Source of the DNA: a bacterium
GTDB taxonomy: Bacteria > Chloroflexota > Dormibacteria > Aeolococcales > Bog-877
Direction of reading: 5' to 3'
Assembly (NCBI GenBank): GCA_021791415.1
Contig: JAJYWQ010000064.1
Coordinates: 4,476-68,475, forward strand
Length of the DNA stretch: 64,000 bases
Shown: one piece after another, positions 1 to 64,000 of the stretch
How the letters are laid out: each line of letters opens with the position of its first letter
How positions within the stretch are numbered: position 1 is the first letter of the stretch
Made by a program: the position numbers and the translations under genes
The notes under the pieces: model-generated
Database searches by the model: none
Seen by the model: only the letters and a program-made list of their open reading frames with translations
What the model was told of the DNA's origin: nothing

Positions 1-152
1 GCGGCGACGGGGTGCCTCTGCGCGTCTATCGCGTCGACGTCGAAGCAGTGGCCGAGCAGGTCACCGGCCTCCCTGGTCGCCACCAGTCGCTCTGATCGCA
101 GGACGTGCACGGTGGCTTCCGGAGGCGAGCACATGAGCGAGCGTGAAGGCGA

Positions 153-638
153 GTGTGGGACTTCGCCAGCTCGGGCGCTGGATGCGATAGGGTGCCTGAC
201 GTGAGCCGAGCCGACCGCCTCCAATACCTCCGTTCGGCGCGGGATCTCGTCGACCTGTGTTATGCGGAACCGCTCGACCTCCACCGGATGGCGGCCACGG
301 CGGGCGTGTCCAAGTTCCACTTCTCCCGGGCCTTCAAGGCCGTATACGGCGAGACACCCGCCAGCTACCTCACCCGCCGCCGTGTGGAGCGTGCGAAGGA
401 CCTGTTGCGCGCCTCCAACCTGACGGTGACCGATGTCTGCATGCTCGTCGGCTACTCAAGCCTGGGCTCCTTCAGTACCCGCTTCTCCGAGCTCGTGGGC
501 CTGTCCCCCAGCGCTTTCCGGCGGGCCTCGGTGACCCGCGGCGGGCCGCCTCCTGTCCCCGGCTGCTTCCTCATGGAGTGGAGCCGCCCGCGCCCGGCGG
601 GTGCAGAGCTCCGAAATCGCAATCGGGAAGAAGCCTGA
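153..638 (+). CDS. AraC-family HTH transcriptional regulator (small, HTH domain only)
   Basis: Track ORF. Tandem AraC-type HTH motifs (LHRMAATAGVSKFHFSRAFKAVYGETPASYLTRRRVERAKDLL / VTDVCMLVGYSSLGSFSTRFSELVG). Precise start uncertain. Confidence 0.7.
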   Translation: MWDFASSGAGCDRVPDVSRADRLQYLRSARDLVDLCYAEPLDLHRMAATAGVSKFHFSRAFKAVYGETPASYLTRRRVERAKDLLRASNLTVTDVCMLVGYSSLGSFSTRFSELVGLSPSAFRRASVTRGGPPPVPGCFLMEWSRPRPAGAELRNRNREEA

Positions 639-699
639 TCCGCCGAGGCGATCCTACGATGGGGCGGACGTCACCACCGCAGGCAGGAGCAGGACCACC

Positions 700-1146
700 A
701 TGATCAGATCTCTCTCGCACGCCACGGTCTACGTGCTCGACCAGGATTCGGCCAAGGCCTTCTACACGGAGAAGCTCGGCTTCGAAGTGCGCTTCGACAT
801 CGTCATGGGGGAGGGGTTCGAGGGCGCCGGCGCCGGGTTCCGTTGGCTCACCGTGGGCACCAAGGAGCAGCCCGACCTCCAGCTCATCCTCGCCGCCTGC
901 GACATGGGGCGCCCTCCCGAGGCCGCGGCGCAGCTGCGCGAACTCGTGGCCAGCGGTGCGATGGGGGTGGGGGTGATGGTCACCGACGACTGCCATCGCA
1001 CCTACGCAGAGCTCCGCGCCAAAGGCGTTACGTTCCTCTCCGAGCCGGCCGAACGGCCCTACGGCATCGAAGCCACGCTGCGCGACGACTCGGGCAACCA
1101 CATCAGTCTGACCCAGCCCTTTGTATTCGAGACGCCCGCGGGCTGA
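700..1146 (+). CDS. VOC/glyoxalase-bleomycin resistance family protein
   Basis: Track ORF 601..1146. Likely start is the internal MIRSLSHATVYVLD (typical glyoxalase N-terminus). Sits immediately downstream of the AraC gene. Confidence 0.7.
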   Translation: MIRSLSHATVYVLDQDSAKAFYTEKLGFEVRFDIVMGEGFEGAGAGFRWLTVGTKEQPDLQLILAACDMGRPPEAAAQLRELVASGAMGVGVMVTDDCHRTYAELRAKGVTFLSEPAERPYGIEATLRDDSGNHISLTQPFVFETPAG

Positions 1147-1539
1147 CGCCGGCCCGCGCTCGGGTTTGCCGATGATGGCCACCGGGCAGCGCGGCGCCGC
1201 GAAAGTGGCTCGCCGGGATGTGCGGCAGATCGCCCGGCTTCTGAGTGGGGCGCCCATGGTCACCAGCGACTGGTCGGGTCCGAGGTCAAAGCATGCCCGC
1301 TGGCGGTCGGGCCCCGGCCACCTCGATCACTAGTCGGGTGCCCACCTCGTGCCGGTGTCCGGGCCGACGCAGATCCACCTGGGCCCCGACAACTGCCCGC
1401 GCAGGAGCACGCTCCGGTGGAGCCGGGAGACGGCCCGAGGCCTCCCCTCCAGCCCCTCGCCCACCGCGGTGGGGCGCTGGGTGCAGGGCCGCATGGCAGC
1501 CGCGAACGGAGACCCGTGCCAGCTGCGTGTCCGGCAGGC

Positions 1540-1992
1540 TCAGTTGACCGGCGGCGCACCCACCCCCGGTGGGGCCACGTCGTGGACTCGGAACAGGTGC
1601 TGCCGGGGCGGGGAGATGCCCAGTCGGGCCACCACCCGGTATTCGCCGGCGGCGGGGAAGACCAGGTTGAAGGTCAGGGCCAGCGAGATCCTCTGGGGCT
1701 GGCCCGGGGGGAGCCCCGGGGGACGCTGCTGGTTGATCTGGGTCTGCATGCCCGCCACCTGGCGGCCCTGGTCGTCCTCGATGGCCACAGCCAGCTGCTG
1801 GGGGATGGAAGGGGCGGAGGGAGGGATCACCACCGTGACCGCCACTCCGAGGTGGCTGACGATCGGTGGTCCGCCAGGCGGGGGCTCTGGGCGCCAGTGG
1901 TCAGTCCATCCGCCACCGGCGATGTACAGAAGGCCGTTCACCGCCTCCACGTGATTGGCGAGGATGAGGTTCTCGATCTCGGACATCTCCAC
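1540..1992 (-). CDS. hypothetical protein
   Basis: ATG-initiated 150-aa ORF with strong GC3 bias, downstream (same strand) of the DUF885 gene. No recognised domain. Confidence 0.4.
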   Translation of the reverse strand: MEMSEIENLILANHVEAVNGLLYIAGGGWTDHWRPEPPPGGPPIVSHLGVAVTVVIPPSAPSIPQQLAVAIEDDQGRQVAGMQTQINQQRPPGLPPGQPQRISLALTFNLVFPAAGEYRVVARLGISPPRQHLFRVHDVAPPGVGAPPVN

Positions 1993-2034
1993 CTCACCAG
2001 TTTGGCACCTCGTGCTCTCCGCGGCGCGGGAAGC

Positions 2035-3714
2035 TCAGGCCAGCCTGGCCATCTCCTGGCGCAGCTGGTCCAGTCCGAGACAGCCCAGGGCCAGCGCCTG
2101 CTGGTGGAATGACTTGAGCTGGAAGCGCTCGCGCTGGCGGCGGCGCACCATCTCCCGGACCTCGAGCCAGACCCGCTCCCCCAGCTTGTAGGAGATGGCC
2201 TGGGCCGGGACACCCAGGTAGCGATCCACCTCGCCGGTGCAGAACTCCCGGCTGCGGCGGCTGGAGGCCATGAGGAACCGGACGGCGAGCTCCCAGGTCC
2301 AGCGCTCGCCGGGATGGAACGGCTGCCCAGACGGGATCGGGAGCTGAAGGTGCAGGCCGAGATCCACCACCACCCGGGCCGCGCGCATGGCCTGGGCCGA
2401 GAGCATGCCCAAGCGGTAGTCGTCCACCTCCAGGAACCCCAGCTCCCCCATCAGCCGTTCGGCATACAACGCCCACCCCTCGAGATGACCGGAGACGGCG
2501 CCGCGAAGTGTCTGAAAGGGAGCGAGCCCGGTCTGAAGGAAGCAGATCATCCCCAGCTGGAGGTGATGTCCGGGGAGCCCCTCGTGATATGAGGTGGTCA
2601 CCTCCTGCCAGAGGGGGAAGCGCGTCCTCCCCAGTGTCGGATACCAGGTTCGTCCGGGCCGGCTGAAGTCCGCCGAAGGTGGCGTGTAGTACATGGCTGG
2701 GCTGCCACCCGGCGGGGCGATCATCGCCTCCACCCGGCGCACCGGGGACGGAATGTCGAAGTGGGTGCCGTGGAGCTGGCTCACCGTGGCGTCGAGCAGC
2801 TCCTGACTCCAGGCCCGGAAGCGGTCCACCCCTTCGATGGCCCTGGCGGGATCGGTCTCCAGGAGGGCGACGGCTCCATCCAGGCCGACGCCGGGCGCGA
2901 TCCGCTCCGCAACCTCCGCCATCTCCGCGTTCAGGCGAGCCAGCTCTGACCAGCCGAACTCGTAGTCGGCTGCGGGCTCCAGGTGGGTTCCGAGGTAGCG
3001 GCGGGCAGCCAGGGCGTAGCGCTCGGGGCCGACTCCATCCACCTGAGCCGCCCGGGGAGCGTAGCCGCGCTCCAAGTGGTCCGCCAGGTCGAGGTAGGCC
3101 CGGTCCGCGGCTGTGGCCCCTCGCGCCAGCTCCTCCCCGAGGGAGCTGGCGGTGCCGGAGTAGGCGGTGACCAGAGAGGCGAAATACCCCGGCGAGTCCC
3201 CGGAGCCACCAGCGAAAGCCCGGGACTGGTGGGCGGCGACCAGCGCCTGGCGCCGCTCCGAGGGGAGGTCGTGCTCAAGTCCGTACTCCAGGGTCCGGCG
3301 GAAGCCCGCCAGCGCCTGGGGCACCTGCCGGAGCTTGGCCGCGAGCACCTCCCACTGCTCCTCGGTTGTCCGGGGCAGGAGGTCGAAGCTCTGCCTGACC
3401 TGAACGTGCGGTCCGAAGACGTTAAGAGCCCGCGCCCACTCTCCGGCCTCGAAGAGGTCCGACTCCACCTGCAGCCGGTCCACCATGGCCCGCAGGGCCA
3501 CCGTGTCCTCCTTACCGACAGCGGTCTGGGCGCGTTCCAAGTAACGGGAAACCAGCTCGTGGCGCGCCTGCTCGGCCTCCGGCGAGAAGTCGGTGAGTTG
3601 GCCGGAGTAGCCGAGGTCTCCCCTCATGAACGCTTCGATAGGGTCGAGCCTGTCCGCCACCTTCGCGTACTCCTCGGCCCAGCGGCGGCCGTCCATGCTC
3701 ACCTCCTCAATCAA
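2035..3714 (-). CDS. DUF885-family protein (metallopeptidase-like)
   Basis: 559-aa ORF. Has the YHEGLPGHHLQ motif typical of the DUF885 family. Confidence 0.65.
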   Translation of the reverse strand: MIEEVSMDGRRWAEEYAKVADRLDPIEAFMRGDLGYSGQLTDFSPEAEQARHELVSRYLERAQTAVGKEDTVALRAMVDRLQVESDLFEAGEWARALNVFGPHVQVRQSFDLLPRTTEEQWEVLAAKLRQVPQALAGFRRTLEYGLEHDLPSERRQALVAAHQSRAFAGGSGDSPGYFASLVTAYSGTASSLGEELARGATAADRAYLDLADHLERGYAPRAAQVDGVGPERYALAARRYLGTHLEPAADYEFGWSELARLNAEMAEVAERIAPGVGLDGAVALLETDPARAIEGVDRFRAWSQELLDATVSQLHGTHFDIPSPVRRVEAMIAPPGGSPAMYYTPPSADFSRPGRTWYPTLGRTRFPLWQEVTTSYHEGLPGHHLQLGMICFLQTGLAPFQTLRGAVSGHLEGWALYAERLMGELGFLEVDDYRLGMLSAQAMRAARVVVDLGLHLQLPIPSGQPFHPGERWTWELAVRFLMASSRRSREFCTGEVDRYLGVPAQAISYKLGERVWLEVREMVRRRQRERFQLKSFHQQALALGCLGLDQLRQEMARLA

Positions 3715-3729
3715 CCGGTCCGGGCGGGC

Positions 3730-4923
3730 TCAGTCCACCGCCTCCACCACCGCCGCGATCCCCTGGCCCACCCCGATGCACATGGTGGCAAGGCCAAGCC
3801 GGGCGCCTCGCCGGCGCATCTCGTGGACCAGCGTCACCAGGATCCGCGCCCCCGAGCAACCCACCGGGTGCCCCAGGGCGATCGCCCCACCGTTGACGTT
3901 AAGCCGGGGGTCCGCGGGATCCACCTTCCACTCCCCAAGGACCGCCAGCGCTTGGGCGGCGAACGCCTCGTTGAGCTCGATGAGGTCGATGTCCGCCAGG
4001 GTCAGCCCGGCGCGGTCCAGGGCCTTGCGGGTGGCGGGGACCGGTCCGATGCCCATGATCCCCGGCGGCACGCCGGCCACCGCCAGCGAACGCAACCTCG
4101 CCAGCGGCCTGAGGCCGCGCGCCCGGGCGGCCTCCGCCGAGGCGAGGAGCAGCGCCGCGGCGCCGTCGTTGAGCGGGCTGGAATTGCCCGGGGTCACGGT
4201 GCCCCCGGAGCGGAACACCGGGCGCAGCGCCGCCAGCCGCTCCATGGAGGTGTCGGCTCGGGGGCACTCGTCCACCGTGACCTCGCCCTTCGGCACCGCT
4301 ACCGGCAGCAGCTCCTCCCGAAAGCGCCTGGCGGCCTGAGCCGCGACCGCCTTGCGATGGCTCTGAAGAGCGAACTCGTCCTGGGCCGCGCGGGGGATGG
4401 AGTACATCTCCGCCAGGTTCTCCGCGGTCTCCCCCATCGACTCGGTGCCGTACAGCTGCTCCATCCTGGGGTTGACCAGCCGCCAGCCCAGAGCGGTGTC
4501 CTCCATCTGCTGTGGACCACGGGGACGAGGACGGTCGGGCTTGGACATCACCCAGGGGGCTCGGCTCATGGACTCCACCCCCGCGCCGATGCACAGCTCG
4601 GCGTCACCCACCATGATCGTGCGCGCGGCCTCGGCGACCGCCTCCAGCCCGCTGCCACAGAGCCGGTTGACGGTGCATCCGGCCACCTCCACGGGGAAGC
4701 CGGCCAGCAAGAGCGCCATGCGGGCGACGTTGCGGTTGTCCTCACCCGCCTGGTTCGTGCAGCCGCAGTAGACGTCCTCCAGCTCGCCCGGGTCCAGCCC
4801 GGCCCTGGCCACCACCCCGGCGAGCACCCCGGCGGCCAGGTCGTCCGGGCGCACAGAGGCCAGGACACCGCCGTAGCGACCGATCGGGGTGCGGACCGCC
4901 TCCGCGATCACAACCTCTGCCAT
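3730..4923 (-). CDS. acetyl-CoA C-acyltransferase (thiolase II)
   Basis: 397 aa. N-terminal [16 protein letters not shown], active-site NRLCGSG, and C-terminal [12 protein letters not shown] thiolase signatures. Confidence 0.9.
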
Positions 4924-5001
4924 GGCAACTCTCCCAGGAAACAGGTGCCTACCACATTGTCGGGCCCGCTGCGGTCAGGGCCCGGCCAGCGGGCGCGGGC
5001 C

Positions 5002-5886
5002 TCAGAGGTGGCCGGCCAGCCAGGAGTGGACCTCCCCGATGCGGGTGGCGGTGACCGTGAGGTGCCCGAGTGACGGCTCGAGGTGGGCCTCGGCCCCGGG
5101 AATGTGGGTCGCGAGCCAGGCCCCGTGGGCGGCGGGGACCATGAGGTCCTGCTCCCCCTGCCAGATCTGCACAGGGATCCTGATCGTGCCCACGTCGAAG
5201 CCCCAGGGGCTGAGAAAGGCCAGATCGTCGTCGGCCGACCCGGCGCCGCCCCGAGCCAACCCCTCCGCGGTCGAGGCGAAGAGAAACTCCCCGAACGAAG
5301 TTCCCATGGCGGCGGCATCCACCGGGCTGAGTACGGTGGCCATCTCTTGGGCGAGCTGGTCGGGGCCAGCCTCACGGAGGGCCTCGGCCATGGCGTCGGC
5401 GGACGCCAGCACCGCCGCCCGGTCTCCGGAGATCGCCGTCTGGAACTCCTGGACGTTGAGCTCGCCCATCCCCTCCACCCAGTTCAGCCCTTCCACCCCG
5501 TAGGGCGCGACCCCGGAGATGCTGGCGGCGGCCACCACCCGGTCGGGAAGGAGGGCAGCACAGGCGAGCGCGTGAGGACCCCCTCCGGAGACCCCCCAGG
5601 TGGCGAAGCGCCCGACCTTGAGGTGGTCGAGGACTGTCGCCACGTCCTCAACCACCTGGCCCACGCTCCGGCCCTCCAGGCGGTCGGACCCTCCGTACCC
5701 GGGCCGGGAGTGGCTGATCAGCCGGAGCCCTCGACTCAACGCGTCGTCCACCCACTCTGGAGCCAGAAGGCAGGACCCAGGCGTGCCGTGGTGGTAGTAC
5801 ACCACCGCGCCCCTGGGCTCCCCGGCGTCCATGACGTCGAGGTTGCGACCGTCCGGGGTCTGCACCCGGTGCCTTCTGTGTTCCAT
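5002..5886 (-). CDS. alpha/beta hydrolase
   Basis: Track ORF 5002..6111. Likely start is the internal ATG (MEHRRHRVQTPDG...) near 5886. Nucleophile-elbow GVSGGG motif. Confidence 0.7.
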   Translation of the reverse strand: MEHRRHRVQTPDGRNLDVMDAGEPRGAVVYYHHGTPGSCLLAPEWVDDALSRGLRLISHSRPGYGGSDRLEGRSVGQVVEDVATVLDHLKVGRFATWGVSGGGPHALACAALLPDRVVAAASISGVAPYGVEGLNWVEGMGELNVQEFQTAISGDRAAVLASADAMAEALREAGPDQLAQEMATVLSPVDAAAMGTSFGEFLFASTAEGLARGGAGSADDDLAFLSPWGFDVGTIRIPVQIWQGEQDLMVPAAHGAWLATHIPGAEAHLEPSLGHLTVTATRIGEVHSWLAGHL

Positions 5887-5973
5887 CTCCGCCTCCCGTG
5901 CCGGCCTCGTCAGCGTGGAGGGGATCATCGCAGGTCGCGCCGGCCACGCCGAGAGGTTGGGAGAATCCAACCC

Positions 5974-7185
5974 ATGCCCGACAACCCCGGAGAGCGGCCG
6001 CCCTCGCGGCCTTGGCGGGAGCTGGGGGTGGTCGTCGCCGCGGTCACGGCGATAACCCTGCCCACCTTCCTGGTGGGGACCCTGGCGGTCCAGATCCGCG
6101 CGAGCATGCACTTTGGGGCCGCGGAGCTGGGGGTGGTGGTGGGCTTCTTTTACGCCGCGGCAGCTCTCGCCGCCGCCCCCTCCGGCAACTTGGCCGAGCG
6201 GATGGGGGGCACCCGACTGCTCCGCAACTCCGTGCTGGCCAGCGCGGTCAGCCTGCTCCTGGTGGCGGGGGTGGCCGGCAGCTGGCCCGAGCTGGCGGCG
6301 ATCATGGTGCTCGCCGGGCTGGCGAGCTCAGCCGGGCAGGTTGGTTCCAACCTCTTCCTGGCGCGGCGCATCGCGCCCGCGCGCCAGGGGCTGGCCTTCG
6401 GGGTGAAGCAGGCGGCGGTTCCTCTGGCTGCACTTCTGGGAGGCCTCGCTGTGCCCGCCCTGGCCCTCACCGTGGGATGGCGATGGGCTTTCGCGGGCGC
6501 CGCCGCTCTGGCGCTGGTCTCAGCCGTGGCCCTGCCCCGGCCCCGTCTCACCTCGGCGCAGCGGCGGGCCGCCGCCCAGGCGCGTGGACCGCGGGAGCCC
6601 GCGGGGCCACTCATCGCTCTCGCCCTCGGCTTCGGCCTGGCCCTGACCGCCTGCTCCTCCCTGGGGGCGTTCTTGGTCACCTCAGCGGTGGCCGGCGGCG
6701 TGCCGGTGGGGATGGCGGGGCTGCTGGCTGCCCTGGCCAGCGGGACGGCGGTGGCGGTGCGGGTGGCGGTCGGCGCCCTGGCGGATCGGCGGCAGGGGCG
6801 ACACCTGGTGTTCGTGGTCGGCATGATCGTCGTGGGGGCGGCCGGATTCTCCATGCTCAGCCTGGGGTCGACGCTGCAGCTGCCGGTGCTGCTTCTTCCC
6901 GGGGCGGTGCTGTCATTCGGGGTCGGCTGGGGGTGGAACGGCCTCTTCAATTACGCGGTGGTGAGGGCCCATCCGGCAGCCCCCGGTCGGGCCACGGGCA
7001 TCACCCAGACAGGGGGCCGGGTGGGATCCGTCCTGGGCCCACTCCTCTTCGGCATACTGGCCGCCCACCTCGGATACGGGTGGGCCTGGGGGCTGGCAGC
7101 AGTGGAAGCTCTCTCCGGTGCGCTGGTACTCCTGGGGGCGCGCGGGATGCTCCTTAACCGACCGGCCCGGACAGTCCCGGGCTGA
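5974..7185 (+). CDS. MFS transporter
   Basis: Last ~403 aa of track ORF 5083..7185 starting at ATG ~5974 (MPDNPGERPP...). About 12 predicted hydrophobic helices. The upstream part of the track ORF is a high-GC run-on. Confidence 0.75.
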   Translation: MPDNPGERPPSRPWRELGVVVAAVTAITLPTFLVGTLAVQIRASMHFGAAELGVVVGFFYAAAALAAAPSGNLAERMGGTRLLRNSVLASAVSLLLVAGVAGSWPELAAIMVLAGLASSAGQVGSNLFLARRIAPARQGLAFGVKQAAVPLAALLGGLAVPALALTVGWRWAFAGAAALALVSAVALPRPRLTSAQRRAAAQARGPREPAGPLIALALGFGLALTACSSLGAFLVTSAVAGGVPVGMAGLLAALASGTAVAVRVAVGALADRRQGRHLVFVVGMIVVGAAGFSMLSLGSTLQLPVLLLPGAVLSFGVGWGWNGLFNYAVVRAHPAAPGRATGITQTGGRVGSVLGPLLFGILAAHLGYGWAWGLAAVEALSGALVLLGARGMLLNRPARTVPG

Positions 7186-7343
7186 GGATTCCCGCCAGAT
7201 TCAGCCCGTTGGGGGATGGCGGGAACTGGGCCTTTCACACCAACGGGCGATGACTGTACCCGGCGGCACTCCTAGCGTTCGCCCTGGACGGGCCGGACAG
7301 CCCGACCCGGTTGCCGCTTCAGTTCTGGGAGGTGCCAAGGAAC

Positions 7344-9296
7344 ATGGGACAAATCAAGTGGCCCACAGTCCTGCGACCACTCGGCGTTGCCGCCGGCGTG
7401 GTCCTCCTGCTGGCCGGATGCGGTGGAGCCGTGTCCAACCACCACACCACGACCGGCGGGGTGGTCACCTTCGCCGAGGGACCGAGCTCTCCGCCCAACT
7501 ACATCTTCCCGCTGGAGCCTTCTGCGGACTTCAGCGTCACCAACCTCAGCCAGTTCTCCTACGTGATGTATCCGCCGCTCTACTGGTTCGGGAACAACGG
7601 GCAGCCCACCTTCAACCCCGCGCTCAGCATCGCCAACGCCCCCACCTTCTCCGCCGGGGACACCGTGGTCAACATCACCCTCAAGCACTGGCAGTGGTCC
7701 AACGGCCACCCGCTCACCTCCCGGGACGTCATCTTCTGGCTGAACCTGCTCAGCGCCGCGACCGACCCCAACTCCCCGGCCATCGGCTCGCAGAGCGCCC
7801 CTGGTCCGGGATGGGGCGCCGAGGTGCCCGGCGGGTTCCCCTTCAACCTGGTCAGCTATGCCGCCACCGGGACCTACTCCCTGCAGCTGCACCTCAACGC
7901 CGCCTACAACCCCACCTGGTTTCTGTACAACGAGCTGAGCCAGATAACCCCCATGCCCCAGGCGGCCTGGGATGAGCTCTCGTCCTCGGGGCCGGTGGGC
8001 AACTACGACGCGGCCGCCGAGACCCGGGTTCCCCTGTCCGGCACCAGCCCCGCCCAGTACGTCCCCCAGGACCCGGGCACGGCCACCAGCGGCGCTCTCG
8101 GGGTTGCCCAGTTCCTCAACTCGCAGTCCCAAGAGGTCGGCACATACTCCAGCAATCCTCTCTGGCAGGTGGTGGACGGCCCCTTCCGGATCGCGGACTA
8201 CGCCTCCTCCGGATACGTCAAGTTCGTCCCCAACCGGGACTACTCGGGCTCGCCCAAGCCAACCATCTCAGCCTTCGTCGAGGAGCCGTTCACCTCGGAC
8301 ACCGCAGAGTTCGACGCCCTGGCGTCGGGCAGCCTGACGATGGGCTTCATCCCCAACCAGGACCTCTCCCAAAGGGCATCGCTGGAGCGCCGTTTCAACT
8401 ACTCCTTCCAGCCCTGGTACAACTTCGGGTTCACCTACTTCCCGTACAACTTCACCAACCCCGCGGTGGGGCCGATCTTCCGCCAGCTCTACTTCCGCCA
8501 GGCCTTCCAATCGCTGGTCAACCAGACCCAGTACATCAAGGACTTCTACCTCGGGTACGCCACGGTGACGGACGGACCGGTGCCGACCTACCCGGCCCAC
8601 AACCCGGACGAGAGCCCGCTTGAGGCCGGAACCCCACCCTACCCCTACAACCCCAGCCGGGCGGTGAGCCTGCTGCGGGACCACGGGTGGACCGTGGTCC
8701 CCGGCGGCACCAGCTACTGCTCCCGCCCGGGCGACGGGACCGGTGAATGTGGGCCGGGGATCTCCTCGGGAGAGAAGCTGCAGTTCAGCCTTCTCTACCA
8801 GAACGGGGTCGTGGTGCTCGCCAACCAGATGGAGGCCCTGCAGTCGGCGGCGCGCAGCGTGGCGGGGATCGATCTCACCCTCTCCACCGCCCCCTTCAGC
8901 CAGGTCCTGGCCACCGCCTTCAACGGTTGCACCATGGCCACTCCCTGCTCCGGATGGGAGCTGGCCAACTGGGGCGGCGGCTGGTCGTACGCCCCCGACT
9001 ACCTGCCCACCGGGGGTGAGCTGTTCGGCTGCGGCAGCACCAGCAACGCCGGCGATTGGTGCAACGCCACCACCCAAGCCAACATCGCCGCCACCCACAC
9101 CGCTCCCAACCAGGCGGCGGAGATTGCCGCCCTCTTCCGCTACCAGGACCAGCTGGCGCTGCAGCTCCCGGTGGTGTACACCCCGAGCGTCCCGATCGAC
9201 AACGAGTTGGTGATGTACAAGAGCTCTCTCCAAGGGGTGCTGCCGCTCGACCCCTTCGGCAACATCTACCCGCAGATGTACCGGTTCTCGAGCTGA
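7344..9296 (+). CDS. ABC transporter substrate-binding lipoprotein, family 5 (peptide/nickel/opine type)
   Basis: Track ORF 7311..9296. Signal peptide with lipobox LLLAGCGG. SBP_bac_5-like length (650 aa). No permease or ATPase genes adjacent. Confidence 0.8.
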   Translation: MGQIKWPTVLRPLGVAAGVVLLLAGCGGAVSNHHTTTGGVVTFAEGPSSPPNYIFPLEPSADFSVTNLSQFSYVMYPPLYWFGNNGQPTFNPALSIANAPTFSAGDTVVNITLKHWQWSNGHPLTSRDVIFWLNLLSAATDPNSPAIGSQSAPGPGWGAEVPGGFPFNLVSYAATGTYSLQLHLNAAYNPTWFLYNELSQITPMPQAAWDELSSSGPVGNYDAAAETRVPLSGTSPAQYVPQDPGTATSGALGVAQFLNSQSQEVGTYSSNPLWQVVDGPFRIADYASSGYVKFVPNRDYSGSPKPTISAFVEEPFTSDTAEFDALASGSLTMGFIPNQDLSQRASLERRFNYSFQPWYNFGFTYFPYNFTNPAVGPIFRQLYFRQAFQSLVNQTQYIKDFYLGYATVTDGPVPTYPAHNPDESPLEAGTPPYPYNPSRAVSLLRDHGWTVVPGGTSYCSRPGDGTGECGPGISSGEKLQFSLLYQNGVVVLANQMEALQSAARSVAGIDLTLSTAPFSQVLATAFNGCTMATPCSGWELANWGGGWSYAPDYLPTGGELFGCGSTSNAGDWCNATTQANIAATHTAPNQAAEIAALFRYQDQLALQLPVVYTPSVPIDNELVMYKSSLQGVLPLDPFGNIYPQMYRFSS

Positions 9297-9323
9297 CCGT
9301 CCCTCCCCCGCCCTTTAGTGCCC

Positions 9324-9381
9324 GCTCGCCCGCCCCCCTTGGCGGGCGAGCCTGGGGGCCCGGCCAGCTGGCCGGGCCCCC
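9324..9381 (+). terminator. two tandem GC-rich hairpins downstream of the SBP gene
   Basis: GCTCGCCCGCC-cccctt-GGCGGGCGAGC followed by the perfect palindrome GGGGGCCCGGCCAGCTGGCCGGGCCCCC. Confidence 0.5.
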
Positions 9382-9448
9382 TTGCGGCCCGGGCCGGCGG
9401 CTCGAGCCGCAGCTGAGTCCGCGCGGTCGGTCGAGCATCTCGACGCTG

Positions 9449-10363
9449 GTGCGGGCCAGACGCGCCCGGAGGCTCAGACTCTCACTCCAGCTCACTGAGG
9501 AGGGCTGGAGCCAGCGCCGGATCGCCGCCCACCTCGGCTTGGCCCGCGCCACCGTCCGGGGATACCTCGTGGCAGCGCGGCGCGCGGGGCTGGACGCGGC
9601 CTTGGCCGCCGCCCTGCCCGAGGCGGAGCTGCTCACCCTCATCGAGGCGACACGCCGGCTTGAGCCCTCGGCCCGTCCGGTCGGTGAGAACTTCGCGGAG
9701 GCACTATGGGAGCTGAAGGCCGACCCTCGAGCCACCCTCCGGTCGGTCTGGCTGCACCTCGGGGTCCGCGAGCGCTGGGGGGAGTCGCTGGCGGAGTTCT
9801 CGCATCGCTACCGGGCCTGGCTGGCGCGCCAGCCGGAGCTGGTCCGGCTCCCAGACCGTGCCGGCCAGCGCTTGGTGACCGGCGTGATCCCCGTCCCAGG
9901 GACCAGGGACCGCGAGCTGGTGCTCTTCGCCGCCCAGGTGGGAGCCAGCGGACTGCTGCTGTTGGAGATGGGAGAGGGCCTCGGGGAGGATGGCTGGCGA
10001 GTCTTCGTGAGCAGAGCGCTCGTCCGGCTGGGTGGAAGGCCGCTGAGGGCGGTGCTGCCCGCGGCCCTCGCCGGCCACGTCTTCGCCCAGCGGGTTTCCG
10101 GGGAGGTCCTGGGTTGCCAGATCGCTCCCCCCGACCCCCCGGCCGAGCGGGTGTTGCTGGCGCGGCTGGAGAAGGTGCGCGGGGACAGCTGGCCGGCCGA
10201 GCTCACCGGCGAGAGCGTTCCCGGGGAGGGGGTCCTGAGGCGTTGGGAGGATGAGGTGAACAGGCCCGCGCTCCCAGGGCTGGGGCAGTCGAGCCGTGAG
10301 CTCTTCGAACGGTTGGACCGAGGTCGCCTGCGCCCGCTGCGCTTCGGGCCCGACTCCGAGTAG
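9449..10363 (+). pseudogene. HTH-domain ORF, possible degenerate IS21-family (IstA-like) transposase remnant
   Basis: LTEEGWSQRRIAAHLGLARATVRGYL resembles the IstA N-terminal HTH. Downstream sequence has weak IstA-like stretches but no intact DDE motif. Start is guessed (GTG ~9449). Confidence 0.3.
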
Positions 10364-10404
10364 CGCCGGTCTGCCGCGGGACCGGTTCCCGCTATGGTCA
10401 TCCG

Positions 10405-11472
10405 GTGGCCCCGACCTCAGGACCGGAGACGTCCAGCTCCGAGGTCCGCTTCCTCTACCCCGACCTCTCAACCGAGCTGGCCGGGGTGGCCCTGTTCCAG
10501 GAGGTCTTCTGGCCCCGCTCCGGCCCGGAGCTGACCCGCACCAGGGAGGGGTTCTCAATCGTGGTGCCCCGTCCCCCGGTGGACCGGATGGAATACCTCT
10601 TCGAGCTCCGCCACCAGGACGGCAGCCGGCAGCTGGTCTGCGACCCCGGCAATCCGAAACGGGCCCCATCCCCGTTCGGGGACAAGTCAGTCCTGGAGTT
10701 TCCCGAGTATCACGCCCCGGATTGGTCGAGGGTGGCCGCCTACCCCCGCGGGGAGTCGGTCGACCTGGAGTTCGCCTGTCCGGGGCTGAACCTTTCGATG
10801 CCTGCCCGGATCTGGTCCCCGGCGGGAGTCAGCTCCGACCGGCGCCTCCCCCTCTTGCTGGCATTCGACGGCCTGGAGTACGACCTCTACTCCCAGCTCA
10901 CCCAGTTCTTCGACCACGAGGTGAACCGGGGAGACCTCCCCCTTTTTCGGGCGGCCCTCCTTCACCCGGTGCGGCGGGACCAGGACTACTCGGCGTCGCC
11001 GGGATTCACCAGGGTCCTCTCCGAAGAGGTGATCCCCCAGATCGAGCAGCTCATCCCCGTGCGGCCCGGCCCGGCCGGCCGGGTGGCGATGGGTGCCAGC
11101 CTGGGGGCGGTCGCCGCCCTGCACCTGCAGTGGGAGAGACCGGGGGCGGTGGGAGGGCTTCTGTTGCAGTCGGGCAGCTTCTTCAACCACCATTACTTCT
11201 CCCAGCAGCTGCCCTTCGACCCCGTGGAGCGGATCTGCATGTTCACCGAGCGCATCCACCAGGCTGCGGCCGCCGCCGCCCCCGTCCCCGCCGCCCTCAC
11301 CTGTGGGGTGGTTGAGGGAACCCTCCTGGCCAGCACGGCGATGGCCAGCTCACTGGGTCGGCTCCGGTACTCAGCCGAAGTCCACCGGCTCCGCGACGCC
11401 CACAACTGGGTGGCTTGGCGGGACGCCTTCGACCCGCACCTCAAGGATCTCCTCATCCGCGTATTCGGATGA
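10405..11472 (+). CDS. esterase-family protein (enterochelin esterase/Fes-like, with N-terminal beta domain)
   Basis: 355 aa. Architecture and motifs of PF00756-type putative esterases (AMGASLGAVAAL nucleophile elbow GxSxG). Confidence 0.65.
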   Translation: MAPTSGPETSSSEVRFLYPDLSTELAGVALFQEVFWPRSGPELTRTREGFSIVVPRPPVDRMEYLFELRHQDGSRQLVCDPGNPKRAPSPFGDKSVLEFPEYHAPDWSRVAAYPRGESVDLEFACPGLNLSMPARIWSPAGVSSDRRLPLLLAFDGLEYDLYSQLTQFFDHEVNRGDLPLFRAALLHPVRRDQDYSASPGFTRVLSEEVIPQIEQLIPVRPGPAGRVAMGASLGAVAALHLQWERPGAVGGLLLQSGSFFNHHYFSQQLPFDPVERICMFTERIHQAAAAAAPVPAALTCGVVEGTLLASTAMASSLGRLRYSAEVHRLRDAHNWVAWRDAFDPHLKDLLIRVFG

Positions 11473-11479
11473 ATCAGCT

Positions 11480-12220
11480 GTGAGAAGGGACGAGGCGTGG
11501 CTGGACGGGGGAGGCCTGGGCTGGCGGCGGGTGATCGCCCACGGCCACTACGGCCGCCCCTTCCTGTCCTTCCCGACCGACATGGGCGCGGCCACCGACT
11601 TCGAGGAGCGGGGGATGCTGGACTCGGTTGGGCAGCTGGTCGAGGAAGGCCGGGCAAAGATCTACTGTCTCGACAGCTTCGACCACTCCTCCTGGCGCAA
11701 CCCCGAGCTGTCGCTGGAGCAGCGGGCCCGAGCCCACCTCGCCTTCGAGGCCTTCGTCGTGGACCAGGTGGTCCCCTTCATCCACCGAGATTGCGGGGGG
11801 CCGCAGGAGGTGGGGGTCTTGGGATTCAGCTTCGGGGCCTTCCACGCGGCCAACTTCTGCCTCCGCCGCGCCGACCTCTTCCCCCTCTCCCTCTGCTTCT
11901 CCGGGGTGTACGACGTCTCGGTGGTGGGAGGGGGCTGGGAGCGCGGCGACACCGCCTACTTCAACAACCCCATGGACTACATGCAGAACGCCGAGGGCGC
12001 CCACCTGGACTGGTTGCGCCGGCGCTGCCGGCTGCTGCTGGTGTGCGGGCAGGGAGCCTTCGAGGACACCACCGGGGCCCTCCAATCCACTCGGGACTTC
12101 GCCGCCCTGCTCCAGACCAAGGGCCTTTCCTGCGAGCTCGACCTCTGGGGCTGGGACGTGCCTCACGACTGGCCTTCCTGGAGGGCCCAGCTGGCCCACC
12201 ACCTGCCCCGCTTCTGCTGA
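11480..12220 (+). CDS. esterase-family protein (PF00756-like), second tandem copy
   Basis: C-terminal ~246 aa of track ORF 11093..12220. GTG start ~11480 just after the upstream stop. LGFSFGAFHAANF serine-hydrolase motif. Confidence 0.6.
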   Translation: MRRDEAWLDGGGLGWRRVIAHGHYGRPFLSFPTDMGAATDFEERGMLDSVGQLVEEGRAKIYCLDSFDHSSWRNPELSLEQRARAHLAFEAFVVDQVVPFIHRDCGGPQEVGVLGFSFGAFHAANFCLRRADLFPLSLCFSGVYDVSVVGGGWERGDTAYFNNPMDYMQNAEGAHLDWLRRRCRLLLVCGQGAFEDTTGALQSTRDFAALLQTKGLSCELDLWGWDVPHDWPSWRAQLAHHLPRFC

Positions 12221-12225
12221 CGGGC

Positions 12226-13344
12226 TCAGCTCGGAAGTTGGCCCCGGACTCCCTGCATGGTCTCCGTCGCCAGCAGCTCCACCACCGCCGCCAGTGACCC
12301 CGTGCGACGGTAGGCGGCCAGCTGGCGGTCGGCACTGGTCCCCTCCCGGCAGATCTGGTGCAGGTACTCCACCTGGGCTCTGGACCCCAGCTCGTCCACA
12401 ACGTCGTCGACGAACTCCAGGAGCTCGACGGCCAGCTGGCGCATGGGCACCTCGGCGGCGCGGCCGAAGTCGATGAGCTGGCCGTCCAGCCCGTGGCGGA
12501 GAGCCCGCCACTTGTTCTCGGCGATGAGATTGGGCAGGTATTTGCGAAACCCCAGGTTCTGGCGGCGCAGCTTCACCAGCTTGGCGCAGATGGCCTGCAC
12601 CAACCCCGCCAGGCAGACCACCTCCTCGACCCGGGTGGCGGCGTCGCAGACCCGGAACTCCAGGGTGGGGTAGAGGACATGGGGGCGCAGGTCCCACCAG
12701 ATCTTCTTGCCGTTGTCGATGCAGCCGGTCCGGACCAGCAGCTCCAGGTAGTTCTCGAAGTCCTCCGGAGAGCTGAGCTCCGGCGGGATCCCGGTCCTCG
12801 GGAAGCGCGACCAGACCACGCTGCGGTAGCTCTTGAGACCGGTCTCCCGGCCCATCCAGAAGGGGCTTGAGGTGGAGATGGCGAGCAGGTGGGGGAGGAA
12901 GTAGCGGGCCTCGTTGGCCACCTCGATCCGCAGATCGGGGTCGGGGATGGCCACATGCACATGGAGCCCGAAGATCAGCAGTTCGCGGATCACGTCCTGC
13001 ATCTCCTCCTCCAGCACCTTGTAGCGCTCCAGGCGGGTGACCTCCTGCTCCTGCCAGCGGGAGAACGGGTGGGTGCCGGCCGAGACGATCCGCAGGCCGT
13101 GCGGCTCCAAGAGGTCGCTCACCGCTGACCGCAGCCGCACCACCTCGCGGTGGACCTCCAGGACGTCGGAGCAGATGGGGGTCGCCACCTCCACCACCGA
13201 CTGGAGCATCTCCGCCTTGACGTCGTCCCCGAGGCCGGGCCCGGCCTGCGCCAGGAGGGTCTCGATGTGGGATCGCAGGGCCCCCTCCCCATCCACGATC
13301 TGGAACTCCTCCTCCACCCCCAGGGTGAACCAGCGGGCGCTCAC
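12226..13344 (-). CDS. carboxylate-amine ligase, GCS2 family (YbdK / glutamate-cysteine ligase 2-like)
   Basis: Track ORF 12226..13596. Real start likely GTG at ~13344 (VSARWFTLGVEEEFQIVD, the canonical GCS2 N-terminus), preceded by a GAGGGGG SD. Its start overlaps the stop of the upstream gene (GTGA). Confidence 0.8.
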   Translation of the reverse strand: MSARWFTLGVEEEFQIVDGEGALRSHIETLLAQAGPGLGDDVKAEMLQSVVEVATPICSDVLEVHREVVRLRSAVSDLLEPHGLRIVSAGTHPFSRWQEQEVTRLERYKVLEEEMQDVIRELLIFGLHVHVAIPDPDLRIEVANEARYFLPHLLAISTSSPFWMGRETGLKSYRSVVWSRFPRTGIPPELSSPEDFENYLELLVRTGCIDNGKKIWWDLRPHVLYPTLEFRVCDAATRVEEVVCLAGLVQAICAKLVKLRRQNLGFRKYLPNLIAENKWRALRHGLDGQLIDFGRAAEVPMRQLAVELLEFVDDVVDELGSRAQVEYLHQICREGTSADRQLAAYRRTGSLAAVVELLATETMQGVRGQLPS

Positions 13345-14711
13345 ACGGCCCCCTCGACGACGAAGGCGGGGACCACGCTGCCCGCCCCCGCGGTGACGTT
13401 GAGGAGCGCGGACGAGGAGAGGCGGGTGAGGAGGCCGCCCACCCGCCCGTTGAAGAGGTAGGGGTCCATGTCCCGTCCCAGCTCCAGCTCCTGCACCGCA
13501 TCCCCCACCGCCACCGGGTAGCGGTCGCGAGGGACGGGAATCGCCTCCTGGACCACGTACGACTGGCTGAGCCCGACGGTGACGGCCTGCTCCCACTCGC
13601 GACGGCTAACCGTCCAGCCCAGGATGACCCCCTTGCCCCCGTACTCGTCGTTTGGCTTGAGTACCATCTCGCGCTGGTGGCTGGCCACGTGGTCGAGCAG
13701 GTCCGGCACCCGGCGCCCGTGCCGCTCGGTGGCCCCCTCCTGGAGTTTCCGGGTCCAGGGGACGTGGCGGGCGATGGCCTGCCGCTGCCGGGGGGTGTAG
13801 AGGTGCTGCCAGCGCGGGTCAGAGAGCAGGGCCAGGCTCATCTTCTTGTGCAGGAGCTTGGCCCTGAAGGAGTTGACCACGCAGACGGCGCCCTCCAGGT
13901 AGGCGGTGCAGAGCGGCTCGGCCGCCTCTCCCTCGGCCAGGAGCTCCGCCTCCAGGACTCGGCGGTAGACCAGGTTCACCACCTCACCCGAGGGACCGTG
14001 CAGCTCGCCTCTTGAAAACGCCAGCTCCGCCGGCTGGCAGATGATCGCCGGAACCCCCCGCCGGAGGAAGGCCTCGCGGAAGAGCTCGAACTCACCAAGG
14101 GTGGGCAGGCCGGCCCAGTCCACGATCGCCACCCGGGGCGGGGCCGTTCCCCCCCACGCCCGGTAGGCGGCCAGCATCACCTCCAGCTGGCGCTCGGCGC
14201 AGCGCAGGGGGCGGAGCCTGAACCGCTCCCGCAGGCGGAGCATGGCGGGCATCTCCCAGAAGACCCGGCTCAACTCGTCTCCGTAGGCCATGCCCGCCGG
14301 CGACTCGGCGTTGTACTCGACGTAGCCGATCTGCGGGGCGGCGAAGCTGTCCAGCCGTGAGCTGGGCGAGGAATGGGGATAGCCGGGATCCGCCAGCGCC
14401 AGCCGCTCCTCCTCGGGTCGGAGGTCCAGCTCTCCTCGGATCCCCTCGTCGGCGAGCAGCGCCGCCTCCAGCCGGGAGAGGGCCCCGAAGACCGCCTGGG
14501 CGGCCAGCTGGGCCGTCCGGTACTCGTCCCTGTTGATCAGCTCTGGGCGCAGCGAGACGCACAGGGGGTGCTGGCCGAAGTACAGCCCGCGCTCGAGCTG
14601 GCCCTCCCGCAGCCGCCCCAGGCTGTCCGCCAGGAGCTGGGGCTCCTCCAGCTGACGGTCGTACAGCTGCCGGGCGCGCCGAGCCGGGGTGGTGCTCAAA
14701 CGAAGCGCCAC
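13341..14711 (-). CDS. large ATP-grasp-like amidoligase (GspS-like / circularly-permuted ATP-grasp-like)
   Basis: 456 aa. ATP-grasp nucleotide-binding stretch MVLKPNDEYGGKGVILGW. Subfamily assignment is tentative. Confidence 0.55.
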   Translation of the reverse strand: MALRLSTTPARRARQLYDRQLEEPQLLADSLGRLREGQLERGLYFGQHPLCVSLRPELINRDEYRTAQLAAQAVFGALSRLEAALLADEGIRGELDLRPEEERLALADPGYPHSSPSSRLDSFAAPQIGYVEYNAESPAGMAYGDELSRVFWEMPAMLRLRERFRLRPLRCAERQLEVMLAAYRAWGGTAPPRVAIVDWAGLPTLGEFELFREAFLRRGVPAIICQPAELAFSRGELHGPSGEVVNLVYRRVLEAELLAEGEAAEPLCTAYLEGAVCVVNSFRAKLLHKKMSLALLSDPRWQHLYTPRQRQAIARHVPWTRKLQEGATERHGRRVPDLLDHVASHQREMVLKPNDEYGGKGVILGWTVSRREWEQAVTVGLSQSYVVQEAIPVPRDRYPVAVGDAVQELELGRDMDPYLFNGRVGGLLTRLSSSALLNVTAGAGSVVPAFVVEGAV

Positions 14712-15634
14712 CAGCGGTGAGCGCCGCGCCAGGGCGGAGCCAGCTCGCCGGTCGCGTATCCGATCACCAGCTGGGTCATCTTGGAGAGGACCCAGTCGAA
14801 ACCCGCCTCCTTGATGGAGAAACGGTCGAAGTCCGGGGCGGGGTTCAGGAAGTCGATGGCGTAGAGCACGCCGTCCCGGACAGCGAACTCCACGGTGTCC
14901 ACGTCGTACCCCAGGGCGTCGGTCAGGGTGCGCGCCTGCACCGCTGCCAGCTCGCAGAGCGCGTGGGACGGCGGGTCGTCGGTGACATAGCGCTCCAAAA
15001 AGGGCCGGTGGGGGTCGTAGCGAAACACCAGGACCTCACCCCCGATGACGATGCAGCGGAGGTAGTCCTGCCACTGGATCCGCTCCTGCAGGATCATGGT
15101 CTTGGTCCCGGTCCGGTCGTAGGCCGAGATCAGCTCCTCTCGGGAGTCGATCATGTACACATCCCGCCAGCCCCCGCCGGTGTTGGGCTTGAGGACCGCG
15201 GGCAACCCGGTGTAAGCGAGGATTCCCTCCCAGTCCAGCGGATACTCCAGGTTGCGCAGGGAGCGCTGGGGCTCGATGTAGGGGATGTATTCCTTGTTGG
15301 GCAGGACCACCGTCCGGGGGACCGCCACCCCCAGGCGGCGCGCCAAGGTGCACTCGAAGAACTTCTCGTCCGCCTCCCACCAGAAGGGGTCGTTGATCAC
15401 GGCGGTCCCCTGGAGGGCCGCGCTCTTGAGATAGGCGCGGTAGAAGGGGACCTCGTGGGAGATGCGGTCGACGATCACCTGGTAGCGCTGCCGGTCCTCA
15501 AGTTCGCGAGCCCCTCCCAGCCGGCACATCTCGGCCACGACCCCATGGGCCCGGCCTCGCTCGTTAACCAGCGAGATGAAGGGCTCGGGAAAGGTGTTCT
15601 CGACCCCGACCAAGAGCCCGACCCTGGCCTCCAT
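14696..15634 (-). CDS. ATP-grasp domain protein (RimK/glutathione-synthetase-like)
   Basis: 312 aa. LPAVLKPNTGGGWRDVYMIDSREEL ATP-grasp signature. AGGGGGA SD upstream of the ATG. 16-bp overlap with the next gene. Confidence 0.7.
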   Translation of the reverse strand: MEARVGLLVGVENTFPEPFISLVNERGRAHGVVAEMCRLGGARELEDRQRYQVIVDRISHEVPFYRAYLKSAALQGTAVINDPFWWEADEKFFECTLARRLGVAVPRTVVLPNKEYIPYIEPQRSLRNLEYPLDWEGILAYTGLPAVLKPNTGGGWRDVYMIDSREELISAYDRTGTKTMILQERIQWQDYLRCIVIGGEVLVFRYDPHRPFLERYVTDDPPSHALCELAAVQARTLTDALGYDVDTVEFAVRDGVLYAIDFLNPAPDFDRFSIKEAGFDWVLSKMTQLVIGYATGELAPPWRGAHRWWRFV

Positions 15635-15979
15635 CCTCGGTCCCCCTGCAACGGCTCCGGGCGCACTCTGGCACCGTCAGCGCCACCATAGGGGAGGGGG
15701 CGCCTGCTGGCAATAGGCAGGCCGGCCGAGGTTGACCGGGCCTACCCCTTGCACCCCGGCCCAGGGTGGGTCTATGGTATTGCCTACTCAAGTAGGGTGG
15801 AGTGCCACACCAGTGCCCTTTTCCGTTCGGATGCCAGCGACACCGCGGCCGTGAGGCGCGTCGGCGGCACCGGCGGGAGGCTCCGGGCGGCGCCACCCGG
15901 GAGCGGCGGGGCTGTCTCCCCGGCGGAGGACTGGGGCGCCCTATCGGGTGCCCGGGCGCAGCGACATGGAGGGACGGAG

Positions 15980-17266
15980 ATGCGTAAAGCCCTGGTCTTG
16001 CCCCTGGTGGGGGTGATGGCGGTGGTTGCCGGTTGCGGCTCCACCGCCTCCACTGGAAAGGCGATCAAACCCGGGCCGATCAACATCGGGGTGATAGCCC
16101 CGTTCAGCGGGCCGGCGGCTGAGTTCGGCACCCTGATCTCCGCGCCCTGCTACGCCGCCAGCGACCTCATCAACCAGGCCGGAGGGATTCTGGGTCACAA
16201 GGTCCAGTGCACCCCCGTGGACGACACCGGGGACCCGGCTGACGCTGTTCCCAACGTGACCCGAGCCATCGCCACCATCTCCAACTTCGACCTCGCGGTG
16301 GGGTTGGAGACCAACACCGCCGCGACCACCGTGCCCCTGGTCAATCGCGCCCAGATCAACATGGTGACCACCAACGGGCTCACCAACTACGACACCACCA
16401 CCGACAAGTACTTCTGGCGGCTCACCCCGGCCGACGACGCCAACGGAGCGGCGATGGTGCAGTACGCCTACAACCGGGGATACAAGCGGATCGCCGTGGT
16501 CTTCGAGAACAACTCCACCGACACCGGCAACACCCCAGGGATCGAGAAGGCGGCGGCCAAGCTGGGGGTGAAGCTGGTTACCAACACCACGATCCCCGCC
16601 GACGCCAGCTCCTACTCCAGCGTCGCCTCCACCGTGATCAGCCTGCACCCCCAGGCGATCATCTTCGACGCCGACCCCCAGTCCACCGCGACCTTCCTCT
16701 CCAACTACTCGCAGCTCACCGGGGGCAAGCTGCCCCCGATGATCACCGCCACCGACTCCCTGACCCCGGACTGGTACAACGCCGTCTCCGCGGCGGTGGG
16801 CACCGGCTTCATCTTCAACAAGGTGGACCTGGTCGGCTCCTACTTCAGCACCAGCACCCAGGCGTTCTACACCTACCGCAACGCCCTGCTGGCCAACCCC
16901 AAGACCCACGCCTTGGCCGACACCCTGGCCACGGTCGGGCCCCCCGCCTCGATCTACGACGGGATCAACATCATGGCCCTGGCCATGCTGATGGCCAAGA
17001 GCGCCGACCCCACCGTCTACAACGCCTACGTCAACGACGTGGTGACCCCCAAGGCGGGCGCGGTGGTGGTCGACACCTTCGCGGCCGGCAAGAAGGCCCT
17101 CAGCGAGGGAAAGAAGATCCAGTACGTGGGGGTCCTCGGCCCGGTCACCTTCAACAAGTACCACAACTTCGCCGGTGCCTTCGCGGCCGCCAGGTTCACC
17201 GGGTCGACCACCTCGGTCAACGCGGCGATCATGCCCGGGTCGGAGATCTCTAAGCTGCTCGGCTAG
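15980..17266 (+). CDS. ABC transporter substrate-binding lipoprotein (LivK/branched-chain amino acid family)
   Basis: Track ORF 15749..17266. Start at ATG ~15980 (MRKALVLPLVGVMAVVAGCGS, lipobox) with a GGAGGGACGGAG SD. Type-I periplasmic binding fold. Confidence 0.85.
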   Translation: MRKALVLPLVGVMAVVAGCGSTASTGKAIKPGPINIGVIAPFSGPAAEFGTLISAPCYAASDLINQAGGILGHKVQCTPVDDTGDPADAVPNVTRAIATISNFDLAVGLETNTAATTVPLVNRAQINMVTTNGLTNYDTTTDKYFWRLTPADDANGAAMVQYAYNRGYKRIAVVFENNSTDTGNTPGIEKAAAKLGVKLVTNTTIPADASSYSSVASTVISLHPQAIIFDADPQSTATFLSNYSQLTGGKLPPMITATDSLTPDWYNAVSAAVGTGFIFNKVDLVGSYFSTSTQAFYTYRNALLANPKTHALADTLATVGPPASIYDGINIMALAMLMAKSADPTVYNAYVNDVVTPKAGAVVVDTFAAGKKALSEGKKIQYVGVLGPVTFNKYHNFAGAFAAARFTGSTTSVNAAIMPGSEISKLLG

Positions 17267-17278
17267 TTCCTGACTCTT

Positions 17279-17307
17279 GCCGGGGGCGGGCCGGGCCCGC
17301 CCCCGGC
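17279..17307 (+). terminator. GC hairpin between SBP and permease genes (attenuator/partial terminator)
   Basis: CCGGGGGCGGGCC-gg-GCCCGCCCCCGG immediately after the SBP stop. Confidence 0.4.
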
Positions 17308-17327
17308 TCATCTACAAGGAGGCCTTG

Positions 17328-18215
17328 GTGCATCTGCTGGTCCAATCCATCGGGTTCGGTGTCGCCGCCGGGGCAGTGCTGGCGCTGGGGGCGGTCGGCT
17401 TCACCCTCCAGTTCGGGATCAGCAACGTCCTCAACATCAGCTATGGGTCTCTGATGAGCGTGGGTGCCTTCCTGGGGCTCTTCATGCTGGGTCTGGGCTT
17501 GAACATCTGGCTGGTGATGGTGATCGGCGGACTGGCGGTGGGCGCCTGCTCGGTCGTCCTCAACCGGGGGCTCATCACCCCACTGGTGCGCAAGGGGATG
17601 GCCCCCTTCGGCCTGGTGATCGTCACCGTCTCCGCCGGGATCGTCCTGGAGTATGTGATCGTGGCTGTGGCCGGGCCCGCCACCCAGACCTACGGGAACC
17701 GCAGCGGGGCCACCCTCAACTTCCTGGGATGGACCCTGACCACCGCCCAGGTGGTGATCTTCGCCATCACCGTGGTCCTCATGCTGGGCCTGCACCTGCT
17801 CCTGACCCGCACCCAGCTGGGAAGGGCGATGCGGGCCACCTCCGCCAATCGAACCCTGGCTCGCAGCTGCGGCATCGCCACCTCCCGGATCAGCGACATC
17901 GCCTGGTTCATGTCAGGGACCTTCTGCGGGATGGCGGGCATCGCCCTGGCCATCACCATCGAGTCCTTCGACTTCACCCTTGGATCGATCTTCCTCATCC
18001 CCATGATCGCCGCGGCGGTGCTGGGCGGGGTCGGTCAGCCCTACGGGGCGATGATCGGTGGGATGGTGGTGGGGATCGTGAGCTCGGTCTCCTCCGCCTA
18101 CTGGGACCCCGCCTATCAGAGCGTGGTCGCCTTCGGGATCATCATCGTGATGCTTCTGGTCAGGCCGCGCGGGCTATTCGGCAGCGCGACCGCCACCCGC
18201 AAGCTGCTGGCATGA
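17328..18215 (+). CDS. ABC transporter permease (LivH type)
   Basis: Track ORF 17277..18215. GTG ~17328 preceded by an AAGGAGG SD. Polytopic membrane protein with LivH-like sequence. Confidence 0.85.
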   Translation: MHLLVQSIGFGVAAGAVLALGAVGFTLQFGISNVLNISYGSLMSVGAFLGLFMLGLGLNIWLVMVIGGLAVGACSVVLNRGLITPLVRKGMAPFGLVIVTVSAGIVLEYVIVAVAGPATQTYGNRSGATLNFLGWTLTTAQVVIFAITVVLMLGLHLLLTRTQLGRAMRATSANRTLARSCGIATSRISDIAWFMSGTFCGMAGIALAITIESFDFTLGSIFLIPMIAAAVLGGVGQPYGAMIGGMVVGIVSSVSSAYWDPAYQSVVAFGIIIVMLLVRPRGLFGSATATRKLLA

Positions 18216-18350
18216 GAGGAGCGGCAGGAAGCCGGACTAGGAGGGCGCGCCATCACCGGGCTTGAGTTCTACGCCGTCGTTCTCCTGGTCTACCTGGGCA
18301 CCGACCTCCTGGCGGCCTGGGGGCTGAACCTGGAGTTCGGGGTCTCCGGG

Positions 18351-19247
18351 GTGGCCAACCTCGCCTACATCGTGGTGATCGCCGCCGGCGCCTACACGTA
18401 CGGGATCCTCACGCTCGGTCCGGACACCGGGAACGGAGGCTTCCAGCAGTACGTCCTGGGCTACCGGCTGCCCTTCTTCGTGGCCGTGATCGCCGCCGCC
18501 GTGGCCGGCGCGGTGGTGGGTGTGCTGATCGGGGTGACCGGGCTGAAACGCATCCGCCAGGACTACCAGGCGATGGTCATGCTGGTGATCTCGATCATGG
18601 CCGCCACGGTCATCGGGGCCGCGCCCAGCTTCCTCGGCGGCGAGCCAGGGCTGAGCCTGATCCCCAATCCCTTCGCCAATCTGAGTCCGGCCACCGGCGA
18701 CTGGGCCTACGTGGCCATGGTGGCCTTCGCCTGCGTGGTCGGCTACCTGGTGATGCGCCGCTTCACCAGCGGGCCCATGGGGAGAGCGCTCCGGGCCATG
18801 CGCGACGACGAGCACGCCGCCGCCGCCATGGGCTTCAGCATAGTCAAGATGCGGCTCCTCACCCAGGCGGTGGGGGGGGCTTTCGGTGGGGTGAGCGGCG
18901 CCCTGCTGGTCGCCTTCATCGGGGGCTGGTCACCGGGTGCGTGGGCCTACGTGGAGACCCTGGCCCTGCTTACCGCGGTGATCGTCGGGGGGATGGGCAA
19001 CGACTTCGGGGTGAGCCTCGGGACCTTCGTGATCGCGGTCCTTCTCCTCCAGGGGGTTCAGTTCCTGCCCCAGATCCGCTCCCATACCGGCCTCACCGAG
19101 GCCATCGGCTGGATGACCCTGGGGATCCTGACGATAGCCTTCCTGTGGCTCCGACCTCAGGGGGTGTTCCGAGAACGACGCCCCCGATACGGACAACCGG
19201 CGGTGGGCAACGCCGGCGGCGGCGAGGTGGCGGAGGGCCACGGTTGA
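18351..19247 (+). CDS. ABC transporter permease (LivM type)
   Basis: Track ORF. LivM-like homology (LLVYLGTDLLAAWGLNLEFGVSG) continues ~100 nt upstream of 18351 with no ATG/GTG/TTG. A possible ATC start lies at ~18252 with a GGAGGG SD 8 nt upstream. Confidence 0.8.
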   Translation: MANLAYIVVIAAGAYTYGILTLGPDTGNGGFQQYVLGYRLPFFVAVIAAAVAGAVVGVLIGVTGLKRIRQDYQAMVMLVISIMAATVIGAAPSFLGGEPGLSLIPNPFANLSPATGDWAYVAMVAFACVVGYLVMRRFTSGPMGRALRAMRDDEHAAAAMGFSIVKMRLLTQAVGGAFGGVSGALLVAFIGGWSPGAWAYVETLALLTAVIVGGMGNDFGVSLGTFVIAVLLLQGVQFLPQIRSHTGLTEAIGWMTLGILTIAFLWLRPQGVFRERRPRYGQPAVGNAGGGEVAEGHG

Positions 19248-20083
19248 GCTCCACTCCCGCGGGCGGTCCGGGCTCGGCCCCCGTCGCCGAGGCATTGGCG
19301 GGCACGAGCAAGAGCGGCGCCGGGGACGGCCCCATCCTGAGGGTCGCCAGCCTCTCCCGCCAGTACGGGGGGGTGCGGGCTGTGGATGGGGTGTCCTTCG
19401 AGCTCCTACCGGGCACCATCACCGGGATCATTGGCCCCAATGGCGCCGGGAAGTCGACGGTGCTCACGGTAGTCAGCGGCTTCATCTCCCCGAGCGCCGG
19501 CACCATCGAGTTCCTGGGGCGGGACGTCACCCGGCTGCCCATGCACCGCAGAGCCCAGATGGGGCTGGTGCGCACGTTCCAGATAGCCCGAGTCTTCGAG
19601 GGGCTCACAGCCATCGAGAACCTCATGGTGGCCGTCCCCCAGCAGCGATCCCTCACCCCGATGGGACTGCTGCGGGGCAAGCGCTACTGGCGGTCCGAGG
19701 AGCAGGAGATTCTGGAGCGGGCCTGGACGCTCATGAACACCTTCGGGATGGCGGACAAGGCCAATGAGAAGGCGGGGCGGCTGAGCGGGGGTCAGCGGCG
19801 AGCGGTGGAGATCATGCGAGCGCTGATGATGCGCCCCAAGCTCCTCCTGGTGGATGAGCCCATGGCCGGCCTGAACCCCAAGCTGAGCCGCGAGCTGGAG
19901 GACGTCTTCCTTTCCCTGCGTGAGCAAGGACTCAGCATTTTGATCATCGAGCACGAGCTGGACACGGTGGAGCGGATCTGCTCCGAGGTGCTGGTCATGG
20001 CCTGGGGCAAGGTGATCGCTCGAGGCGAGATGGCGGAGCTCCGGACCCGCAAGGAGGTTCAGGACGCCTATGTCGTCGGCTGA
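19244..20083 (+). CDS. ABC transporter ATP-binding protein (LivG type)
   Basis: C-terminal part of track ORF 18941..20083. Walker A GPNGAGKST, signature LSGGQRR, Walker B LLLVDEP. Start uncertain (TTG ~19244 overlapping the upstream stop, or later). Confidence 0.85.
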   Translation: MSSTPAGGPGSAPVAEALAGTSKSGAGDGPILRVASLSRQYGGVRAVDGVSFELLPGTITGIIGPNGAGKSTVLTVVSGFISPSAGTIEFLGRDVTRLPMHRRAQMGLVRTFQIARVFEGLTAIENLMVAVPQQRSLTPMGLLRGKRYWRSEEQEILERAWTLMNTFGMADKANEKAGRLSGGQRRAVEIMRALMMRPKLLLVDEPMAGLNPKLSRELEDVFLSLREQGLSILIIEHELDTVERICSEVLVMAWGKVIARGEMAELRTRKEVQDAYVVG

Positions 20084-20831
20084 GACGCCCGCCCTGGAGG
20101 TGAGGAACCTGGTCGCCGGGTATGGCGACTATCCCGTGGTGGACGGGGTCAGCCTGACCGTTCCCCATGGACAGGTGGTGGCGGTCGCGGGCCCCAATGG
20201 AGCCGGCAAGAGCACCCTGCTCAAGGCGATGCTGGGCCTGGTCCGGATCCTCTCCGGGAGCGTCCTGCTCGAGGGCGAGGACGTCACCGGTGCCCCGCTG
20301 GAACGTCTGGCCCGGCTGGGGGTCGGATATGTGCCCCAACTGGACGATGTCTTCGACTCCCTGAAGGTGATCGAGAACCTGGAGATGGGTGGGTACCTCT
20401 GCGATCGAGCCGAGCGCCAGCGGCGCATCGAGCAGGTGCTGGAGATCTTCCCAGTCCTGCGCGGCAAGCTCCACCGCTATGCGGAGACCCTGAGCGGCGG
20501 CGAGCGCAAGATGACCGCCATCGCTCGGGTCCTGATGCTGGATCCCAAGGTCCTCGTCCTGGACGAGCCCACGGCCAGCCTCAGCCCGGAGATGTCCCGG
20601 GTGGTGCTGGAGGAGCAGGTCAGGCCCCTCAGCCGCCTGGGCAAGTCGGTGCTGCTCGTGGAGCAGAAGGCGGTGGCGGCGCTGGAGGTCGCGGACTGGG
20701 CCTGCCTTCTGGTGCGGGGGAAGGTGGAGGTGTCGGCGCCCGCCGCCGAGGTGCTCGCCGATCCCAACATGCGGGAGATCTTCCTGGGGCGGGCTCCCGC
20801 CGCCGCGGCCGAGGTGGCCGGCCCGGAGTGA
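20070..20831 (+). CDS. ABC transporter ATP-binding protein (LivF type)
   Basis: 253 aa. Walker A GPNGAGKSTLL, signature LSGGERK, Walker B LVLDEP. Confidence 0.85.
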   Translation: MSSAETPALEVRNLVAGYGDYPVVDGVSLTVPHGQVVAVAGPNGAGKSTLLKAMLGLVRILSGSVLLEGEDVTGAPLERLARLGVGYVPQLDDVFDSLKVIENLEMGGYLCDRAERQRRIEQVLEIFPVLRGKLHRYAETLSGGERKMTAIARVLMLDPKVLVLDEPTASLSPEMSRVVLEEQVRPLSRLGKSVLLVEQKAVAALEVADWACLLVRGKVEVSAPAAEVLADPNMREIFLGRAPAAAAEVAGPE

Positions 20832-22480
20832 ACGGGGCCGACGCTTTCCTGGAGGCGCTGCGCAGCCACGGGGTGGACACCCTCTTCGGCCTCCCCGGGT
20901 CGACCGAAGCACCGCTCCTCGAGGCTCTGCGCCAGGCAGGGGACATCCGCTATGTGCTCAGCCTCCACGAGGGCGTGGCCACGGCGATGGCCGACGGCTA
21001 CGCCAGGGCCTCGGGACGGCCCGCGGTCGTCGGCCTGCACACCACCGTGGGGACGATGAACGGCATGAGCCAGCTGTTCAACGCCGCCAGGGATGGAGTC
21101 CCTGTGGTGATGACCGCGGGTCATAAGGACCGGACGGTGCTGGCGGAGGACGGCTTCTGCTCCTTCCCGGACCTGGCAGCCCTTCTCCGCCCCTTCACCA
21201 AGCGCTCGCATCAGACCCTCTCCGCCGAGCAGATCGGACCCGACCTGGCAAGGGCGCTGACCGCGGCCACCGCGCCTCCCGCCGGGCCGACCTTCCTGGC
21301 GGTTCCCGAGGACCTCATGGCGGCTCCCCTGGAGCGGCCCCTCAAGGCTGCCCAACTCCCCGGCGTGGCTCACCGGTTCCCGCCCGCCTGTGACCCGGCG
21401 CAGCTCGAGGCGGCTGCCCGGCTCCTGCTCTCCGCCCGCCGCCCGCTCATGGTCCTGGGCACCGCGGCGGCCTCAGCTGCTGAGCCGGCCCGCCAGCTCG
21501 CCCAGGAGCTGGGTATGGCGGTGGTGGTGGCGGAGCTCACCGACCTGGCCCGGGCCACCTACCCCACCGACTCACCGGAGTTCCTCGGAGCCTATGGGGA
21601 CCAGGAGGAGGCCCTCGAGGGATGCGACTTGGTGCTGGCGGCGGGGTGCCGGATGTTCTACCCCTTCTCCGCCCGGCTGCGTCCGCGCTGGCCGGCCGGA
21701 GCGCGCCTCCTCCACGTGCATCCCGACCCCAGCCTGCTGGGGGTCAACCTGCCCACGGAGCTGGCCGTGGCCGCCGAACCCAGCGGCTTCCTTGAGGGAG
21801 TCCTCCGAGCTTGCCGAGCGCTGGGGCCAGGCCCAGGGGCGGCACCCGAGGGTCGGAGCTGGTTGGACGAGCTGGCACGGAAGAGGGCGGCGTCGCTGGG
21901 CCGGGAGCTGGATGCCTCTCGCGGCCACGCCCCCACGGCGGTGGCGGACCTGGCTGCGGAGCTCAAGCGAGTGGTGCCAGTCGGCTCCCTCCTGGTGGAG
22001 GAGGGGGTCCGAGCCTCGCGCCTCATCCTCCGCCACCTGGGGATCCCCCGCGAGGGCGAGCTCTGGCGGAGCAGCGGGGGGGCGCTGGGCTGGGGCCTGC
22101 CGGCGGCCGTGGGGGCGAAGCTGGCCCAGCCGGACCGGCCGGTGGTTCTCCTGGTCGGGGACGGGACCCTGCACTTCTCGGTGCAGGCGCTCTGGACCGC
22201 GGTCGCCGAGAAGGCGGGGTTGGTGGCGGTGGTCCTGGACAACGGCGGCTATCTGGCGGTGAAGCGCGCCATCGAGAACATGCTTGGAGTGGCGGAGGAC
22301 CCGCGAGAGCATCCCGGGACCGAGCTGCCGGGGATCGACCACCTGGCCGCCGCCCGGGCGTACGGAGCGCGGGCCGTCGCCGCAACCAGCGCCTCCGAGG
22401 TGTCCGAGGCGGTGCGGGAAGGATTGGCGGAGGGCGGGGTCCATGTGGTGGTGGCACCGGTCGCCCGGATCCGCCCCTAG
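20828..22480 (+). CDS. thiamine-diphosphate-dependent enzyme, benzoylformate decarboxylase-like
   Basis: 550 aa. N-terminal region colinear with MdlC-type BFD (GVDTLFGLPGS...DGYARASGRPAVVGLHTTVGTMNG). C-terminal TPP-binding GDGTLHFSVQALWTA. GTGA overlap with the LivF-type gene. Confidence 0.75.
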   Translation: MNGADAFLEALRSHGVDTLFGLPGSTEAPLLEALRQAGDIRYVLSLHEGVATAMADGYARASGRPAVVGLHTTVGTMNGMSQLFNAARDGVPVVMTAGHKDRTVLAEDGFCSFPDLAALLRPFTKRSHQTLSAEQIGPDLARALTAATAPPAGPTFLAVPEDLMAAPLERPLKAAQLPGVAHRFPPACDPAQLEAAARLLLSARRPLMVLGTAAASAAEPARQLAQELGMAVVVAELTDLARATYPTDSPEFLGAYGDQEEALEGCDLVLAAGCRMFYPFSARLRPRWPAGARLLHVHPDPSLLGVNLPTELAVAAEPSGFLEGVLRACRALGPGPGAAPEGRSWLDELARKRAASLGRELDASRGHAPTAVADLAAELKRVVPVGSLLVEEGVRASRLILRHLGIPREGELWRSSGGALGWGLPAAVGAKLAQPDRPVVLLVGDGTLHFSVQALWTAVAEKAGLVAVVLDNGGYLAVKRAIENMLGVAEDPREHPGTELPGIDHLAAARAYGARAVAATSASEVSEAVREGLAEGGVHVVVAPVARIRP

Positions 22481-22499
22481 GCGGGAAGGAGGAAGGCGG

Positions 22500-24272
22500 A
22501 TGTTCGGAGTCGATTGGAGGCTGTCAGAGCGCCGCTACCAGTTCTCGGAGGAGACCGACTTCCGAGTGCCGCTGGCGGACGGCAACCACCTCCAGGGGGT
22601 GCTCTTCCGGCCCCGCTCGACCGAGCCGGTCCCCGTCCTGCTCAGCGTCCACGCCTACAACAACGAGTACCAGACGGCGCCCATCCAACCCGCTGGATTC
22701 GGCTACCAGCGGGGCTGGATCGAAGCCGGCGATCCCACCTTCTTCGCCCGGAGGGGGTACGCCCATGCCATCCTCAACGTGCGCGGAATCGGCGCCTCTA
22801 GCGGCGAGTTCCAGGCCATGGGCCGGCGCGAGGTGCTGGACGTGGCCGAGGCGATCGAGTGGCTCGCGGCCCAGCCGTGGTGCAGTGGCCAGGTGGGGAT
22901 GTTCGGGGTCTCCTACTTCGCCTCCATCCAGATCCACGTGGCGATGCTGCGCCCACCGTCGCTGCGGGCCATCTTCGCCCCCTTTGGGCTCACGGACTTC
23001 TACCGGGACATGTGGTACCACGGAGGGATCCTCAACCACCGGTTCCTGCTCCAGTGGAAGGACAAGTTCGACAACGTCCGCTACCAGAGCGTGGTTCGTC
23101 GGGAGCTGGGCGAGGAGGCCTACCGCGCGGCGGTGGCCAGAGCGCTGGCCGACGAGGAGATCGCCGAGGTGCCGCAGTTGGTGGAGGCGCTGCGCGACCC
23201 GGTGGGCGGAAATGGGCTGGTCGCCGACATCGTGCTGCAGCCGTTGGACTGCCCTTTCCATGAGGAGAGGCGGGTCGACTACCGAGCCACGGAGGTTCCC
23301 GCCTACCTGGGAGCGTGCTGGGGGCTCTTCGGCCTCCACCTTCCCGCGGCCTTCCGCAGTTTCGAGAGCTGGCGCGGTCCCAAGAAGCTCCTGGTCGGGC
23401 CGGCGCTCTACCTCGATCGCCCCTTCTACCAGCTGCACCTGGAGGCCCTCAGGTGGTTCGACCACTGGCTGCTGGGCAACGACACGGGGTTCATGGAGGA
23501 GGCGCCGATCAGGCTCTTCCTACCGGGCGCGGACACTTGGCTGGAGGCGGCCAGCTGGCCGCTGGCGCAGACGAGGTGGACTCCCTTCCTGCTCCATGAG
23601 CAGGGCCTCCTGTCCGAGCACGAGCTCTGGCCCGGCGAGCATTCCACAGGGTTCGAGGACTCGCCGTTCGGCCATGGTGAGGCGGTCTTCCTCTCCCCGC
23701 CGCTGGTGGAGGAGACCGACGTCCTCGGCCCGATGACGCTGGACCTGCACCTGAGCACCACTGACCGCGAGGCCCTGGTGTTCGCCTCCGTCTTTGATCG
23801 CTTCCCCGACGGCAGGGAGGAGGAGCTGACGCGAGGATGGCTACGGGCCAGCTCCGCGGAGCTGGACCCCCAGCGCTCCAGCCCTTGGCGGCCCGAGCCG
23901 CTGCTCAGGACACGCCGACCTCTGGAGCCCGGTGAGGTCTACCGCCTGCAGGTCGCCCTGGCCCCGGGTGCCCGCCGGATGCGGCCGGGGGAGCGGCTGG
24001 GCCTGCGCATCAAGGCCGCGGACGACGAGCATCCGCCGGACGCCATCCGCGGCGCCGGGTACGGGCATCTTCAGCGGTCCACCGCCGCCCGACTCCGGGT
24101 CCACCACAGTGAGTCCCACCCCTCGGTCCTCCACGTCCCGGTGGTCAGGGGCAACGTGCTGGGCACCTTCCTCTCCGGCGGCCAACTCCCGCCGGCGGTG
24201 GGTCCGCTGCCCATGGCCAAGTTCCGCCAGCCGAAGGGAGCGGCGGGGAGTGGCCCGGGGTCCGCATCGTGA
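22500..24272 (+). CDS. CocE/NonD-family hydrolase (S15 X-Pro dipeptidyl-peptidase/cocaine-esterase fold)
   Basis: Track ORF 22284..24272. ATG ~22500 after a GGAAGGAGGAAGG SD. GVSYFAS nucleophile motif and S15-family length (590 aa). Confidence 0.8.
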   Translation: MFGVDWRLSERRYQFSEETDFRVPLADGNHLQGVLFRPRSTEPVPVLLSVHAYNNEYQTAPIQPAGFGYQRGWIEAGDPTFFARRGYAHAILNVRGIGASSGEFQAMGRREVLDVAEAIEWLAAQPWCSGQVGMFGVSYFASIQIHVAMLRPPSLRAIFAPFGLTDFYRDMWYHGGILNHRFLLQWKDKFDNVRYQSVVRRELGEEAYRAAVARALADEEIAEVPQLVEALRDPVGGNGLVADIVLQPLDCPFHEERRVDYRATEVPAYLGACWGLFGLHLPAAFRSFESWRGPKKLLVGPALYLDRPFYQLHLEALRWFDHWLLGNDTGFMEEAPIRLFLPGADTWLEAASWPLAQTRWTPFLLHEQGLLSEHELWPGEHSTGFEDSPFGHGEAVFLSPPLVEETDVLGPMTLDLHLSTTDREALVFASVFDRFPDGREEELTRGWLRASSAELDPQRSSPWRPEPLLRTRRPLEPGEVYRLQVALAPGARRMRPGERLGLRIKAADDEHPPDAIRGAGYGHLQRSTAARLRVHHSESHPSVLHVPVVRGNVLGTFLSGGQLPPAVGPLPMAKFRQPKGAAGSGPGSAS

Positions 24273-25282
24273 CCGCACCACTGGGGCTGATGCTCCACAC
24301 CGGGGACATGCCCTACCGTGAGATCGAGCGATACGCCCAGGAGGCGGAGCGGGTCGGGTACCAGCAGCTCCTGCTCACCGAGGAGTCGGGGAAGGAGGCC
24401 TTTTCGCTGCTCGCGGTCTTGGCCGGGAAAACCAGCCGGATCCGGCTGGGCACCGGGATCGTGAGCTTCTACACCAGGACCCCGACCCTCCTGGCCATGG
24501 CGGCCCGCTCCCTCTCCGAGCTCTCCGGCGGTCGCTTCGGGCCGCTGGGACTGGGGACCGGCGGGATCGGCTTCATGCGGCGGGGCCACGGGGTGGAGCT
24601 GGAGCTGCCGGTGGCGCGGGCCAGGGAGTCCGTGGAGATCGTGCGCAGTCTCCTCAACGAGCCCCGCACCAGCTATCCGGGACGCTGGTTCAAGGTGGAC
24701 GACTTCCATCTGCGCGAGGGGCCGCTCCCCCACGGCCATGGGGTCGACATCTGGCTGGCGGCCCTCGGGCCCCAGATGGCGACCATGGCCGGGAAGGTGG
24801 CCGACGGGCTCATCACCAACTGGCTGATTCCCGAGTCGCTGGCCGAATTTCGTCACCTGGTGGCCGCCGGGGCGGCCAAGTCCGGGCGCGACCCCGGCCA
24901 GGTCGCCATGGCCAGCCTCACCATGGTCTGCGCGGACCCCGGCGACGAGGAGGCGGTCATGGCGGCCCGACGCGGGGTGGCCTTCTACTGCGCGAGTCCC
25001 CACTACCACCACATCGCTGATCTCGCCGGGCTCAGGGGGGACGCGGAACGGGTCTTCGAGGCCTGGGAGGCGCGAGAGTTCGACCGCGCCGCTCACCTGG
25101 TGAGCGACCGGCTGCTCGAGCGGTTCACCCTCGCGGGTTCTGACCAGGACTCCAGCCTCCGCCTGCGCTGGATGATGGACGAGGGGGTGATGCCGGTCAT
25201 CTACCCGCTGCCCCGCCGCTCCCGGATGGTGGAGGACCACTTCTCGATCCTCCAGCGAGCCAGATCCTGGGCCGGGGAGTGA
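24269..25282 (+). CDS. LLM-class flavin/F420-dependent oxidoreductase (luciferase-like monooxygenase)
   Basis: 337 aa, TIM-barrel LLM-like sequence. Start overlaps the upstream stop. Confidence 0.75.
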   Translation: MTAPLGLMLHTGDMPYREIERYAQEAERVGYQQLLLTEESGKEAFSLLAVLAGKTSRIRLGTGIVSFYTRTPTLLAMAARSLSELSGGRFGPLGLGTGGIGFMRRGHGVELELPVARARESVEIVRSLLNEPRTSYPGRWFKVDDFHLREGPLPHGHGVDIWLAALGPQMATMAGKVADGLITNWLIPESLAEFRHLVAAGAAKSGRDPGQVAMASLTMVCADPGDEEAVMAARRGVAFYCASPHYHHIADLAGLRGDAERVFEAWEAREFDRAAHLVSDRLLERFTLAGSDQDSSLRLRWMMDEGVMPVIYPLPRRSRMVEDHFSILQRARSWAGE

Positions 25283-26946
25283 CCTTGGACGGGGTGGTCC
25301 CCTTCCCGGCCCGCGAGGCGGCCCGCTACCGCCGCCTTGGCTACTGGGAGGGCCGCCCCCTCTGGGACGCGTTCGAGGAGTGCTTCGCCACCTTCGGGCC
25401 CAGCCCGGCAGTCATGTCCCAGGGCGAGGTGTGGACCTTCTCCGAGCTGGCGGCAGGGACCGAACGGCTGGCGCTCAACCTCCTGGACCTGGGGGTGGGG
25501 CCGCGGGCCCCGGTCGTGGTGCAATTGCCCAACAGCGTGGAGTTCGTCCTGCTGTACTTCGCCCTGCAACGGCTGGGGGCGATCCCGCTGCTCGCGCTTC
25601 CCGGGCACCGGGAATACGAGATCGGCCACTACGTGAGATTCATCGAGGCCGTCGCGTACGCCGCCCCATCCCGCCTGGGAGAGCTGGACTGCCTCGCCCT
25701 GGCGGCCCAGCTGCGGACCCAGGGCCCGGGCCTCCGGTTGATGCTGGTCCAGGGGGCCACCCCCGGTGACGAGGGGGTGGTGGGGATCCGCCAGCTGCTG
25801 GACCGCGAGCCACGTTCCGCCCCCGGAGCCCTGCGCCGTCTGGAGATCGACCCCACTGATCCCTGTGTCTTCCAGCTCTCGGGAGGCACCACCGGGATCC
25901 CCAAGGTGATCCCCCGGACCCACAACGACTACCTCTACAACAGCCGCCTCATCGCTGGGGTGAACGACATCCGCGCGTCTGATCGGCTGCTGGTGGCCGC
26001 TCCGATCGGACACAACTTCCCCCTGGCGTCGCCGGGCATCCAGGGATTCTTCCTCAATGGGGCCGCCGCCGTGCTGGCCCCCAGTGCCCGCACCGAGGTG
26101 GCCCTTTCCCTCATCGAGCGTCATGGCGTGACCCATTTGGAGGTGGTGCCCGCCATGATCCTGTCCTGGCTGGCCGAGGAGGGCCCTGCTCGATTCCGCC
26201 TGGACTCGGTGCGGGTGGTGAACAGCGGGGGCCAGAAGTTTCAGCCCGAGACCAAGCGCCGCACCGAGGCGGCCTTTCCCAAAGCCAAGGTCCAGGAGGT
26301 CTTCGGGATGGCGGAGGGGCTCCTGATGATCACCCGCCTCGACGACCCGCAGGAGGTGAGGTGGGAGACTGCCGGGCGGCCGATCTGCCCGGATGACGAG
26401 GTTCGCCTGGTGGACGAAGATGGCCAGGACGTCCCAGATGGCGAGATCGGCGAGCTGATCTGCCGGGGCCCCTACACCCTTCGGGGCTACTACCGGGCGC
26501 CGGAGGCCAATCGCCGCTCCTTCACCCCGGAGGGGTTCTACTGCTCGGGGGACCTGCTCCGCCGCCACCCTTCGGGCAACTACGTCGTGGAGGGTCGAAA
26601 GAAGGACCTCATCAACCGGGGCGGGGAGAAGATCAGCGCCGAGGAGGTGGAGGACATGCTCCTCGGCCATCCCGAGGTGGCCAACGTGGCCTGCGTTCCC
26701 ATCCCCGACCCCATCCTAGGAGAGCGGATGTGCGCCTTCGTCCAGCCGCTCGGAAGGAGAGCGCCTTCCCTGGAGGAGCTCACCTCTTTGCTCCGGGAGC
26801 GGGGCCTCGCCCGCTTCAAGCACCCGGAACGGCTGGAGGTGGTGGCCGAGCTGCCGCTCTCCCCGTTCGGCAAGGTTCAGAAGTCTGTCCTGGCGCGGCG
26901 CGCCGCCGAGCTCGCCGGACGGCCAACGGAGGCAACCCAGCTATGA
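25279..26946 (+). CDS. aryl-acid adenylating enzyme, (2,3-dihydroxybenzoate/salicylate)-AMP ligase family (EntE/DhbE-like)
   Basis: 555 aa. FQLSGGTTGIPKVIPRTHNDYLYN core motif and N-terminus (FPAREAARYRRLGYWEG) colinear with EntE/DhbE. Start overlaps the upstream stop. Confidence 0.85.
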   Translation: MTLDGVVPFPAREAARYRRLGYWEGRPLWDAFEECFATFGPSPAVMSQGEVWTFSELAAGTERLALNLLDLGVGPRAPVVVQLPNSVEFVLLYFALQRLGAIPLLALPGHREYEIGHYVRFIEAVAYAAPSRLGELDCLALAAQLRTQGPGLRLMLVQGATPGDEGVVGIRQLLDREPRSAPGALRRLEIDPTDPCVFQLSGGTTGIPKVIPRTHNDYLYNSRLIAGVNDIRASDRLLVAAPIGHNFPLASPGIQGFFLNGAAAVLAPSARTEVALSLIERHGVTHLEVVPAMILSWLAEEGPARFRLDSVRVVNSGGQKFQPETKRRTEAAFPKAKVQEVFGMAEGLLMITRLDDPQEVRWETAGRPICPDDEVRLVDEDGQDVPDGEIGELICRGPYTLRGYYRAPEANRRSFTPEGFYCSGDLLRRHPSGNYVVEGRKKDLINRGGEKISAEEVEDMLLGHPEVANVACVPIPDPILGERMCAFVQPLGRRAPSLEELTSLLRERGLARFKHPERLEVVAELPLSPFGKVQKSVLARRAAELAGRPTEATQL

Positions 26947-27950
26947 TCATCGACGCCTATTCCCACGTCTGCCCGGCCCGGCTCACGGACGCCATCGGCC
27001 GGGAGTATCCCAGCGCAGAGGCGGCGGCCCTGGACGGCAAACCGCTCCTCCGGGACGCCGACGAGCGCATCCGCTTCATGGACGAGGTCGGGGTGGACGT
27101 CCAGGTGCTGGTGCTGGTCCGGCCGCCTATGTGGCTGGGCATGCCTTCCGAGGTGATGTACCGGATGATGCGCGAGGCCCATCTGGGCATCGCCGCCATG
27201 GTCGAGGAGCATCCCGACCGCTTCATCGGCACCGCGGTGGCGCCCACCTGCGACGACCGGGTGCTCGAGGAGCTGCGCTTCGCCTGGGACGAGCTGGGGC
27301 TGGTGGGCGCCGAGATCTTCTCCAACGTTGAGGGTCAGCCGCTGGACTCGCCCCATATGTGGCCCTTGTACGAGGAGGCGGAGCGCCGGTCGATGCCGCT
27401 CTGGATCCACCCGCAGCACACCTCCTATCTATACCCCTGGATCAAGGAGTCTCTTCTAGACAGGAGCCTGGGCTGGCCCTTCGACACCTCTCTGGCGATG
27501 CTCCGGCTGGTCTACGGAGGGGTGATGGAGAGGTTCCCCAACCTGCGGATCATCACCCACCACCTGGGCGGGATGATCCCCTACTACGGCGCCCGGCTGG
27601 CGTCCTTTGACACCGAGATCGCCGAGTACCGCAGCCGCAACCTCACCGGCGGCCCGGACGTGGCCCTCAGCGCCCCGGTGACCGAGTACCTGCGCCGCTT
27701 CTACAACGACACCTCGATCAACTACAGCCCCGCCACCCTCAGCTGCGGGCTGGACTTCTTCGGGGGCGAGCACGTGCTCTTCGGGACCGACTTCCCCATG
27801 GGCTCGCTGGACGGCGGAGCCGGCACCAGGGAGGCGCTGCGCGCCATCCAGGACTGCCCGCTCACACCCGAGGTGAGGAGCCAGCTCCTGGAGGGAAACG
27901 CCCGCCGGCTGCTCCTGGAGGCAGCTCCCGCGATCCGGGCCCTGCGATGA
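26943..27950 (+). CDS. amidohydrolase-2 family protein (ACMSD/hydroxybenzoate decarboxylase-like)
   Basis: C-terminal 335 aa of track ORF 26730..27950 starting at MIIDAYSHV. ATGA overlap with the ligase stop. IHPQH and HHLGG metal-ligand motifs. Confidence 0.8.
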   Translation: MIIDAYSHVCPARLTDAIGREYPSAEAAALDGKPLLRDADERIRFMDEVGVDVQVLVLVRPPMWLGMPSEVMYRMMREAHLGIAAMVEEHPDRFIGTAVAPTCDDRVLEELRFAWDELGLVGAEIFSNVEGQPLDSPHMWPLYEEAERRSMPLWIHPQHTSYLYPWIKESLLDRSLGWPFDTSLAMLRLVYGGVMERFPNLRIITHHLGGMIPYYGARLASFDTEIAEYRSRNLTGGPDVALSAPVTEYLRRFYNDTSINYSPATLSCGLDFFGGEHVLFGTDFPMGSLDGGAGTREALRAIQDCPLTPEVRSQLLEGNARRLLLEAAPAIRALR

Positions 27951-28037
27951 GGCCCGCGACCACACGCCAGCGGCGGCCATATCATGATGGGGCCGCAGTG
28001 GGAGCCGGAAAGGCTGCGCCGGACCTCGGGGAGGAAC

Positions 28038-28913
28038 ATGGGGCCTATGGCCAGCGATAGCGCCAGGGTAGCCGAGGAGCTCGTGCGCCTCGGCTTCTCC
28101 AGCTACGAGGCCCGCACCTACCTGGGGCTGCTGCTGGCGGGGGAGAGCACCGGATACAAGATCTCCAACCAGACCGGTGTGCCCCAGCCGAAGGTTTACG
28201 AGACACTTCGGCGGCTGGTCGACGAGGGTGCCGCCATCCAGGTGAACGCCCGCCCCGCCCGCTACGCCGCGGTGCCCCCGCCCGAACTCCTGAGCCGGCT
28301 GGAGCGAGACTTCCGCCGCCGGCTGGAGCAGGCGCGCTCTGGGCTGGACGAGCTGCCGACGTCGGAAGACGGGGTGGGAAGCCTCTTGGTCAGCAGGCTC
28401 TCCAGCATCGCCACCGCCCTCGAGCGCACGCGGGAGGCGATCGAGGGGGCGAGGGTCAGGGTCTACCTCCACGCCGGTCGGGAGGAGCTCCGCCCCCTGG
28501 CACCAGCTGTGAGCCAGGCTGCGGCCCGTGGGGTGGAGTTCGTGCTGGTGCACTTCGGCTCGTTGCCCTTCCCCACCCCGCCGGGGCGGGCAGTCCGCCA
28601 TGCCAGCACCGAGGGGGCCGTGTACTCCTCGCGAGCGGTGCGGCACCTGGCAGCGGTGGTGGACTCCCGATGGGGGCTGTGGGTGCTGGCGCGCAAGGGC
28701 CAGCCGGACCAGGGCTTCTGCGCCGAGAGCCCCCTCCTGGCCAGCCTGGTGAAGACCTACATCCGCCACGACCTCTTCGTCCAGCGCATTTACTCCGACT
28801 TCCCCAGTGAGCTCGAGGAGCAGTACGGCCCAGGGCTGCTCAGCCTGACGGAATTCTCCGGGGAGGACCCTTCTGAGGAGGTCCTCGAGGAGACGGCCGA
28901 CCGGGTGGGCTGA
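28038..28913 (+). CDS. TrmB-family transcriptional regulator
   Basis: Track ORF 27984..28913. Winged-HTH SYEARTYLGLLLAGESTGYKISNQTGVPQPKVYETLRRL. Start approximate. Confidence 0.6.
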   Translation: MGPMASDSARVAEELVRLGFSSYEARTYLGLLLAGESTGYKISNQTGVPQPKVYETLRRLVDEGAAIQVNARPARYAAVPPPELLSRLERDFRRRLEQARSGLDELPTSEDGVGSLLVSRLSSIATALERTREAIEGARVRVYLHAGREELRPLAPAVSQAAARGVEFVLVHFGSLPFPTPPGRAVRHASTEGAVYSSRAVRHLAAVVDSRWGLWVLARKGQPDQGFCAESPLLASLVKTYIRHDLFVQRIYSDFPSELEEQYGPGLLSLTEFSGEDPSEEVLEETADRVG

Positions 28914-28998
28914 CCGGGAAAGCTACCCACCGAGGTAGGTATCCTTGGGGGGTGCGCCCTGGCGGATCGGGCGCGCTATCAGAGGAGTGCCAAAGCCC

Positions 28999-30576
28999 AT
29001 GCCGCTCGACGGAGTAGTCCCCTTCCCCGCGGAGTTCCAGCAGCGCTACCGAGCACGGGGATACTGGGAGGACCGGTCCATGGACCAGGTCTTCCGCGAG
29101 GCCTTTGAGCGCCACGGCGACCGCATCGCCTTGGTCTTCGGGGAGGAGAGCATCAGCTACCGCGAGCTCGCGGCCCGGTCGGAGAGGCTGGCCAGCTACC
29201 TGTGGGCCGAGGGCCTGAGACCGCTGGACCGGGTGGTGGTCCACCTCCCCAACTCTCCGGCCTTCGTCTACCTGCACTTCGCCCTGCAGCGGATCGGAGT
29301 GCTGCCGATCATGGCCCTGGCCGCCCACCGCCGGTACGAGATCGACCACTACGTGCGGCTGGCGGAGGCCACCGCCTACTTCGGAACCGACCCGGGACTG
29401 GCTGGCGAGATCCGGGAGCTGCACCCCGGCCTGCGGCTGCTGCTGACCGGCGACGAGCTCCTGCATCCCCCCTCCGCCCCTCCGGCCCCAGCTTTGGATG
29501 TCGACCCCACCGATCCCTGTGTGCTGCTCCTCTCCGGGGGCACAACGGGGATCCCCAAGCTGATCCCCCGCACCCACAACGATTACGTCTACAACACCAA
29601 GGCGGCGTGCAGGGCTCAGGAGATCTCCGCGGACACGGTGCAGCTGTGCGTGCTCCCCCTGGCCCACAACTACCCCCTTGCCTGCCCCGGCATCCAGGGG
29701 GTCTTCCTCAATGGGGGGAGGGTCATCCTGGGCTCGAGCAGCCGGCCCGAGCACGTGCTGCCCCTCATAGAGCGGCACCGGGTGACCCACGTGGGTGGGG
29801 TGCCCGCTCTCTACATCCGCTGGCTGGCCGACCGCCTGGCGGAGAGCTCTGACCTCTCCTCGGTGCTTCTGTTGCAGTCGGGCGGCCAGCGGCTGCAGCC
29901 GGAGCTCCGCCGGCAGCTGGCCCGCACCTTCCCCAATGCTTTCGTGCAGGAGAACTTCGGCATGAGCGAAGGGACACTGTTCTTCACACGGAAGACCGAC
30001 CCCGAAGAGGTCCGGATGGAGACCGTGGGGGTGCCGGTGTGCCCCGACGACGAGGTCCGGCTCACCGATGAGGAGGGCCGGGAGGTCGCCCCGGGAGAGG
30101 TCGGGGAGCTGACGGTGAGAGGGCCGTACACCCTGAGGGGCTACTACCGGGCCGAGGACTACAACCAGCGGGTGTTCACCCCCGATGGCTTCTATCGCTC
30201 TGGGGACCTGATGCGCCAGCACCCCTCCGGCGCCTACCTGGTGGAGGGCCGGATCAAGGACCTCATCAACCGCGGGGGCGAGAAGATCAGTGCCGAGGAG
30301 GTGGAGAACCTCATCCTCACGCACCCTGGAGTCCGCAACGTGGCCTGCATCCCCCTCCCGGACCCGGTTCTCGGGGAGCGGATGTGCGCCTGTGTGATCC
30401 TCAAGGAGGGGGCCGAGCTTGACCTGGGAGGGCTCTCGACCCACCTGATGGACCTCGGGCTCGCCAAGTTCAAGCTTCCCGAGAGGGTGGAGGTGGTCGA
30501 CGAGTTCCCCCTCTCCACCTTCGGCAAGGTCTCGAAGAAGCAGCTGGCGGACCGGTTCGCCTCCCCGGGGGCCTGA
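28999..30576 (+). CDS. aryl-acid adenylating enzyme paralogue (EntE/DhbE-like)
   Basis: Track ORF 28945..30576. MPLDGVVPFPAEFQQRYRARGYWED N-terminus parallels the first copy. LLLSGGTTGIPKLIPRTHNDYVYN motif. Confidence 0.85.
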   Translation: MPLDGVVPFPAEFQQRYRARGYWEDRSMDQVFREAFERHGDRIALVFGEESISYRELAARSERLASYLWAEGLRPLDRVVVHLPNSPAFVYLHFALQRIGVLPIMALAAHRRYEIDHYVRLAEATAYFGTDPGLAGEIRELHPGLRLLLTGDELLHPPSAPPAPALDVDPTDPCVLLLSGGTTGIPKLIPRTHNDYVYNTKAACRAQEISADTVQLCVLPLAHNYPLACPGIQGVFLNGGRVILGSSSRPEHVLPLIERHRVTHVGGVPALYIRWLADRLAESSDLSSVLLLQSGGQRLQPELRRQLARTFPNAFVQENFGMSEGTLFFTRKTDPEEVRMETVGVPVCPDDEVRLTDEEGREVAPGEVGELTVRGPYTLRGYYRAEDYNQRVFTPDGFYRSGDLMRQHPSGAYLVEGRIKDLINRGGEKISAEEVENLILTHPGVRNVACIPLPDPVLGERMCACVILKEGAELDLGGLSTHLMDLGLAKFKLPERVEVVDEFPLSTFGKVSKKQLADRFASPGA

Positions 30577-30578
30577 GC

Positions 30579-31427
30579 TCAGCCAACCTCGGGGGCCGCT
30601 TCCTCCTCTTCCCCGAAGAGCAGGCGCCGGGAGTTGGTGTAGAGGATCTTGCGCTTCACCTCCTCCGGCAGTTCGATCTCCTGGAAGTCCCGCAGCCAGC
30701 GCTGGGCGGTCATCACCGGGGCGTCGGTGCCGAACAGCACCCGATCGGGGAATATCCCCTTGGCGTACTTCCAGACGGTTTCCGGGATGTACTTGGGCGA
30801 CCACCCGGAGAGCTCCAGGTAGCAGTTGCGCCGGATCCAAGTGACCGAGATCGCCTGGTTGACCCAGGGGAATCCGAAGTGGGCCAGGATCAGGCGGAGG
30901 TTGGGGAAGTCCAGGGCCACCTCGTCCAGGTGGGTGGGGTCCCCGTACTGCATCCGGCCACCTGACTGGTTGTGCCCGGTGTGGACCAGGACCGGGATTC
31001 CCAGCTCCTCGGCCTTGGCCCAGAGGGGATAGTGAGCACGGTCGTTGGGATAGAAGTGCTGGGTCGGGGGGTGGAGCTTGAGGCCGCGCATGCCCAGGTC
31101 CCGGACGGCGTGCTCCAGCTCCTCGATCGCCAGCTGATGCTTGTTGGGGTCGACGCTGGCGAAGCCCACGAAGCGGTCGGGGCGCTGGGCCACCAGGTCG
31201 GCAACCATCTCATTGGGGACCTTCCAGCCGTGGGTTGTCTCGCAGTCGAAGGCCAGGAGTGCGGCCAGCTCCACCCCGGCCTCGTCCATGGAGCGGACCA
31301 TGTCGTCCACGGTGATCGGCTTGCCGTCAAAGTTGAAGGTCTTACGGGCGTGGCCCCAGAACCACTCCGGGGTCACCGCCAGCACCTCCTCGGTGTACGG
31401 GTGCACGTGGATGTCAATCGATTTCAA
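30579..31427 (-). CDS. amidohydrolase-2 family protein
   Basis: 282 aa. MKSIDIHVHP N-terminus and conserved His/Asp positions of PF04909. Confidence 0.8.
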   Translation of the reverse strand: MKSIDIHVHPYTEEVLAVTPEWFWGHARKTFNFDGKPITVDDMVRSMDEAGVELAALLAFDCETTHGWKVPNEMVADLVAQRPDRFVGFASVDPNKHQLAIEELEHAVRDLGMRGLKLHPPTQHFYPNDRAHYPLWAKAEELGIPVLVHTGHNQSGGRMQYGDPTHLDEVALDFPNLRLILAHFGFPWVNQAISVTWIRRNCYLELSGWSPKYIPETVWKYAKGIFPDRVLFGTDAPVMTAQRWLRDFQEIELPEEVKRKILYTNSRRLLFGEEEEAAPEVG

Positions 31428-31471
31428 GGCCTGCTCCCCAACTTCCCCTTCGATTCACTGCAACTTGGCCG

Positions 31472-32236
31472 TCAGGTAGAGGCACTGTAGCCGCCGTCCA
31501 CCACCACCACCTCACCTGTCACGAACCGGGTGCCCTCGATCAGCGCCACCACCACCTCGGCCACGTCGTCTGCCGTCGCCACCCTGCGCATGGGGGTGTG
31601 GGCAGCTCGCCGCTGCATCAGCCGGTCGTAATCCTGCCCCAAGGTTTGCTCCATCCACTCCCCCAGCACCCATCCGGGAGCGACGGCGTTGACCCGGATC
31701 GCCGGCGCCAGCGCCCGAGCCAGGGTCCGGGTTAGATTGGCGACCGCGGCCTTGCTGGCGGCATACGGGAGGGGCTGGGCGCTGGGGCGCAGCCCGGCAA
31801 TGCTCGACATGTTGACCACCGCCGCCCGCTCCGACAGGCGCAGCATCGGCAGGACCGCCCGGGTCACCTGGAAGAGGCCGCGCACGTTGACGGCGAAGAC
31901 GCGGTCCCACTCCTCGAGCGCCACACCGTCCAGATCCTCCGGGGGAGCCTCGATGGTTACCCCGGCATTGTTGACCAGGGCGTCCAGCCTCCCGAACTCC
32001 CGCTCCACGGCCCCGGACATCGCGCGCACCTCCAGCTCCTGGCTGACGTCGGCGCGCACCACGAGGGCCCGGGCTCCCTGCTCGCGGACCAGCTCGGCCG
32101 CCTCCTGGGCAGGGCCCTCGGCTCGGCTGTAGTTGATGGCCACGTCGTACCCCAGACGGGCGAGGGCGACGGCGCTGGCCCGCCCCATCCCCCTGGAACC
32201 TCCGGTCACCAGCGCCGCCTTCCGGGTCCCGCTCAC
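31472..32236 (-). CDS. SDR-family oxidoreductase (FabG-like)
   Basis: Track ORF 31472..32335. Likely GTG start ~32236 (VSGTRKAALVTGGSRGMG, Rossmann TGxxxGxG) overlapping the upstream stop as GTGA. Catalytic YAASK. Confidence 0.8.
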   Translation of the reverse strand: MSGTRKAALVTGGSRGMGRASAVALARLGYDVAINYSRAEGPAQEAAELVREQGARALVVRADVSQELEVRAMSGAVEREFGRLDALVNNAGVTIEAPPEDLDGVALEEWDRVFAVNVRGLFQVTRAVLPMLRLSERAAVVNMSSIAGLRPSAQPLPYAASKAAVANLTRTLARALAPAIRVNAVAPGWVLGEWMEQTLGQDYDRLMQRRAAHTPMRRVATADDVAEVVVALIEGTRFVTGEVVVVDGGYSAST

Positions 32237-32787
32237 TGGCGGCCCTCCCCGGAGCCGAGGTCCAGCGACGCGCCGTTGAGGCTGACCTCGAGAGTGGTCG
32301 GCACCTCCACCTTGAACGTCTGGCTGGCATGGCACGCACGCTCGGCATGGCGGCAGAGCTCGGCCACCTGGGCCGGCGCTGCCGGGCTTTCCACCCGGAG
32401 CTGGAACGAGACCTGTTGAAAAGCCCCCGGCGGACCTCCCAGGTCGTACTTGTCGGCCAGGCTGAAGTTGGCCCGAACGTCCGCCTCCGCCGCCAGGATC
32501 TCCACTCCGTACAAGGGCGAAAACTTCGCCACCTGGGTGAGCATTCAGAACGCCGCTCCGGCCAGCAGGTACTGCAGGGGCCGGGGTGCTGAACCCGTCC
32601 CTCCCCCCTCCGGGGGCTCATCGGACTCCAGGGTGAAGGTGCCGACCCTCCCCACCATGTGCAGGTCCCGATCGATGTGCGCCACCGCTCGCTGGGTGAT
32701 CACGGGCCGAACCTCAGCTTCCTCCCTGGTTAGGCGGTAGGCGGCCCGCATCCGCTCCGGGTCGACGATGGGACGATCACTCATCGG
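32233..32787 (-). CDS. OsmC/Ohr-family peroxiredoxin-like protein with in-frame TGA at the peroxidatic-Cys position (Sec candidate or pseudogene)
   Basis: Track ORFs 32545..32838 and 32233..32544 are in the same frame, separated only by TGA at 32545-32547. The first ends ...GGGTGSAPRPLQYLLAGAAF. The second begins MLTQVAKF... and contains ACHASQTF. Alignment to E. coli OsmC (GTNPEELIGAAHAGC-FSMAL ... KAGCPVSQ) places the TGA exactly on the first catalytic Cys. Confidence 0.55.
32516..32530 (-). other. candidate bacterial SECIS-like hairpin downstream of the in-frame TGA
   Basis: mRNA UGA-AUGCUCACCCAGGU-GGCGAA-GUU(U)-UUCGCC: a perfect 6-bp stem beginning 15 nt after the UGA, with GU in the apical loop. 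Confidence 0.3.
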
Positions 32788-35080
32788 ATGCACCTCCGAG
32801 GTGGCGCCAGACCTTCTCCGGCGTGAATGGCGGGTCAACCAGCCCCGCCCCTATAGGGCTGAGGGCGTCGGCCACGGCGTTGGCGACGGCTGCCGGGATG
32901 GCGATGCATCCGCTCTCGGCCACCCCCTTGGTCCCCAAGGGGCTCAGGGGCGAGCGGGTGGGACGGAATTCCGTCACGATCTCCGTCCGGATGTCTGGCA
33001 GGGTGGGGACGGCGTAGCTCAGGAAGCTCTCGGTCAGCGCCTGGCCCTCGGGATCGTGGAGCACCTCTTCGAACAGCGCCGCCGCGAGCCCCTGGACGGT
33101 GGAGCCGATCACCTGGCCCTCGGCCAGGAGCGGGTTGACGACGATCCCGGCATCGTCAACCGCCACCAGCCGGTCCACCTCGACCCAACCGGTCTCCGGA
33201 TCCAGCTGCACGGTGGCGACGCAGGCCGAAGAGCCGAAGGCCAGGCCGGGAAGGGTGAACCGGCCGTCGCCCCGGAGTTCGGGAAGGTCGTCTGAGGTAT
33301 GGCCCCGCGCCGCGGCCTCCAGCTCCTCGAGGCCCACTCCCTCTCCCCCGGTGGACGGCACCACCCTGCCTCCCTTCCACTCCAGGCGCTCTTCCGGGAC
33401 GTCCAGGAGGTGAGCCGCCCAGATGAGGCAGCGGCGCCGGAGCTCCTCCAGGGCGAGGAGAACAGCCGAGCCGCCGACCGTCACCGAGCGACTGCCGAAG
33501 GTGCCGACGCCCAGTGGAACCTCGCGGGAGTCCCCGGAACGCACCTCGATGCGGCTGGGCTCCACCCCCATGGCGTCCGCGGCGATCTGGGCAAACGTGG
33601 TGGCGTGGCCCTGGCCGTGATCGCTCGAGCCGGGCAGGAGGACGATTCGACCGCCCTCACCCAGCACCGCCGCCGCGGTCTCCCAAGCGCTGTTCCCGCT
33701 GGACTCGACGGCCAGCGCCAGTCCCACTCCCCGCAACCTCCCTTGGGAGCGTTCCCGATCTCGCAGCTGGATCGCGGCGCCCCACGACGAGAGCTCCAGG
33801 GCGCGATCCAGGAGGCCGGGGTAGTCCCCGGAGTCGTACTCGGTGCCGAGAACTGTGCGGTAGGGGAAGTCGGAGGCCGCCACCAGGTTGCGGCGCCGGA
33901 TCTCCACCGGGTCCAGGTGCAGCCGGGCCGCGGCCAGGTCCACCAGCCGCTCGATGAAGTAGGCGGCCTCGGGACGCCCCGCACCCCGGTAGGGCCCTGT
34001 CGGGACCTTGTTGGTGGCCACTCCGACAACTGACACCTCTGCCGCAGGGATCCGGTAGGCGCCCGTGGCCAGGCTGGTGGCGGTCAGCGACACGACCGAG
34101 GTGTGCCCCAGGTGGTAGGCTCCGGCGTCCGCTAGGAGCTGGAGACGCAGCCCTCGGAAGGAGCCGTCCCCGCCCAGGCAGAGCTGGGCGTCCGCGTCCA
34201 TCCCCCGGCCCTGGTAGGCGGCCAGGAAGTTCTCCGAGCGGGTTTCCACCCACTTCACGGGGCGCCCGGAGCGGAGCGCCAGGAAGACCGCCACCAGATG
34301 CTCCGGTGCCAGCCCTCCCTTGCTCCCGAAAGCGCCCCCGACATCCGGGACCACCACCTGGACCCGCTCCTGCTCCCACCCCAGGAGCTGGGCCAGCTGC
34401 ACACGGGGACGGTGGGGATCCTGCGACGAGCACCAGAGGGTGAGCCGCGTGGCGTCCTCGGAGGCCACCGCCAGGCAGCCGCGCGGCTCCATCGGCGCCG
34501 CCTGCAGCCGGGGGATGGCGAAGCTTGCGGAGACCACCACCTCCGCGGCGGAGAAGGCGTCATCCACCGCACCGCCCGAGCGCTTCCAGCGGAAGAGGAC
34601 GTTGTCGGGGACCGTGGAGTGGACGGCGGGCCCACCGGAGAGTGCGGCCCTGATGCCCCCCACCGCCGGGAGAGCCTCCAGGTCCAACCCCACCAGGTCG
34701 CAGGCGTCCTCGGCCACGGCGCGGGAGTCAGCCAGGACCGCGGCCACCGGCTCGCCCTGGAAGCGCGCCTCCTCCCAGGCGAGCACCGGCATGGGAACCG
34801 GGGCCAGGACGAAGTCTGGTGGCAGCGGGATCGTGCTGAGGGGCAGGTGCCGCAGCGATTGCGGAAGGTCCGCAGCTGTGACCACGGCCTGGACCCCGGG
34901 GACGGCCAGAGCTCTAGCCGGATCCACTCCCCGGATCCGGCAATGCGGGAGCGGTGAGCGGACGAAGGCCACAAAGGCGCACCCCGCAGCGGGAAGATCG
35001 TCAAGGTAGGCACCGTGCCCGGTGATCAGCGGCTGATCCTCACGGCGTCGCTCTGGACGGCCGACCCAAGTTCCCGTCAA
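32777..35080 (-). CDS. molybdopterin-binding large subunit of xanthine dehydrogenase/aldehyde oxidase/CO-dehydrogenase family
   Basis: 767 aa, CoxL/XdhA-like throughout (GGAFGSK, PTGPYRGAGRPEA). No small Fe-S or FAD subunit genes adjacent. Confidence 0.85.
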   Translation of the reverse strand: MTGTWVGRPERRREDQPLITGHGAYLDDLPAAGCAFVAFVRSPLPHCRIRGVDPARALAVPGVQAVVTAADLPQSLRHLPLSTIPLPPDFVLAPVPMPVLAWEEARFQGEPVAAVLADSRAVAEDACDLVGLDLEALPAVGGIRAALSGGPAVHSTVPDNVLFRWKRSGGAVDDAFSAAEVVVSASFAIPRLQAAPMEPRGCLAVASEDATRLTLWCSSQDPHRPRVQLAQLLGWEQERVQVVVPDVGGAFGSKGGLAPEHLVAVFLALRSGRPVKWVETRSENFLAAYQGRGMDADAQLCLGGDGSFRGLRLQLLADAGAYHLGHTSVVSLTATSLATGAYRIPAAEVSVVGVATNKVPTGPYRGAGRPEAAYFIERLVDLAAARLHLDPVEIRRRNLVAASDFPYRTVLGTEYDSGDYPGLLDRALELSSWGAAIQLRDRERSQGRLRGVGLALAVESSGNSAWETAAAVLGEGGRIVLLPGSSDHGQGHATTFAQIAADAMGVEPSRIEVRSGDSREVPLGVGTFGSRSVTVGGSAVLLALEELRRRCLIWAAHLLDVPEERLEWKGGRVVPSTGGEGVGLEELEAAARGHTSDDLPELRGDGRFTLPGLAFGSSACVATVQLDPETGWVEVDRLVAVDDAGIVVNPLLAEGQVIGSTVQGLAAALFEEVLHDPEGQALTESFLSYAVPTLPDIRTEIVTEFRPTRSPLSPLGTKGVAESGCIAIPAAVANAVADALSPIGAGLVDPPFTPEKVWRHLGGASDE

Positions 35081-35224
35081 CTCAATGGCACTCCGACTCT
35101 CCCGGGGAAGCGCCGGTCAGGCCACGGTGGGGCCGACGAGAACCTACCGACGCTGGTGAGTAGGATTTTACGGCCAACGGACCCCGCGAATGGTGTGCCG
35201 GGAGCGACGTCGCCCGGGCCGGCT

Positions 35225-35608
35225 TCAGGGGGCCTGGTGCTGGGGACCGGCCCAAGACGAGGGCCGGCGCCCCGGTTCCTCTCGCAGGGAGCGCAGAGCC
35301 CGGCGGCCATCGCTGCCGGGCAGGAGCAGGTTGGTCATCAGCTCCACCGTCATCAGCAGCAGCAGGTACACCGTCTCCCCGGGGAAAATGAGGGCCGCGC
35401 CCGCCCACACGAGGGACTCTGCCAGCGGCCCGATGAGCCAGGCGCTGCGCAGCTCACGGGCGCTGGCGTTGGCTACTGCGAACTTCCAGCCCAGCCCGGG
35501 AAAGTGGAAGGATGGCCGGGGGTGGAGTCCAGCCAGCCGCAGCCGGACGTAGTGCGACCCCTCGTGGGCCACCAGAGCCACCACCAGGGTGAGCCAGAGT
35601 ACCGTCAC
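35225..35608 (-). CDS. putative small membrane HExxH metalloprotease-like protein
   Basis: 127-aa ORF, hydrophobic, with a HEGSH motif. Good GC3 bias. Confidence 0.3.
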   Translation of the reverse strand: MTVLWLTLVVALVAHEGSHYVRLRLAGLHPRPSFHFPGLGWKFAVANASARELRSAWLIGPLAESLVWAGAALIFPGETVYLLLLMTVELMTNLLLPGSDGRRALRSLREEPGRRPSSWAGPQHQAP

Positions 35609-35788
35609 CGCCCGTCCCTCCCCCAGGAGACCGGGTGCCGCATGAGCTCTCCTCCTAACCCCAGGTTAGGACGAAGCTGGAGGTGGCGCGGCCGGGGAAT
35701 TGCGGGCCCGGCTGGATGAGACCACCTGCGGACCGATCGCTCCGGAGCCTGGTCCCGACGGTGCCGGTTACTCCGCGGCCGATCGCTT

Positions 35789-36277
35789 CTAGTCGCGGCA
35801 GCTGACCCGGTGGCCCAGTGCCAGGGGATGTCCGTTCGGCCCGACGTTGCTCCCCACGATGTCCACCACCTGCCCCGAGTGGGCGTCCAGCGCCACCAGG
35901 AAGAAGGCCATCCGCCCGCTGTCCCGGAAGCAGGGGCCGCCCGGGGGCCCGCCCGACACCGCCCTGAGCCCCCAGGGAGGGATCGCGTCGAACACCCAGC
36001 AGGGATTGCAGGACAGCTTCCGGGACCCGTCGGAATACGAGAGCAGGGCGGCTCGATCCAGGGCCCAGCCCGGGCCGAGGTGGACCTCCGCCGCTGCCCG
36101 AGCGTCGGTGAAGCTGTCCAGCCTGGGTGCCGGACCAGAAGGTGGCCCCACGCGAACGCTGGCCGCGGCGAACTGGCGCTGGGTGAGTCCGAGGACCGTG
36201 GGCTGCCCTGGCCGCGAGATCAGGAGGTAGAGGCCGAGCGCGGCGCATGCGGCAAGCAGGCCGGGCACCATCCGCAT
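35789..36277 (-). CDS. hypothetical secreted/membrane-anchored protein
   Basis: Track ORF 35789..36376. Likely start at MRMVPGLLAACAALGLYLL (signal/TM). Confidence 0.3.
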   Translation of the reverse strand: MRMVPGLLAACAALGLYLLISRPGQPTVLGLTQRQFAAASVRVGPPSGPAPRLDSFTDARAAAEVHLGPGWALDRAALLSYSDGSRKLSCNPCWVFDAIPPWGLRAVSGGPPGGPCFRDSGRMAFFLVALDAHSGQVVDIVGSNVGPNGHPLALGHRVSCRD

Positions 36278-36523
36278 AAGCGCGCCTCTCGGCCAGGTGT
36301 CGCTCACGCCCCCCACTCCAGGGACTTTGACGGCGGTGCCGTGAACTTCATGGTCCCGCAGATTCTGGGCCCGCACCTGTGCCGAAGCAGGCCCGCGGAC
36401 GCGACCGTCGAGCGGGACCGGGGAGCATCCGACGGGCCATCAGAGGCGGCCTGGGCCCGCCATCGCACCATCTCTTCTCGGACAAGCTCCCACCCCGGCC
36501 CGGCCCCTCGCGGCATGGCTCGG

Positions 36524-37402
36524 TCAGGAAGTCCCTTTCGCCAGCCTGAGCTGCCGCGCCAGCTCCTCCAGCGCCCCCAGGTGGCCGTCCACACCTCCGA
36601 GACCGGCCCCCATCGTGTTAACCGAGACGTGGCTCGCTCCAGCGCTCTCCCAGGCACCCATCTCGTCCACCAGCCGGTCCAGCTCACCGGAGCGCAAGGT
36701 CACCCGCCCGTCCATGCCCAGGCTCTCGGGGTCCCGGCCGGCGCCCTCCGCACCGGCTGAGACTTCCGCGCGCGCCTCATCAAGTCGGGGCCCCGGCGGC
36801 ACCTGCGGAAACCAGCCGTCCCCCAGGCGGCCCGCCCGTCTCAGGGCGGGGGCGGTCTGCGCTCCGAACCAGACGGGAATGGGCCGCTGCAGGGGTGCGG
36901 GTGCCAGCCCGGCACCCGTGACCCGCTCGAAACGGCCTCGGTGGGTGACGGTACCGCCTCCCCAGAGTTCACGCAGCAGGGGGACCTGCTCCTCGAGCAT
37001 CGCGCCGCGAGCATGGAACGGCTTGCCCAGTGCCTCGTATTCGACGGCGTTCCAGCCCAGCCCGACCCCCAGCCTGAGGCGGCCGCCGCAGAGGAGGTCC
37101 ACCTCGGCAGCCTGCTTGGCGACCAGGGCGGTCTGCCGCTGGGGCAGGATGATGATCCCCGTCACCAGCTCCAGGGAGCAGATGGCCGACAGGTGTCCGA
37201 ACAGCACCAGCGGTTCGTGGAACGTGGTGTGGATGTCATACGGACCGCTCCAACCCTCATGGACGGAGGGGTCCGCGCCCAGAACGTGGTCATAGGCGAG
37301 CAGGTGCTGGAACCCCAGCCGCTCCACCCCGGTGGCATAGGCCCGGACGTCCTCCGCCCGTGAGCCGATCTCAGTCTGTGGAAAGACCACGCCTACCCTC
37401 AC
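36524..37402 (-). CDS. LLM-class F420-dependent oxidoreductase
   Basis: C-terminal ~290 aa of track ORF 36524..37675, starting near VRVGVVFPQTEIGS. Luciferase-like TIM-barrel sequence. Confidence 0.7.
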   Translation of the reverse strand: MRVGVVFPQTEIGSRAEDVRAYATGVERLGFQHLLAYDHVLGADPSVHEGWSGPYDIHTTFHEPLVLFGHLSAICSLELVTGIIILPQRQTALVAKQAAEVDLLCGGRLRLGVGLGWNAVEYEALGKPFHARGAMLEEQVPLLRELWGGGTVTHRGRFERVTGAGLAPAPLQRPIPVWFGAQTAPALRRAGRLGDGWFPQVPPGPRLDEARAEVSAGAEGAGRDPESLGMDGRVTLRSGELDRLVDEMGAWESAGASHVSVNTMGAGLGGVDGHLGALEELARQLRLAKGTS

Positions 37403-37492
37403 GCCATTCTGTCTACCACACCGGCCCCCCGGCGTGCCGGCGCTGGGCCCGGCTAGACTCCCGCAGAGTGCACGCCAACCAAGGGGAGAGAT

Positions 37493-37897
37493 GTGGTGCG
37501 TGGTTTCAAGAGCTTCCTGCTCCGCGGCAACTTGGTCGACCTGGCCATCGGCTTCGTTATCGGCGCGGCCTTTACCGCCCTCATCCAAGCCTTGGTGAAG
37601 GGATTGATCACTCCCTTGCTGGCCGCCCTCGCCGGCCAGCCCAACTTTTCGGCGCTCTACTTCACCCTTAACCACTCCCGATTCCTCTATGGGAGCGTGG
37701 TCAACGCCCTGCTCAGCTTCGTCCTGGTGGCGGCGGTTCTGTACTTTCTGGTGGTGCTGCCGTTCGAGTCGCTCCTGGCTCGGCTCCGCCCGGCGTCCGT
37801 GGCCCCCACCAAGACCTGCCCGGAGTGCCTCAGCGCGATTCCCCTGGAAGCTCGGCGCTGCGCCTATTGCACCAGCACACAGGCCAGCCCTGCCTGA
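37493..37897 (+). CDS. mscL: large-conductance mechanosensitive channel
   Basis: 134 aa. N-terminus MVRGFKSFLLRGNLVDLAIGFVIGAAF is the canonical MscL sequence. AAGGGGAGAG SD. Confidence 0.9.
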   Translation: MVRGFKSFLLRGNLVDLAIGFVIGAAFTALIQALVKGLITPLLAALAGQPNFSALYFTLNHSRFLYGSVVNALLSFVLVAAVLYFLVVLPFESLLARLRPASVAPTKTCPECLSAIPLEARRCAYCTSTQASPA

Positions 37898-38197
37898 CAG
37901 CGGTACATGGTGCCGGCCAGGGCTTCGTTCGAGGGCTGATCAGGGCCAGCTACCGGCTACTCCCGCACGGGGCCACTGAACGGCGGGTCGGGCCGCCCAC
38001 GACCAAGGGTAGGCGATGGACGGCGGGCCTCACCGCCAGTGCTGCGGTGCCCGGAGTGGGCTCATTCCCAGAGCGACCCGGGTAGCTGCCCCTTAGTCTC
38101 GGAACCGCCCCTGGTCAGGTGCGCCCTGAGGCTTCCCATCAGACTCCAGGCAGGACCTCGAAGCCTGGGGCGAGCGCCCCGGGGCGACTCCACCGCC

Positions 38198-38683
38198 TCA
38201 ACCGGTAGGCCGTCTCGTCGAGGGCGGGGCGAGCCAGCCCGGCGCATCGACACGCACGGGCGACGGGCCGACCAGTGCCGTCAGGTCAGCCTCAAGGCGC
38301 TCGAGCTCTTTGGTCCCGATCTTCTGCTTCCACTTGTCACGCAGTTCGTCGAAGACGGCTTCTCCTGCTCGCATGACTTCGAAGCCGAGCGCCGTGACCT
38401 CGAGGCGTTTCCGACGGACGTCGAGCGGATCAGGCTCCCGCGCCACGTAGCCGCGCTCCTCGAGAACCGCCACCGTCTTTGCCGCCGCTTGCTTGGAGAC
38501 CGACAGACGGCGACCCAGTTCCGAAGCGTTGTCGGCGCCCGCCGCGATGGCCCGCATTGTGAAGTCATGGACGGGGCGCACGTCTTCGTATCCGCGCTTG
38601 GTGAGCTCCACGATCGCATCGTCTACCAGGGCTCGGAACCCTCCGAGAAGGAGCAGGGCGAGATCGGCGCCCGAGCGTGACAT
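38198..38683 (-). CDS. MarR-family transcriptional regulator
   Basis: 161 aa, winged-HTH MarR architecture. Divergent from the hydrolase gene. Confidence 0.85.
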   Translation of the reverse strand: MSRSGADLALLLLGGFRALVDDAIVELTKRGYEDVRPVHDFTMRAIAAGADNASELGRRLSVSKQAAAKTVAVLEERGYVAREPDPLDVRRKRLEVTALGFEVMRAGEAVFDELRDKWKQKIGTKELERLEADLTALVGPSPVRVDAPGWLAPPSTRRPTG

Positions 38684-38707
38684 GGAGTGGATCGTAAGGC
38701 AGACACC

Positions 38708-38754
38708 TTGACAAGGTCAACCTAGTTGTCTATTATGTGGACAACTAGGTTGAC
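38708..38754 (+). promoter_or_regulatory. promoter (TTGACA-N17-TATTAT) overlapped by a perfect 15-bp inverted-repeat operator
   Basis: GTCAACCTAGTTGTC (38716-38730) - 9 bp - GACAACTAGGTTGAC (38740-38754). TTGACA at 38708-13 and TATTAT at 38731-36. Confidence 0.55.
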
Positions 38755-38772
38755 GATTGCAGGGAGATTGGC

Positions 38773-39660
38773 ATGACCTTGATTGCCGAGCGGGCGACAC
38801 TGACCGGAGTCACGCACCATTACGCCAAGGTCAACGGGACCGAGCTGCACTACGTGGCGGCGGGCACTGAAGGAACTCCGGTTCTGCTGGTCCATGGCTT
38901 TCCCGAGACCTGGTGGACCTTCCGCCAGCTCATCCCCCTGCTTGCCGCCAGCCACCGTGTTTATGCCGTAGACCTGCGCGGGTTCGGTGACTCCGACCAT
39001 GGGTCAGACGACTACGGAAGCAAGTCCGCCGCCGATGACCTGCACCTTCTGATTGGAGAGCTCGAAGTTGGCCCAGTGCACCTCACCGGTCAGGACATCA
39101 GCGGGACAACTGTCGTGCGTCTCGCCGCCACGCACCCCGAAGATGTGCTCGGCCTGACTGCCATCGAGATGGGCCTACCCGGGTTCGGCCTGGAGATGCT
39201 GGCCGACGTCACACGCGGGGGCACCTGGTACATCGGCGTCCTTGCCGCCCCCGGGATCCCCGAGATACTCCTCGCCGGTCGCGAGCGCGAGTTCCTTGGT
39301 CGGGTCGCCTTTCGGGCTACGAGCGCGACCGCGGGAGCGATCACCGACACCGACATCGACGAATTCGTCCGCGCCTACTCTCGTCCCAATGGCTGGTGCG
39401 GAGCGGTCGGCCTCTATCAGTCCATGCTCCAAGAAGGCGCCGAGATCAGGGCCCTCGTATTGGACCACAAGCTGAAGGTCCCGGTTCTGGCGATCGGAGC
39501 TGCGGGCGGCGAGTTCACCTTCGCAACGATGAGCCAGGTCAGTTCCAGTCCTGTCCGATCGGTGATTCTCGCAGGCGTCGGCCACTACGCAGCCCTGGAG
39601 GCACCCGACCAGGTGGCGCACGCTCTTCTCGACTTCTTCAGCTTTGTTGACGCCAGCTGA
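38773..39660 (+). CDS. alpha/beta hydrolase (epoxide hydrolase/haloalkane dehalogenase-like)
   Basis: 295 aa. HGFPETWWTFRQ and GQDISG nucleophile elbow. Confidence 0.8.
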   Translation: MTLIAERATLTGVTHHYAKVNGTELHYVAAGTEGTPVLLVHGFPETWWTFRQLIPLLAASHRVYAVDLRGFGDSDHGSDDYGSKSAADDLHLLIGELEVGPVHLTGQDISGTTVVRLAATHPEDVLGLTAIEMGLPGFGLEMLADVTRGGTWYIGVLAAPGIPEILLAGREREFLGRVAFRATSATAGAITDTDIDEFVRAYSRPNGWCGAVGLYQSMLQEGAEIRALVLDHKLKVPVLAIGAAGGEFTFATMSQVSSSPVRSVILAGVGHYAALEAPDQVAHALLDFFSFVDAS

Positions 39661-40198
39661 ACAGTGGGTCTGCCTCCGGGACCACCCACCCGAACCTGCG
39701 AATTCGAAAGCGCTCCGACAGCTCGCCCGCAGGGTACGTCCGGCCGTCGAGCTGGCGCCATCGGGCGCCCGAAGGCTCCGGACGGGCGGGCAGCTCCCCC
39801 ACCCCCGCTGTGCCAGCTCCTACGTAGGCGTAAGTCTGGACTAGTGAGAGGCGCTGGGTGCGGGCTCGCCCTTTACCCGTGGCCGTGAGCCGTGGAGCGA
39901 GAGAAGGGTGTTCAGCCTGCGAGCTTCTGCCGGGTGGTGAGCTGCCGCCTCCAGCACGCACCTCTCGACCCAGATCCCTTGGCTCATCAGGCTTTCTCAC
40001 CACCGCTACCGCCTCGCCTTGGCGGTTCGTTGCAATATCAGGATCGGAGATCGCCCGATGGGCCAGAGGGCCCTCAAAGTCGATCTGTGATCCCATCTCA
40101 CAGCTGCGGTGGCGCCGAGTCCGGCCAGAGCCGTCGGGATCGGCCACCACCACCCCTCGGCCCGCAAGCAACGCTCGACCTCCTGGGTGGAATTCGCC

Positions 40199-40843
40199 TC
40201 AGGTTTTCGCTCGAGCAGCCCGAGCGCCGGGCGGCCCGACCGGTCCGATTGTGCGGCTGACAATCCACGCATGCTTTCCGACCTGCCGGATGCGAGCGAA
40301 CCCAAACTCCTCGAAAAGCTCGACGGTCCCGCTGAACAGGAAGCGCCCCTGGGCCTCGCGGCCCGCGGTCGTCTCGGAGATCGCCTCGACAAGCCCGCCA
40401 CCTTCAGCCGCGATCTCGGCGAGAGCGCCCTCAAGCGCGGCTCGGGCGACTCCCAGTGCACGATGGTGCTTGTCGACAAAGATGCAGGCGATCCGCCACC
40501 TCGCCTCGGGTGGCGGATCTTTCGCATACTCGCGGGCGTGCTTCAGGTGAAGCTCGTCCGGACTGCCGTATTGGCACCAGCCCTGGACCTTACCGTACGC
40601 GTCGATAGCCAGCGCGGCCTGCGCCCGACCCTCTCGGACGAGCTGCTCTTTGAGCGTTCGCGGATCGCTCACGCCACGTCGGTACTCGACGTGGTTGGGA
40701 GCGCACCAGCACCCGCCGTAGATGCCGTTGTTGCGCTCCACGAGGTCGGCGAATGCGTCCCAGGTGGCTGCTTCGAGCCGGGCAATCGTGTAGGACCCAG
40801 CGGTCGCTGCTGCCGATCGGTCGCTCTCAGGCACTGGCGACAC
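40199..40843 (-). CDS. GNAT-family N-acetyltransferase
   Basis: C-terminal part of track ORF 40199..40975. GNAT motif A (HHRALGVARAAL). Start approximate. Confidence 0.55.
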   Translation of the reverse strand: MSPVPESDRSAAATAGSYTIARLEAATWDAFADLVERNNGIYGGCWCAPNHVEYRRGVSDPRTLKEQLVREGRAQAALAIDAYGKVQGWCQYGSPDELHLKHAREYAKDPPPEARWRIACIFVDKHHRALGVARAALEGALAEIAAEGGGLVEAISETTAGREAQGRFLFSGTVELFEEFGFARIRQVGKHAWIVSRTIGPVGPPGARAARAKT

Positions 40844-40994
40844 GGTGCAAGAGGTCGGCCAGCTCGGGCGGTGCTCCCTGTCCTGGGAGAGAGAGCGCGA
40901 CGGGTCGGTGGCCCAGGTCCCGGAGGGGTGGAACGACACCGTCCCAGGCGGACCCGTCGAGCCAGAGACCGGCACTGAGAAGGATGTCCGTCAT

Positions 40995-42104
40995 TTTACT
41001 AATCCGAGCGTTGGTAAGCCGACACGTTAGAGGATGTAGCGGAGGTCAGGGGCATAGAAGAAGCGGCGGATGGTGTCCGGGAGCTTCTGCAGTCGGCGCA
41101 GGGAACTGAGAACAAGGCTTTGGAACTGGGCGGGGTCCGTGACCACGTGACGACCAACTCGGTGGTTCTTCACATGCCGCCACACCCATCCGTCGGGGTT
41201 GAGTTCCGGGGAGTAGGGCGGCAGGTAGAACAGCCGGAGCTGGCCGTTGGTCTGCTCGATGAAGTCCTTGACCATGCGGGCCTTGTGGGTCGGGTGGTTG
41301 TCCACGATCAGGAACACGGGCCGATCTTGGTTGTGAATGAGCCGGCGCAAGAAGTCCAGAAAGACCGTGGCGGTCATCCGTTGCGGGGTCACCATGAAGC
41401 GGAGCTGCCCCTTGGCGGAGACCGCTGAGATCAGGTTCATCCCGAAGCGGCTGCCAGTGGTGCGGACGACCGGAGCCTCGCCTCGCGGTGCCCAGCTGGC
41501 ACCGCTGTGGTGGTCGGAGCGGATCCCGGCTTCATCTCCGAAGTAGATCACCGCTCCTTCCCGCTTGGCCAGCTTCTGGATGGCCGGGTACTCCTCCTCC
41601 CGCCACCTCTGCACCGCCGCCGGATCCTGCTGGTAGGCCCGGAACAGCGGTCGCTGGGGACTCAATCCCAAACGTCGCAACATCCTGCCCACCGCGGACT
41701 CACTGAGGCTGACCCCAAATTCGCGCCAGATCAACTCCTGAATCATCGCGCGCGTCCAGAGCGCAAATGGGAAGCGCAGCTGCAAGGGGTTCTTGCTGGT
41801 GATGGTGCGCACCAGCCGCTGCATCTCCTTGGGACCGAGCTTGCTGGGCCGTCCCGGCACCGGTTGGGCCTCCAAGGACGCCATTCCGCCCTTGCGAAAC
41901 CGGCCCAGCCATTCATAGATCACCGAGCGGTGGAAACCAAGAGCCTTGATGACCAGCTCCGGGCTCTCCCCATCCCAGACCACTCGCTCTACCGCACGCT
42001 GACGAATCTCCGCCAGGGTGGCATGGGAAAGTGCCCGCCCATCGCGACTCCGGTCCATCCCCCAAGTCTACCAAAGGTCGCCTTACTTACGCTCGCCTTA
42101 GTAG
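40995..42104 (-). mobile_element. IS630-family insertion sequence (boundaries approximate)
   Basis: Single DDE transposase flanked by imperfect terminal inverted repeats. Left TACTAATCCGAGCGTTGGTAAGCCGAC (~40996-41022). Reverse complement of the right end TACTAAGGCGAGCGTAAGTAAGGCGAC (~42079-42104). The ends abut TA. Confidence 0.65.
41027..42058 (-). CDS. IS630-family transposase (HTH + DDE_3)
   Basis: 343 aa. N-terminal HTH, DDE region with IVDNHPTHK and a YLPPYSPELNPDGWVW tail typical of IS630/Tc1-mariner. Confidence 0.9.
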   Translation of the reverse strand: MDRSRDGRALSHATLAEIRQRAVERVVWDGESPELVIKALGFHRSVIYEWLGRFRKGGMASLEAQPVPGRPSKLGPKEMQRLVRTITSKNPLQLRFPFALWTRAMIQELIWREFGVSLSESAVGRMLRRLGLSPQRPLFRAYQQDPAAVQRWREEEYPAIQKLAKREGAVIYFGDEAGIRSDHHSGASWAPRGEAPVVRTTGSRFGMNLISAVSAKGQLRFMVTPQRMTATVFLDFLRRLIHNQDRPVFLIVDNHPTHKARMVKDFIEQTNGQLRLFYLPPYSPELNPDGWVWRHVKNHRVGRHVVTDPAQFQSLVLSSLRRLQKLPDTIRRFFYAPDLRYIL

Positions 42105-42201
42105 GTAGGCGGCCGAGGCACCTATGCTCCTGACGAGCCGCAGTTGTGGCGCCGCCCTGTGACGCCTCGGGACCGGTCCTCGGTCGGACAAAGGAATTGA
42201 G

Positions 42202-42795
42202 TTGCGGGATCGCCTGATGTCGATGGTCCGGTGGGCAACGGGCGGATGGCCCTATCACACCACGGCCGCCGCTCGCAGCGAAGCGCCGCTTGCCCTGCCC
42301 ATCGACTGGGAGACGAAGCCCGGCGAGCAGGTGGCCACCCTGCACCGCGAAATGGCAGTGGGGATGGGATTCCAGTACCAGGAGCTGACCGGGTTCGACC
42401 AGAAGGTGTCCCTCCTAATCACGACCATTGGCGTCCTGCTCGGCCTGGGACTTGCCGGTGCCAGCTCACTCGGTACGAGCAGTCTCGCCCACGGGTTCTT
42501 CGCCACCGGGCTCCTGCTTCTCGTGATAGGTCTCGTCACAGGGATAGCCGGGTACCGCCCGCGGCACGTGGAGGCCGTGCCCTCGCCCGCGGGCCTGTTC
42601 CCGGCGTCCATCGACGACAGCTCAAACCTGATCCTGGGATCGGAGATCGAGGGCATGGCCATCGCCTTCACAGAGAATCAAACGGTGCGGGGAGTGAAGC
42701 TGGCCTACCTCACGTTGACCCTGCGTCTGTTGGTCTTCGGAGCGGCACTACTGGCGCTGGGGTACGGGACCGGGATCTCGGGTACACTGCGGTAG
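42202..42795 (+). CDS. hypothetical membrane protein
   Basis: 197-aa ORF with several hydrophobic segments. No recognised domain. Confidence 0.4.
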   Translation: MRDRLMSMVRWATGGWPYHTTAAARSEAPLALPIDWETKPGEQVATLHREMAVGMGFQYQELTGFDQKVSLLITTIGVLLGLGLAGASSLGTSSLAHGFFATGLLLLVIGLVTGIAGYRPRHVEAVPSPAGLFPASIDDSSNLILGSEIEGMAIAFTENQTVRGVKLAYLTLTLRLLVFGAALLALGYGTGISGTLR

Positions 42796-42797
42796 AC

Positions 42798-43007
42798 ATG
42801 GCACCCAATCGTCCGACCCCAACCCCTACGGAGTCGCACGCCGAGCAGGGTCAGGTCACGCTTACCCCGGCCCAGGTCCAGCAAGCCTTGGCGCGCCGTG
42901 AGAAGGTGCGGCAGCTCATCGGAGTCATGGAGAAGGGCTTCAGCCCTCCAAGTCGTGAGGAGTTCCGCGAGCAGCTCGCTCGTCAGGCGTTGAGCCATAA
43001 CGAGTAG
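42798..43007 (+). CDS. small hypothetical protein
   Basis: ATG directly after the upstream stop (MAPNRPTPTPTESHAEQGQVTLTPAQVQQALARREKVRQLIG...), 70 aa. Possible two-gene cassette with the preceding gene. Confidence 0.3.
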   Translation: MAPNRPTPTPTESHAEQGQVTLTPAQVQQALARREKVRQLIGVMEKGFSPPSREEFREQLARQALSHNE

Positions 43008-43333
43008 CGGCGGAGCAGTTTGATCCTCGACTGAGGAACCGACTTCACTGAGTGGTAGGGCTGGGTCCGACCTACGGGATCTGAGCACGACCACCCGATC
43101 CAGACCTTGGGTCCTGCCTGCCCGAGAAGGCCCGAGCGGCGACGAACTTTCGCTCTGCCAGGGGCTGGTCGGCACCGGAGCCGAGCGCCACCGTTGGGGT
43201 GCAAACCAGCGAAGTACTCCCTGGCAGCGCGCCCCGATAGCGCCAACCCCTCGACGTAGGGCTCGGCGCGACCCTTCGGAGTGGCCCAGGTCGCCGAGGC
43301 AGCAGCGGCGCCTCGTGGGCCAGCCAGCAAGAC

Positions 43334-43504
43334 TCAGATGATCGAGTCAATGCCTTCCACCACCGTCGCCCTTGCCAGGGCAGTCGCGATCTTCCGGACC
43401 GTCTGCGGAGCCACCGGTCGCCCTCTCAGAGCCGCTGTGACCGTGGGCGCACTGATCCCAGCGGCGCGGGCGAGGTCACAGTTCGCCCAGCCTCTGCGGG
43501 CCAT
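43334..43504 (-). CDS. XRE-family helix-turn-helix protein (short)
   Basis: Track ORF 43334..43612. Likely start at MARRGWANCDLARAAGISAPTV (HTH). Confidence 0.4.
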   Translation of the reverse strand: MARRGWANCDLARAAGISAPTVTAALRGRPVAPQTVRKIATALARATVVEGIDSII

Positions 43505-43877
43505 GTCGTGACGGAGCCGCTCCGGGGTGTAGGCGGCACCGCTGGATGAGGATACAGGCGCCGGGGTCCTCCAAGAGCCGCACGACGAGTGGCTGGACGG
43601 CATCAGCGCCACTTCTCCCAGACCTCCATGGCCCAGCTCTCAGGCGACAGCCAGCAACTCCTCACCAACCCCCTCACCGCCAGGCTCGCGGCTCGATGAA
43701 CTTCTCTTGACACTGACCCAGCTTCCCAACTTGCCACCAACTGAAGGTACCTGGCGCACCGGGGACACGTTAGTTTGGGTTCCGTAGGTGGCGTCCAGCT
43801 TGAGCTTGCGTAACTCCACTCGCCGCCCTGGCCACAAGCTAGTAGGGTGTAGCCCTCCTGGCCGCCTATAGGAAGAT

Positions 43878-44432
43878 GTGGACTCCGCAAGCGGTTCCGA
43901 GACGCCGCCAGCCGTGACCCAGCTGCTCCGGCTTGCCAGCAGCGACTCCCGAGTAGCGGATCTCTACGCCGCCCACTTCCCCCAGCTGGTCGCCCTAGCC
44001 ACCCTGCTGGCTGGGGGGGCGTCTGGCGGCGAGGAGATAGCCCAGGAGACGTTTCTTATCGCACTGCGGCTGGAGCGCCAGAGCCCTGGGTACCTCAGAG
44101 ATCCGGCCTGGCCCTGGCTACGGCTCACTGCCGCCCGTCTGGCTAGCCGATGGCGCCGGCGATACCAGGCGCGCTTGGCGGCCCTGGGTCTGTGGGCGGA
44201 GAACTTGGCCACTACCGAGCGGCTGCCGGACGAGTCCGTCGACCTCATGCGGGCGGTCAGCAGGCTCCCGTGGAGGATGCGCGTTTGTACCGTACTGGCC
44301 TACGTCGAGGACCAAAGGACGGCGTCGATCGCTGAAGCCCTTGGATGCTCCGTGAAGAACGTGGAGTTCGCCCTGCGCGAGGGGCGGCGTCGCCTGAGGA
44401 AGGACCTCGGCGAGAGCTATGGCCTGCAGTGA
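43878..44432 (+). CDS. RNA polymerase sigma factor, ECF subfamily
   Basis: 184 aa. Sigma-70 region 2 and region 4 (RTASIAEALGCSVKNVEFALREGRRRL). Confidence 0.8.
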   Translation: MDSASGSETPPAVTQLLRLASSDSRVADLYAAHFPQLVALATLLAGGASGGEEIAQETFLIALRLERQSPGYLRDPAWPWLRLTAARLASRWRRRYQARLAALGLWAENLATTERLPDESVDLMRAVSRLPWRMRVCTVLAYVEDQRTASIAEALGCSVKNVEFALREGRRRLRKDLGESYGLQ

Positions 44433-44446
44433 GACAAGGAGAGTCG

Positions 44447-45346
44447 ATGAGCGAACACTTGGATGATCAGCGACTGCGACTCAGGTTCCACAAGCTGGCG
44501 GACGAGATCGCGGAGGGGGTCCGTCCGCGGGAGTTGATGGCACCTTCGCGCTCCCCTGTGGCCCTGCTCTCTCGAGGAGCGGCATGGCGGAGGGCCAGCC
44601 GGCGAAGGCTCACCCGGCGCGGCGGTGTGGTGGTGGCAGCTGGCGTAGTCGTGTTGAGCGCGGGAGCTGCCTACGCCGCGTCGAGGATCGTCACGGTGCC
44701 GATCAACGTGATTGTCACCGGGCCGAATGGGCAGGGACTTCCGTCCCCCCTACCGTCCGGGGTCCAGGTGGTCCCGGGAATTCCACAGGTGGTGACCTTT
44801 GCCCAGGCGCAGGCAGCTGTACCCTACCCGATCTTGGTCCTGCCCCCGTCTCTGGCGACACCCGAGCAGTGGCAGGTGATCCCTCCGACCCGCACCGCGA
44901 GCGGCGGACCCGTGTCGCCGGACGAAGTGATGGAGCCACAGGTCTACGCGGTCTACCAACTGGCCAGCGGGGCCACGGTGGACGTGGGCGAGTATCCCGG
45001 GCGTCCTGGCGTCCCCATGTCCTTCTACGTCAAGTGGTACGGCGCCAGCTATGTCCACCACGTCACCTTCGACGGCTACCAGCTGGTGTACGACGACCTC
45101 GTGGGTAGCGCGGCGGACGTATACATGGTCGAGTTCAAGACGTCGAGCGGGCTGGAAGTTAGCTTGGGGCCCGCTCCACCTCTCTCGGATCCCACAGGCG
45201 CTCTCCCATCGGTGAGCCTCTCCCAGTTCGAAGCGCTCGTGGCAGCGCTCTCGCCCTCCTTTACGGCACCCGGTTCGCCGGCCACGTCCTCTCCCCAGGC
45301 AAGTCCCACGTCGTCCGGTCCGGTCGCTCCGACTGCGACTCCGTAG
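44447..45346 (+). CDS. anti-sigma factor (single-pass membrane protein, Pro/Ser-rich extracytoplasmic domain)
   Basis: Track ORF 44345..45346. Start at MSEHLDDQRLRLRFHKLADEI. TM helix GVVVAAGVVVLSAGAAYAA. Immediately downstream of the ECF sigma gene. Confidence 0.6.
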   Translation: MSEHLDDQRLRLRFHKLADEIAEGVRPRELMAPSRSPVALLSRGAAWRRASRRRLTRRGGVVVAAGVVVLSAGAAYAASRIVTVPINVIVTGPNGQGLPSPLPSGVQVVPGIPQVVTFAQAQAAVPYPILVLPPSLATPEQWQVIPPTRTASGGPVSPDEVMEPQVYAVYQLASGATVDVGEYPGRPGVPMSFYVKWYGASYVHHVTFDGYQLVYDDLVGSAADVYMVEFKTSSGLEVSLGPAPPLSDPTGALPSVSLSQFEALVAALSPSFTAPGSPATSSPQASPTSSGPVAPTATP

Positions 45347-45362
45347 GGACTGTCCTCCCGGC

Positions 45363-45388
45363 GGGCCGGCGCCGTGCGGCGCCGGCCC
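45363..45388 (+). terminator. GC-rich perfect hairpin after the anti-sigma gene
   Basis: GGGCCGGCGCC-gtgc-GGCGCCGGCCC. No U-tract. Confidence 0.4.
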
Positions 45389-45691
45389 GCTCTCCTTCCG
45401 ATGACCGGCCTCGTGGAACGGCTGGTCTCGCTGATCCGGCACATCTGGGGGAGCCCCCTCAGCTATCGGCAAGCTCGGAGAGCAAGCCGCCGGCGGGCGC
45501 GATCGCGCTCTTCTGGAGCGTGCAGACAGAAATGGGCTTCCCCGCCACGACCGCGGTACCAGTCCGGGCGCGCATTCCAGCAACCCGCGCCAAGTCGCGG
45601 TTCCCCCACCCCTGAAGTGCCAGCTCGTACCTGACCGGAAGTTTGGGCCACTGGGGGTTGCGGGCAGGGCTGCTCTTTACCGGCGCCCGTC

Positions 45692-45766
45692 AGGGACGGA
45701 GCGGGAGACGGGTCTCGAACCCGCGACCTTCTGCTTGGGAAGCAGACGCTCTACCAACTGAGCTAC
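45692..45766 (-). tRNA. tRNA-Gly (anticodon CCC)
   Basis: Reverse complement folds as GCGGGAG-UA-GCUC-AGUUGGU-AGAGC-G-UCUGC-UUCCCAA-GCAGA-AGGUC-GCGGG-UUCGAGA-CCCGU-CUCCCGC-U-CC. The track ORF translation GVAQLVERLLPKQKVAGS is the classic tRNA shadow. Confidence 0.9.
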
Positions 45767-45839
45767 TCCCGCCCGGCCAGCGAGTATACCGTGACGGTGT
45801 GTTAGCTTCAGGGAGGCCCGCCACCTGGAGAGAACATCC

Positions 45840-46118
45840 ATGATCACCGCATTCCTACTCATCAATGCCGAGCGCGAGCACCTCGGGTCCTTGGGGCCGA
45901 GGCTGGCGGCCTGCCCTGGGGTGGTCGAGGTCTACACCACCACCGGAGAGGTTGACTTCATCGCCAAGCTGGCGGTGGCAGACCTCGAGGAGCTGGCGGC
46001 CGTCGTGCATGACCGACTGGCGGAGATGGAGGGGATCGCCGCCACCTCCACCCATCTAGCGATGCGGCGGTACAACCCGGAGGAGATCAGCGCCGCCTAC
46101 GACCTCGGGGTGGACTGA
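45840..46118 (+). CDS. Lrp/AsnC-family ligand-binding (RAM) domain protein
   Basis: 92 aa. Matches the C-terminal AsnC_trans_reg domain only (no HTH). Confidence 0.55.
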   Translation: MITAFLLINAEREHLGSLGPRLAACPGVVEVYTTTGEVDFIAKLAVADLEELAAVVHDRLAEMEGIAATSTHLAMRRYNPEEISAAYDLGVD

Positions 46119-46122
46119 GCTC

Positions 46123-46761
46123 TCAGAGCCCGGCGGCCCCCACCAGGTGCCCGATCCCCGCCGTCACCGCCATGGCCAGCGATCCGCCCACGAGCACCCG
46201 GATCGCCCCCCGCCTCCAACCGGCGCCTCCCGCCAATGCGCCCAGGGCCCCCAGCACCCCGAGGGCCACCAATGCCACCGCGGCCAACACGACCGCGCGT
46301 AGCGCAAGGGGGCTGAGCAGCGCGGCCAGCACCGGGAGGAGGGCGCCCCCGGCGAAGGCTGCGGCCGAGGATGTGGCCGCCTGGACCGGCCGCGCCCGAC
46401 CTTGCTCTGTGATCCCGAGCTCGTCGCGGGCGTGGGCGGCCAGGGCGTCGTGGCTCATGAGCTGGCGTGCCACCTCAGTGGCCAGCGCGGGCTCCACCCC
46501 TCGGTGGACGTAGATCGCGGCCAGCTCCGCCAATTCCCCCTCGGGGTCGGTGCGGAGCTCCAGCCGCTCCCGTCCCAGGTCGGCGTGCTCGGCGTCCCGC
46601 TGGGTGGAGACCGACACGTACTCCCCGGCGGCCATGGACATGGCTCCCGCGACCAGCCCGGCGATGCCGGCCGCGAGCACCTGCCCGGACCCGGCGCTGG
46701 CGGTGGCGACCCCTAGCATCAGGCTTGCGGTGGAGACGATTCCGTCGTCGGCGCCCAGCAC
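46123..46761 (-). CDS. VIT1/CCC1-family iron/manganese transporter
   Basis: Track ORF. The family N-terminal motif (EAHRSGGTGWLRAAVLGADDGIVS) is partly encoded upstream of the first canonical start, in frame up to a stop at ~46879-81. True start is likely ~46848 (non-canonical ATA) or lost. Confidence 0.75.
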   Translation of the reverse strand: MLGADDGIVSTASLMLGVATASAGSGQVLAAGIAGLVAGAMSMAAGEYVSVSTQRDAEHADLGRERLELRTDPEGELAELAAIYVHRGVEPALATEVARQLMSHDALAAHARDELGITEQGRARPVQAATSSAAAFAGGALLPVLAALLSPLALRAVVLAAVALVALGVLGALGALAGGAGWRRGAIRVLVGGSLAMAVTAGIGHLVGAAGL

Positions 46762-46905
46762 CGCGGCCCGCAGCCACCCGGTGCCCCCGCTGCGGTGGGC
46801 CTCCGGCGGCTCCGCTCGGTCGGCGGACAGAGTTTGCGGAGAGGCTATCGCTCCTCCCCCCAGCCTATGTCCAAGCCGTCAACCGCCCCGGCGGGATGCC
46901 ACGAG

Positions 46906-49422
46906 CTAGCCCGCCTCCCCCAGCGCCTGCGCCACCAGGGACTGCACCTCCCCACCAGAACTGCCGAGGGCGTCCCGGCAGGCCTCTCGGGAGCGGCCCG
47001 AGGCCACGACGCGGTATCGGGGGGCGTCGGGATCAGGCAGCACCAGCACCCAGCCTCCCTCGAATCCAACCTTGATGCCGTCAGTGAGGTCGACCGGCTG
47101 GCCTCGGTGCGCCTCCACCAAGAGGCGCATCACCTCACCCTTGACCTCCCAGGGGCAGAAGACCTCGTCTTCGAGATGGGCTCCGGACGGGAGGCGGCGA
47201 CGGAGCTGGGCCACGGTGGAGCCGTCCTCCACCACCAGCCGCAGGGCGTTCATCACGGTGAAGAGGGCGTCGTAGGCGGCCAGATGGGCCGGCCAGACGA
47301 AGCCCCCCAGGCCATCGACCCCCAGCACCGCGCCCTGCCGCTCGGCGGCCCGGACCACGGCCCCTACGTCGGCACGCGTGCGGTGGAGTCGCCCCCCCTG
47401 ACCCTCCACCACCTGCTGGAGCCGCCAGCTGGCCGAGACCGGGGCCACGACCACCCCGCCGGGCTCTGCGCGGAGGGCCAGCAGAGAGAGCATGCAGGCA
47501 GCCTCATCGTGGTCCAGCGCCTGTCCTTCGTCGTCCACCAGGAATAGCCGCTGCCCCGGGGGATCGATTCGCACTCCGAGGGCAGCGGTCACCGTGCGGG
47601 TGATGCTTGCCGCCTGGCGCAACTCCTCGTCCTGGTCCCGAGGGACCGGCGAGGCGTTGGCCTCCTCGTCGAAGCCGGAGCGCAGGGAGACGGTCTGCAC
47701 GCCGGCCTGGTGCAGCAGCCGGGGCAGGACCAGCGAGGCGGAGCCGAACGCGAAGTCGACCAGGACCCGGGGGTGAGCGGACCGAACTCGCTCCAGGTCC
47801 AGTCCGGCCACGATGTGACGCTCATAGGCGGCCTGCACCCCCTCCGGATACGAGATCTCCACGATCTCCCGGGGCACCACCCGGCGGAAGTCCTCGCGAA
47901 AGAAGGTGTTCTCCAGCCGGCGCTCCTGGCGACGGTCCAGAGCCATCCCCTTCTCGTCCATGACCTCGATGTCGGCGGACCGGCTGTCCAGGGGAGAGGC
48001 GACGACGTGGACCGCGCCGGCGGCGGCCGAGAACCTGGTGAAGTGGGCGGTTATCGGCACGGGAAGTTCGCTGAGGTCGACCACGGTGGCCCCGGCGGAC
48101 AGCATCCCCGAGATCATGGCCCGCTTGATCATCCGGGATCCGGGACTCCGATCCCGGCAGATGGCCAGCTCGGCACCCCGAGGTTGGGTGGCCGCCCAGG
48201 CCGCCCCCAGGCGCGCGCACCACTCCGGGGTCAGCTGGACGTTGATCAGCCCGGTTATCCCCACCGAGCTGAAGAGGGCCGAGCGCCAGGCACCGGCCCA
48301 GATCACCGACTCGTGGACCACCGACCCCGGCTCGATCTCCTTCCCCGGCCAGATCCGGACGCCCTGCTCCACGATGGAGCGGGCCCCGATGGTGCAATCG
48401 TCCCCGACCACGCTGCCGTCGTCGAGGAGGACCTCGGGCTTGATGGTCGCTCCGCTACAGACCACCGCCTGGCGGAGGCGCGAGCGCTCCCCCAAGTAGA
48501 CCTGGGGCCAGATGACGCTGTTGCTCACCTTGGCACCACCGTCCACCACGGAGAAGCGGTCGAGCACCACAGGGCCGTTGAGGTAGGCACCCTCCCCCAC
48601 GACTGCGTCACGGCCGATGAAGGCCGGCCCCTCGATCTGGGCGGAGGCTGCCACCTCCGCCCCTTCGCTGATCCACTGAGACTCCCCCACCTGGCGGCCG
48701 GCGATCTCGCACTCCACCCGCCCCTCCAGGGCGTCCCAGTTGGCCTGGAGATAGCTCTGGACGCTGCCGATGTCGCACCAGTAACCGCGCCCCACCATGG
48801 CCCAGAGGGAGTCGCCTTTTCGGAGCATCTCGGGGAAGACATCCTGGGACCAGTCGCAGGGGCGGTCGGCGGGGATGTAGTCGAGGACCTCGGGGTCGAT
48901 CACGTAGATGCCGGTGTTCACCTGGTCGCTGAAAACCTCACCCCACGAGGGCTTTTCCAGGAAGCGCTCGATCCGGCCGTCCGCGGAGGTGACCACCACC
49001 CCGTACTCCAGTGGGTTGGCGACCTTGGCCAGGACCAGGGTGGCGTGGGAGCCGCGCTCCTCATGGAAGGCCAGCGCCTGGGTCAGATCGATGTCCGTCA
49101 GAGCGTCACCGCTGATCACCAGGAAGGTGTCATCCAGCAGGCTGGAGGCATTCTTCACGCTCCCGGCCGTGCCCAGGGGCCTGTCCTCCACGGCGTATTC
49201 CAGGCGCATGCCCAGCTCGGCTCCGTCTCCGAAGTAATCGCGGATGCTGGCGCCCAGGTATTGCAGGGTGATGACCACCTCGGAGACCCCGTGGCGTCGG
49301 AGCAGGCGGAGGACGTGCTCGAGACACGGGCGGCCGACCACCGGGACAAGCGGCTTGGGCCGGCGGCTGGTCAGCGGACGCAGGCGGCTCCCCTCTCCGC
49401 CGGCCATGACCACCGCCTTCAA
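46906..49422 (-). CDS. bifunctional mannose-1-phosphate guanylyltransferase / phosphomannomutase (NTP-transferase + LbH + PGM/PMM domains)
   Basis: 838 aa. N-terminus [18 protein letters not shown] (sugar nucleotidyltransferase). C-terminal half has phosphohexomutase domains. Confidence 0.8.
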
Positions 49423-49471
49423 GGAAGTCCTCCGTCGACCGATCGGGCCGGGGCTTCTCCAGCCGTGGTGA

Positions 49472-50584
49472 TCATACGAAGCCGCGCCCGAGCTGGTGGC
49501 GCCGCCAGGCCCACATGAGCAGGATCACCAGCAGTGAGGCTGCCGCCGTGACCAGGGAGGTGAGGAGAAGCTGGATGGAGCCGGATCTGCCCACGTACTG
49601 GGGCGGGGTCGGCAGGGGCTGCAGGAGGTGCCGGTAGAGGCCCTGGGGGGTGACCGCCAAGACGTACCCGTGGGGGTCGCTGGAGAGCACCGGTCCGAGG
49701 GTGGAGACCTGCAGGGCGCTGGACGTCCCGGGCAGGTCGGCGCGGTACCAGGTATAGCCCCCGTCCGGGGTCAGCAGGGTGCCGAAACCGGAGGTGGCGA
49801 GGTAGGCGGCCGAGCCGCTCACGGCCACGAGACCGTTGATGCTGGGCACTCCCGAGACACCTCCTGTGGGCAGCACCTGGAAGGCGGCCTGCCACCCGTC
49901 TCGGTAGAGCCCCCAGACCACCCCGCTCCCAGCCACCGCCAGGACCACCCCGGCGGCGAGCTCCGCGACCTTCGCGCCCGAGCCCAGCTTGGGCGATCCG
50001 CGGCTGAGCTTCAGCCTCCCGCCGGGGCGCAGCAGGTACTCGCCCGAACGCTCGGCGATCACGAAGGGGTAGTCGGCCGCGGCCGGGGGAGCCAATGCCA
50101 GGGGGTCTCCCCGGCCGCCGGCAACCGGGCGCGGCAGGCCGGGTGGCCGCCACTGGTAGACCCCACTCGTGGTGATCGCCACGACCCAGGGCCTGGCCCC
50201 GGGCCCGACCGACATCCCGAGCGGCGTGCCCCGTAGGCGCCCCAGCCGCCGGGAGTGGCCGGCGTCGACCTCCAGCAGCTGGCCCGAGCTGGCCTGCACG
50301 ATTCCGGACCCACCTGGCAGTGCGGCAACGAAGGCTGCATGGGGCAGCCCCAGCCGGCGGTAGCGGCCGGTGAGCGGCCAGAGCCAGCCCGCCCCCCCGT
50401 CGACAATGGCGAGAGTGGGAGAGCTCGAGCTGGCCGCCACCTGGGTCAGCCCGTGAGGTGCTCCCGGCACCGCCACCCACCACGTTGCGGCCAGTGCTGG
50501 AGCCGCCAACTGGAGGGTCGCGCCGGCGGCCATCAAGGCCGCCAGCAGGGTCCGGGGGGCCCTAGCCGCCACCGTACAGCCCAC
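49472..50584 (-). CDS. hypothetical secreted protein with C-terminal membrane anchor (beta-propeller-like repeats)
   Basis: 370 aa. N-terminal signal peptide, C-terminal TM ([22 protein letters not shown]). Confidence 0.45.
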
Positions 50585-51452
50585 TGACCACGGCTGCCAG
50601 GATGAAGAAGTCGGCCACGATGTGAATCACCGCTGCCGGCAGAAGGCTCTTGGAGCGGATCGTCATCCACCCCCAGAGCCAGCCCAGCCCCACCACGATG
50701 GGGATGAAGCTCGCGGCCGGACCCTCGTACTGGATGGCAAGGTGGCCAACCCCGAAGACCAGCCCCTGAACCAGCACCGCCACGGCGGGGCTGAAGCGCT
50801 GCTCGAGGGCCACCAGGAAAACCGCCCGGAACTGCACCTCCTGAGCCACCGCACTTGCGGCATTGGCCACCCCGAGCGCAGCTCCGGCACTGCCGGAGAG
50901 GGCCAGCAGGGGCACCCCCTCGCGGCCCAGGAGAGTGGCCGGCAGCGCGAACGCCACCACCAGAAATGCCAAGGTGCCACCCAGGGTTAGAACCAGGGCG
51001 GCCCTCCCCGGTCGGGCGAGAAGGCGCAGCCGGGGCCGCCCCGCCAGCACCCAGAAGACGGATGCCATCGCCAGGGCCAGAACCAGCTGGACGACCGCCG
51101 CGGCGACATTTCGGGCCACCGAATCGGGGGGGCCGATCAGACCCGGAGCCGGACCGGAGTAGGCCAGCAACCAGAGCCAGGTCGAGACTGGCAGCGCCAG
51201 GGTGAGCAGGGAGAAGGTGAGCGCGGTGAGGCGCCGGAGGGTGGGGACGGTGAGAGAGGCGGCCCAGACGGCGGCGAAGTAGGCGCTGAGGCGCCAGGCG
51301 AAGGGGTCCACGCCCTGCGGGTCCCCGAAGAGGCGTGGCAACAGAAGCACCGCCGCGGCTCCGGCCAGGATTACCGCGAGCTCGACGACGCCACGCCCCG
51401 CTTCGGTCGACCCGGCCCGCCCCAACCCGCCGGCGCGGGCCTCGCTGGCCAC
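50562..51452 (-). CDS. CPBP-family intramembrane metalloprotease (CAAX protease/Abi)
   Basis: 296 aa. Motifs QEVQFR (EExxxR), FGVGH (FxxxH) and HIVAD (HxxxD) in predicted TM helices. Confidence 0.7.
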   Translation of the reverse strand: MASEARAGGLGRAGSTEAGRGVVELAVILAGAAAVLLLPRLFGDPQGVDPFAWRLSAYFAAVWAASLTVPTLRRLTALTFSLLTLALPVSTWLWLLAYSGPAPGLIGPPDSVARNVAAAVVQLVLALAMASVFWVLAGRPRLRLLARPGRAALVLTLGGTLAFLVVAFALPATLLGREGVPLLALSGSAGAALGVANAASAVAQEVQFRAVFLVALEQRFSPAVAVLVQGLVFGVGHLAIQYEGPAASFIPIVVGLGWLWGWMTIRSKSLLPAAVIHIVADFFILAAVVSGLYGGG

Positions 51453-51475
51453 GCCTCAGCGGGACCGGTCTGGGC

Positions 51476-52069
51476 TCAGGATCCGGAGGAGTCCGGCGCC
51501 CCGCCGTCCCCGGGGCGGGTTCCGTCGTCCGTCATGCTGCCGGGAGCGTACCCGCTGAGAGGAGTGTCGAGCTCTTCCCCCCGCAGACGGTCGACCAGGT
51601 CATACACCTTGTCCTGGACCGTCCCCGAGAACAGGAAGGCCACCCCCGCCGAGGCCAGAAGCCCGGCCGCGATCCAACGCTTGGACACCCCGCGGCGGGG
51701 CGGCTTGGGTGGCTTCACCCCGGTCTTGGCCAGGGTTTTCTCCACCCGCCGCCGGCTCTCCGGAGGGAGCGACCGGCTGGCCTCGTAGGCCGCCTGCACG
51801 ACCCTCTCGGCGAGCTCGGAGCTCCTCTCCCGGGCCGCTCCCACGGCTTCCTGGGCCCGCCGCTCGGCCGCCTCGGTGACCGGGTGGACCGTGGTGGCTA
51901 TCCTGTCCGCGATCTCGGGCACCTGGTGGCTTGCCGCGGCCAGGGCGGGTGCGACGGCGTCTCCGGCAGAGCGCACCCGGGCCCCGACAAGCTCGGCGAT
52001 GGCCCCCGCGGCGTCCTGGGCCGTGGCTCCCAGCCTTTGCGCCTTGCGCCTCCTGCCCCATATCCTCAT
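51476..52069 (-). CDS. hypothetical protein (charged, coiled-coil-like, C-terminal TM)
   Basis: Track ORF 51476..52198. Likely start MRIWGRRRKAQRLG. Confidence 0.35.
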   Translation of the reverse strand: MRIWGRRRKAQRLGATAQDAAGAIAELVGARVRSAGDAVAPALAAASHQVPEIADRIATTVHPVTEAAERRAQEAVGAARERSSELAERVVQAAYEASRSLPPESRRRVEKTLAKTGVKPPKPPRRGVSKRWIAAGLLASAGVAFLFSGTVQDKVYDLVDRLRGEELDTPLSGYAPGSMTDDGTRPGDGGAPDSSGS

Positions 52070-52157
52070 GGCGGAACCTCCAGCTCCCGTGTCCTCTTTC
52101 TCGAGTGTACTTCCCCGCCAACTGCGGCGAGCACCGGCACTTCGGGCCCGGACTCGC

Positions 52158-52958
52158 CTACTCCGGCCACCCCTTGGGAAGGTGCTGCAGCGGGCCATGC
52201 CCCCCGCCGAGCTTCGGAGCCTGCTCCAGGGCCGCCTGGAGGTAGCGCTTGGCCTCGGCCGCGGCCTCGGGCACCGAGCGCCCTCGGGCCAGATGGGCCG
52301 TCAAGGCGGCGGAGAAGGTGCAGCCGGTGCCGTGGGTGTGCGGCCCGAGAACGCGCGTCCCTCGCAGCAGCACCACCTGCTCCCGGCCGATGAGAAGGTC
52401 GTTCGGCTCGTCGGGGGAATGTCCGCCCTTGACCAGCACCCAGCGCGGTCCCATCTCCAGCAGCCGGCGGCCGGCGGCCAGCGCTGTTCTCTCATCCACG
52501 ATCTCCATCTCGGCGAGGGTGGCCGCCTCGGGCCAGTTGGGGGTCAGCACCTCAGCAAGCGGGAGAAGGCGGTCGCGCAGGGTGTCCACCGCCTCCGCCC
52601 GGAGGAGGCGATCCCCGCCCTTGGCCACCATCACCGGGTCCACGACCAGGGGACCCCAGCCGCGTTGTGAGATCTGCTCCGCCACGACCTCGATCAGCTC
52701 AGCGGACAGCAGCATCCCCGTCTTCACGGCCACCGGGCGGAGGTCCCGATCCAGGGCTGCGAGCTGGGCCACGACGAAGTCCGCGGGGACGGCATGGACC
52801 GCTTCCACGCCCAATGTGTTCTGGGCGGTGAGCGCCACCAGGACGCTCACCCCGTACACCCCGGCCGCGGCGAAGCTCTTGAGGTCGGCCTGGATGCCCG
52901 CGCCCCCGCCGCTGTCGCTGCCCGCCACCGTGGCCGCAATCGGCATGGGCGGCGTCAT
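52158..52958 (-). CDS. thiD: hydroxymethylpyrimidine/phosphomethylpyrimidine kinase
   Basis: Track ORF 52158..53114. Start [27 protein letters not shown] (ThiD N-terminus), ATGA overlap with the upstream stop. GTGC motif. Confidence 0.85.
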
Positions 52959-54409
52959 GGGCGCCCCCGGGCGGGAGCCAGCGCCCGGGCCCGCGGGTCT
53001 CGCTCCCGCAACAGAAGGTAGACGGCAGCGGCCACCGCCATCCCCACCAGCCCGCTGATGTCGGCCGGCTGGCCCGCGAATAGGTGAGCCGCGAGGGGGG
53101 ACACGAAGCCCCACTCCCCCGGGGGAGGGGGCTCGTTGTAGAAGAGGATGGTGGCGAGAGTCCCGGCGAGGAACGGCGCCATGGCCCGCCAGCGAACCCC
53201 ACCGTGATACCAGTAGCCGCGTGGCCTCACGAGATCGGCGGGCACCACCTTCGCGCCACGGAATCTCTGGTCGAGGATCACCACCACCGCCCAGGCCGGG
53301 AACCAGACGTAGGTGAGGGTGAGGAAGTTGACGTAATTGCCCTGGAAGCCACTCCCGGCGAACAGGACCAGGGCGGCGATGGCCCCGCCCACCAGGCCCA
53401 TCGCCAGCGCCGCGGCCCAGCGGGCGATGCGCAATCCGATGGCGAGGGCACAGAGAGCGGCGGAGTAGACGTCAAGGTAGTTGGAGCTCAGCTCGGCGAC
53501 GAGGATGAAGGCGGCGAAGCAGTAGGCGAATGGCAGCGGCACCAGCCTGACGATCAGGTTCGGAAGGAGCACTCCCGGGGCGGCCGTCTGGATCGCCGCC
53601 CCCAACAGCCCGCAGAGCACCAGGGTGACGGCCGTGCCCCCACCAGCCGCCCAGGCCACGCGGGCGCCGCTGGAGCGCTGGGGCAGGTAGCGCGAGTAGT
53701 CCCCGGCGTAGGTCACCCAGGACACCACCAGGGCGAAGGTCAGGGTGAATCCCAGCGCCATGGCGGCGAGGTGGGGGCCGGTAGCCAGCCGACTCTGCAG
53801 GGTGAGGTTCCAGTGCTGCACGGTGAGCGCGGCCAGCGCCACACAGACCACCAGAAAGGCAGGCGCCTGGAGGTGCTGGAACAGCGAGAGGGTGCGATGG
53901 CCGTAGACGGCCACCAGCACCGAGACGCCCACCATGCCCAGCAGCAGAAGCCCCCCGACCACCTCCGGGGTGGAGCTGAAGATGGGCAGCGCCCGGACGG
54001 TGGTCACCGCCACGGCGCAGTCATAGGCAAACCAGCCCACCCCGATGGTCATGGTCAGGAAGCCGCCGACCACCGCTCCCCGGCGGCCGAACACCGCCCT
54101 GGAGTGGACGATCTGCGGAGCGCCGCTGCGCACCCCGGTCACCGAGAGCAGCCCCAGGAGGGCACCCCCGGCGGCCGCCCCGGCCAGCAGGGCGAGGCTC
54201 GCATCCCAGAAGCCCAACCCGGCCGCTGAGATCAGGAGCGCCCCCGCGTACAGGGAGAAGAAGTCCGCCAGGGCACCCGCCCAGATGAAGGTGAGCTCAC
54301 GGGGTCGACCTCGCCGGCGGTCGGCCGGCACCGGTTCCAGCCCCCGCAGTTCGACCTGGAAGACCTCGTCCTTGGGATCCACGGCCAGCTGCTCGATCTT
54401 CATGCTCAT
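52955..54409 (-). CDS. NCS1-family permease (cytosine/purine/HMP, CytX-like)
   Basis: Track ORF 52955..54442. Start ATG ~54409 ([10 protein letters not shown]...). 12-TM NCS1-like. Preceded by a TPP riboswitch and followed by thiD. Confidence 0.8.
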
Positions 54410-54447
54410 CGCCCCATCCTGTGTGGCACACCTACCGACCATCTCGG

Positions 54448-54548
54448 GGTGGACAGGGCGTGGCTTCCCGACGCTGGTACTAACCAGATCCGGTGTTCAG
54501 GGTTGGCGGGTTGCCTCTCAGCGCCCTGTCGGCGCACCCCTAGCTGGA
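54448..54548 (-). ncRNA. TPP (THI-box) riboswitch
   Basis: Minus-strand RNA contains GGGGUGCGCC...CAGGGCG-CUGAGA-GGCAACCC...CUGAACACCGGAUCUGGUUAGUACCAGCGUCGGGAAGCCA-CGCCCUG. This gives the THI-box, P1 stem CAGGGCG/CGCCCUG, and pyrimidine-sensing CUGAGA. Confidence 0.8.
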
Positions 54549-54948
54549 AGCCGAGCTTCCAGGGGCAGTATAGGCCTCTCCCCGCCCCGGGGCGGCGCCC
54601 GGCGCGACCCTCGGCTCATCCGCCCGATGGTGGACCTGAGCCCGGGGCAGGGGCCCCGACGGCGGGAGTGGGGCGCTCTCCTGGACGATCCGGGCCAGGC
54701 TGCTGGGTGCCGTCCAGCGCGCTGGGCGGCGCAGGCCAGGCACCCGAGGCGAGCCGCCGAAGGCCGCAAACGACCGGAGCGCCTGCCGGCAGCGCACTCG
54801 AGCCATATGCCCGATCCAAGTTTGGATTCCGGCACCTCCTGTCTCTGAGCTTCGACACCACGAGCACCCTCGCCGGAGTGAGCCGACACGGTAGGTTCAA
54901 ACTCGCGCAGGGGAGGCTGCCCGCCTCCGGGCACCCGGGAGTTGCGGC

Positions 54949-55554
54949 TCAGGGCTGGAGCTCACACACCTGCCATCGGGAGCCCATACGCCGGTACTCG
55001 ACTCGGTGGTGCAGCCGTCCGGGGCCCTCGCGCCAGAACTCCACCACCTCGAATCCGAGAAGGTAGCCGGTCCACCTCCTGGGGCGTGGGACCTCGGCGC
55101 CGTCCAGCTCCGAGGCCAGGCGGTCAACCCACGCCTCCAGCTCGGGGCGGCGGGGCGCGGGTCGACTCTGGTGCGACACCGCGGCAGCCAGCTGGCTGAC
55201 CCGGGGCCGAGAGTGGAAGTAGGAGTCCACCTTGGTCGCGGGGAGCCGGCGCACCCTCCCCTCCGCCCGGAGCTGGCGGCCGAGGGCCGGCCAGTGAAGA
55301 CAGATGGCGGCCCGGGGATTGAGTCTCAGCTCCGTCCCCTTCCGGCTGCCGCCGTCGGAATAGAAGATCGCTCCCCGGGGCGTGACCTCCTGCACCAGGA
55401 CCATCCGCACCGACGGCCGGCCGTTGCAGGTAGCGGTGGCCAGGGCGGCGGCCCACCCCGGCGCCGTGGACTTCGCCTCACGCATCCAGCCCAGGAGAAG
55501 AGGGATGGGGTCCGGGTCCGCGGGGCTGGGGAATGGCGCTTCCAGTGCCGTCAC
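54949..55554 (-). CDS. pdxH: pyridoxamine 5'-phosphate oxidase
   Basis: C-terminal ~200 aa of track ORF 54949..55743. GRPSVRMVLVQEV...NPRAAICLHWPALGRQLRAEGRV...EFWREGPGRLHHRVEY are PdxH signatures. Start approximate. Confidence 0.8.
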   Translation of the reverse strand: MTALEAPFPSPADPDPIPLLLGWMREAKSTAPGWAAALATATCNGRPSVRMVLVQEVTPRGAIFYSDGGSRKGTELRLNPRAAICLHWPALGRQLRAEGRVRRLPATKVDSYFHSRPRVSQLAAAVSHQSRPAPRRPELEAWVDRLASELDGAEVPRPRRWTGYLLGFEVVEFWREGPGRLHHRVEYRRMGSRWQVCELQP

Positions 55555-55654
55555 CCAACAGGCGCCCCGGCATCCCGAGACTTCGCCGCCACCACCTGCC
55601 GCCCCGCCGGGGGATCGAGGGAGCGGCAAGCTGCCGATGGTGCCACCGGGATAT

Positions 55655-56581
55655 TCACAGCTTCTCCACCGCCAGCTGGGGATGGTCTCCAAGCAACCTC
55701 TCCACGTCGGCGTCCGTCGGCAGTGAGCTGGTCGCCCCCGCACGGGTGGTGGCCAGCCCCCCGGCTGCCGAGGCTTTCAGGAGCGCGGATTCGATATCCC
55801 CACCGCGCGCCAAAGCGGCGGCGAGGGTGCCGCAGAAGGCATCGCCCGCTGCCACCGAATCCACTGCCTTAACCGGGAGCGGCGGCACCAGGAGGCGCCT
55901 GGCGACGTCCATGTACACAGCCCCCCGCGCCCCCAGCGTGACCACGACCGACCGGCACCCCCGGCCGATCAGAACTCCGGCGGCCCGAAGCGCGGAGGCG
56001 GGCGAGTCCACCGACATGCCGGCGAGCTGCCCAGCCTCGTGCTCGTTGGGAACGCAGACATCCACCTGCCTGAGAAGGGCATCCGGGAGGGGCCGGGCGG
56101 GAGCGGGGTTGAGTACGGTGCGGACACCGGCGCCCGAGGCCAGCTGGATCGCCTCCTGGACCGCCTCCAGGGGCACCTCCAGCTGGGTGAGGAGGACTCC
56201 GGCACCTCGGATCAGCGGCGCGGCGGCTCGGACCAGCTCCGGGGTGAGCGCCCAGTTGGCCCCGGGCACCACGACGATGGCGTTCTGCCCGGAGGCATCG
56301 ACGGTGATCTGGGCGACCCCCGTGACCGCGCCCGGCGCCGTGCATAGGTGCGAGACGTCGAGACCCTCACTGGCGGCGAACCCCCGCACCCGCTCTCCGA
56401 AGTCGTCCTGCCCGAGGCAGCCGACACAGGCGGTTGGCACCCCCGCCCGAGCAGCCGCCACCGCCTGGTTGTTCCCCTTGCCACCGGGGACCATCTGGAA
56501 ATCCGTGCCCAGGAGGGTCTCTCCCACCAGCGGCATGCGGGGCACCCTGGCCGTGAGGTCGAGGCTGAAACTGCCGACCAC
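55655..56581 (-). CDS. ribokinase / PfkB-family carbohydrate kinase
   Basis: 308 aa. GGKGNNQAVAAARAG and C-terminal DSVAAGDAFCG PfkB motifs. Confidence 0.8.
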   Translation of the reverse strand: MVGSFSLDLTARVPRMPLVGETLLGTDFQMVPGGKGNNQAVAAARAGVPTACVGCLGQDDFGERVRGFAASEGLDVSHLCTAPGAVTGVAQITVDASGQNAIVVVPGANWALTPELVRAAAPLIRGAGVLLTQLEVPLEAVQEAIQLASGAGVRTVLNPAPARPLPDALLRQVDVCVPNEHEAGQLAGMSVDSPASALRAAGVLIGRGCRSVVVTLGARGAVYMDVARRLLVPPLPVKAVDSVAAGDAFCGTLAAALARGGDIESALLKASAAGGLATTRAGATSSLPTDADVERLLGDHPQLAVEKL

Positions 56582-56664
56582 GACGACTTTGGGCCCCGCC
56601 GACGGCGGGGCCGAGGGACCTCCGGGCGGCGGGGAGCCTCCCGATGGAGGCAGCGGCAGGCTGG

Positions 56665-57603
56665 TCAGAGGAGGGCCCCTCGCACCATCTCCATGAAGCG
56701 CCCGCGGTCGGCCCGAAACACCACCTCGCAGTTGGGTGCCAGGCCGGTCGCCCGGGCGTGGTCCACCACCGTCTGCCCGCTGGTGAGATCCCCCCTGGTC
56801 TCCACTGCCACCGCCAGCCTCCGGCTCTCAGTGATGATGGTCGGCTCGAGAGCGACCGCCATGGCCAGGGGATCGGGGATGCAGATCCCCGCGGTGCGTC
56901 CCTCGCTGATGGCCCGCCGGCGCGACACCTGCTGGATCCCGACGCAGAACCGCGCGAGGGGGGTCCCCAGCTCCCAGAGCGACTCCAACTCCTCCTCGCT
57001 GAAGGTGGCATCCGCCTGACACGCGTCCCAGCCCACCATGGTGATGTCCAGGCCGCTGCGGAAGACGATCGCCGCCGCCTCCGGGTCCACCCAGATGTTG
57101 AACTCGGCGACCGGGGTGACGTTGCCGGGGCCCTGCCCGGTTCCGCCCATCATCACGCAGCGCCTGACGCTGGGGGCGAAATCGGGGTCCGCGAGACAGG
57201 CCAGGGCCACGTTGGTGAGCGGCGCCAGGGTGACCAGGACCAGCTCGCCCCGATGTTCCCGGGCCGCCCGCAAGAGCGCCTCCACGGCCGGCTCTCCGGA
57301 GGGGATCCGGTCCCGGAGCGGCAGTCCGATGTCGCCCAGCCCATCTCCCCCATGGATCTCCGCCGCCGTGGCCAGCTCCCGCAGCAGCGGGCGCGGCGCT
57401 CCCGGGTGGACGGAAACCGGGACGCCGGTGATCTCCGCCGTGTAGAGAGCGTTCTGGACGACGTTGGGAAGGGAGGTGTTGCCGGCCACTGCGGTGACCG
57501 CCACCACCTCCACCCGGGGGTCCCGCAGGGCCAGGACCAGAGCCACGGCGTCGTCCGTCCCCACGTCCGTGTCAACCACCATGGGGATCCGCGAGCTCAT
57601 CAT
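56665..57603 (-). CDS. nucleoside hydrolase (IU-NH family)
   Basis: 312 aa. N-terminal MVVDTDVGTDDAVAL (DxDxxxDD) motif. Confidence 0.85.
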   Translation of the reverse strand: MMSSRIPMVVDTDVGTDDAVALVLALRDPRVEVVAVTAVAGNTSLPNVVQNALYTAEITGVPVSVHPGAPRPLLRELATAAEIHGGDGLGDIGLPLRDRIPSGEPAVEALLRAAREHRGELVLVTLAPLTNVALACLADPDFAPSVRRCVMMGGTGQGPGNVTPVAEFNIWVDPEAAAIVFRSGLDITMVGWDACQADATFSEEELESLWELGTPLARFCVGIQQVSRRRAISEGRTAGICIPDPLAMAVALEPTIITESRRLAVAVETRGDLTSGQTVVDHARATGLAPNCEVVFRADRGRFMEMVRGALL

Positions 57604-57658
57604 GCCGCCACCCGGCGCTGCCGGGGCCCAAAGGAGGCCCCGGCAGCGCGCCCGCGGC

Positions 57659-58993
57659 TCACGCGGCTGACTCGCCCGAGGCCACGTCGATGCTGGCCCC
57701 GGCCCCGGTCTCGACGCCGCCGATGAACCAGGCCACCGCCCCCAGCAGTCCGATTGCCCACACCACCGCCGAGAAGATGGTGAAGCCGGTGAGGCTGTAG
57801 CTCTGGGTCAGGTAGATGGTGACGATGTAGAGGCCGATGCTCACAAAGCGCACCACCGCGGTGTAGGTTCCCCGCACCCTGGTCGGCCACACCTCCCCCT
57901 TCAGCGTGTCCTCGGTGAGATAGCTGATGTTCACGAAGAGGTTGAGCACGACGAGGAGCAGGAAGAAGAGCGCCGCGGAGGCGGCCCAGGCGCCGGTGGT
58001 CACCGAGAGGAGCAGCGTCACCAGGAAGGAACCGCCGTATCCGAGCACCAGAAGCATCTTGCGGCTCAGGCGGTCGGCCCAGAAGGCGAAGAACCCGGAG
58101 ATGAACCCGGTGAGGGTGGCGGTGAGCAGGATGGCTGCCGAGAGCTTGGGGAAATGGGCCGGGCCGAGCACATAGGTCATGAGCCCGAAGCCGGCGGTGC
58201 CGGCGAAGGCCGTGGCCGTGGTGGCGAACAGCCGAAGCCACATGGGGACGCGGCGGGCCGCTCCCGAGGCGTTGGCGGCGGCGGTGGCGGCGGCGGCGGC
58301 CTCCTCACGGGCGCGGTACTGCTCGGCGCCGTAGAAGCGGTCGATCTGCTCGCGCGCACGGTCCTCCTGCCCGCGGCTGCGCAGCCAGCGGATGGACTCC
58401 GGGGTCTTGGTCCGGGCGAAGAAGAGGATCCCCAGGACCACGAGGAAGGTGATGGCGATCATGCCGCGCTGGAAGGCCACGCCCTTGTAGGCACTGAGGA
58501 GAGAGACCGCGGCCAGCAGCAGGCCGCCCAGGTTGATGCCGTTGATCTCCAGCATCATGGCCTTGCCCCGGTGGCGATGGGGCATCACCTCATGGGAGGC
58601 GGTCATGATGGTGTTCATCTCGCCTCCGGCGGCGAAGAGCATGATCGCCAGGAACGCCAGGATCATCCAGTAGGTAGGGCTGAAGGCCAGCCCGATGGCG
58701 CCGATGCCGTACAGCCCCATGGTCAGGTAGAAGGTGGTGCGCCGACCCACCCGGTCCGAGAGCGGGCCGGCCACGGCGATCCCGATGATCAGCCAGATGG
58801 GCGACCAGGAGAGCAACAGGGAGCGCAGGCTTACCGGCATCGCCACCCAGCCGGTGGCGATGGTGGCCATTCCGAAGATGTAGGCCTCCAGCACCATCCC
58901 CAGGACGAAGGAGGTGAAGTTCCAACTGTCGGTCGGGCCCCACCTCTCCCCGGTCTGGGCGGTGGACCCCTCGCGCGCGCCAGCGATCGTGGC
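57659..58993 (-). CDS. MFS transporter
   Basis: Track ORF 57659..59173. Start MATIAGAREG. 12 TM segments. Sits between the LacI regulator and the nucleoside hydrolase. Confidence 0.75.
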   Translation of the reverse strand, partial: ATIAGAREGSTAQTGERWGPTDSWNFTSFVLGMVLEAYIFGMATIATGWVAMPVSLRSLLLSWSPIWLIIGIAVAGPLSDRVGRRTTFYLTMGLYGIGAIGLAFSPTYWMILAFLAIMLFAAGGEMNTIMTASHEVMPHRHRGKAMMLEINGINLGGLLLAAVSLLSAYKGVAFQRGMIAITFLVVLGILFFARTKTPESIRWLRSRGQEDRAREQIDRFYGAEQYRAREEAAAAATAAANASGAARRVPMWLRLFATTATAFAGTAGFGLMTYVLGPAHFPKLSAAILLTATLTGFISGFFAFWADRLSRKMLLVLGYGGSFLVTLLLSVTTGAWAASAALFFLLLVVLNLFVNISYLTEDTLKGEVWPTRVRGTYTAVVRFVSIGLYIVTIYLTQSYSLTGFTIFSAVVWAIGLLGAVAWFIGGVETGAGASIDVASGESAA

Positions 58994-58997
58994 CATC

Positions 58998-60090
58998 TCA
59001 GAAATCCTCCCTGCTCCGAACGACTTCGCCGCCCCTTGGGGCGATGCCAGATGATGCCAGGGGCACCCCCTGCCCGGCCACCGGCCGAGGCGGGGGAGCG
59101 GTGCTCTCGCGCACCACCAGTTCCACGGCGAGCCGCTCCGGTTCCGGGACATCCTCCCCACGCAGGAGTCCAACCAAGAGGTCGACCGCCACGCGAGCGA
59201 GCTCCTCCAGCGGCTGCCGGATGGTGGTCAGAGCGGGGACAGCGTACCTGCCCGGTTCGATGTCGTCGAAGCCCACCACAGATACCTGGGCGGGTACCCC
59301 AAAACCCGAAGAGCGGAGCGCCGAGATCGCCCCCAGGGCCATGAGGTCGTTGGCACAGAAGATGGCTGTGAAGTGGCGCCCGGAGCGGATGAGCTCCAAG
59401 GCGGCCCGGTGTCCAGAGCCCTCGGTGAAGTCGCCGTGGGTCACAGGGCCGGGGTCGATCCCCGCCTCCTGCATCCGATCCCGGTAGCCCTCCCACCGCT
59501 CGGTCGCGACCGAGAGCCCGCGGGGGCCGGCGACATGCGCGATCGCCCGGTGACCCAGCCTCACAAGGTGATCTGTGGCCATCCCGCCTCCGGCCCGGTG
59601 ATCGGCCTGGACCGAGGCGGCGCTGCCGCCCGCGGCCGCCCGGTCGAGGGCCACGATCTTCATCCCCGCCCCCCGCCGGCGCCGGATCTCTTGGGGGGAG
59701 ATCGACAAACCCATGGCCACGACTCCCTGGATCTGGCGGCTGGCGAGCATCTCTAGGTACTCCGCCTCCGCCTCCGGGACGCCCTCGGTGTTGCACAGCA
59801 GAACCGTCTTCCCGTGGTGGCGGGCGCGCAGCTGCACCGCCTTGACCAGGGCCGGAAAGAAGGGGTTGGCGATGTCCGGCAGCATGAGGGCGAAGGAGTC
59901 GCTCGCCCTCAGGGCCAGGCTTCGCGCCACCGCGTTGGGTCGGTAGCGGAGTCGAGCCGCGCTGTCCCGGACGCGGGCCACCGTGCCGGGGCTGATGTCC
60001 CCGATGCCCCGCAGTGCCCTGGACACCGTGGAGGGGGACAGCCCGGTCGCCCTCGCCAGGTCGTATATGGTCGTCGTGGCCCCGGGCAAG
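58998..60090 (-). CDS. LacI-family transcriptional regulator
   Basis: Track ORF 58998..60260. Likely TTG start ~60090 after a GGGAGG SD. N-terminal HTH TTTIYDLARATGLSPSTVSRAL plus a periplasmic-binding-like core. Confidence 0.8.
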
Positions 60091-60314
60091 CCTCCCCTCC
60101 CAGCTGTCCCGCTCTGCTGCCGCAACCGGTTGCAGGCGATGCTAGGAGGCGAGGGCCCAGCTGTCAAGAGGTGGCCGGGGCAGTGTCGGCTCACCCACCG
60201 AAGAAGGCGCCAGCAGGCCGTCCTGCGTAACGGGGCCCAGGAGCCGACCGGCGCAGCCAAAGCTCCCGTCCAGGTCGCAGCGCTCCCCCTGACCCTCGCC
60301 GAATCTGACCCAGC

Positions 60315-61703
60315 TCAGGTCGACACCGGGGCGTCTTCGGCCGCTTCCCTGCCCACGACGGAGAACAGGGCCACCAGTGCCAGCAGGGGAATCTGGGCCA
60401 GGTACTCGTCCAGGCTGCGCCAGCTCAGCCAGAAGCCGGCGAGGATGAGCACCGAGGCGGCCACGCGGTACTCCCGGGCGAGCGCCCCCCAGGCCCAGAT
60501 CCCCAGCATCGCCAGCGCCGTCAGTCCCAGCAGGAGGGTGCGCGAGGGAGCGGGGATGTAGCCGGCCAGCACCAGCGTGATCGGGCCGGAGCCGAGCGGG
60601 AAGGTGTGCGCTCTAAGGTTCCCGACGATGGTCCCGACGGCGTCGGGGTACCGGATGAGCCAGGGGACGACTGCAATGAGGAGAGTGGCGGCCCCGGCCA
60701 CCAGGCGGCGCGGCACCTGACCTTCCTCGACCGCCAGCAGGAGGTACCCGGGGGCGAAGAACCAGGCCAGCTGGTTGCTGCCCACTGCCAGTGCCAGGCA
60801 GACGGCAGAGACCACCGGACGGCGGATCCAGAGGACGGAGAGGGCCATCAGGGCGTACGCGAAGGTCTCGCCGTTGCCGTTGGCCGCGAAGTTGACCAGA
60901 GACCCGTTCAGGAAGAGGGTGAAAAGGAGCAAGCCCCCGGCCGCCGGCCAGAGGGAACCCGCTGCCAGGACCACCGCCAGAAGCAGCACCAGGACGGGAA
61001 TGGAGGTCCAGACGGTCCGCGCCCAGAGTGGCAGCCTGGCGACCGGGACCATGGCGACGGGCGTCAGGGGTGGCTTCCCCAGAGGGGAGAAGAGTCGTAG
61101 ACCGCCCCGGTCCGGGCCGCTGGCCGCGGCCAGGATCTGAGCCGGGGTCGGGTACACCGCCACGTTCCTCAGGGGTCCGACCTTGAGCGGGGTGGCCAGG
61201 GTGGGCGAGACGCCCAGGGAGCGCAGGCAGGTGATCTCCGGGACCCGATAGGGATCGGCGCCGGCGGCGATGGCCCGTGCACCGCAGACGGCCATGGCGT
61301 TGGCATCGTCCACCAGCTGGCGGCCCCGCACCACCGGAGGCACGGCGGTCACCAGCACCACCAGGAGGGCGAGGGCCGCGAAAAGGGGGCTCATGGCGAG
61401 CAGACGGTGGGGCTTGCAGCGGACCACCCAGGAAGCCAGGGGACGGCGCAGGGCCAGGACGGTCAGGACGCAGAAGACCAGGAAGGCCAGATACTCGAGG
61501 ATGAAGTTGGCGAGCTCAACGCCCCTGCCGGGCAGGTGCTGGCTCAGGAACTGCGAGTTCGAGGCCTTGAACGCCACCATGGCCAGGGCGAGGACTATGA
61601 GCCGGTCAGCCCGCTCCCCGGACGGTCGCCATGCGGGAATGAGGCGGGTGAGGCGTGCCTGCATTACCTGCGCGGTCCCAACTCGCACCTCTGATCTCCC
61701 CAA
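60315..61703 (-). CDS. polytopic membrane protein, GT-C-like glycosyltransferase (DUF2029/GT87-like)
   Basis: 462 aa, ~11 predicted TM helices. Family call is tentative. Confidence 0.4.
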   Translation of the reverse strand: MGRSEVRVGTAQVMQARLTRLIPAWRPSGERADRLIVLALAMVAFKASNSQFLSQHLPGRGVELANFILEYLAFLVFCVLTVLALRRPLASWVVRCKPHRLLAMSPLFAALALLVVLVTAVPPVVRGRQLVDDANAMAVCGARAIAAGADPYRVPEITCLRSLGVSPTLATPLKVGPLRNVAVYPTPAQILAAASGPDRGGLRLFSPLGKPPLTPVAMVPVARLPLWARTVWTSIPVLVLLLAVVLAAGSLWPAAGGLLLFTLFLNGSLVNFAANGNGETFAYALMALSVLWIRRPVVSAVCLALAVGSNQLAWFFAPGYLLLAVEEGQVPRRLVAGAATLLIAVVPWLIRYPDAVGTIVGNLRAHTFPLGSGPITLVLAGYIPAPSRTLLLGLTALAMLGIWAWGALAREYRVAASVLILAGFWLSWRSLDEYLAQIPLLALVALFSVVGREAAEDAPVST

Positions 61704-61774
61704 GGTTGACCCTCTGCGATGATGCGGCCGCGCCGCCGCCCGAGTCCAGAGGGCCGCCCAGGAATAATGGGCGG

Positions 61775-62242
61775 GTGGATCCCGATCCCTTGACCTACCG
61801 GGACCGGTGGCGCGTACGGCAATACGAGATCGATGCCTACGGGCACGTGAACAACGCGGTCTACCTCAACTGGGCGGAGGAGATGGCGTCGCGCCACGCG
61901 GAGGTGAGCGGGTTCGGGGCGGAGTGGGCTTCCCAGCACGGCGGGGGCTGGGTCATCCGCCACCATGACGTCACCTATCACGCTCCGGCGCGATTTGGAG
62001 ATGAGCTGGAGCTCATGGTCCAGGTCGAACTGATCCGTGGTACCCGAGGGCAGCGACGAACCACCATCCACCGGGCCTCGGATCACCGACTCCTGGCGGA
62101 GATATCGACCGAGTGGGCCTGGGTGCGACTGTCGGATGGGAGGCCGGCCCCCGTCCCGGAGGAGCTGGTGAGGGTGGCTGCCCCGGCGACCGCTACCACT
62201 CTGGCGAGGCGGGCGGTCGGGAGACGGGGCGCGCTGCGCTGA
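61775..62242 (+). CDS. acyl-CoA thioesterase, hotdog fold (YbgC/4HBT-like)
   Basis: C-terminal ~155 aa of track ORF 61655..62242. YEIDAYGHVNNAVYLNW motif. Confidence 0.7.
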   Translation: MDPDPLTYRDRWRVRQYEIDAYGHVNNAVYLNWAEEMASRHAEVSGFGAEWASQHGGGWVIRHHDVTYHAPARFGDELELMVQVELIRGTRGQRRTTIHRASDHRLLAEISTEWAWVRLSDGRPAPVPEELVRVAAPATATTLARRAVGRRGALR

Positions 62243-62249
62243 GCCCGCC

Positions 62250-63224
62250 CTACCAGGCGTACGCCTCGGGAGCGGCGCCCCCCGGGCCGGGGAAGATCTG
62301 GTCCAGCCGGGTCAGCTCGGCATCGCCCAGGGTGAGCTCGAGGCATTGAGCAGCTTGGGTCAGCTGAGCCTCGGTCCTCGGCCCGATGATCGGAGCCGTC
62401 ACTCCGGGTTGGGCCAGCAGCCAGGCCAGGGCCACTTCCGAGGGGTGGCTCCCGACCTCCTGGCAGAGCCGCTCGTAGGCGGCGAGCTGGTCACTGTGCT
62501 TGGCGCCCCGCTCCCTGGCCTGGGCGTCGGTGCGCCTCCCCACGTGGTCGGCGCCGGGCGTGCCACCCAGGATGCCGGAGGCCAGAGGGCTCCAGGGGAT
62601 CATCCCGATCCCGTACTCACGGCAGGCCGGGAGCACCTCCAGCTCCACCTCGCGTGAGAGGAGGTTGTATAGCGACTGCTCACTCACCAGGCCCTGAGCC
62701 CCCCTGGCCCGCGCCTGCTCCTGGAAGCGCGCCAGGTGCCAACCGGCGAAGTTCGACGAGCCAATGTAAATGACCTTTCCTTGCTGGCGCAGGAGTTCGA
62801 GCGCGCCGAGCGTCTCCTCCAGCGGGGTAGCACGATCCACGTGGTGCATCTGGTACAGGTCGATGTGATCTGTCCGCAGCCGACGAAGGGAGGCCTCGCA
62901 GGCGCTGATGATGTGCCGCGCCGACAACCCGCCCTCGTTGGGCCAGTCGGAGGTGCGGGCGAATACCTTGGTCGCCAGAACCACGCGCTGCCGGTGGTCG
63001 CCCTGGCTCAGCCACTCACCGACCACCTCCTCGGTTAGGCCGATCCTGACGGCGCGCCCATACACGTTGGCGGTGTCGAAGAAGTTGATCCCCATCTCCA
63101 GCGCCTGGTCCATGATCCGATGGGCCACCGGTGGCTCAGTCCTCGTCCCGAAGTTCATGGTCCCCAAGCAGAGCCGGCTCACCTTCAAACCCGAGCGGCC
63201 CAAGTGCACGTAGTCCATGGTCAA
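62250..63224 (-). CDS. aldo/keto reductase
   Basis: 324 aa. AKR motifs (FFDTANVYG, LYQMHHVD). GGGAGGA SD. Confidence 0.85.
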   Translation of the reverse strand: MTMDYVHLGRSGLKVSRLCLGTMNFGTRTEPPVAHRIMDQALEMGINFFDTANVYGRAVRIGLTEEVVGEWLSQGDHRQRVVLATKVFARTSDWPNEGGLSARHIISACEASLRRLRTDHIDLYQMHHVDRATPLEETLGALELLRQQGKVIYIGSSNFAGWHLARFQEQARARGAQGLVSEQSLYNLLSREVELEVLPACREYGIGMIPWSPLASGILGGTPGADHVGRRTDAQARERGAKHSDQLAAYERLCQEVGSHPSEVALAWLLAQPGVTAPIIGPRTEAQLTQAAQCLELTLGDAELTRLDQIFPGPGGAAPEAYAW

Positions 63225-63835
63225 GCGTGTCCTCCCAAGGCTGCGGGCTCAGAAGCGGGTGTCGGCCTTGACCCCGACGTCGAGCCGAAAATCGTCAAAC
63301 ACCGCGGCCGCGCGGCACCGTCTGGCCGACTGATCCACCATACGCGAAACGAGGAGCCGCCAGGCCCGCGGGTCCGGCCTCAGCCGGAAGCTGGCCGCCC
63401 ACTTGCTGTCTCCACAGTCCGGCGCTGTGGCCTGTCGCTGACGCCGCCCCGCCGGTCCGCCCGTGCAGAGTTTGCCCGCCAGGGGAGATTGGGTATTGAC
63501 ATGGCCGACGCGGAATGAGACAAGTACCGCCGGGGCTTCCCTCCGGGAGGCGCCGGGTACAGATGGCTGCGAGGCGGAGGGTACAAGTTGCGCGGTCCGC
63601 GCCTGGGTGTCCCTGCTGCCACGAGCGGCCAGGGGCCGCGCTGCGAACTGGCTTCGGGTAGCGGCAGCGCCACTTCCACCTCGCAACGGTCTGCCAGGCT
63701 GATGGCAACAAGTCGGCGGGTCGGCCCACTGAACGCCCTTGCCGAGGAGGCTCCCCGGCAGGCTTGAGCGTCTCTGTGCGACCTGGCGTCATCCAGCCCA
63801 TGAGAAGCGGGCCCGCGGCGGCTCGACCCCGCCCG

Positions 63836-64000
63836 TGACCTCAGGCCGGCCTTCTGCCGCGGGGGAGTCCCGCGATGAGTCTCTGGGCGAGGAGGCGGAG
63901 TCCGCCCTGCTGCCCTACGTACCCAACTTGGCACTGGATTGGGTCGCCGGCGGCTCAGGCGACCTGGTGCGGCAGTTGGAGGGCACGCTGGCCTTCGTCG
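63836..64000 (+). CDS. N-terminus of adenylate/guanylate-cyclase-domain regulator (LuxR-type large ATPase family), partial
   Basis: In-frame translation ESLGEEAESALLPYVPNLALDWVAGGSGDLVRQLEGTLAFV matches the conserved cyclase-domain N-terminus. The ORF runs off the window. Confidence 0.5.

What the first reader, a model, noticed from the sequence alone, without database searches (positions are those of the whole stretch)
12226..15634. Translationally coupled operon of three different ATP-dependent amidoligases (GCS2/YbdK-type + large ATP-grasp-like + RimK-like ATP-grasp) with no recognisable substrate, precursor or pathway context
Three consecutive minus-strand genes each encode a distinct carboxylate-amine ligase fold.
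- 14696-15634: ATP-grasp, LKPNTGGGWRDVYMIDS.
- 13341-14711: 456 aa, MVLKPNDEYGGKGVILGW, GspS-like or circularly-permuted ATP-grasp-like.
- 12226-13344: GCS2 with the canonical LGVEEEF N-terminus.

The junctions overlap by 16 bp and by GTGA. A single strong SD (AGGGGGA) precedes the first gene, so they are co-translated as one unit. None of the usual partners is present: no egtB/egtD (ergothioneine), no mshC/gshB-like thiol genes, no F420 cofE context, no RiPP precursor or alpha-E/transglutaminase genes.

Comparative-genomic work on amidoligases has predicted that such multi-ligase sets build peptide-like metabolites or add amino-acid tails to proteins. This particular triad with these neighbours is not a described pathway that I recognise. 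The two convergent Fes-like esterases (10405-12220) end 5 bp from the triad and could hydrolyse or recycle the product. This is the best candidate in the window for an undescribed biosynthetic or peptide-tagging system.
Basis: partly seen in the sequence, partly recalled or inferred. Interest (0 to 1): 0.8.

Follow-up and report, generated by a model that had tools for sequence, protein, structure and literature searches.

The report
Conserved three-ligase plus hydrolase peptide cassette
Three overlapping genes for different ATP-dependent amide-bond ligases, together with one or two serine hydrolases, form a gene cassette that recurs in hundreds of soil-bacterial species; it most likely builds a small glutamate-derived peptide whose identity nobody has determined.

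Summary
Three minus-strand genes (15634-14696, 14711-13341, 13344-12226) overlap at both junctions. They encode a classical ATP-grasp ligase, a circularly permuted ATP-grasp ligase of the glutathione-synthetase/glutathionylspermidine-synthetase fold class, and a YbdK-type GCS2 ligase.

The triad is not peculiar to this genome. In 80 loci from several phyla (Dormibacterota, Chloroflexota, Actinomycetota and others), gene order is kept almost without exception. An alpha/beta-hydrolase related to the window's second esterase accompanies it in 65 of 72 informative loci. So the esterases belong to the unit.

No precursor or carrier ORF is conserved in cis, and no known thiol, F420 or RiPP pathway fits. 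From memory, this neighbourhood is the one described in silico for Pfam CP_ATPgrasp_2 (Iyer et al. 2009) as a predicted small-peptide synthesis system. No product is known, and NCBI calls the middle protein 'hypothetical'.

New lead: DinB-superfamily genes, whose characterised members are thiol S-transferases, are translationally coupled to the ligase genes in several lineages. A gamma-glutamyl hydrolase-type peptidase sits nearby in another. This hints at a gamma-glutamyl, possibly thiol, metabolite.

Verdict: a real, uncharacterised, widely conserved system, and a new member of a kind already predicted.

The parts
15685..15713 (-). sigma-70-like promoter match (TTGCCA-17-TATGGT) about 50 nt upstream of the first ligase gene, in the 344-bp divergent intergenic region
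   Evidence: the only promoter-like match in 10000-16200 (0.2 expected from shuffles). It is a consensus match only, not shown to function.
15641..15647 (-). Shine-Dalgarno-like AGGGGGA, 6 nt before the ATG at 15634
   Evidence: read directly from the sequence.
14696..15634 (-). 312-aa classical ATP-grasp ligase with LysX/ArgX/RimK/Ddl-like fold; first gene of the triad
   Evidence: no Pfam hit; TIGR00768 rimK_fam 28.5 bits against a cutoff of 143.: AF2 pLDDT 83.8; Foldseek to ArgX 3vpb 1.8e-12 (TM 0.64-0.71) and to RimK and Ddl.: invariant K149, G153-G155, E184, E249, D261 and N264, consistent with an intact ATP/Mg site. Median 69% identity across 76 loci.
13341..14711 (-). 456-aa circularly permuted ATP-grasp ligase (CP_ATPgrasp_2 type; glutathione synthetase / GspS / YgiC fold class); second gene
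12226..13344 (-). 372-aa YbdK-type GCS2 carboxylate-amine ligase (glutamine-synthetase fold); third gene
   Evidence: PF04107 222.5 bits; NF010039 502 bits (cutoff 371); TIGR02050 299 bits (cutoff 176).: E. coli YbdK 1r8g 1.2e-48. GhExE signature GVEEE at the N-terminus (signature as defined in PMC2588565).
11480..12220 (+). 246-aa alpha/beta-hydrolase ('est2'; GFSFG nucleophile motif, C-terminal HDWPxW); convergent, its stop lies 5 bp from the GCS2 stop. This is the conserved hydrolase partner of the cassette.
   Evidence: PF00756 25.5 bits (gathering score 22); Peptidase_S9 20.2 bits (weak).: weak match to an S9-type glutamyl endopeptidase.: a homolog accompanies the triad in 65 of 72 loci with room, upstream on the same strand in 54 and convergent downstream in 11. 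Gene start as called in L081.
10405..11472 (+). 355-aa Fes-like esterase ('est1'); present only in the convergent-type architecture (window lineage and Actinomycetota)
   Evidence: PF00756 36.7 bits.: NF007758 enterochelin esterase 61 bits (cutoff 222).: Fes structures 3mga and 2b20 about 1e-5.: est1 lies next to est2 in 10 loci.

Best explanation
This is a self-contained, NRPS-independent peptide-assembly cassette. It combines three ATP-dependent carboxylate-amine ligases of different folds with a dedicated serine alpha/beta-hydrolase.

Most likely mechanism (inferred, not shown):
1. The GCS2/YbdK-type enzyme phosphorylates a carboxylate, typically the gamma-carboxylate of glutamate in this superfamily, and joins it to an amino acid.
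2. The circularly permuted ATP-grasp activates the C-terminal carboxylate of that small peptide and adds a further amino acid or amine. Its characterised structural relatives do this kind of step: glutathione and homoglutathione synthetases, GspS, trypanothione synthetase, and the peptide-spermidine ligases YgiC/YjfC.
3. The classical ATP-grasp adds one more residue or a short tail.
4. The hydrolase trims, releases or recycles the product.

The order of steps and the substrates are unknown. The product would be a cytoplasmic tri- or tetrapeptide-like metabolite, probably gamma-glutamyl-containing. Overlapping stop/start codons suggest the three ligases are made together.

The cassette belongs to the CP_ATPgrasp_2 / GCS2 / alpha-beta-hydrolase neighbourhood that comparative genomics already predicted to make small peptides (my recollection of Pfam PF14403 and Iyer et al. 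2009).
For: Shown:
- Folds and intact catalytic motifs of all three ligases.
- Both junctions overlap.
- Order grasp, then CP-grasp, then GCS2 in 71/71 and 55/58 informative loci across several phyla. The hydrolase is present in 65/72.
- Flanking genes differ between lineages, so the cassette is the conserved unit.
- No conserved 18-110-aa ORF lies in or around the cassette, and there is no Rfam hit. A gene-encoded substrate in cis is therefore unlikely.
- The PDB structures that match the middle enzyme's fold class best are small-molecule or peptide ligases (PMC12568646).
- Distant paralogs on plasmids sit in small-molecule cluster-like contexts.
- Accessory genes point to a gamma-glutamyl or thiol-type small molecule. 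DinB-superfamily genes overlap the ligase genes by 1-4 nt in L019, L029, L031, L056 and L068. Peptidase_C26 lies next to the cassette in Acidimicrobiia-type loci.

Established knowledge:
- GCS2 enzymes ligate the gamma-carboxylate of Glu (PMC2588565).
- Linked ligases commonly act successively (PMC4431377).
Against: - No substrate, product or reaction order is shown.
- The physiological substrate of YbdK-type GCS2 enzymes is unknown, and this one fails the thresholds of validated gamma-Glu-Cys ligase families.
- The 312-aa enzyme's nearest structural relatives (LysX, ArgX, RimK) act on protein C-termini, which fits a protein-tagging reading as well.
- Sequence conservation is high for a secondary-metabolite pathway (about 69% for two of the ligases across phyla).
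- Many of the loci come from MAGs, so some phylum assignments may be binning errors.
Confidence: 0.6

Rival explanations
1. A specific version of the main reading: the cassette makes a previously unknown low-molecular-weight thiol, a gamma-Glu-Cys-derived tri- or tetrapeptide or a peptide-amine conjugate. GCS2 would act as the gamma-Glu-Cys ligase. The glutathione-synthetase-fold enzyme would extend it, and the third ligase would cap it. The PF00756-family hydrolase (the Pfam family with which the first reader compared these genes as 'Fes-like') would act as a thioesterase or peptidase on its conjugates. DinB-type enzymes would use the product as cofactor.
For: - Top structural relatives of the 456-aa enzyme are glutathione, homoglutathione, glutathionylspermidine and trypanothione synthetases.
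- The GCS2 family includes gamma-Glu-Cys ligases, and YbdK has that activity in vitro (title of Lehmann et al. 2004, cited).
- Four different DinB-superfamily genes occur in or next to the cassette in three phyla, three of them with overlapping stop/start codons.
- DinB_2 was found in 18/69 cassette-adjacent ORFs against at most 2/150 distant ORFs.
- The characterised DinB/STL members reviewed in PMC10950700 are mycothiol and bacillithiol S-transferases.
- Peptidase_C26 lies next to the cassette in one lineage.
Against: - Counting each DinB family once, the enrichment is only suggestive (Fisher p 0.006-0.055).
- DinB genes are numerous in these phyla (own knowledge), and not all DinB proteins are thiol enzymes.
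- The window itself has no DinB gene at the cassette.
- The GCS2 protein is below threshold for the validated GshA (TIGR02048, 61.6 against 249) and EgtA (26 against 371) models.
- The cassette also occurs in Actinomycetota, a phylum in which mycothiol is the usual thiol (own knowledge).
- Cp1B and YgiC/YjfC show that the fold class is not restricted to thiol substrates.
Confidence: 0.2
2. A protein- or peptide-tagging or carrier system. The ligases would add amino acids to the C-terminus or a side chain of a protein encoded elsewhere, as RimK does on S6 or LysX/ArgX on LysW. The hydrolase would remove the tag.
For: - The 312-aa enzyme's best structural matches are ArgX, LysX and RimK, all of which act on protein C-terminal glutamates.
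- GCS2 is the closest relative of the Pup ligase PafA (PMC2588565).
- The high cross-phylum conservation (69%) is typical of housekeeping protein-directed enzymes.
Against: - No conserved small ORF (LysW-, Pup- or precursor-like) lies in or near the cassette in 80+ loci.
- The middle enzyme's fold class matches small-molecule or short-peptide ligases in the PDB searches.
- No proteasome, AAA+ or other tag-reader genes are linked.
Confidence: 0.12
3. A catabolic or detoxifying conjugation route rather than biosynthesis. Amines or xenobiotics would be gamma-glutamylated or peptidylated by the ligases, as in the Puu pathway, and then released by the hydrolase.
For: - Peptidase_C26, a gamma-glutamyl hydrolase-type family (PuuD is a member, by my recollection), lies next to the cassette in L008, L010, L021 and L084.
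- Amino-acid and peptide ABC transporter genes flank the cassette in the window.
- DinB transferases act in detoxification.
Against: - Three successive ligases are not needed for a conjugation-based catabolic route.
- Transporter neighbours are not conserved outside the window's close relatives.
- No oxidase or dehydrogenase steps typical of such routes are conserved.
Confidence: 0.06
4. The genes are dispersed parts of a characterised pathway (glutathione, mycothiol, ergothioneine, F420 glutamylation, graspetide), or are adjacent by chance.
For: Some source annotations of homologs of the 312-aa protein read 'glutathione synthase' or 'RimK family alpha-L-glutamate ligase'.
Against: - All specific family models fail their cutoffs: RimK 28.5/143, LysX 21/276, EgtA 26/371, GshA_cyano 62/249, MvdC 15/425.
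- No egtB/D, msh or cofE genes are in the neighbourhood.
- The strict conservation of order excludes chance.
Confidence: 0.02

Closest known systems
CP_ATPgrasp_2 (Pfam PF14403) neighbourhood predicted by Iyer, Abhiman, Burroughs & Aravind 2009 (Mol Biosyst 5:1636). As I recall the Pfam entry: prototyped by Roseiflexus RoseRS_2616, linked to a GCS2-like COOH-NH2 ligase, an alpha/beta-hydrolase peptidase, a GAT-II amidohydrolase and an M20 peptidase, and predicted to make small peptides.
   Same: - Same middle enzyme family: orthologs carry PF14403.
- Same partners, GCS2 and alpha/beta-hydrolase.
- Roseiflexaceae and Chloroflexia loci L073, L079 and L080 have the same cassette.
   Different: - The window protein itself scores below the Pfam gathering threshold (25.8 against 32).
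- The constant presence of the extra classical ATP-grasp, the DinB link and the Fes-like second esterase are, as far as I know, not part of that description.
- GAT-II and M20 partners were not seen here. A class-I GATase-type Peptidase_C26 and an M28 peptidase were seen in some lineages.
Glutathione biosynthesis (GshA + GshB/eukaryotic GS) and its extensions (glutathionylspermidine/trypanothione synthetases)
   Same: - Same logic: a glutamine-synthetase-fold ligase followed by ATP-grasp ligase(s).
   Different: - No sequence-level membership. There are no GSH_synth or GSP_synth Pfam hits, and PDB profile search finds only 3n6x at E = 0.003.
- The GCS2 enzyme is YbdK-type, not a validated GshA.
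- There is a third ligase and a dedicated hydrolase.
- The product is unknown.
CP_ATPgrasp_1 / Alpha-E / transglutaminase / Anbu peptide-tagging system (e.g. 3n6x, Mfla_0391 family)
   Different: - Alpha-E, transglutaminase-like and Anbu genes are absent.
- The partners are different: GCS2, a classical ATP-grasp and an alpha/beta-hydrolase.
E. coli YbdK (PDB 1r8g), carboxylate-amine ligase with weak gamma-Glu-Cys ligase activity
   Same: - Same family: TIGR02050 above cutoff, and 1r8g at 1.2e-48.
- GhExE motif is present.
   Different: - To my knowledge E. coli ybdK is not in such a cassette.
- The physiological role of YbdK itself is unknown.
RimK / LysX / ArgX ATP-grasp ligases
   Same: Best structural matches of the 312-aa enzyme.
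   Different: - Far below family cutoffs.
- No S6- or LysW-like substrate gene is linked.
- It has a distinctive, invariant Trp-rich C-terminus (PPWRGxHRWW).

Membership tests
CP_ATPgrasp_2 (PF14403) small-peptide synthesis neighbourhood | Middle enzyme matches the PF14403 model | tested here: inconclusive
   The window protein scores 25.8 bits, E = 6e-6, below the gathering score of 32. Many orthologs at 57-66% identity carry precomputed PF14403.
CP_ATPgrasp_2 (PF14403) small-peptide synthesis neighbourhood | Circularly permuted ATP-grasp fold | tested here: met
CP_ATPgrasp_2 (PF14403) small-peptide synthesis neighbourhood | Gene-neighbourhood link to a GCS2-like ligase and an alpha/beta-hydrolase | tested here: met
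   GCS2 lies downstream in 55/58 loci, and the hydrolase is present in 65/72.
CP_ATPgrasp_2 (PF14403) small-peptide synthesis neighbourhood | Orthology with the prototype Roseiflexus RoseRS_2616; published description of the system | not testable with these tools
   The paper (PMC3268129) and the Pfam comment are not available here. Roseiflexaceae MAG loci L073 and L080 do carry the cassette at 42-46% identity.
YbdK-type GCS2 carboxylate-amine ligase | Scores above the curated cutoffs of PF04107, TIGR02050 and NF010039; GhExE motif | tested here: met
   222.5 bits against 21; 299 against 176; 502 against 371. GVEEE is present.
Validated glutamate-cysteine ligases (GshA cyanobacterial/plant type TIGR02048; EgtA TIGR03444) | Score above the equivalog cutoff | tested here: not met
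   61.6 against 249, and 26.2 against 370.8.
RimK family (TIGR00768) / LysX (TIGR02144) | Score above the family cutoff | tested here: not met
   28.5 against 143.4, and 21.3 against 275.6. The similarity is at fold level only.
Glutathione synthetase / glutathionylspermidine synthetase families | Sequence-model membership (GSH_synth_ATP, GSP_synth) | tested here: not met
   Pfam reports no such hit at E<=0.01. A profile search of PDB sequences finds no GS or GspS even at E<=10. The fold class is shared.
Graspetide / RiPP ATP-grasp systems | Adjacent precursor peptide gene | tested here: not met
   No small ORF is conserved across lineages in or within 700 bp of the cassette. All recurrent small ORFs were shadows of flanking genes. 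MvdC model: 15 bits against 425.
CP_ATPgrasp_1 / Alpha-E / transglutaminase tagging system | Linked Alpha-E and transglutaminase-like genes | tested here: not met
   These genes are absent from the called genes of L081, L083 and L084 and from the window.
Enterochelin esterase Fes (NF007758) | Score above the equivalog cutoff (tested on est1) | tested here: not met
   61.4 bits against 222. Weak PDB matches at about 1e-5.

The most novel reading that the evidence does not exclude
The cassette is the biosynthetic pathway for an undiscovered low-molecular-weight thiol or related gamma-glutamyl redox cofactor. This would be a glutathione analogue built by a YbdK-type ligase, a glutathione-synthetase-fold ligase and a third ATP-grasp. 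It would be used by operon-coupled DinB-type transferases in Chloroflexota (Limnocylindria), Dormibacterota and some Actinomycetota, which include abundant soil lineages whose thiol chemistry is, to my knowledge, largely unexplored.
Probability: 0.2. Interest if true: 0.85.

Novelty: new member of a known kind. Interest (0 to 1): 0.55.

Why it matters
A four- to five-gene cassette is kept in strict order in hundreds of species of mostly uncultured soil phyla. Two of its ligases are about 69% identical across phyla. Yet it has no known product, and NCBI annotates the 456-aa ligase only as 'hypothetical protein'.

Identifying the product would give the CP_ATPgrasp_2 family and this YbdK-type GCS2 subfamily their first assigned physiological function. 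E. coli YbdK itself still lacks one.

If the DinB and glutathione-synthetase-fold clues are right, the work could also reveal a new cellular thiol or cofactor. The cassette is compact (3.4 kb for the ligases, 5.2 kb with the hydrolases), so it is directly testable by heterologous expression.

Tried and rejected
- Literature. Searches for 'circularly permuted ATP-grasp', GCS2, YbdK, CP_ATPgrasp_2, RoseRS_2616 and YbdK+ATP-grasp+esterase found no paper on this cassette. The key 2009 paper is not held. The graspetide phylogenomics paper does not mention these families.\n- Rfam scan of 9000-17500: only one sub-threshold chance hit.\n- Small-ORF search for a precursor or carrier: only frame shadows of neighbouring genes.\n- Wider conserved neighbours in Limnocylindria (RsmI-like methylase, pyrophosphatase, NAD synthase, nitrilase, EamA, M28 peptidase). 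These look like lineage synteny of housekeeping genes, not partners.\n- Fusion proteins as Rosetta stones. P0397 (793 aa) has an unrelated N-terminal region that is not the 312-aa ligase. P0410 combines partial CP-grasp and partial GCS2 and may be an artefact.\n- A sequence-level link to glutathione synthetase was not found, even at E<=10.\n- The afdb50 fold library was unavailable.\n- My first crude ORF caller mis-merged genes and was replaced. It still calls antisense shadows (clusters 4 and 10), which I ignored.\n- The plasmid collection holds only about 25%-identical paralogs, not the cassette.

Full report
**1. Observation**

The three minus-strand ORFs are where the finding says, and the quoted peptide motifs are present.

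- The first gene starts at the ATG at 15634. AGGGGGA lies at -13 to -7, and the only sigma-70-like promoter match of the region lies about 50 nt upstream (TTGCCA-17-TATGGT, 15713-15685).
- Its TGA (14698-14696) is overlapped by the second gene. The overlap is 16 nt if that gene starts at the GTG at 14711. It is a TTGA-type 2-nt overlap if it starts at the in-frame TTG at 14699. No other start lies before the conserved region.
- The second and third genes overlap as GTGA (13344-13341). GAGGGGG lies about 6 nt before the third start, so the upstream SD is not the only one.
- The two plus-strand esterase genes are 10405-11472 and 11480-12220. The second starts at the GTG at 11480, giving 246 aa, as called in the 94%-identical relative. 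It ends 5 bp from the GCS2 stop.

**2. What the proteins are**

*Third gene (372 aa).* It is an unambiguous YbdK-type GCS2 ligase.
- PF04107 scores 222.5 bits, TIGR02050 scores 299 (cutoff 176), and NF010039 scores 502 (cutoff 371).
- E. coli YbdK (1r8g) matches at 1.2e-48, and the GhExE motif GVEEE is present.
- It fails the models for validated gamma-Glu-Cys ligases: GshA_cyano 62 against 249, and EgtA 26 against 371.

*Middle protein (456 aa).* It is a circularly permuted ATP-grasp of the glutathione-synthetase/GspS class, at fold level.
- It hits Pfam CP_ATPgrasp_2 only below threshold (25.8 against 32). Orthologs at about 60% identity carry that domain.
- Its AlphaFold model is confident (pLDDT 87.4, pTM 0.88).
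- Foldseek ranks human, yeast and plant glutathione and homoglutathione synthetases first (5e-17; TM up to 0.72). Then come 3n6x, fungal Cp1B, GspS and YgiC/YjfC.
- Invariant E132-x-N134, K352-P-N-D-E356-Y-G-G and R430 are consistent with an intact ATP/Mg/acyl-phosphate site.
- No sequence-level membership in the GS or GspS families could be shown.

*First protein (312 aa).* 'RimK-like' is true of the fold, not of family membership.
- It has no Pfam hit and is far below the RimK and LysX cutoffs.
- Its model (pLDDT 83.8) matches ArgX, LysX, RimK and Ddl.
- The usual ATP-grasp residues are invariant.

*The esterases.* Both are PF00756-family serine hydrolases with GxSxG motifs.
- est1 is weakly Fes-like.
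- est2 is weakly similar to S9 peptidases.

**3. Comparative genomics**

*Spread of the family.*
- The middle protein has more than 5,400 homologous 90%-identity clusters among the candidates scored.
- It has 1,007 clusters at 50% identity with E<=1e-30.
- Relatives occur in at least 596 GTDB species representatives.
- The window's nearest relatives are unclassified 'bacterium' MAGs (93-94%) and then Candidatus Dormibacterota MAGs (66-76%).

*Conservation in the 80 fetched loci* (Dormibacterota, Chloroflexota including Limnocylindria, Anaerolineae and Roseiflexaceae, Actinomycetota, and contigs binned to Acidobacteriota, Gemmatimonadales, Udaeobacter and Eisenbacteria):
- The classical ATP-grasp lies immediately upstream in 71/71 loci with room.
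- GCS2 lies downstream in 55/58 loci with room.
- An est2-type hydrolase is present in 65/72.

| Protein | Median identity to the window protein |
|---|---|
| 312-aa ATP-grasp | 69% |
| 456-aa CP ATP-grasp | 57% |
| GCS2 | 69% |

*Two architectures exist.*
- Type A (54 loci): hydrolase, then grasp, then CP-grasp, then GCS2, all co-directional.
- Type B (11 loci, including the window's relatives and Actinomycetota): the three ligases, followed by convergent est2 and est1.

Genes beyond the cassette differ between lineages. The unit is therefore the three ligases plus the hydrolase. NCBI annotates the middle protein as 'hypothetical protein'.

**4. Substrate clues**

- No small ORF is conserved in or around the cassette, and no RNA family is found. 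A cis-encoded precursor or carrier is unlikely.
- DinB-superfamily genes recur inside or next to the cassette in four forms:
  - a 275-aa DinB_2 protein overlapping the GCS2 stop by 1-4 nt in 14 Limnocylindria-type loci;
  - a 165-195-aa DinB_2 protein inserted between CP-grasp and GCS2, with 4-nt overlaps on both sides in L031 (also present in L023 and L047);
  - a DinB_2-SnoaL protein overlapping the GCS2 stop in a Dormibacterota locus (L019);
  - an MST-family protein after CP-grasp in an Actinomycetota locus (L005).
- Pfam scans found DinB_2 in 18/69 cassette-adjacent ORFs, against at most 2/150 size-matched ORFs further away. Fisher's test gives p = 2e-8. Because related genomes are not independent, I also counted each protein cluster once. 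That gives 4/41 against at most 2/103, p = 0.006-0.055. The result is suggestive, not proven.
- The characterised DinB/STL members reviewed in PMC10950700 are metal-dependent mycothiol and bacillithiol S-transferases.
- In Acidimicrobiia-type loci a Peptidase_C26 gene (a gamma-glutamyl hydrolase-type family) lies divergently upstream.
- Distant plasmid paralogs of the middle enzyme sit in small-molecule cluster-like contexts.

**5. Mechanism**

The best-supported reading is successive ATP-dependent ligations that build a small cytoplasmic peptide-like metabolite.
- The chain probably starts from a gamma-glutamyl bond. This follows from GCS2 chemistry (PMC2588565), from the fold class of the middle enzyme, and from the general pattern of linked ligases (PMC4431377).
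- The hydrolase would act on the product.
- The order of steps, the substrates and the hydrolase role are all inferred.

A thiol (glutathione-analogue) product is the most interesting specific version (about 0.2). Protein tagging (about 0.12) remains open, because the first ligase resembles LysX, ArgX and RimK and because conservation is unusually high.

**6. Relation to known systems and novelty**

None of the characterised pathways fits: glutathione, ergothioneine, mycothiol, F420 tail, graspetides, or the Alpha-E/transglutaminase system (membership table).

To my recollection, the Pfam entry for CP_ATPgrasp_2 and Iyer et al. 2009 describe this neighbourhood as a predicted small-peptide synthesis system. 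As I recall it, the family is prototyped by Roseiflexus RoseRS_2616 and linked to a GCS2-like ligase and an alpha/beta-hydrolase peptidase. I could not retrieve the text. Roseiflexaceae loci do carry the same cassette.

The window's locus is therefore a new member of a kind already predicted in silico, with no experimentally known function.
- the strict universality of the extra classical ATP-grasp;
- the two hydrolase architectures;
- the fold-level tie to glutathione-type synthetases;
- the operon-coupled DinB genes.

**Verdict.** The feature is real and conserved, its product is unknown, and it is directly testable.

Noticed in passing
window 41027-42058 (-), within 38000-45000: An intact-looking IS630-type transposase gene (DDE_3 126.7 bits plus HTH_33 and HTH_32) lies inside a stretch of lower G+C (0.65-0.67 against about 0.70 elsewhere). 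It may mark a recently acquired segment.
   Followed up: partly
window 9449-10363 (+): An ORF with HTH domains and weak similarity to the N-terminus of IS21 transposases (50 bits, cutoff 160) lies between the SBP_bac_5 gene and est1. Its counterpart in the 94%-identical relative (L081 14349-15110) has no Pfam hit. It is either a degenerate IS fragment or a small regulator, and it is not conserved with the cassette elsewhere.
   Followed up: partly
L031 8353-8940 and 10061-10885; L019 6440-7348; L005 8486-9073; L056 9887-10723: DinB-superfamily genes (DinB_2, MST, DinB_2-SnoaL) are inserted in or appended to the ligase operon. Except in L005, they overlap the neighbouring gene by 1-4 nt. This occurs in three phyla and may link the cassette to thiol-dependent chemistry.
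   Followed up: yes
L084 5425-6866 (also L008, L010, L021): A Peptidase_C26 gene (gamma-glutamyl hydrolase-type family) overlaps a 210-aa gene with no family hit. The pair lies divergently upstream of the cassette in Acidimicrobiia-type genomes. A second, shorter GCS2 gene lies 7 kb away in L084.
   Followed up: partly
L042 8314-8838; L056 8251-8769: A 172-174-aa membrane protein (two TM segments plus a PH-like region; weak PuhB-like hit at 37.6 bits) is inserted between the CP-grasp and GCS2 genes with 4-nt overlaps.
   Followed up: no
L085 (B. thuringiensis plasmid pSCG364, 14561-19838): Two tandem paralogs of the 456-aa ligase, about 25% identical to it and annotated 'glutathionylspermidine synthase family', follow an AMP-binding enzyme and precede a MATE exporter. 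A cyclodipeptide synthase/P450 pair lies nearby. This looks like an uncharacterised small-molecule gene cluster.
   Followed up: no
protein P0410 (692 aa, from the representative search): A single ORF combines partial CP_ATPgrasp_2 and partial GCS2 domains. It is either a natural fusion of the two cassette ligases or a frameshift/assembly artefact.
   Followed up: partly
window 14696-14760 (C-terminus of the 312-aa ligase): An invariant Trp-rich C-terminal motif (PPWRGxHRWW) is conserved across phyla and absent from RimK, LysX and Ddl. It may be a docking element for the partner ligases.
   Followed up: no

Follow-up and report, generated by a model that had tools for sequence, protein, structure and literature searches.

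The window analyzed here is a stretch of 64,000 nucleotides of bacterial DNA. On its minus strand, two open reading frames, 32838..32545 and 32544..32233, share one frame and are separated by a single TGA codon (32547..32545), which is immediately followed by ATG. The initial annotation had described these frames as one gene extending over 32233-32838. The layout was confirmed in the sequence, but the extent was not: the true start is likely the ATG at 32784 rather than the TTG at 32838, because a Shine-Dalgarno sequence, GGAGG, can be read 8 nt 5' of this ATG (32793..32797, minus strand) and because a 79-residue N-terminal ORF is called from the same ATG in four independent assemblies (loci L001-L004). 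The complete gene (32233..32784, minus strand) comprises 183 codons and a TGA stop codon. The in-frame UGA is codon 80 (32545..32547, minus strand), and the TGC codon of Cys151 (32332..32334, minus strand) lies within the invariant segment HAERACHA; in outline, the predicted product is M1...F79-U80-M-L-T83...C151...Q183. The gene-callers of NCBI, ENA, and JGI annotate this gene as two fragments, the 103-residue downstream ORF being called by every pipeline, and none of the public records of matching proteins and loci carries a selenoprotein label. OsmC-like selenoprotein genes are routinely split in two in this way.

The gene is tightly embedded among its neighbors, all of which are on the minus strand. 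Upstream lies a gene for the large subunit of a xanthine-dehydrogenase/CoxL-type molybdenum hydroxylase (32777..34927; Pfam domains Ald_Xan_dh_C, MoCoBD_1, and MoCoBD_2 were detected in the identical gene of L001-L003), and its TGA stop codon overlaps the start ATG of the OsmC-like gene (ATGAGTGA). Downstream lies a gene for a short-chain dehydrogenase/reductase (31472..32236; Pfam domain adh_short in the identical gene of L001-L003), and its GTG start codon overlaps the stop codon of the OsmC-like gene (GTGA). The next gene of the same-strand cluster, recognized from the ORF listing and from related loci, encodes a hydrolase of the Amidohydro_2 family (30579..31427). This gene order is shared with about 12-14 related loci: the molybdenum hydroxylase is found upstream in 14 of them, the dehydrogenase/reductase downstream in 14, and the amidohydrolase downstream in 12. 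The argument that a dead gene would not be expected inside an operon therefore holds, as the gene overlaps both of its neighbors and the order is conserved. The selenoprotein may serve an oxidative catabolic cluster, a role that the neighboring genes tentatively suggest.

When the two frames are joined, the product matches the Pfam OsmC model over its full length (positions 1-100 of 100, E = 1.2e-12), whereas the N-terminal piece alone has no Pfam match and the C-terminal piece alone scores under the gathering threshold. With Cys written for the UGA, the joined product also matches the NCBIfam model NF041052, "OsmC-related (seleno)protein" (136.9 bits against a cutoff of 95, E = 4.5e-40, model positions 2-144 of 144), as do all 25 full-length homologs. 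The proposed identity as an OsmC-family protein is thus borne out. The models of the Ohr subfamily, in contrast, score far under their cutoffs (19 against 88.85 for TIGR03561). The structure model of a homolog that has Cys at the site (P0010) displays the OsmC/Ohr fold, and its top 47 PDB hits in Foldseek are all OsmC or Ohr proteins.

The TGA codon aligns with the Cys of AGLTGCVMTQ in PDB entry 3cje and with Cys60 of AGYSACFIG in Pseudomonas aeruginosa Ohr (1n2f). The second conserved cysteine noticed previously is indeed present: Cys151, the predicted resolving residue, is invariant in our alignments and corresponds to the second Cys of Ohr, Cys124 of 1n2f. The UGA opens a UxxT motif, which reads U-M-L-T in the window protein and U-L-L-T in other loci; T83 is present in every sequence of alignment A2 and in 100% of a set of 68 sequences. 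On the one hand, the claim that the stop codon occupies the position of the catalytic cysteine holds, as far as the alignment with active-site cysteines of known structures is concerned. On the other hand, the term "peroxidatic" is a homology label, and peroxidase activity of this subfamily may be suggested only by analogy, because a Gln, 97% conserved, stands at the position that we take to be that of the active-site Glu of OsmC. Escherichia coli OsmC presumably has P-E-E, with the active-site Glu, ten residues before the active site, whereas the selenoprotein family has P-L-Q; therefore, the catalytic Glu seems to be absent. The family also has invariant Arg residues (R104 and R149), which are candidates for the catalytic Arg of Ohr/OsmC.

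We collected 79 species-representative homologous loci, in which the codon at the site is TGA in 76 and TGC in two, and the site is deleted in one. The loci with TGA come from different species, labeled mostly as Dormibacterota, Chloroflexota/Ktedonobacterales, and Actinomycetes, and their proteins are 45-93% identical; they are not copies of one contaminant, because most synonymous sites differ. One metagenome-assembled genome (MAG) carries two paralogs of the Sec form (L013 and L043). In 77 of 78 loci, no stop codon interrupts the upstream frame over a length of at least 78 codons. Leaving aside loci truncated by a contig end, nearly all have a downstream frame of about 95-106 codons, the exceptions being premature stops in L080-L082 and a frame in L065 that runs on to 184 codons. 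Among the residues upstream of the UGA, G, G, P, L, and Q are conserved at or near 100% while third codon positions vary (1.4-1.8 bits), and thus the N-terminal half is translated in the same frame. Both halves vary in the manner of coding sequence under purifying selection.

These data bear directly on the possibility that the gene is a pseudogene or carries a nonsense polymorphism, its Cys codon having recently mutated to an inactivating TGA. A lone in-frame stop, one mutation away from the TGC or TGT of cysteine, might be taken as such, and so might the annotation as two fragments; however, a recent mutation does not account for a TGA shared by 76 of 79 species with several phylum labels, for Cys at the site in only two loci, for purifying selection on both halves, or for the place of the gene in a conserved, overlapping operon. 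The "precise pseudogene" considered in the initial annotation is therefore excluded for all practical purposes. Errors of sequencing or assembly, or reassignment of TGA throughout the genome (genetic code 4 or 25), have next to no probability either. Such a reassignment might be read from three homologs that JGI translated with Trp at the site (P0001-P0003), but the underlying DNA has TGA (L088). As to error, 17 independently assembled contigs (ENA, NCBI, and JGI) carry the identical TGA-bearing sequence, and TGA occupies the site in 76 other genomes as well. Furthermore, the genetic code is not reassigned, because TGA is the ordinary stop codon of the window gene itself, of the upstream gene, and of 45 homologous genes.

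Alignment of the homologs also revealed Cys/Sec pairs. Homologs of 184 residues have Cys at the site, in the segment AGAAFCLITQ (five aligned, plus the three forms with the JGI "W"), and a Cys codon, TGC or TGT, was found at the site in two genomic and four metagenomic loci. These loci are informative about the hairpin that follows the UGA in the Sec form.

This hairpin (32516..32530, minus strand) has a 6-bp stem, GGCGAA/UUCGCC, and an apical loop, GUU; the first stem nucleotide is the 15th downstream of the UGA, and 20 nt separate the UGA from the loop. By itself, the hairpin in this single sequence is not beyond chance: an equivalent perfect 6-bp hairpin follows about 5% of all TGA triplets in the window, which has 70% G+C, and the fold of 66 nt does not stand out against shuffled sequences (z = 0.39). 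Its significance comes from comparative data. RNAalifold predicted exactly the same stem on its own, and pairing is maintained in 99.3% of alignment cells, compared to 30-66% after a shift of the 3' partners by one to three columns. At two stem pairs, the clades with the peptides AKFSP and ARFAP differ by compensatory changes (A-U to C-G at one, A-U to G-C at the other); because these changes separate two clades, each may reflect as few as one evolutionary event. The stem is partly a consequence of the peptide A-(K/R)-F-(S/A)-P being encoded in G+C-rich codons. Fourfold degenerate sites provide a further measure: those of codons +5, +6, +7, and +9 after the UGA have G in 62/62, 68/68, 44/44, and 68/68 sequences, i.e., zero entropy, whereas flanking fourfold sites are nearly saturated (1.1-2.0 bits; 1.99 bits at codon +10). 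All 76 Sec-form sequences have G-U-U as their loop. In contrast, the loop G is replaced by C or T in all six Cys-form loci read (five distinct sequences), although a residual stem remains in some of them. Taken together, these patterns indicate that the hairpin is conserved at the RNA level.

The published bSECIS model requires a loop of 3-9 nt, a stem of 4-16 bp, a distance of 16-37 nt from the UGA to the loop, and a G as the first or second loop nucleotide, with G or U after it in most cases; its energy limit is -7.5 kcal/mol. The window hairpin lies within all of its loop, stem, and spacing rules (3 nt, 6 bp, GU, and 20 nt), which agrees with the previous suggestion that it resembles a SECIS element. 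Its energy fits less well: the 15-nt core has -6.5 kcal/mol in the window and the A-U clade, short of the limit, and -9.5 kcal/mol in the G-C clade. A possible lower-stem extension, CAGG-U(bulge)...CUUG (32512..32535, minus strand), brings the window hairpin to -10.8 kcal/mol, but this weak and optional feature of the single-sequence fold is poorly conserved, as its pairs 28-51 and 31-48 (alignment A3) are broken in most sequences. No Rfam family matching the hairpin was found.

The ATG adjacent to the TGA raises another alternative, a split gene in which translation stops at the TGA and restarts at the ATG (TGAATG coupling), with two polypeptides forming the OsmC fold without the first Cys. 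The ATG is present in the window and its closest relatives, and the 103-residue ORF is the one that every annotation pipeline calls. However, 59 of 68 Sec-form sequences have a CTN leucine codon, mostly CTG, directly after the TGA instead of ATG, and there is no conserved Shine-Dalgarno sequence: the GGAG of the window is part of a glycine codon whose third base is free (1.74 bits). Translational coupling also leaves unexplained why the break is always at the codon of the catalytic Cys and always TGA, never TAA or TAG, and it does not account for a loop-G hairpin that has been conserved at SECIS distance but has decayed in Cys forms. We therefore consider a split gene very improbable.

Another possibility is that the UGA is recoded without selenium: the UGA and the hairpin might direct insertion of Cys by a SelB-like factor and a tRNA-Sec-like tRNA, or the codon might be read through by near-cognate Trp or Cys tRNAs. 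Recoding of UGA to Cys via tRNA-Sec-like tRNAs has been proposed for some uncultured bacteria. In addition, searches of the window and of 1.3 Mb from related loci, with approximate E. coli sequences as queries for selA, selB, and selD, detected none of these genes and no tRNA-Sec; however, so small a fraction covers too little of any genome for absence to be concluded. On the other hand, both the NCBI curation and the published description class this family among the selenoproteins, and the loop G-U is typical of SECIS elements that bind SelB. Moreover, a TGC codon would suffice for Cys, as it does in two loci and in many metagenomic homologs, yet a costly signal is kept in 96% of species. Recoding without selenium thus appears unlikely.

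With a probability of roughly 90%, we conclude that 32784..32233 is one intact gene for a 183-residue selenoprotein of the OsmC fold, in which the UGA at codon 80 does not end translation but specifies selenocysteine. The selenoprotein reading proposed in the initial annotation is strongly supported by conservation of the TGA, by Cys/Sec pairs, and by the constraint on the hairpin at the RNA level. In the mechanism that we propose, the 15-nt hairpin within the coding sequence, 14 nt past the UGA, would act as a bacterial SECIS element: with the UGA in the ribosomal A site, it would bring in SelB-GTP loaded with Sec-tRNA(Sec). Sec80 of the U-x-x-T motif would be located on the long central helix and have the invariant Cys151 as its partner. 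If the protein works like the two-cysteine enzymes Ohr and OsmC, a hydroperoxide or some other oxidant may oxidize Sec80, which would then be linked to Cys151 in a selenenylsulfide and finally reduced again by a thiol partner. The structure of the gene, its family, and the conserved UGA and RNA hairpin are thus observed here, whereas Sec insertion itself, dependence on SelB, the substrate, and the redox partner are inferred. The gene would be co-transcribed with the overlapping molybdenum hydroxylase and dehydrogenase/reductase genes, followed by the amidohydrolase gene.

The window protein is a member of an OsmC-like selenoprotein family that has been known since 2005 and is already catalogued. 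An OsmC-like selenoprotein family with a UxxT motif, of the COG1765/YhfA type, was described from the marine metagenome of the Sargasso Sea (Zhang, Fomenko and Gladyshev 2005, PMC1088965). The statement in the initial annotation that Sec-containing OsmC-like proteins had appeared in earlier surveys was right, because such a protein with UxxT was listed in 2005 and the family is now curated as NF041052. The window gene and this family have in common the OsmC fold, Sec in place of the first active-site Cys within UxxT, a hairpin right after the UGA whose small apical loop contains a G, and the existence of Cys homologs. Unlike the published marine examples (e.g., MBR72571.1 and MCS5647933.1), the loci related to the window come from MAGs labeled Dormibacterota, Ktedonobacterales/Chloroflexota, and Actinomycetes, and among them Sec outnumbers Cys 76 to 2.

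With Ohr and OsmC (P. aeruginosa Ohr, 1n2f; E. coli OsmC, 1qwi), the window protein shares the fold and the aligned positions of Cys60 and Cys124 of Ohr. The chemistry would likely be of one kind, the first residue being oxidized and then bonded to the second. The differences are weak sequence similarity (E = 5.7e-4 to 1n2f, with E. coli OsmC unmatched at E <= 1), an N-terminal extension of about 30-60 residues, and predicted selenium in place of sulfur. Like the SECIS element of the E. coli fdhF type and the bSECISearch consensus, the hairpin lies in the coding region right after the UGA and has a G+C-rich upper stem, a small apical loop starting with G-U, and a spacing between the UGA and the loop within 16-37 nt. 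Compared to the fdhF-type element, however, it is much smaller, with a 15-nt core and a 3-nt loop, and has neither the conserved bulged U nor a conserved lower stem.

Two open reading frames on the minus strand, 32838..32545 and 32544..32233, share one common frame that is broken by a single TGA (32547..32545) followed by ATG; the same-frame pair described in the initial annotation is thus borne out by the sequence. The true start of the gene, to which we refer as OsmC(Sec), is most likely ATG 32784, because this codon lies 8 nt downstream of a GGAGG motif, overlaps the stop codon (TGA) of the gene upstream (ATGAGTGA) and is favored by gene calls: a 79-aa ORF beginning there was called in four independent assemblies. 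At the other end, the terminal TGA of OsmC(Sec) overlaps the start codon (GTG) of the SDR gene that follows. The joined product has 183 residues and, when the stop is replaced by Cys, matches the Pfam OsmC model end to end (E 1.2e-12); each fragment separately falls below the gathering score.

In phmmer searches against solved structures, the stop (codon 80) aligned with the Cys within AGLTGCVMTQ of 3cje, an OsmC-like protein, and with Cys60 of P. aeruginosa Ohr (1n2f), in agreement with the earlier claim that it occupies the catalytic Cys position of an OsmC-family protein, and C151 (motif HAERACHA) aligned with Ohr Cys124. In an AlphaFold model of P0010, a Cys homologue (mean pLDDT 76.8), the active-site residue lies within a long helix spanning 74-93; the second Cys is found where helices 142-155 and 157-161 meet, and the top 47 PDB matches retrieved by Foldseek with this model were all OsmC or Ohr. 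The position of Sec80 may be called peroxidatic by homology only. The window protein scores far under the cut-offs of the Ohr subfamily models; its score on NF041052 (NCBIfam "OsmC-related (seleno)protein") is 136.9 bits (cut-off 95), in an alignment that covers model positions 2-144 of 144, and 25/25 full-length homologues match this model. OsmC(Sec) adds a new, unannotated member to a selenoprotein family that had been catalogued before.

Many of the hits of a protein search were 100-103-aa proteins with 63-95% identity, beginning with the residue that follows the stop or with one adjacent to it; these are the same gene split in other organisms. The search also recovered 184-aa homologues that have Cys at the site (AGAAFCLITQ). 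Scanning one genome per species yielded 79 homologous loci, most of them labelled as Candidatus Dormibacterota, Ktedonobacterales/Chloroflexota and Actinomycetes MAGs; a few are labelled Bacillota, and some of the 79 probably lie on mis-binned contigs. The site codon is TGA in 76/79 loci and TGC in two (L028 and L030), and the region is lost in one (L076). In 77/78 loci the reading frame extends uninterrupted for 78 codons or more upstream of the TGA. Among loci on contigs that continue far enough, nearly all have a downstream frame of about 95-106 codons, the exceptions being premature stops in L080, L081 and L082, and L065, where it continues to 184 codons. The upstream residues G, G, P, L and Q are at or near 100% conserved while third codon positions vary by 1.4-1.8 bits, so purifying selection acts on the N-terminal half in that same frame. 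A pseudogene, which the initial annotation had kept as an alternative, cannot yield a conserved TGA, open frames and N-terminal purifying selection; with TGA in 76/79 loci and the frames of both halves kept, it is excluded or unlikely. The same grade applies to a split gene, as the 79-aa and 103-aa fragments listed in NCBI, ENA and JGI records would have it.

Several individual loci depart from this pattern or carry unexpected labels. In L076 (protein P0043) an internal deletion takes out the Sec region, and this locus, L080, L081 and L082 are possibly real pseudogenes or assembly frameshifts. Five loci (L022, L008, L042, L031 and L056) labelled as Micrarchaeia archaeon, Nanopelagicaceae, Myxococcaceae and Eisenbacteria encode proteins 48-78% identical to the window protein; they resemble Dormibacterota/Chloroflexota loci and are probably on MAG contigs that were mis-binned or mislabelled.

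An identical 103-aa ORF is present on 17 contigs of independent ENA, NCBI (GCA_021836205.1) and JGI assemblies, and the TGA is therefore common to them too. This check leaves a sequencing or assembly error, a concern raised at the outset, excluded or unlikely. A change of the code, under which TGA would be read as an amino acid, might seem to be favored by three JGI proteins (P0001, P0002 and P0003) with Trp at the Sec site. However, the DNA of L088, the locus of P0001, has TGA at 626-628, so the Trp is a translation-table artefact, and the JGI contigs concerned were evidently translated with a code in which TGA is Trp. A code change is likewise excluded or unlikely, because TGA is the normal stop of the OsmC(Sec) gene, its upstream neighbour and 45 homologous genes. 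The OsmC(Sec) gene is mis-annotated everywhere we have seen it.

The hairpin that had been noted shortly after the UGA, GGCGAA-GUU-UUCGCC, was found at 32530..32516, with its loop starting 20 nt past the UGA. Alone it is unremarkable: 5% of all TGA triplets in the window (70% G+C) precede an equivalent perfect hairpin, and the local fold is not more stable than shuffled sequence (z = 0.39). Across 76 distinct sequences, RNAalifold predicts precisely the 6-bp stem and nothing else, and 99.3% of stem cells are in standard pairs; a shift of the 3' partners by 1-3 columns lowers this to 30-66%. The sequences form two clades named for the peptide that the hairpin encodes: AKFSP (GGCGAA-GUU-UUCGCC, peptide A-K-F-S-P; 25 sequences including the window) and ARFAP (GGCGCG-GUU-CGCGCC, peptide A-R-F-A-P; 51 sequences). 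Two stem pairs are changed on both sides between the clades; K to R and S to A are therefore the two halves of compensatory base-pair changes, possibly from as few as one event per pair, since the change separates two clades. One MAG, JBAUTF01, has two Sec paralogues (L013, 661-663, and L043, 10247-10249), one in each clade.

Constraint at synonymous sites is stronger evidence than the compensatory pairs. The fourfold-degenerate third positions of codons +5, +6, +7 and +9, counted downstream of the UGA, have an entropy of 0.00 bits (G in 62/62, 68/68, 44/44 and 68/68, respectively); other well-populated fourfold-degenerate sites on both sides of the UGA mostly have 1.1-2.0 bits, and codon +10, directly outside the stem, has 1.99 bits. 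Third-position entropy is lower in spacer codons +1 to +3 (0.73-1.33 bits). The Cys-form genes, with TGC or TGT at the active-site codon, are a natural control for the hairpin: the loop G is replaced by C or T in all six Cys-form loci read (5 distinct sequences), and the stem is also broken in several of them. The hairpin is selected as RNA.

Criteria for a bacterial SECIS model have been published (PMC13188914). The model has an apical loop of 3-9 nt (3 nt observed), an upper stem of 4-16 bp (6 bp), a loop starting with G and then G or U (G-U) and a UGA-to-loop distance of 16-37 nt (20 nt). The free-energy criterion is borderline: the model has -7.5 kcal/mol or lower, and the core has -6.5 kcal/mol in the window clade and -9.5 in the other; the window hairpin with its non-conserved lower stem reaches -10.8 kcal/mol. 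A conserved lower SECIS stem was largely rejected, as it is present in the single-sequence fold but not conserved across the alignment. A permissive Rfam scan around the site gave chance matches only, and no SECIS family applies; the Rfam gathering scan of the window detected only a tRNA-Gly and a TPP riboswitch. The riboswitch (54449-54551, minus strand) lies upstream of a cytosine/purine/thiamine-type permease (52955-54442, minus) and a phosphomethylpyrimidine kinase (52158-53114, minus), an ordinary thiamine-salvage arrangement.

Conservation of the TGA, RNA-level constraint on the hairpin and membership in a catalogued family support the selenoprotein reading put forward initially, and we put at roughly 0.9 the probability that OsmC(Sec) truly encodes a selenoprotein. 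Both the recoding signal and membership in the family are observed directly in the loci compared. Sec insertion we infer, as we do the substrate and the reductant: UGA80 would be decoded as Sec via the SECIS hairpin and SelB, and Sec80 and Cys151 would form a selenol/thiol redox pair, like the cysteines of two-Cys Ohr and OsmC enzymes.

No tRNA-Sec was detected by ARAGORN in the window or in 83 loci, tblastn searches for selA, selB and selD in the window and all loci, with E. coli queries, gave one weak GTPase match only (L066), and Pfam searches of 30 further window genes identified no selenium gene. The sequence searched for selA, selB, selC and selD, namely the window and 1.3 Mb of related loci, amounts to only a small part of any genome, so that the result is uninformative genome-wide. 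The window contains 19 further TGA-split same-frame ORF pairs with high GC3 on both sides; as selenoprotein genes these were rejected, being adjacent genes or antisense shadow ORFs as far as inspected (not individually). It is also conceivable, but very improbable, that genomes without selA and selD read the UGA and hairpin non-canonically, through a SelB-like factor and a tRNA-Sec-like tRNA delivering Cys or through other variant machinery. Widespread Sec decoding in Dormibacterota and Ktedonobacterales would be the milder and more likely novelty, an ecological one. These are mostly aerobic soil lineages, and nothing relevant that ties selenocysteine to Dormibacter*, or selenoproteins to Ktedonobacter, was found in the papers searched. 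If the selenoprotein reading is right, selenocysteine machinery must be encoded in the window organism and in many MAGs of Dormibacterota, Ktedonobacterales and Actinomycetes, a trait unreported in several lineages known chiefly from soil-type MAGs, and OsmC(Sec) would be a near-universal Sec-form marker for Dormibacterota and Ktedonobacterales.

The gene sits inside an operon, as had been proposed: its start and stop overlap its neighbours, and the order Mo-hydroxylase, OsmC(Sec), SDR, amidohydrolase is common to 12-14 loci of the window's clade, which suggests a role tied to this oxidative cluster. In the ARFAP clade the neighbours are heterogeneous and give no functional clue. Two Cys-form genes adjoin a glutaredoxin gene (L084, 303-593; L086, 439-909), a hint that glutaredoxin may be a reductant or thiol partner of this OsmC-like subfamily. 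Elsewhere in the window, an IS630-type transposase (HTH_32, HTH_33, DDE_3; 41027-42058, minus) recurs at 487-1518 of the near-identical contigs L001, L003 and L004; L002 has TetR and ABC-transporter genes in its place, and the presence or absence of this element is strain-level variation. Two overlapping 456-aa ORFs at 12226-14711 (minus), with coordinates from a crude GC3-based gene call, encode a glutamate-cysteine ligase family 2 protein and a weak circularly permuted ATP-grasp match; their overlap is probably a start-codon artefact.

Joining the fragments corrects the annotation and restores a redox enzyme within a conserved operon. The locus is also a clear example of co-evolution between a very small SECIS and the peptide that its own sequence encodes; if Sec is indeed inserted, its 15-nt core with a GUU triloop would, to our knowledge, be among the smallest SECIS cores. 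On the other hand, it raises no new biological question, because the OsmC-like selenoprotein family and the mechanism are textbook matters. The OsmC(Sec) subfamily differs from E. coli OsmC, which has P-E-E ten residues before the active site, in having P-L-Q there. The survey listing of Sec-containing OsmC-like proteins mentioned at the outset does exist: in 2005 an "OsmC-like protein" family of selenoproteins (COG1765, motif UxxT) was reported from the Sargasso Sea (PMC1088965), and it was still listed in reviews of 2022 and 2026, and the window protein, with U-M-L-T, has the same motif.
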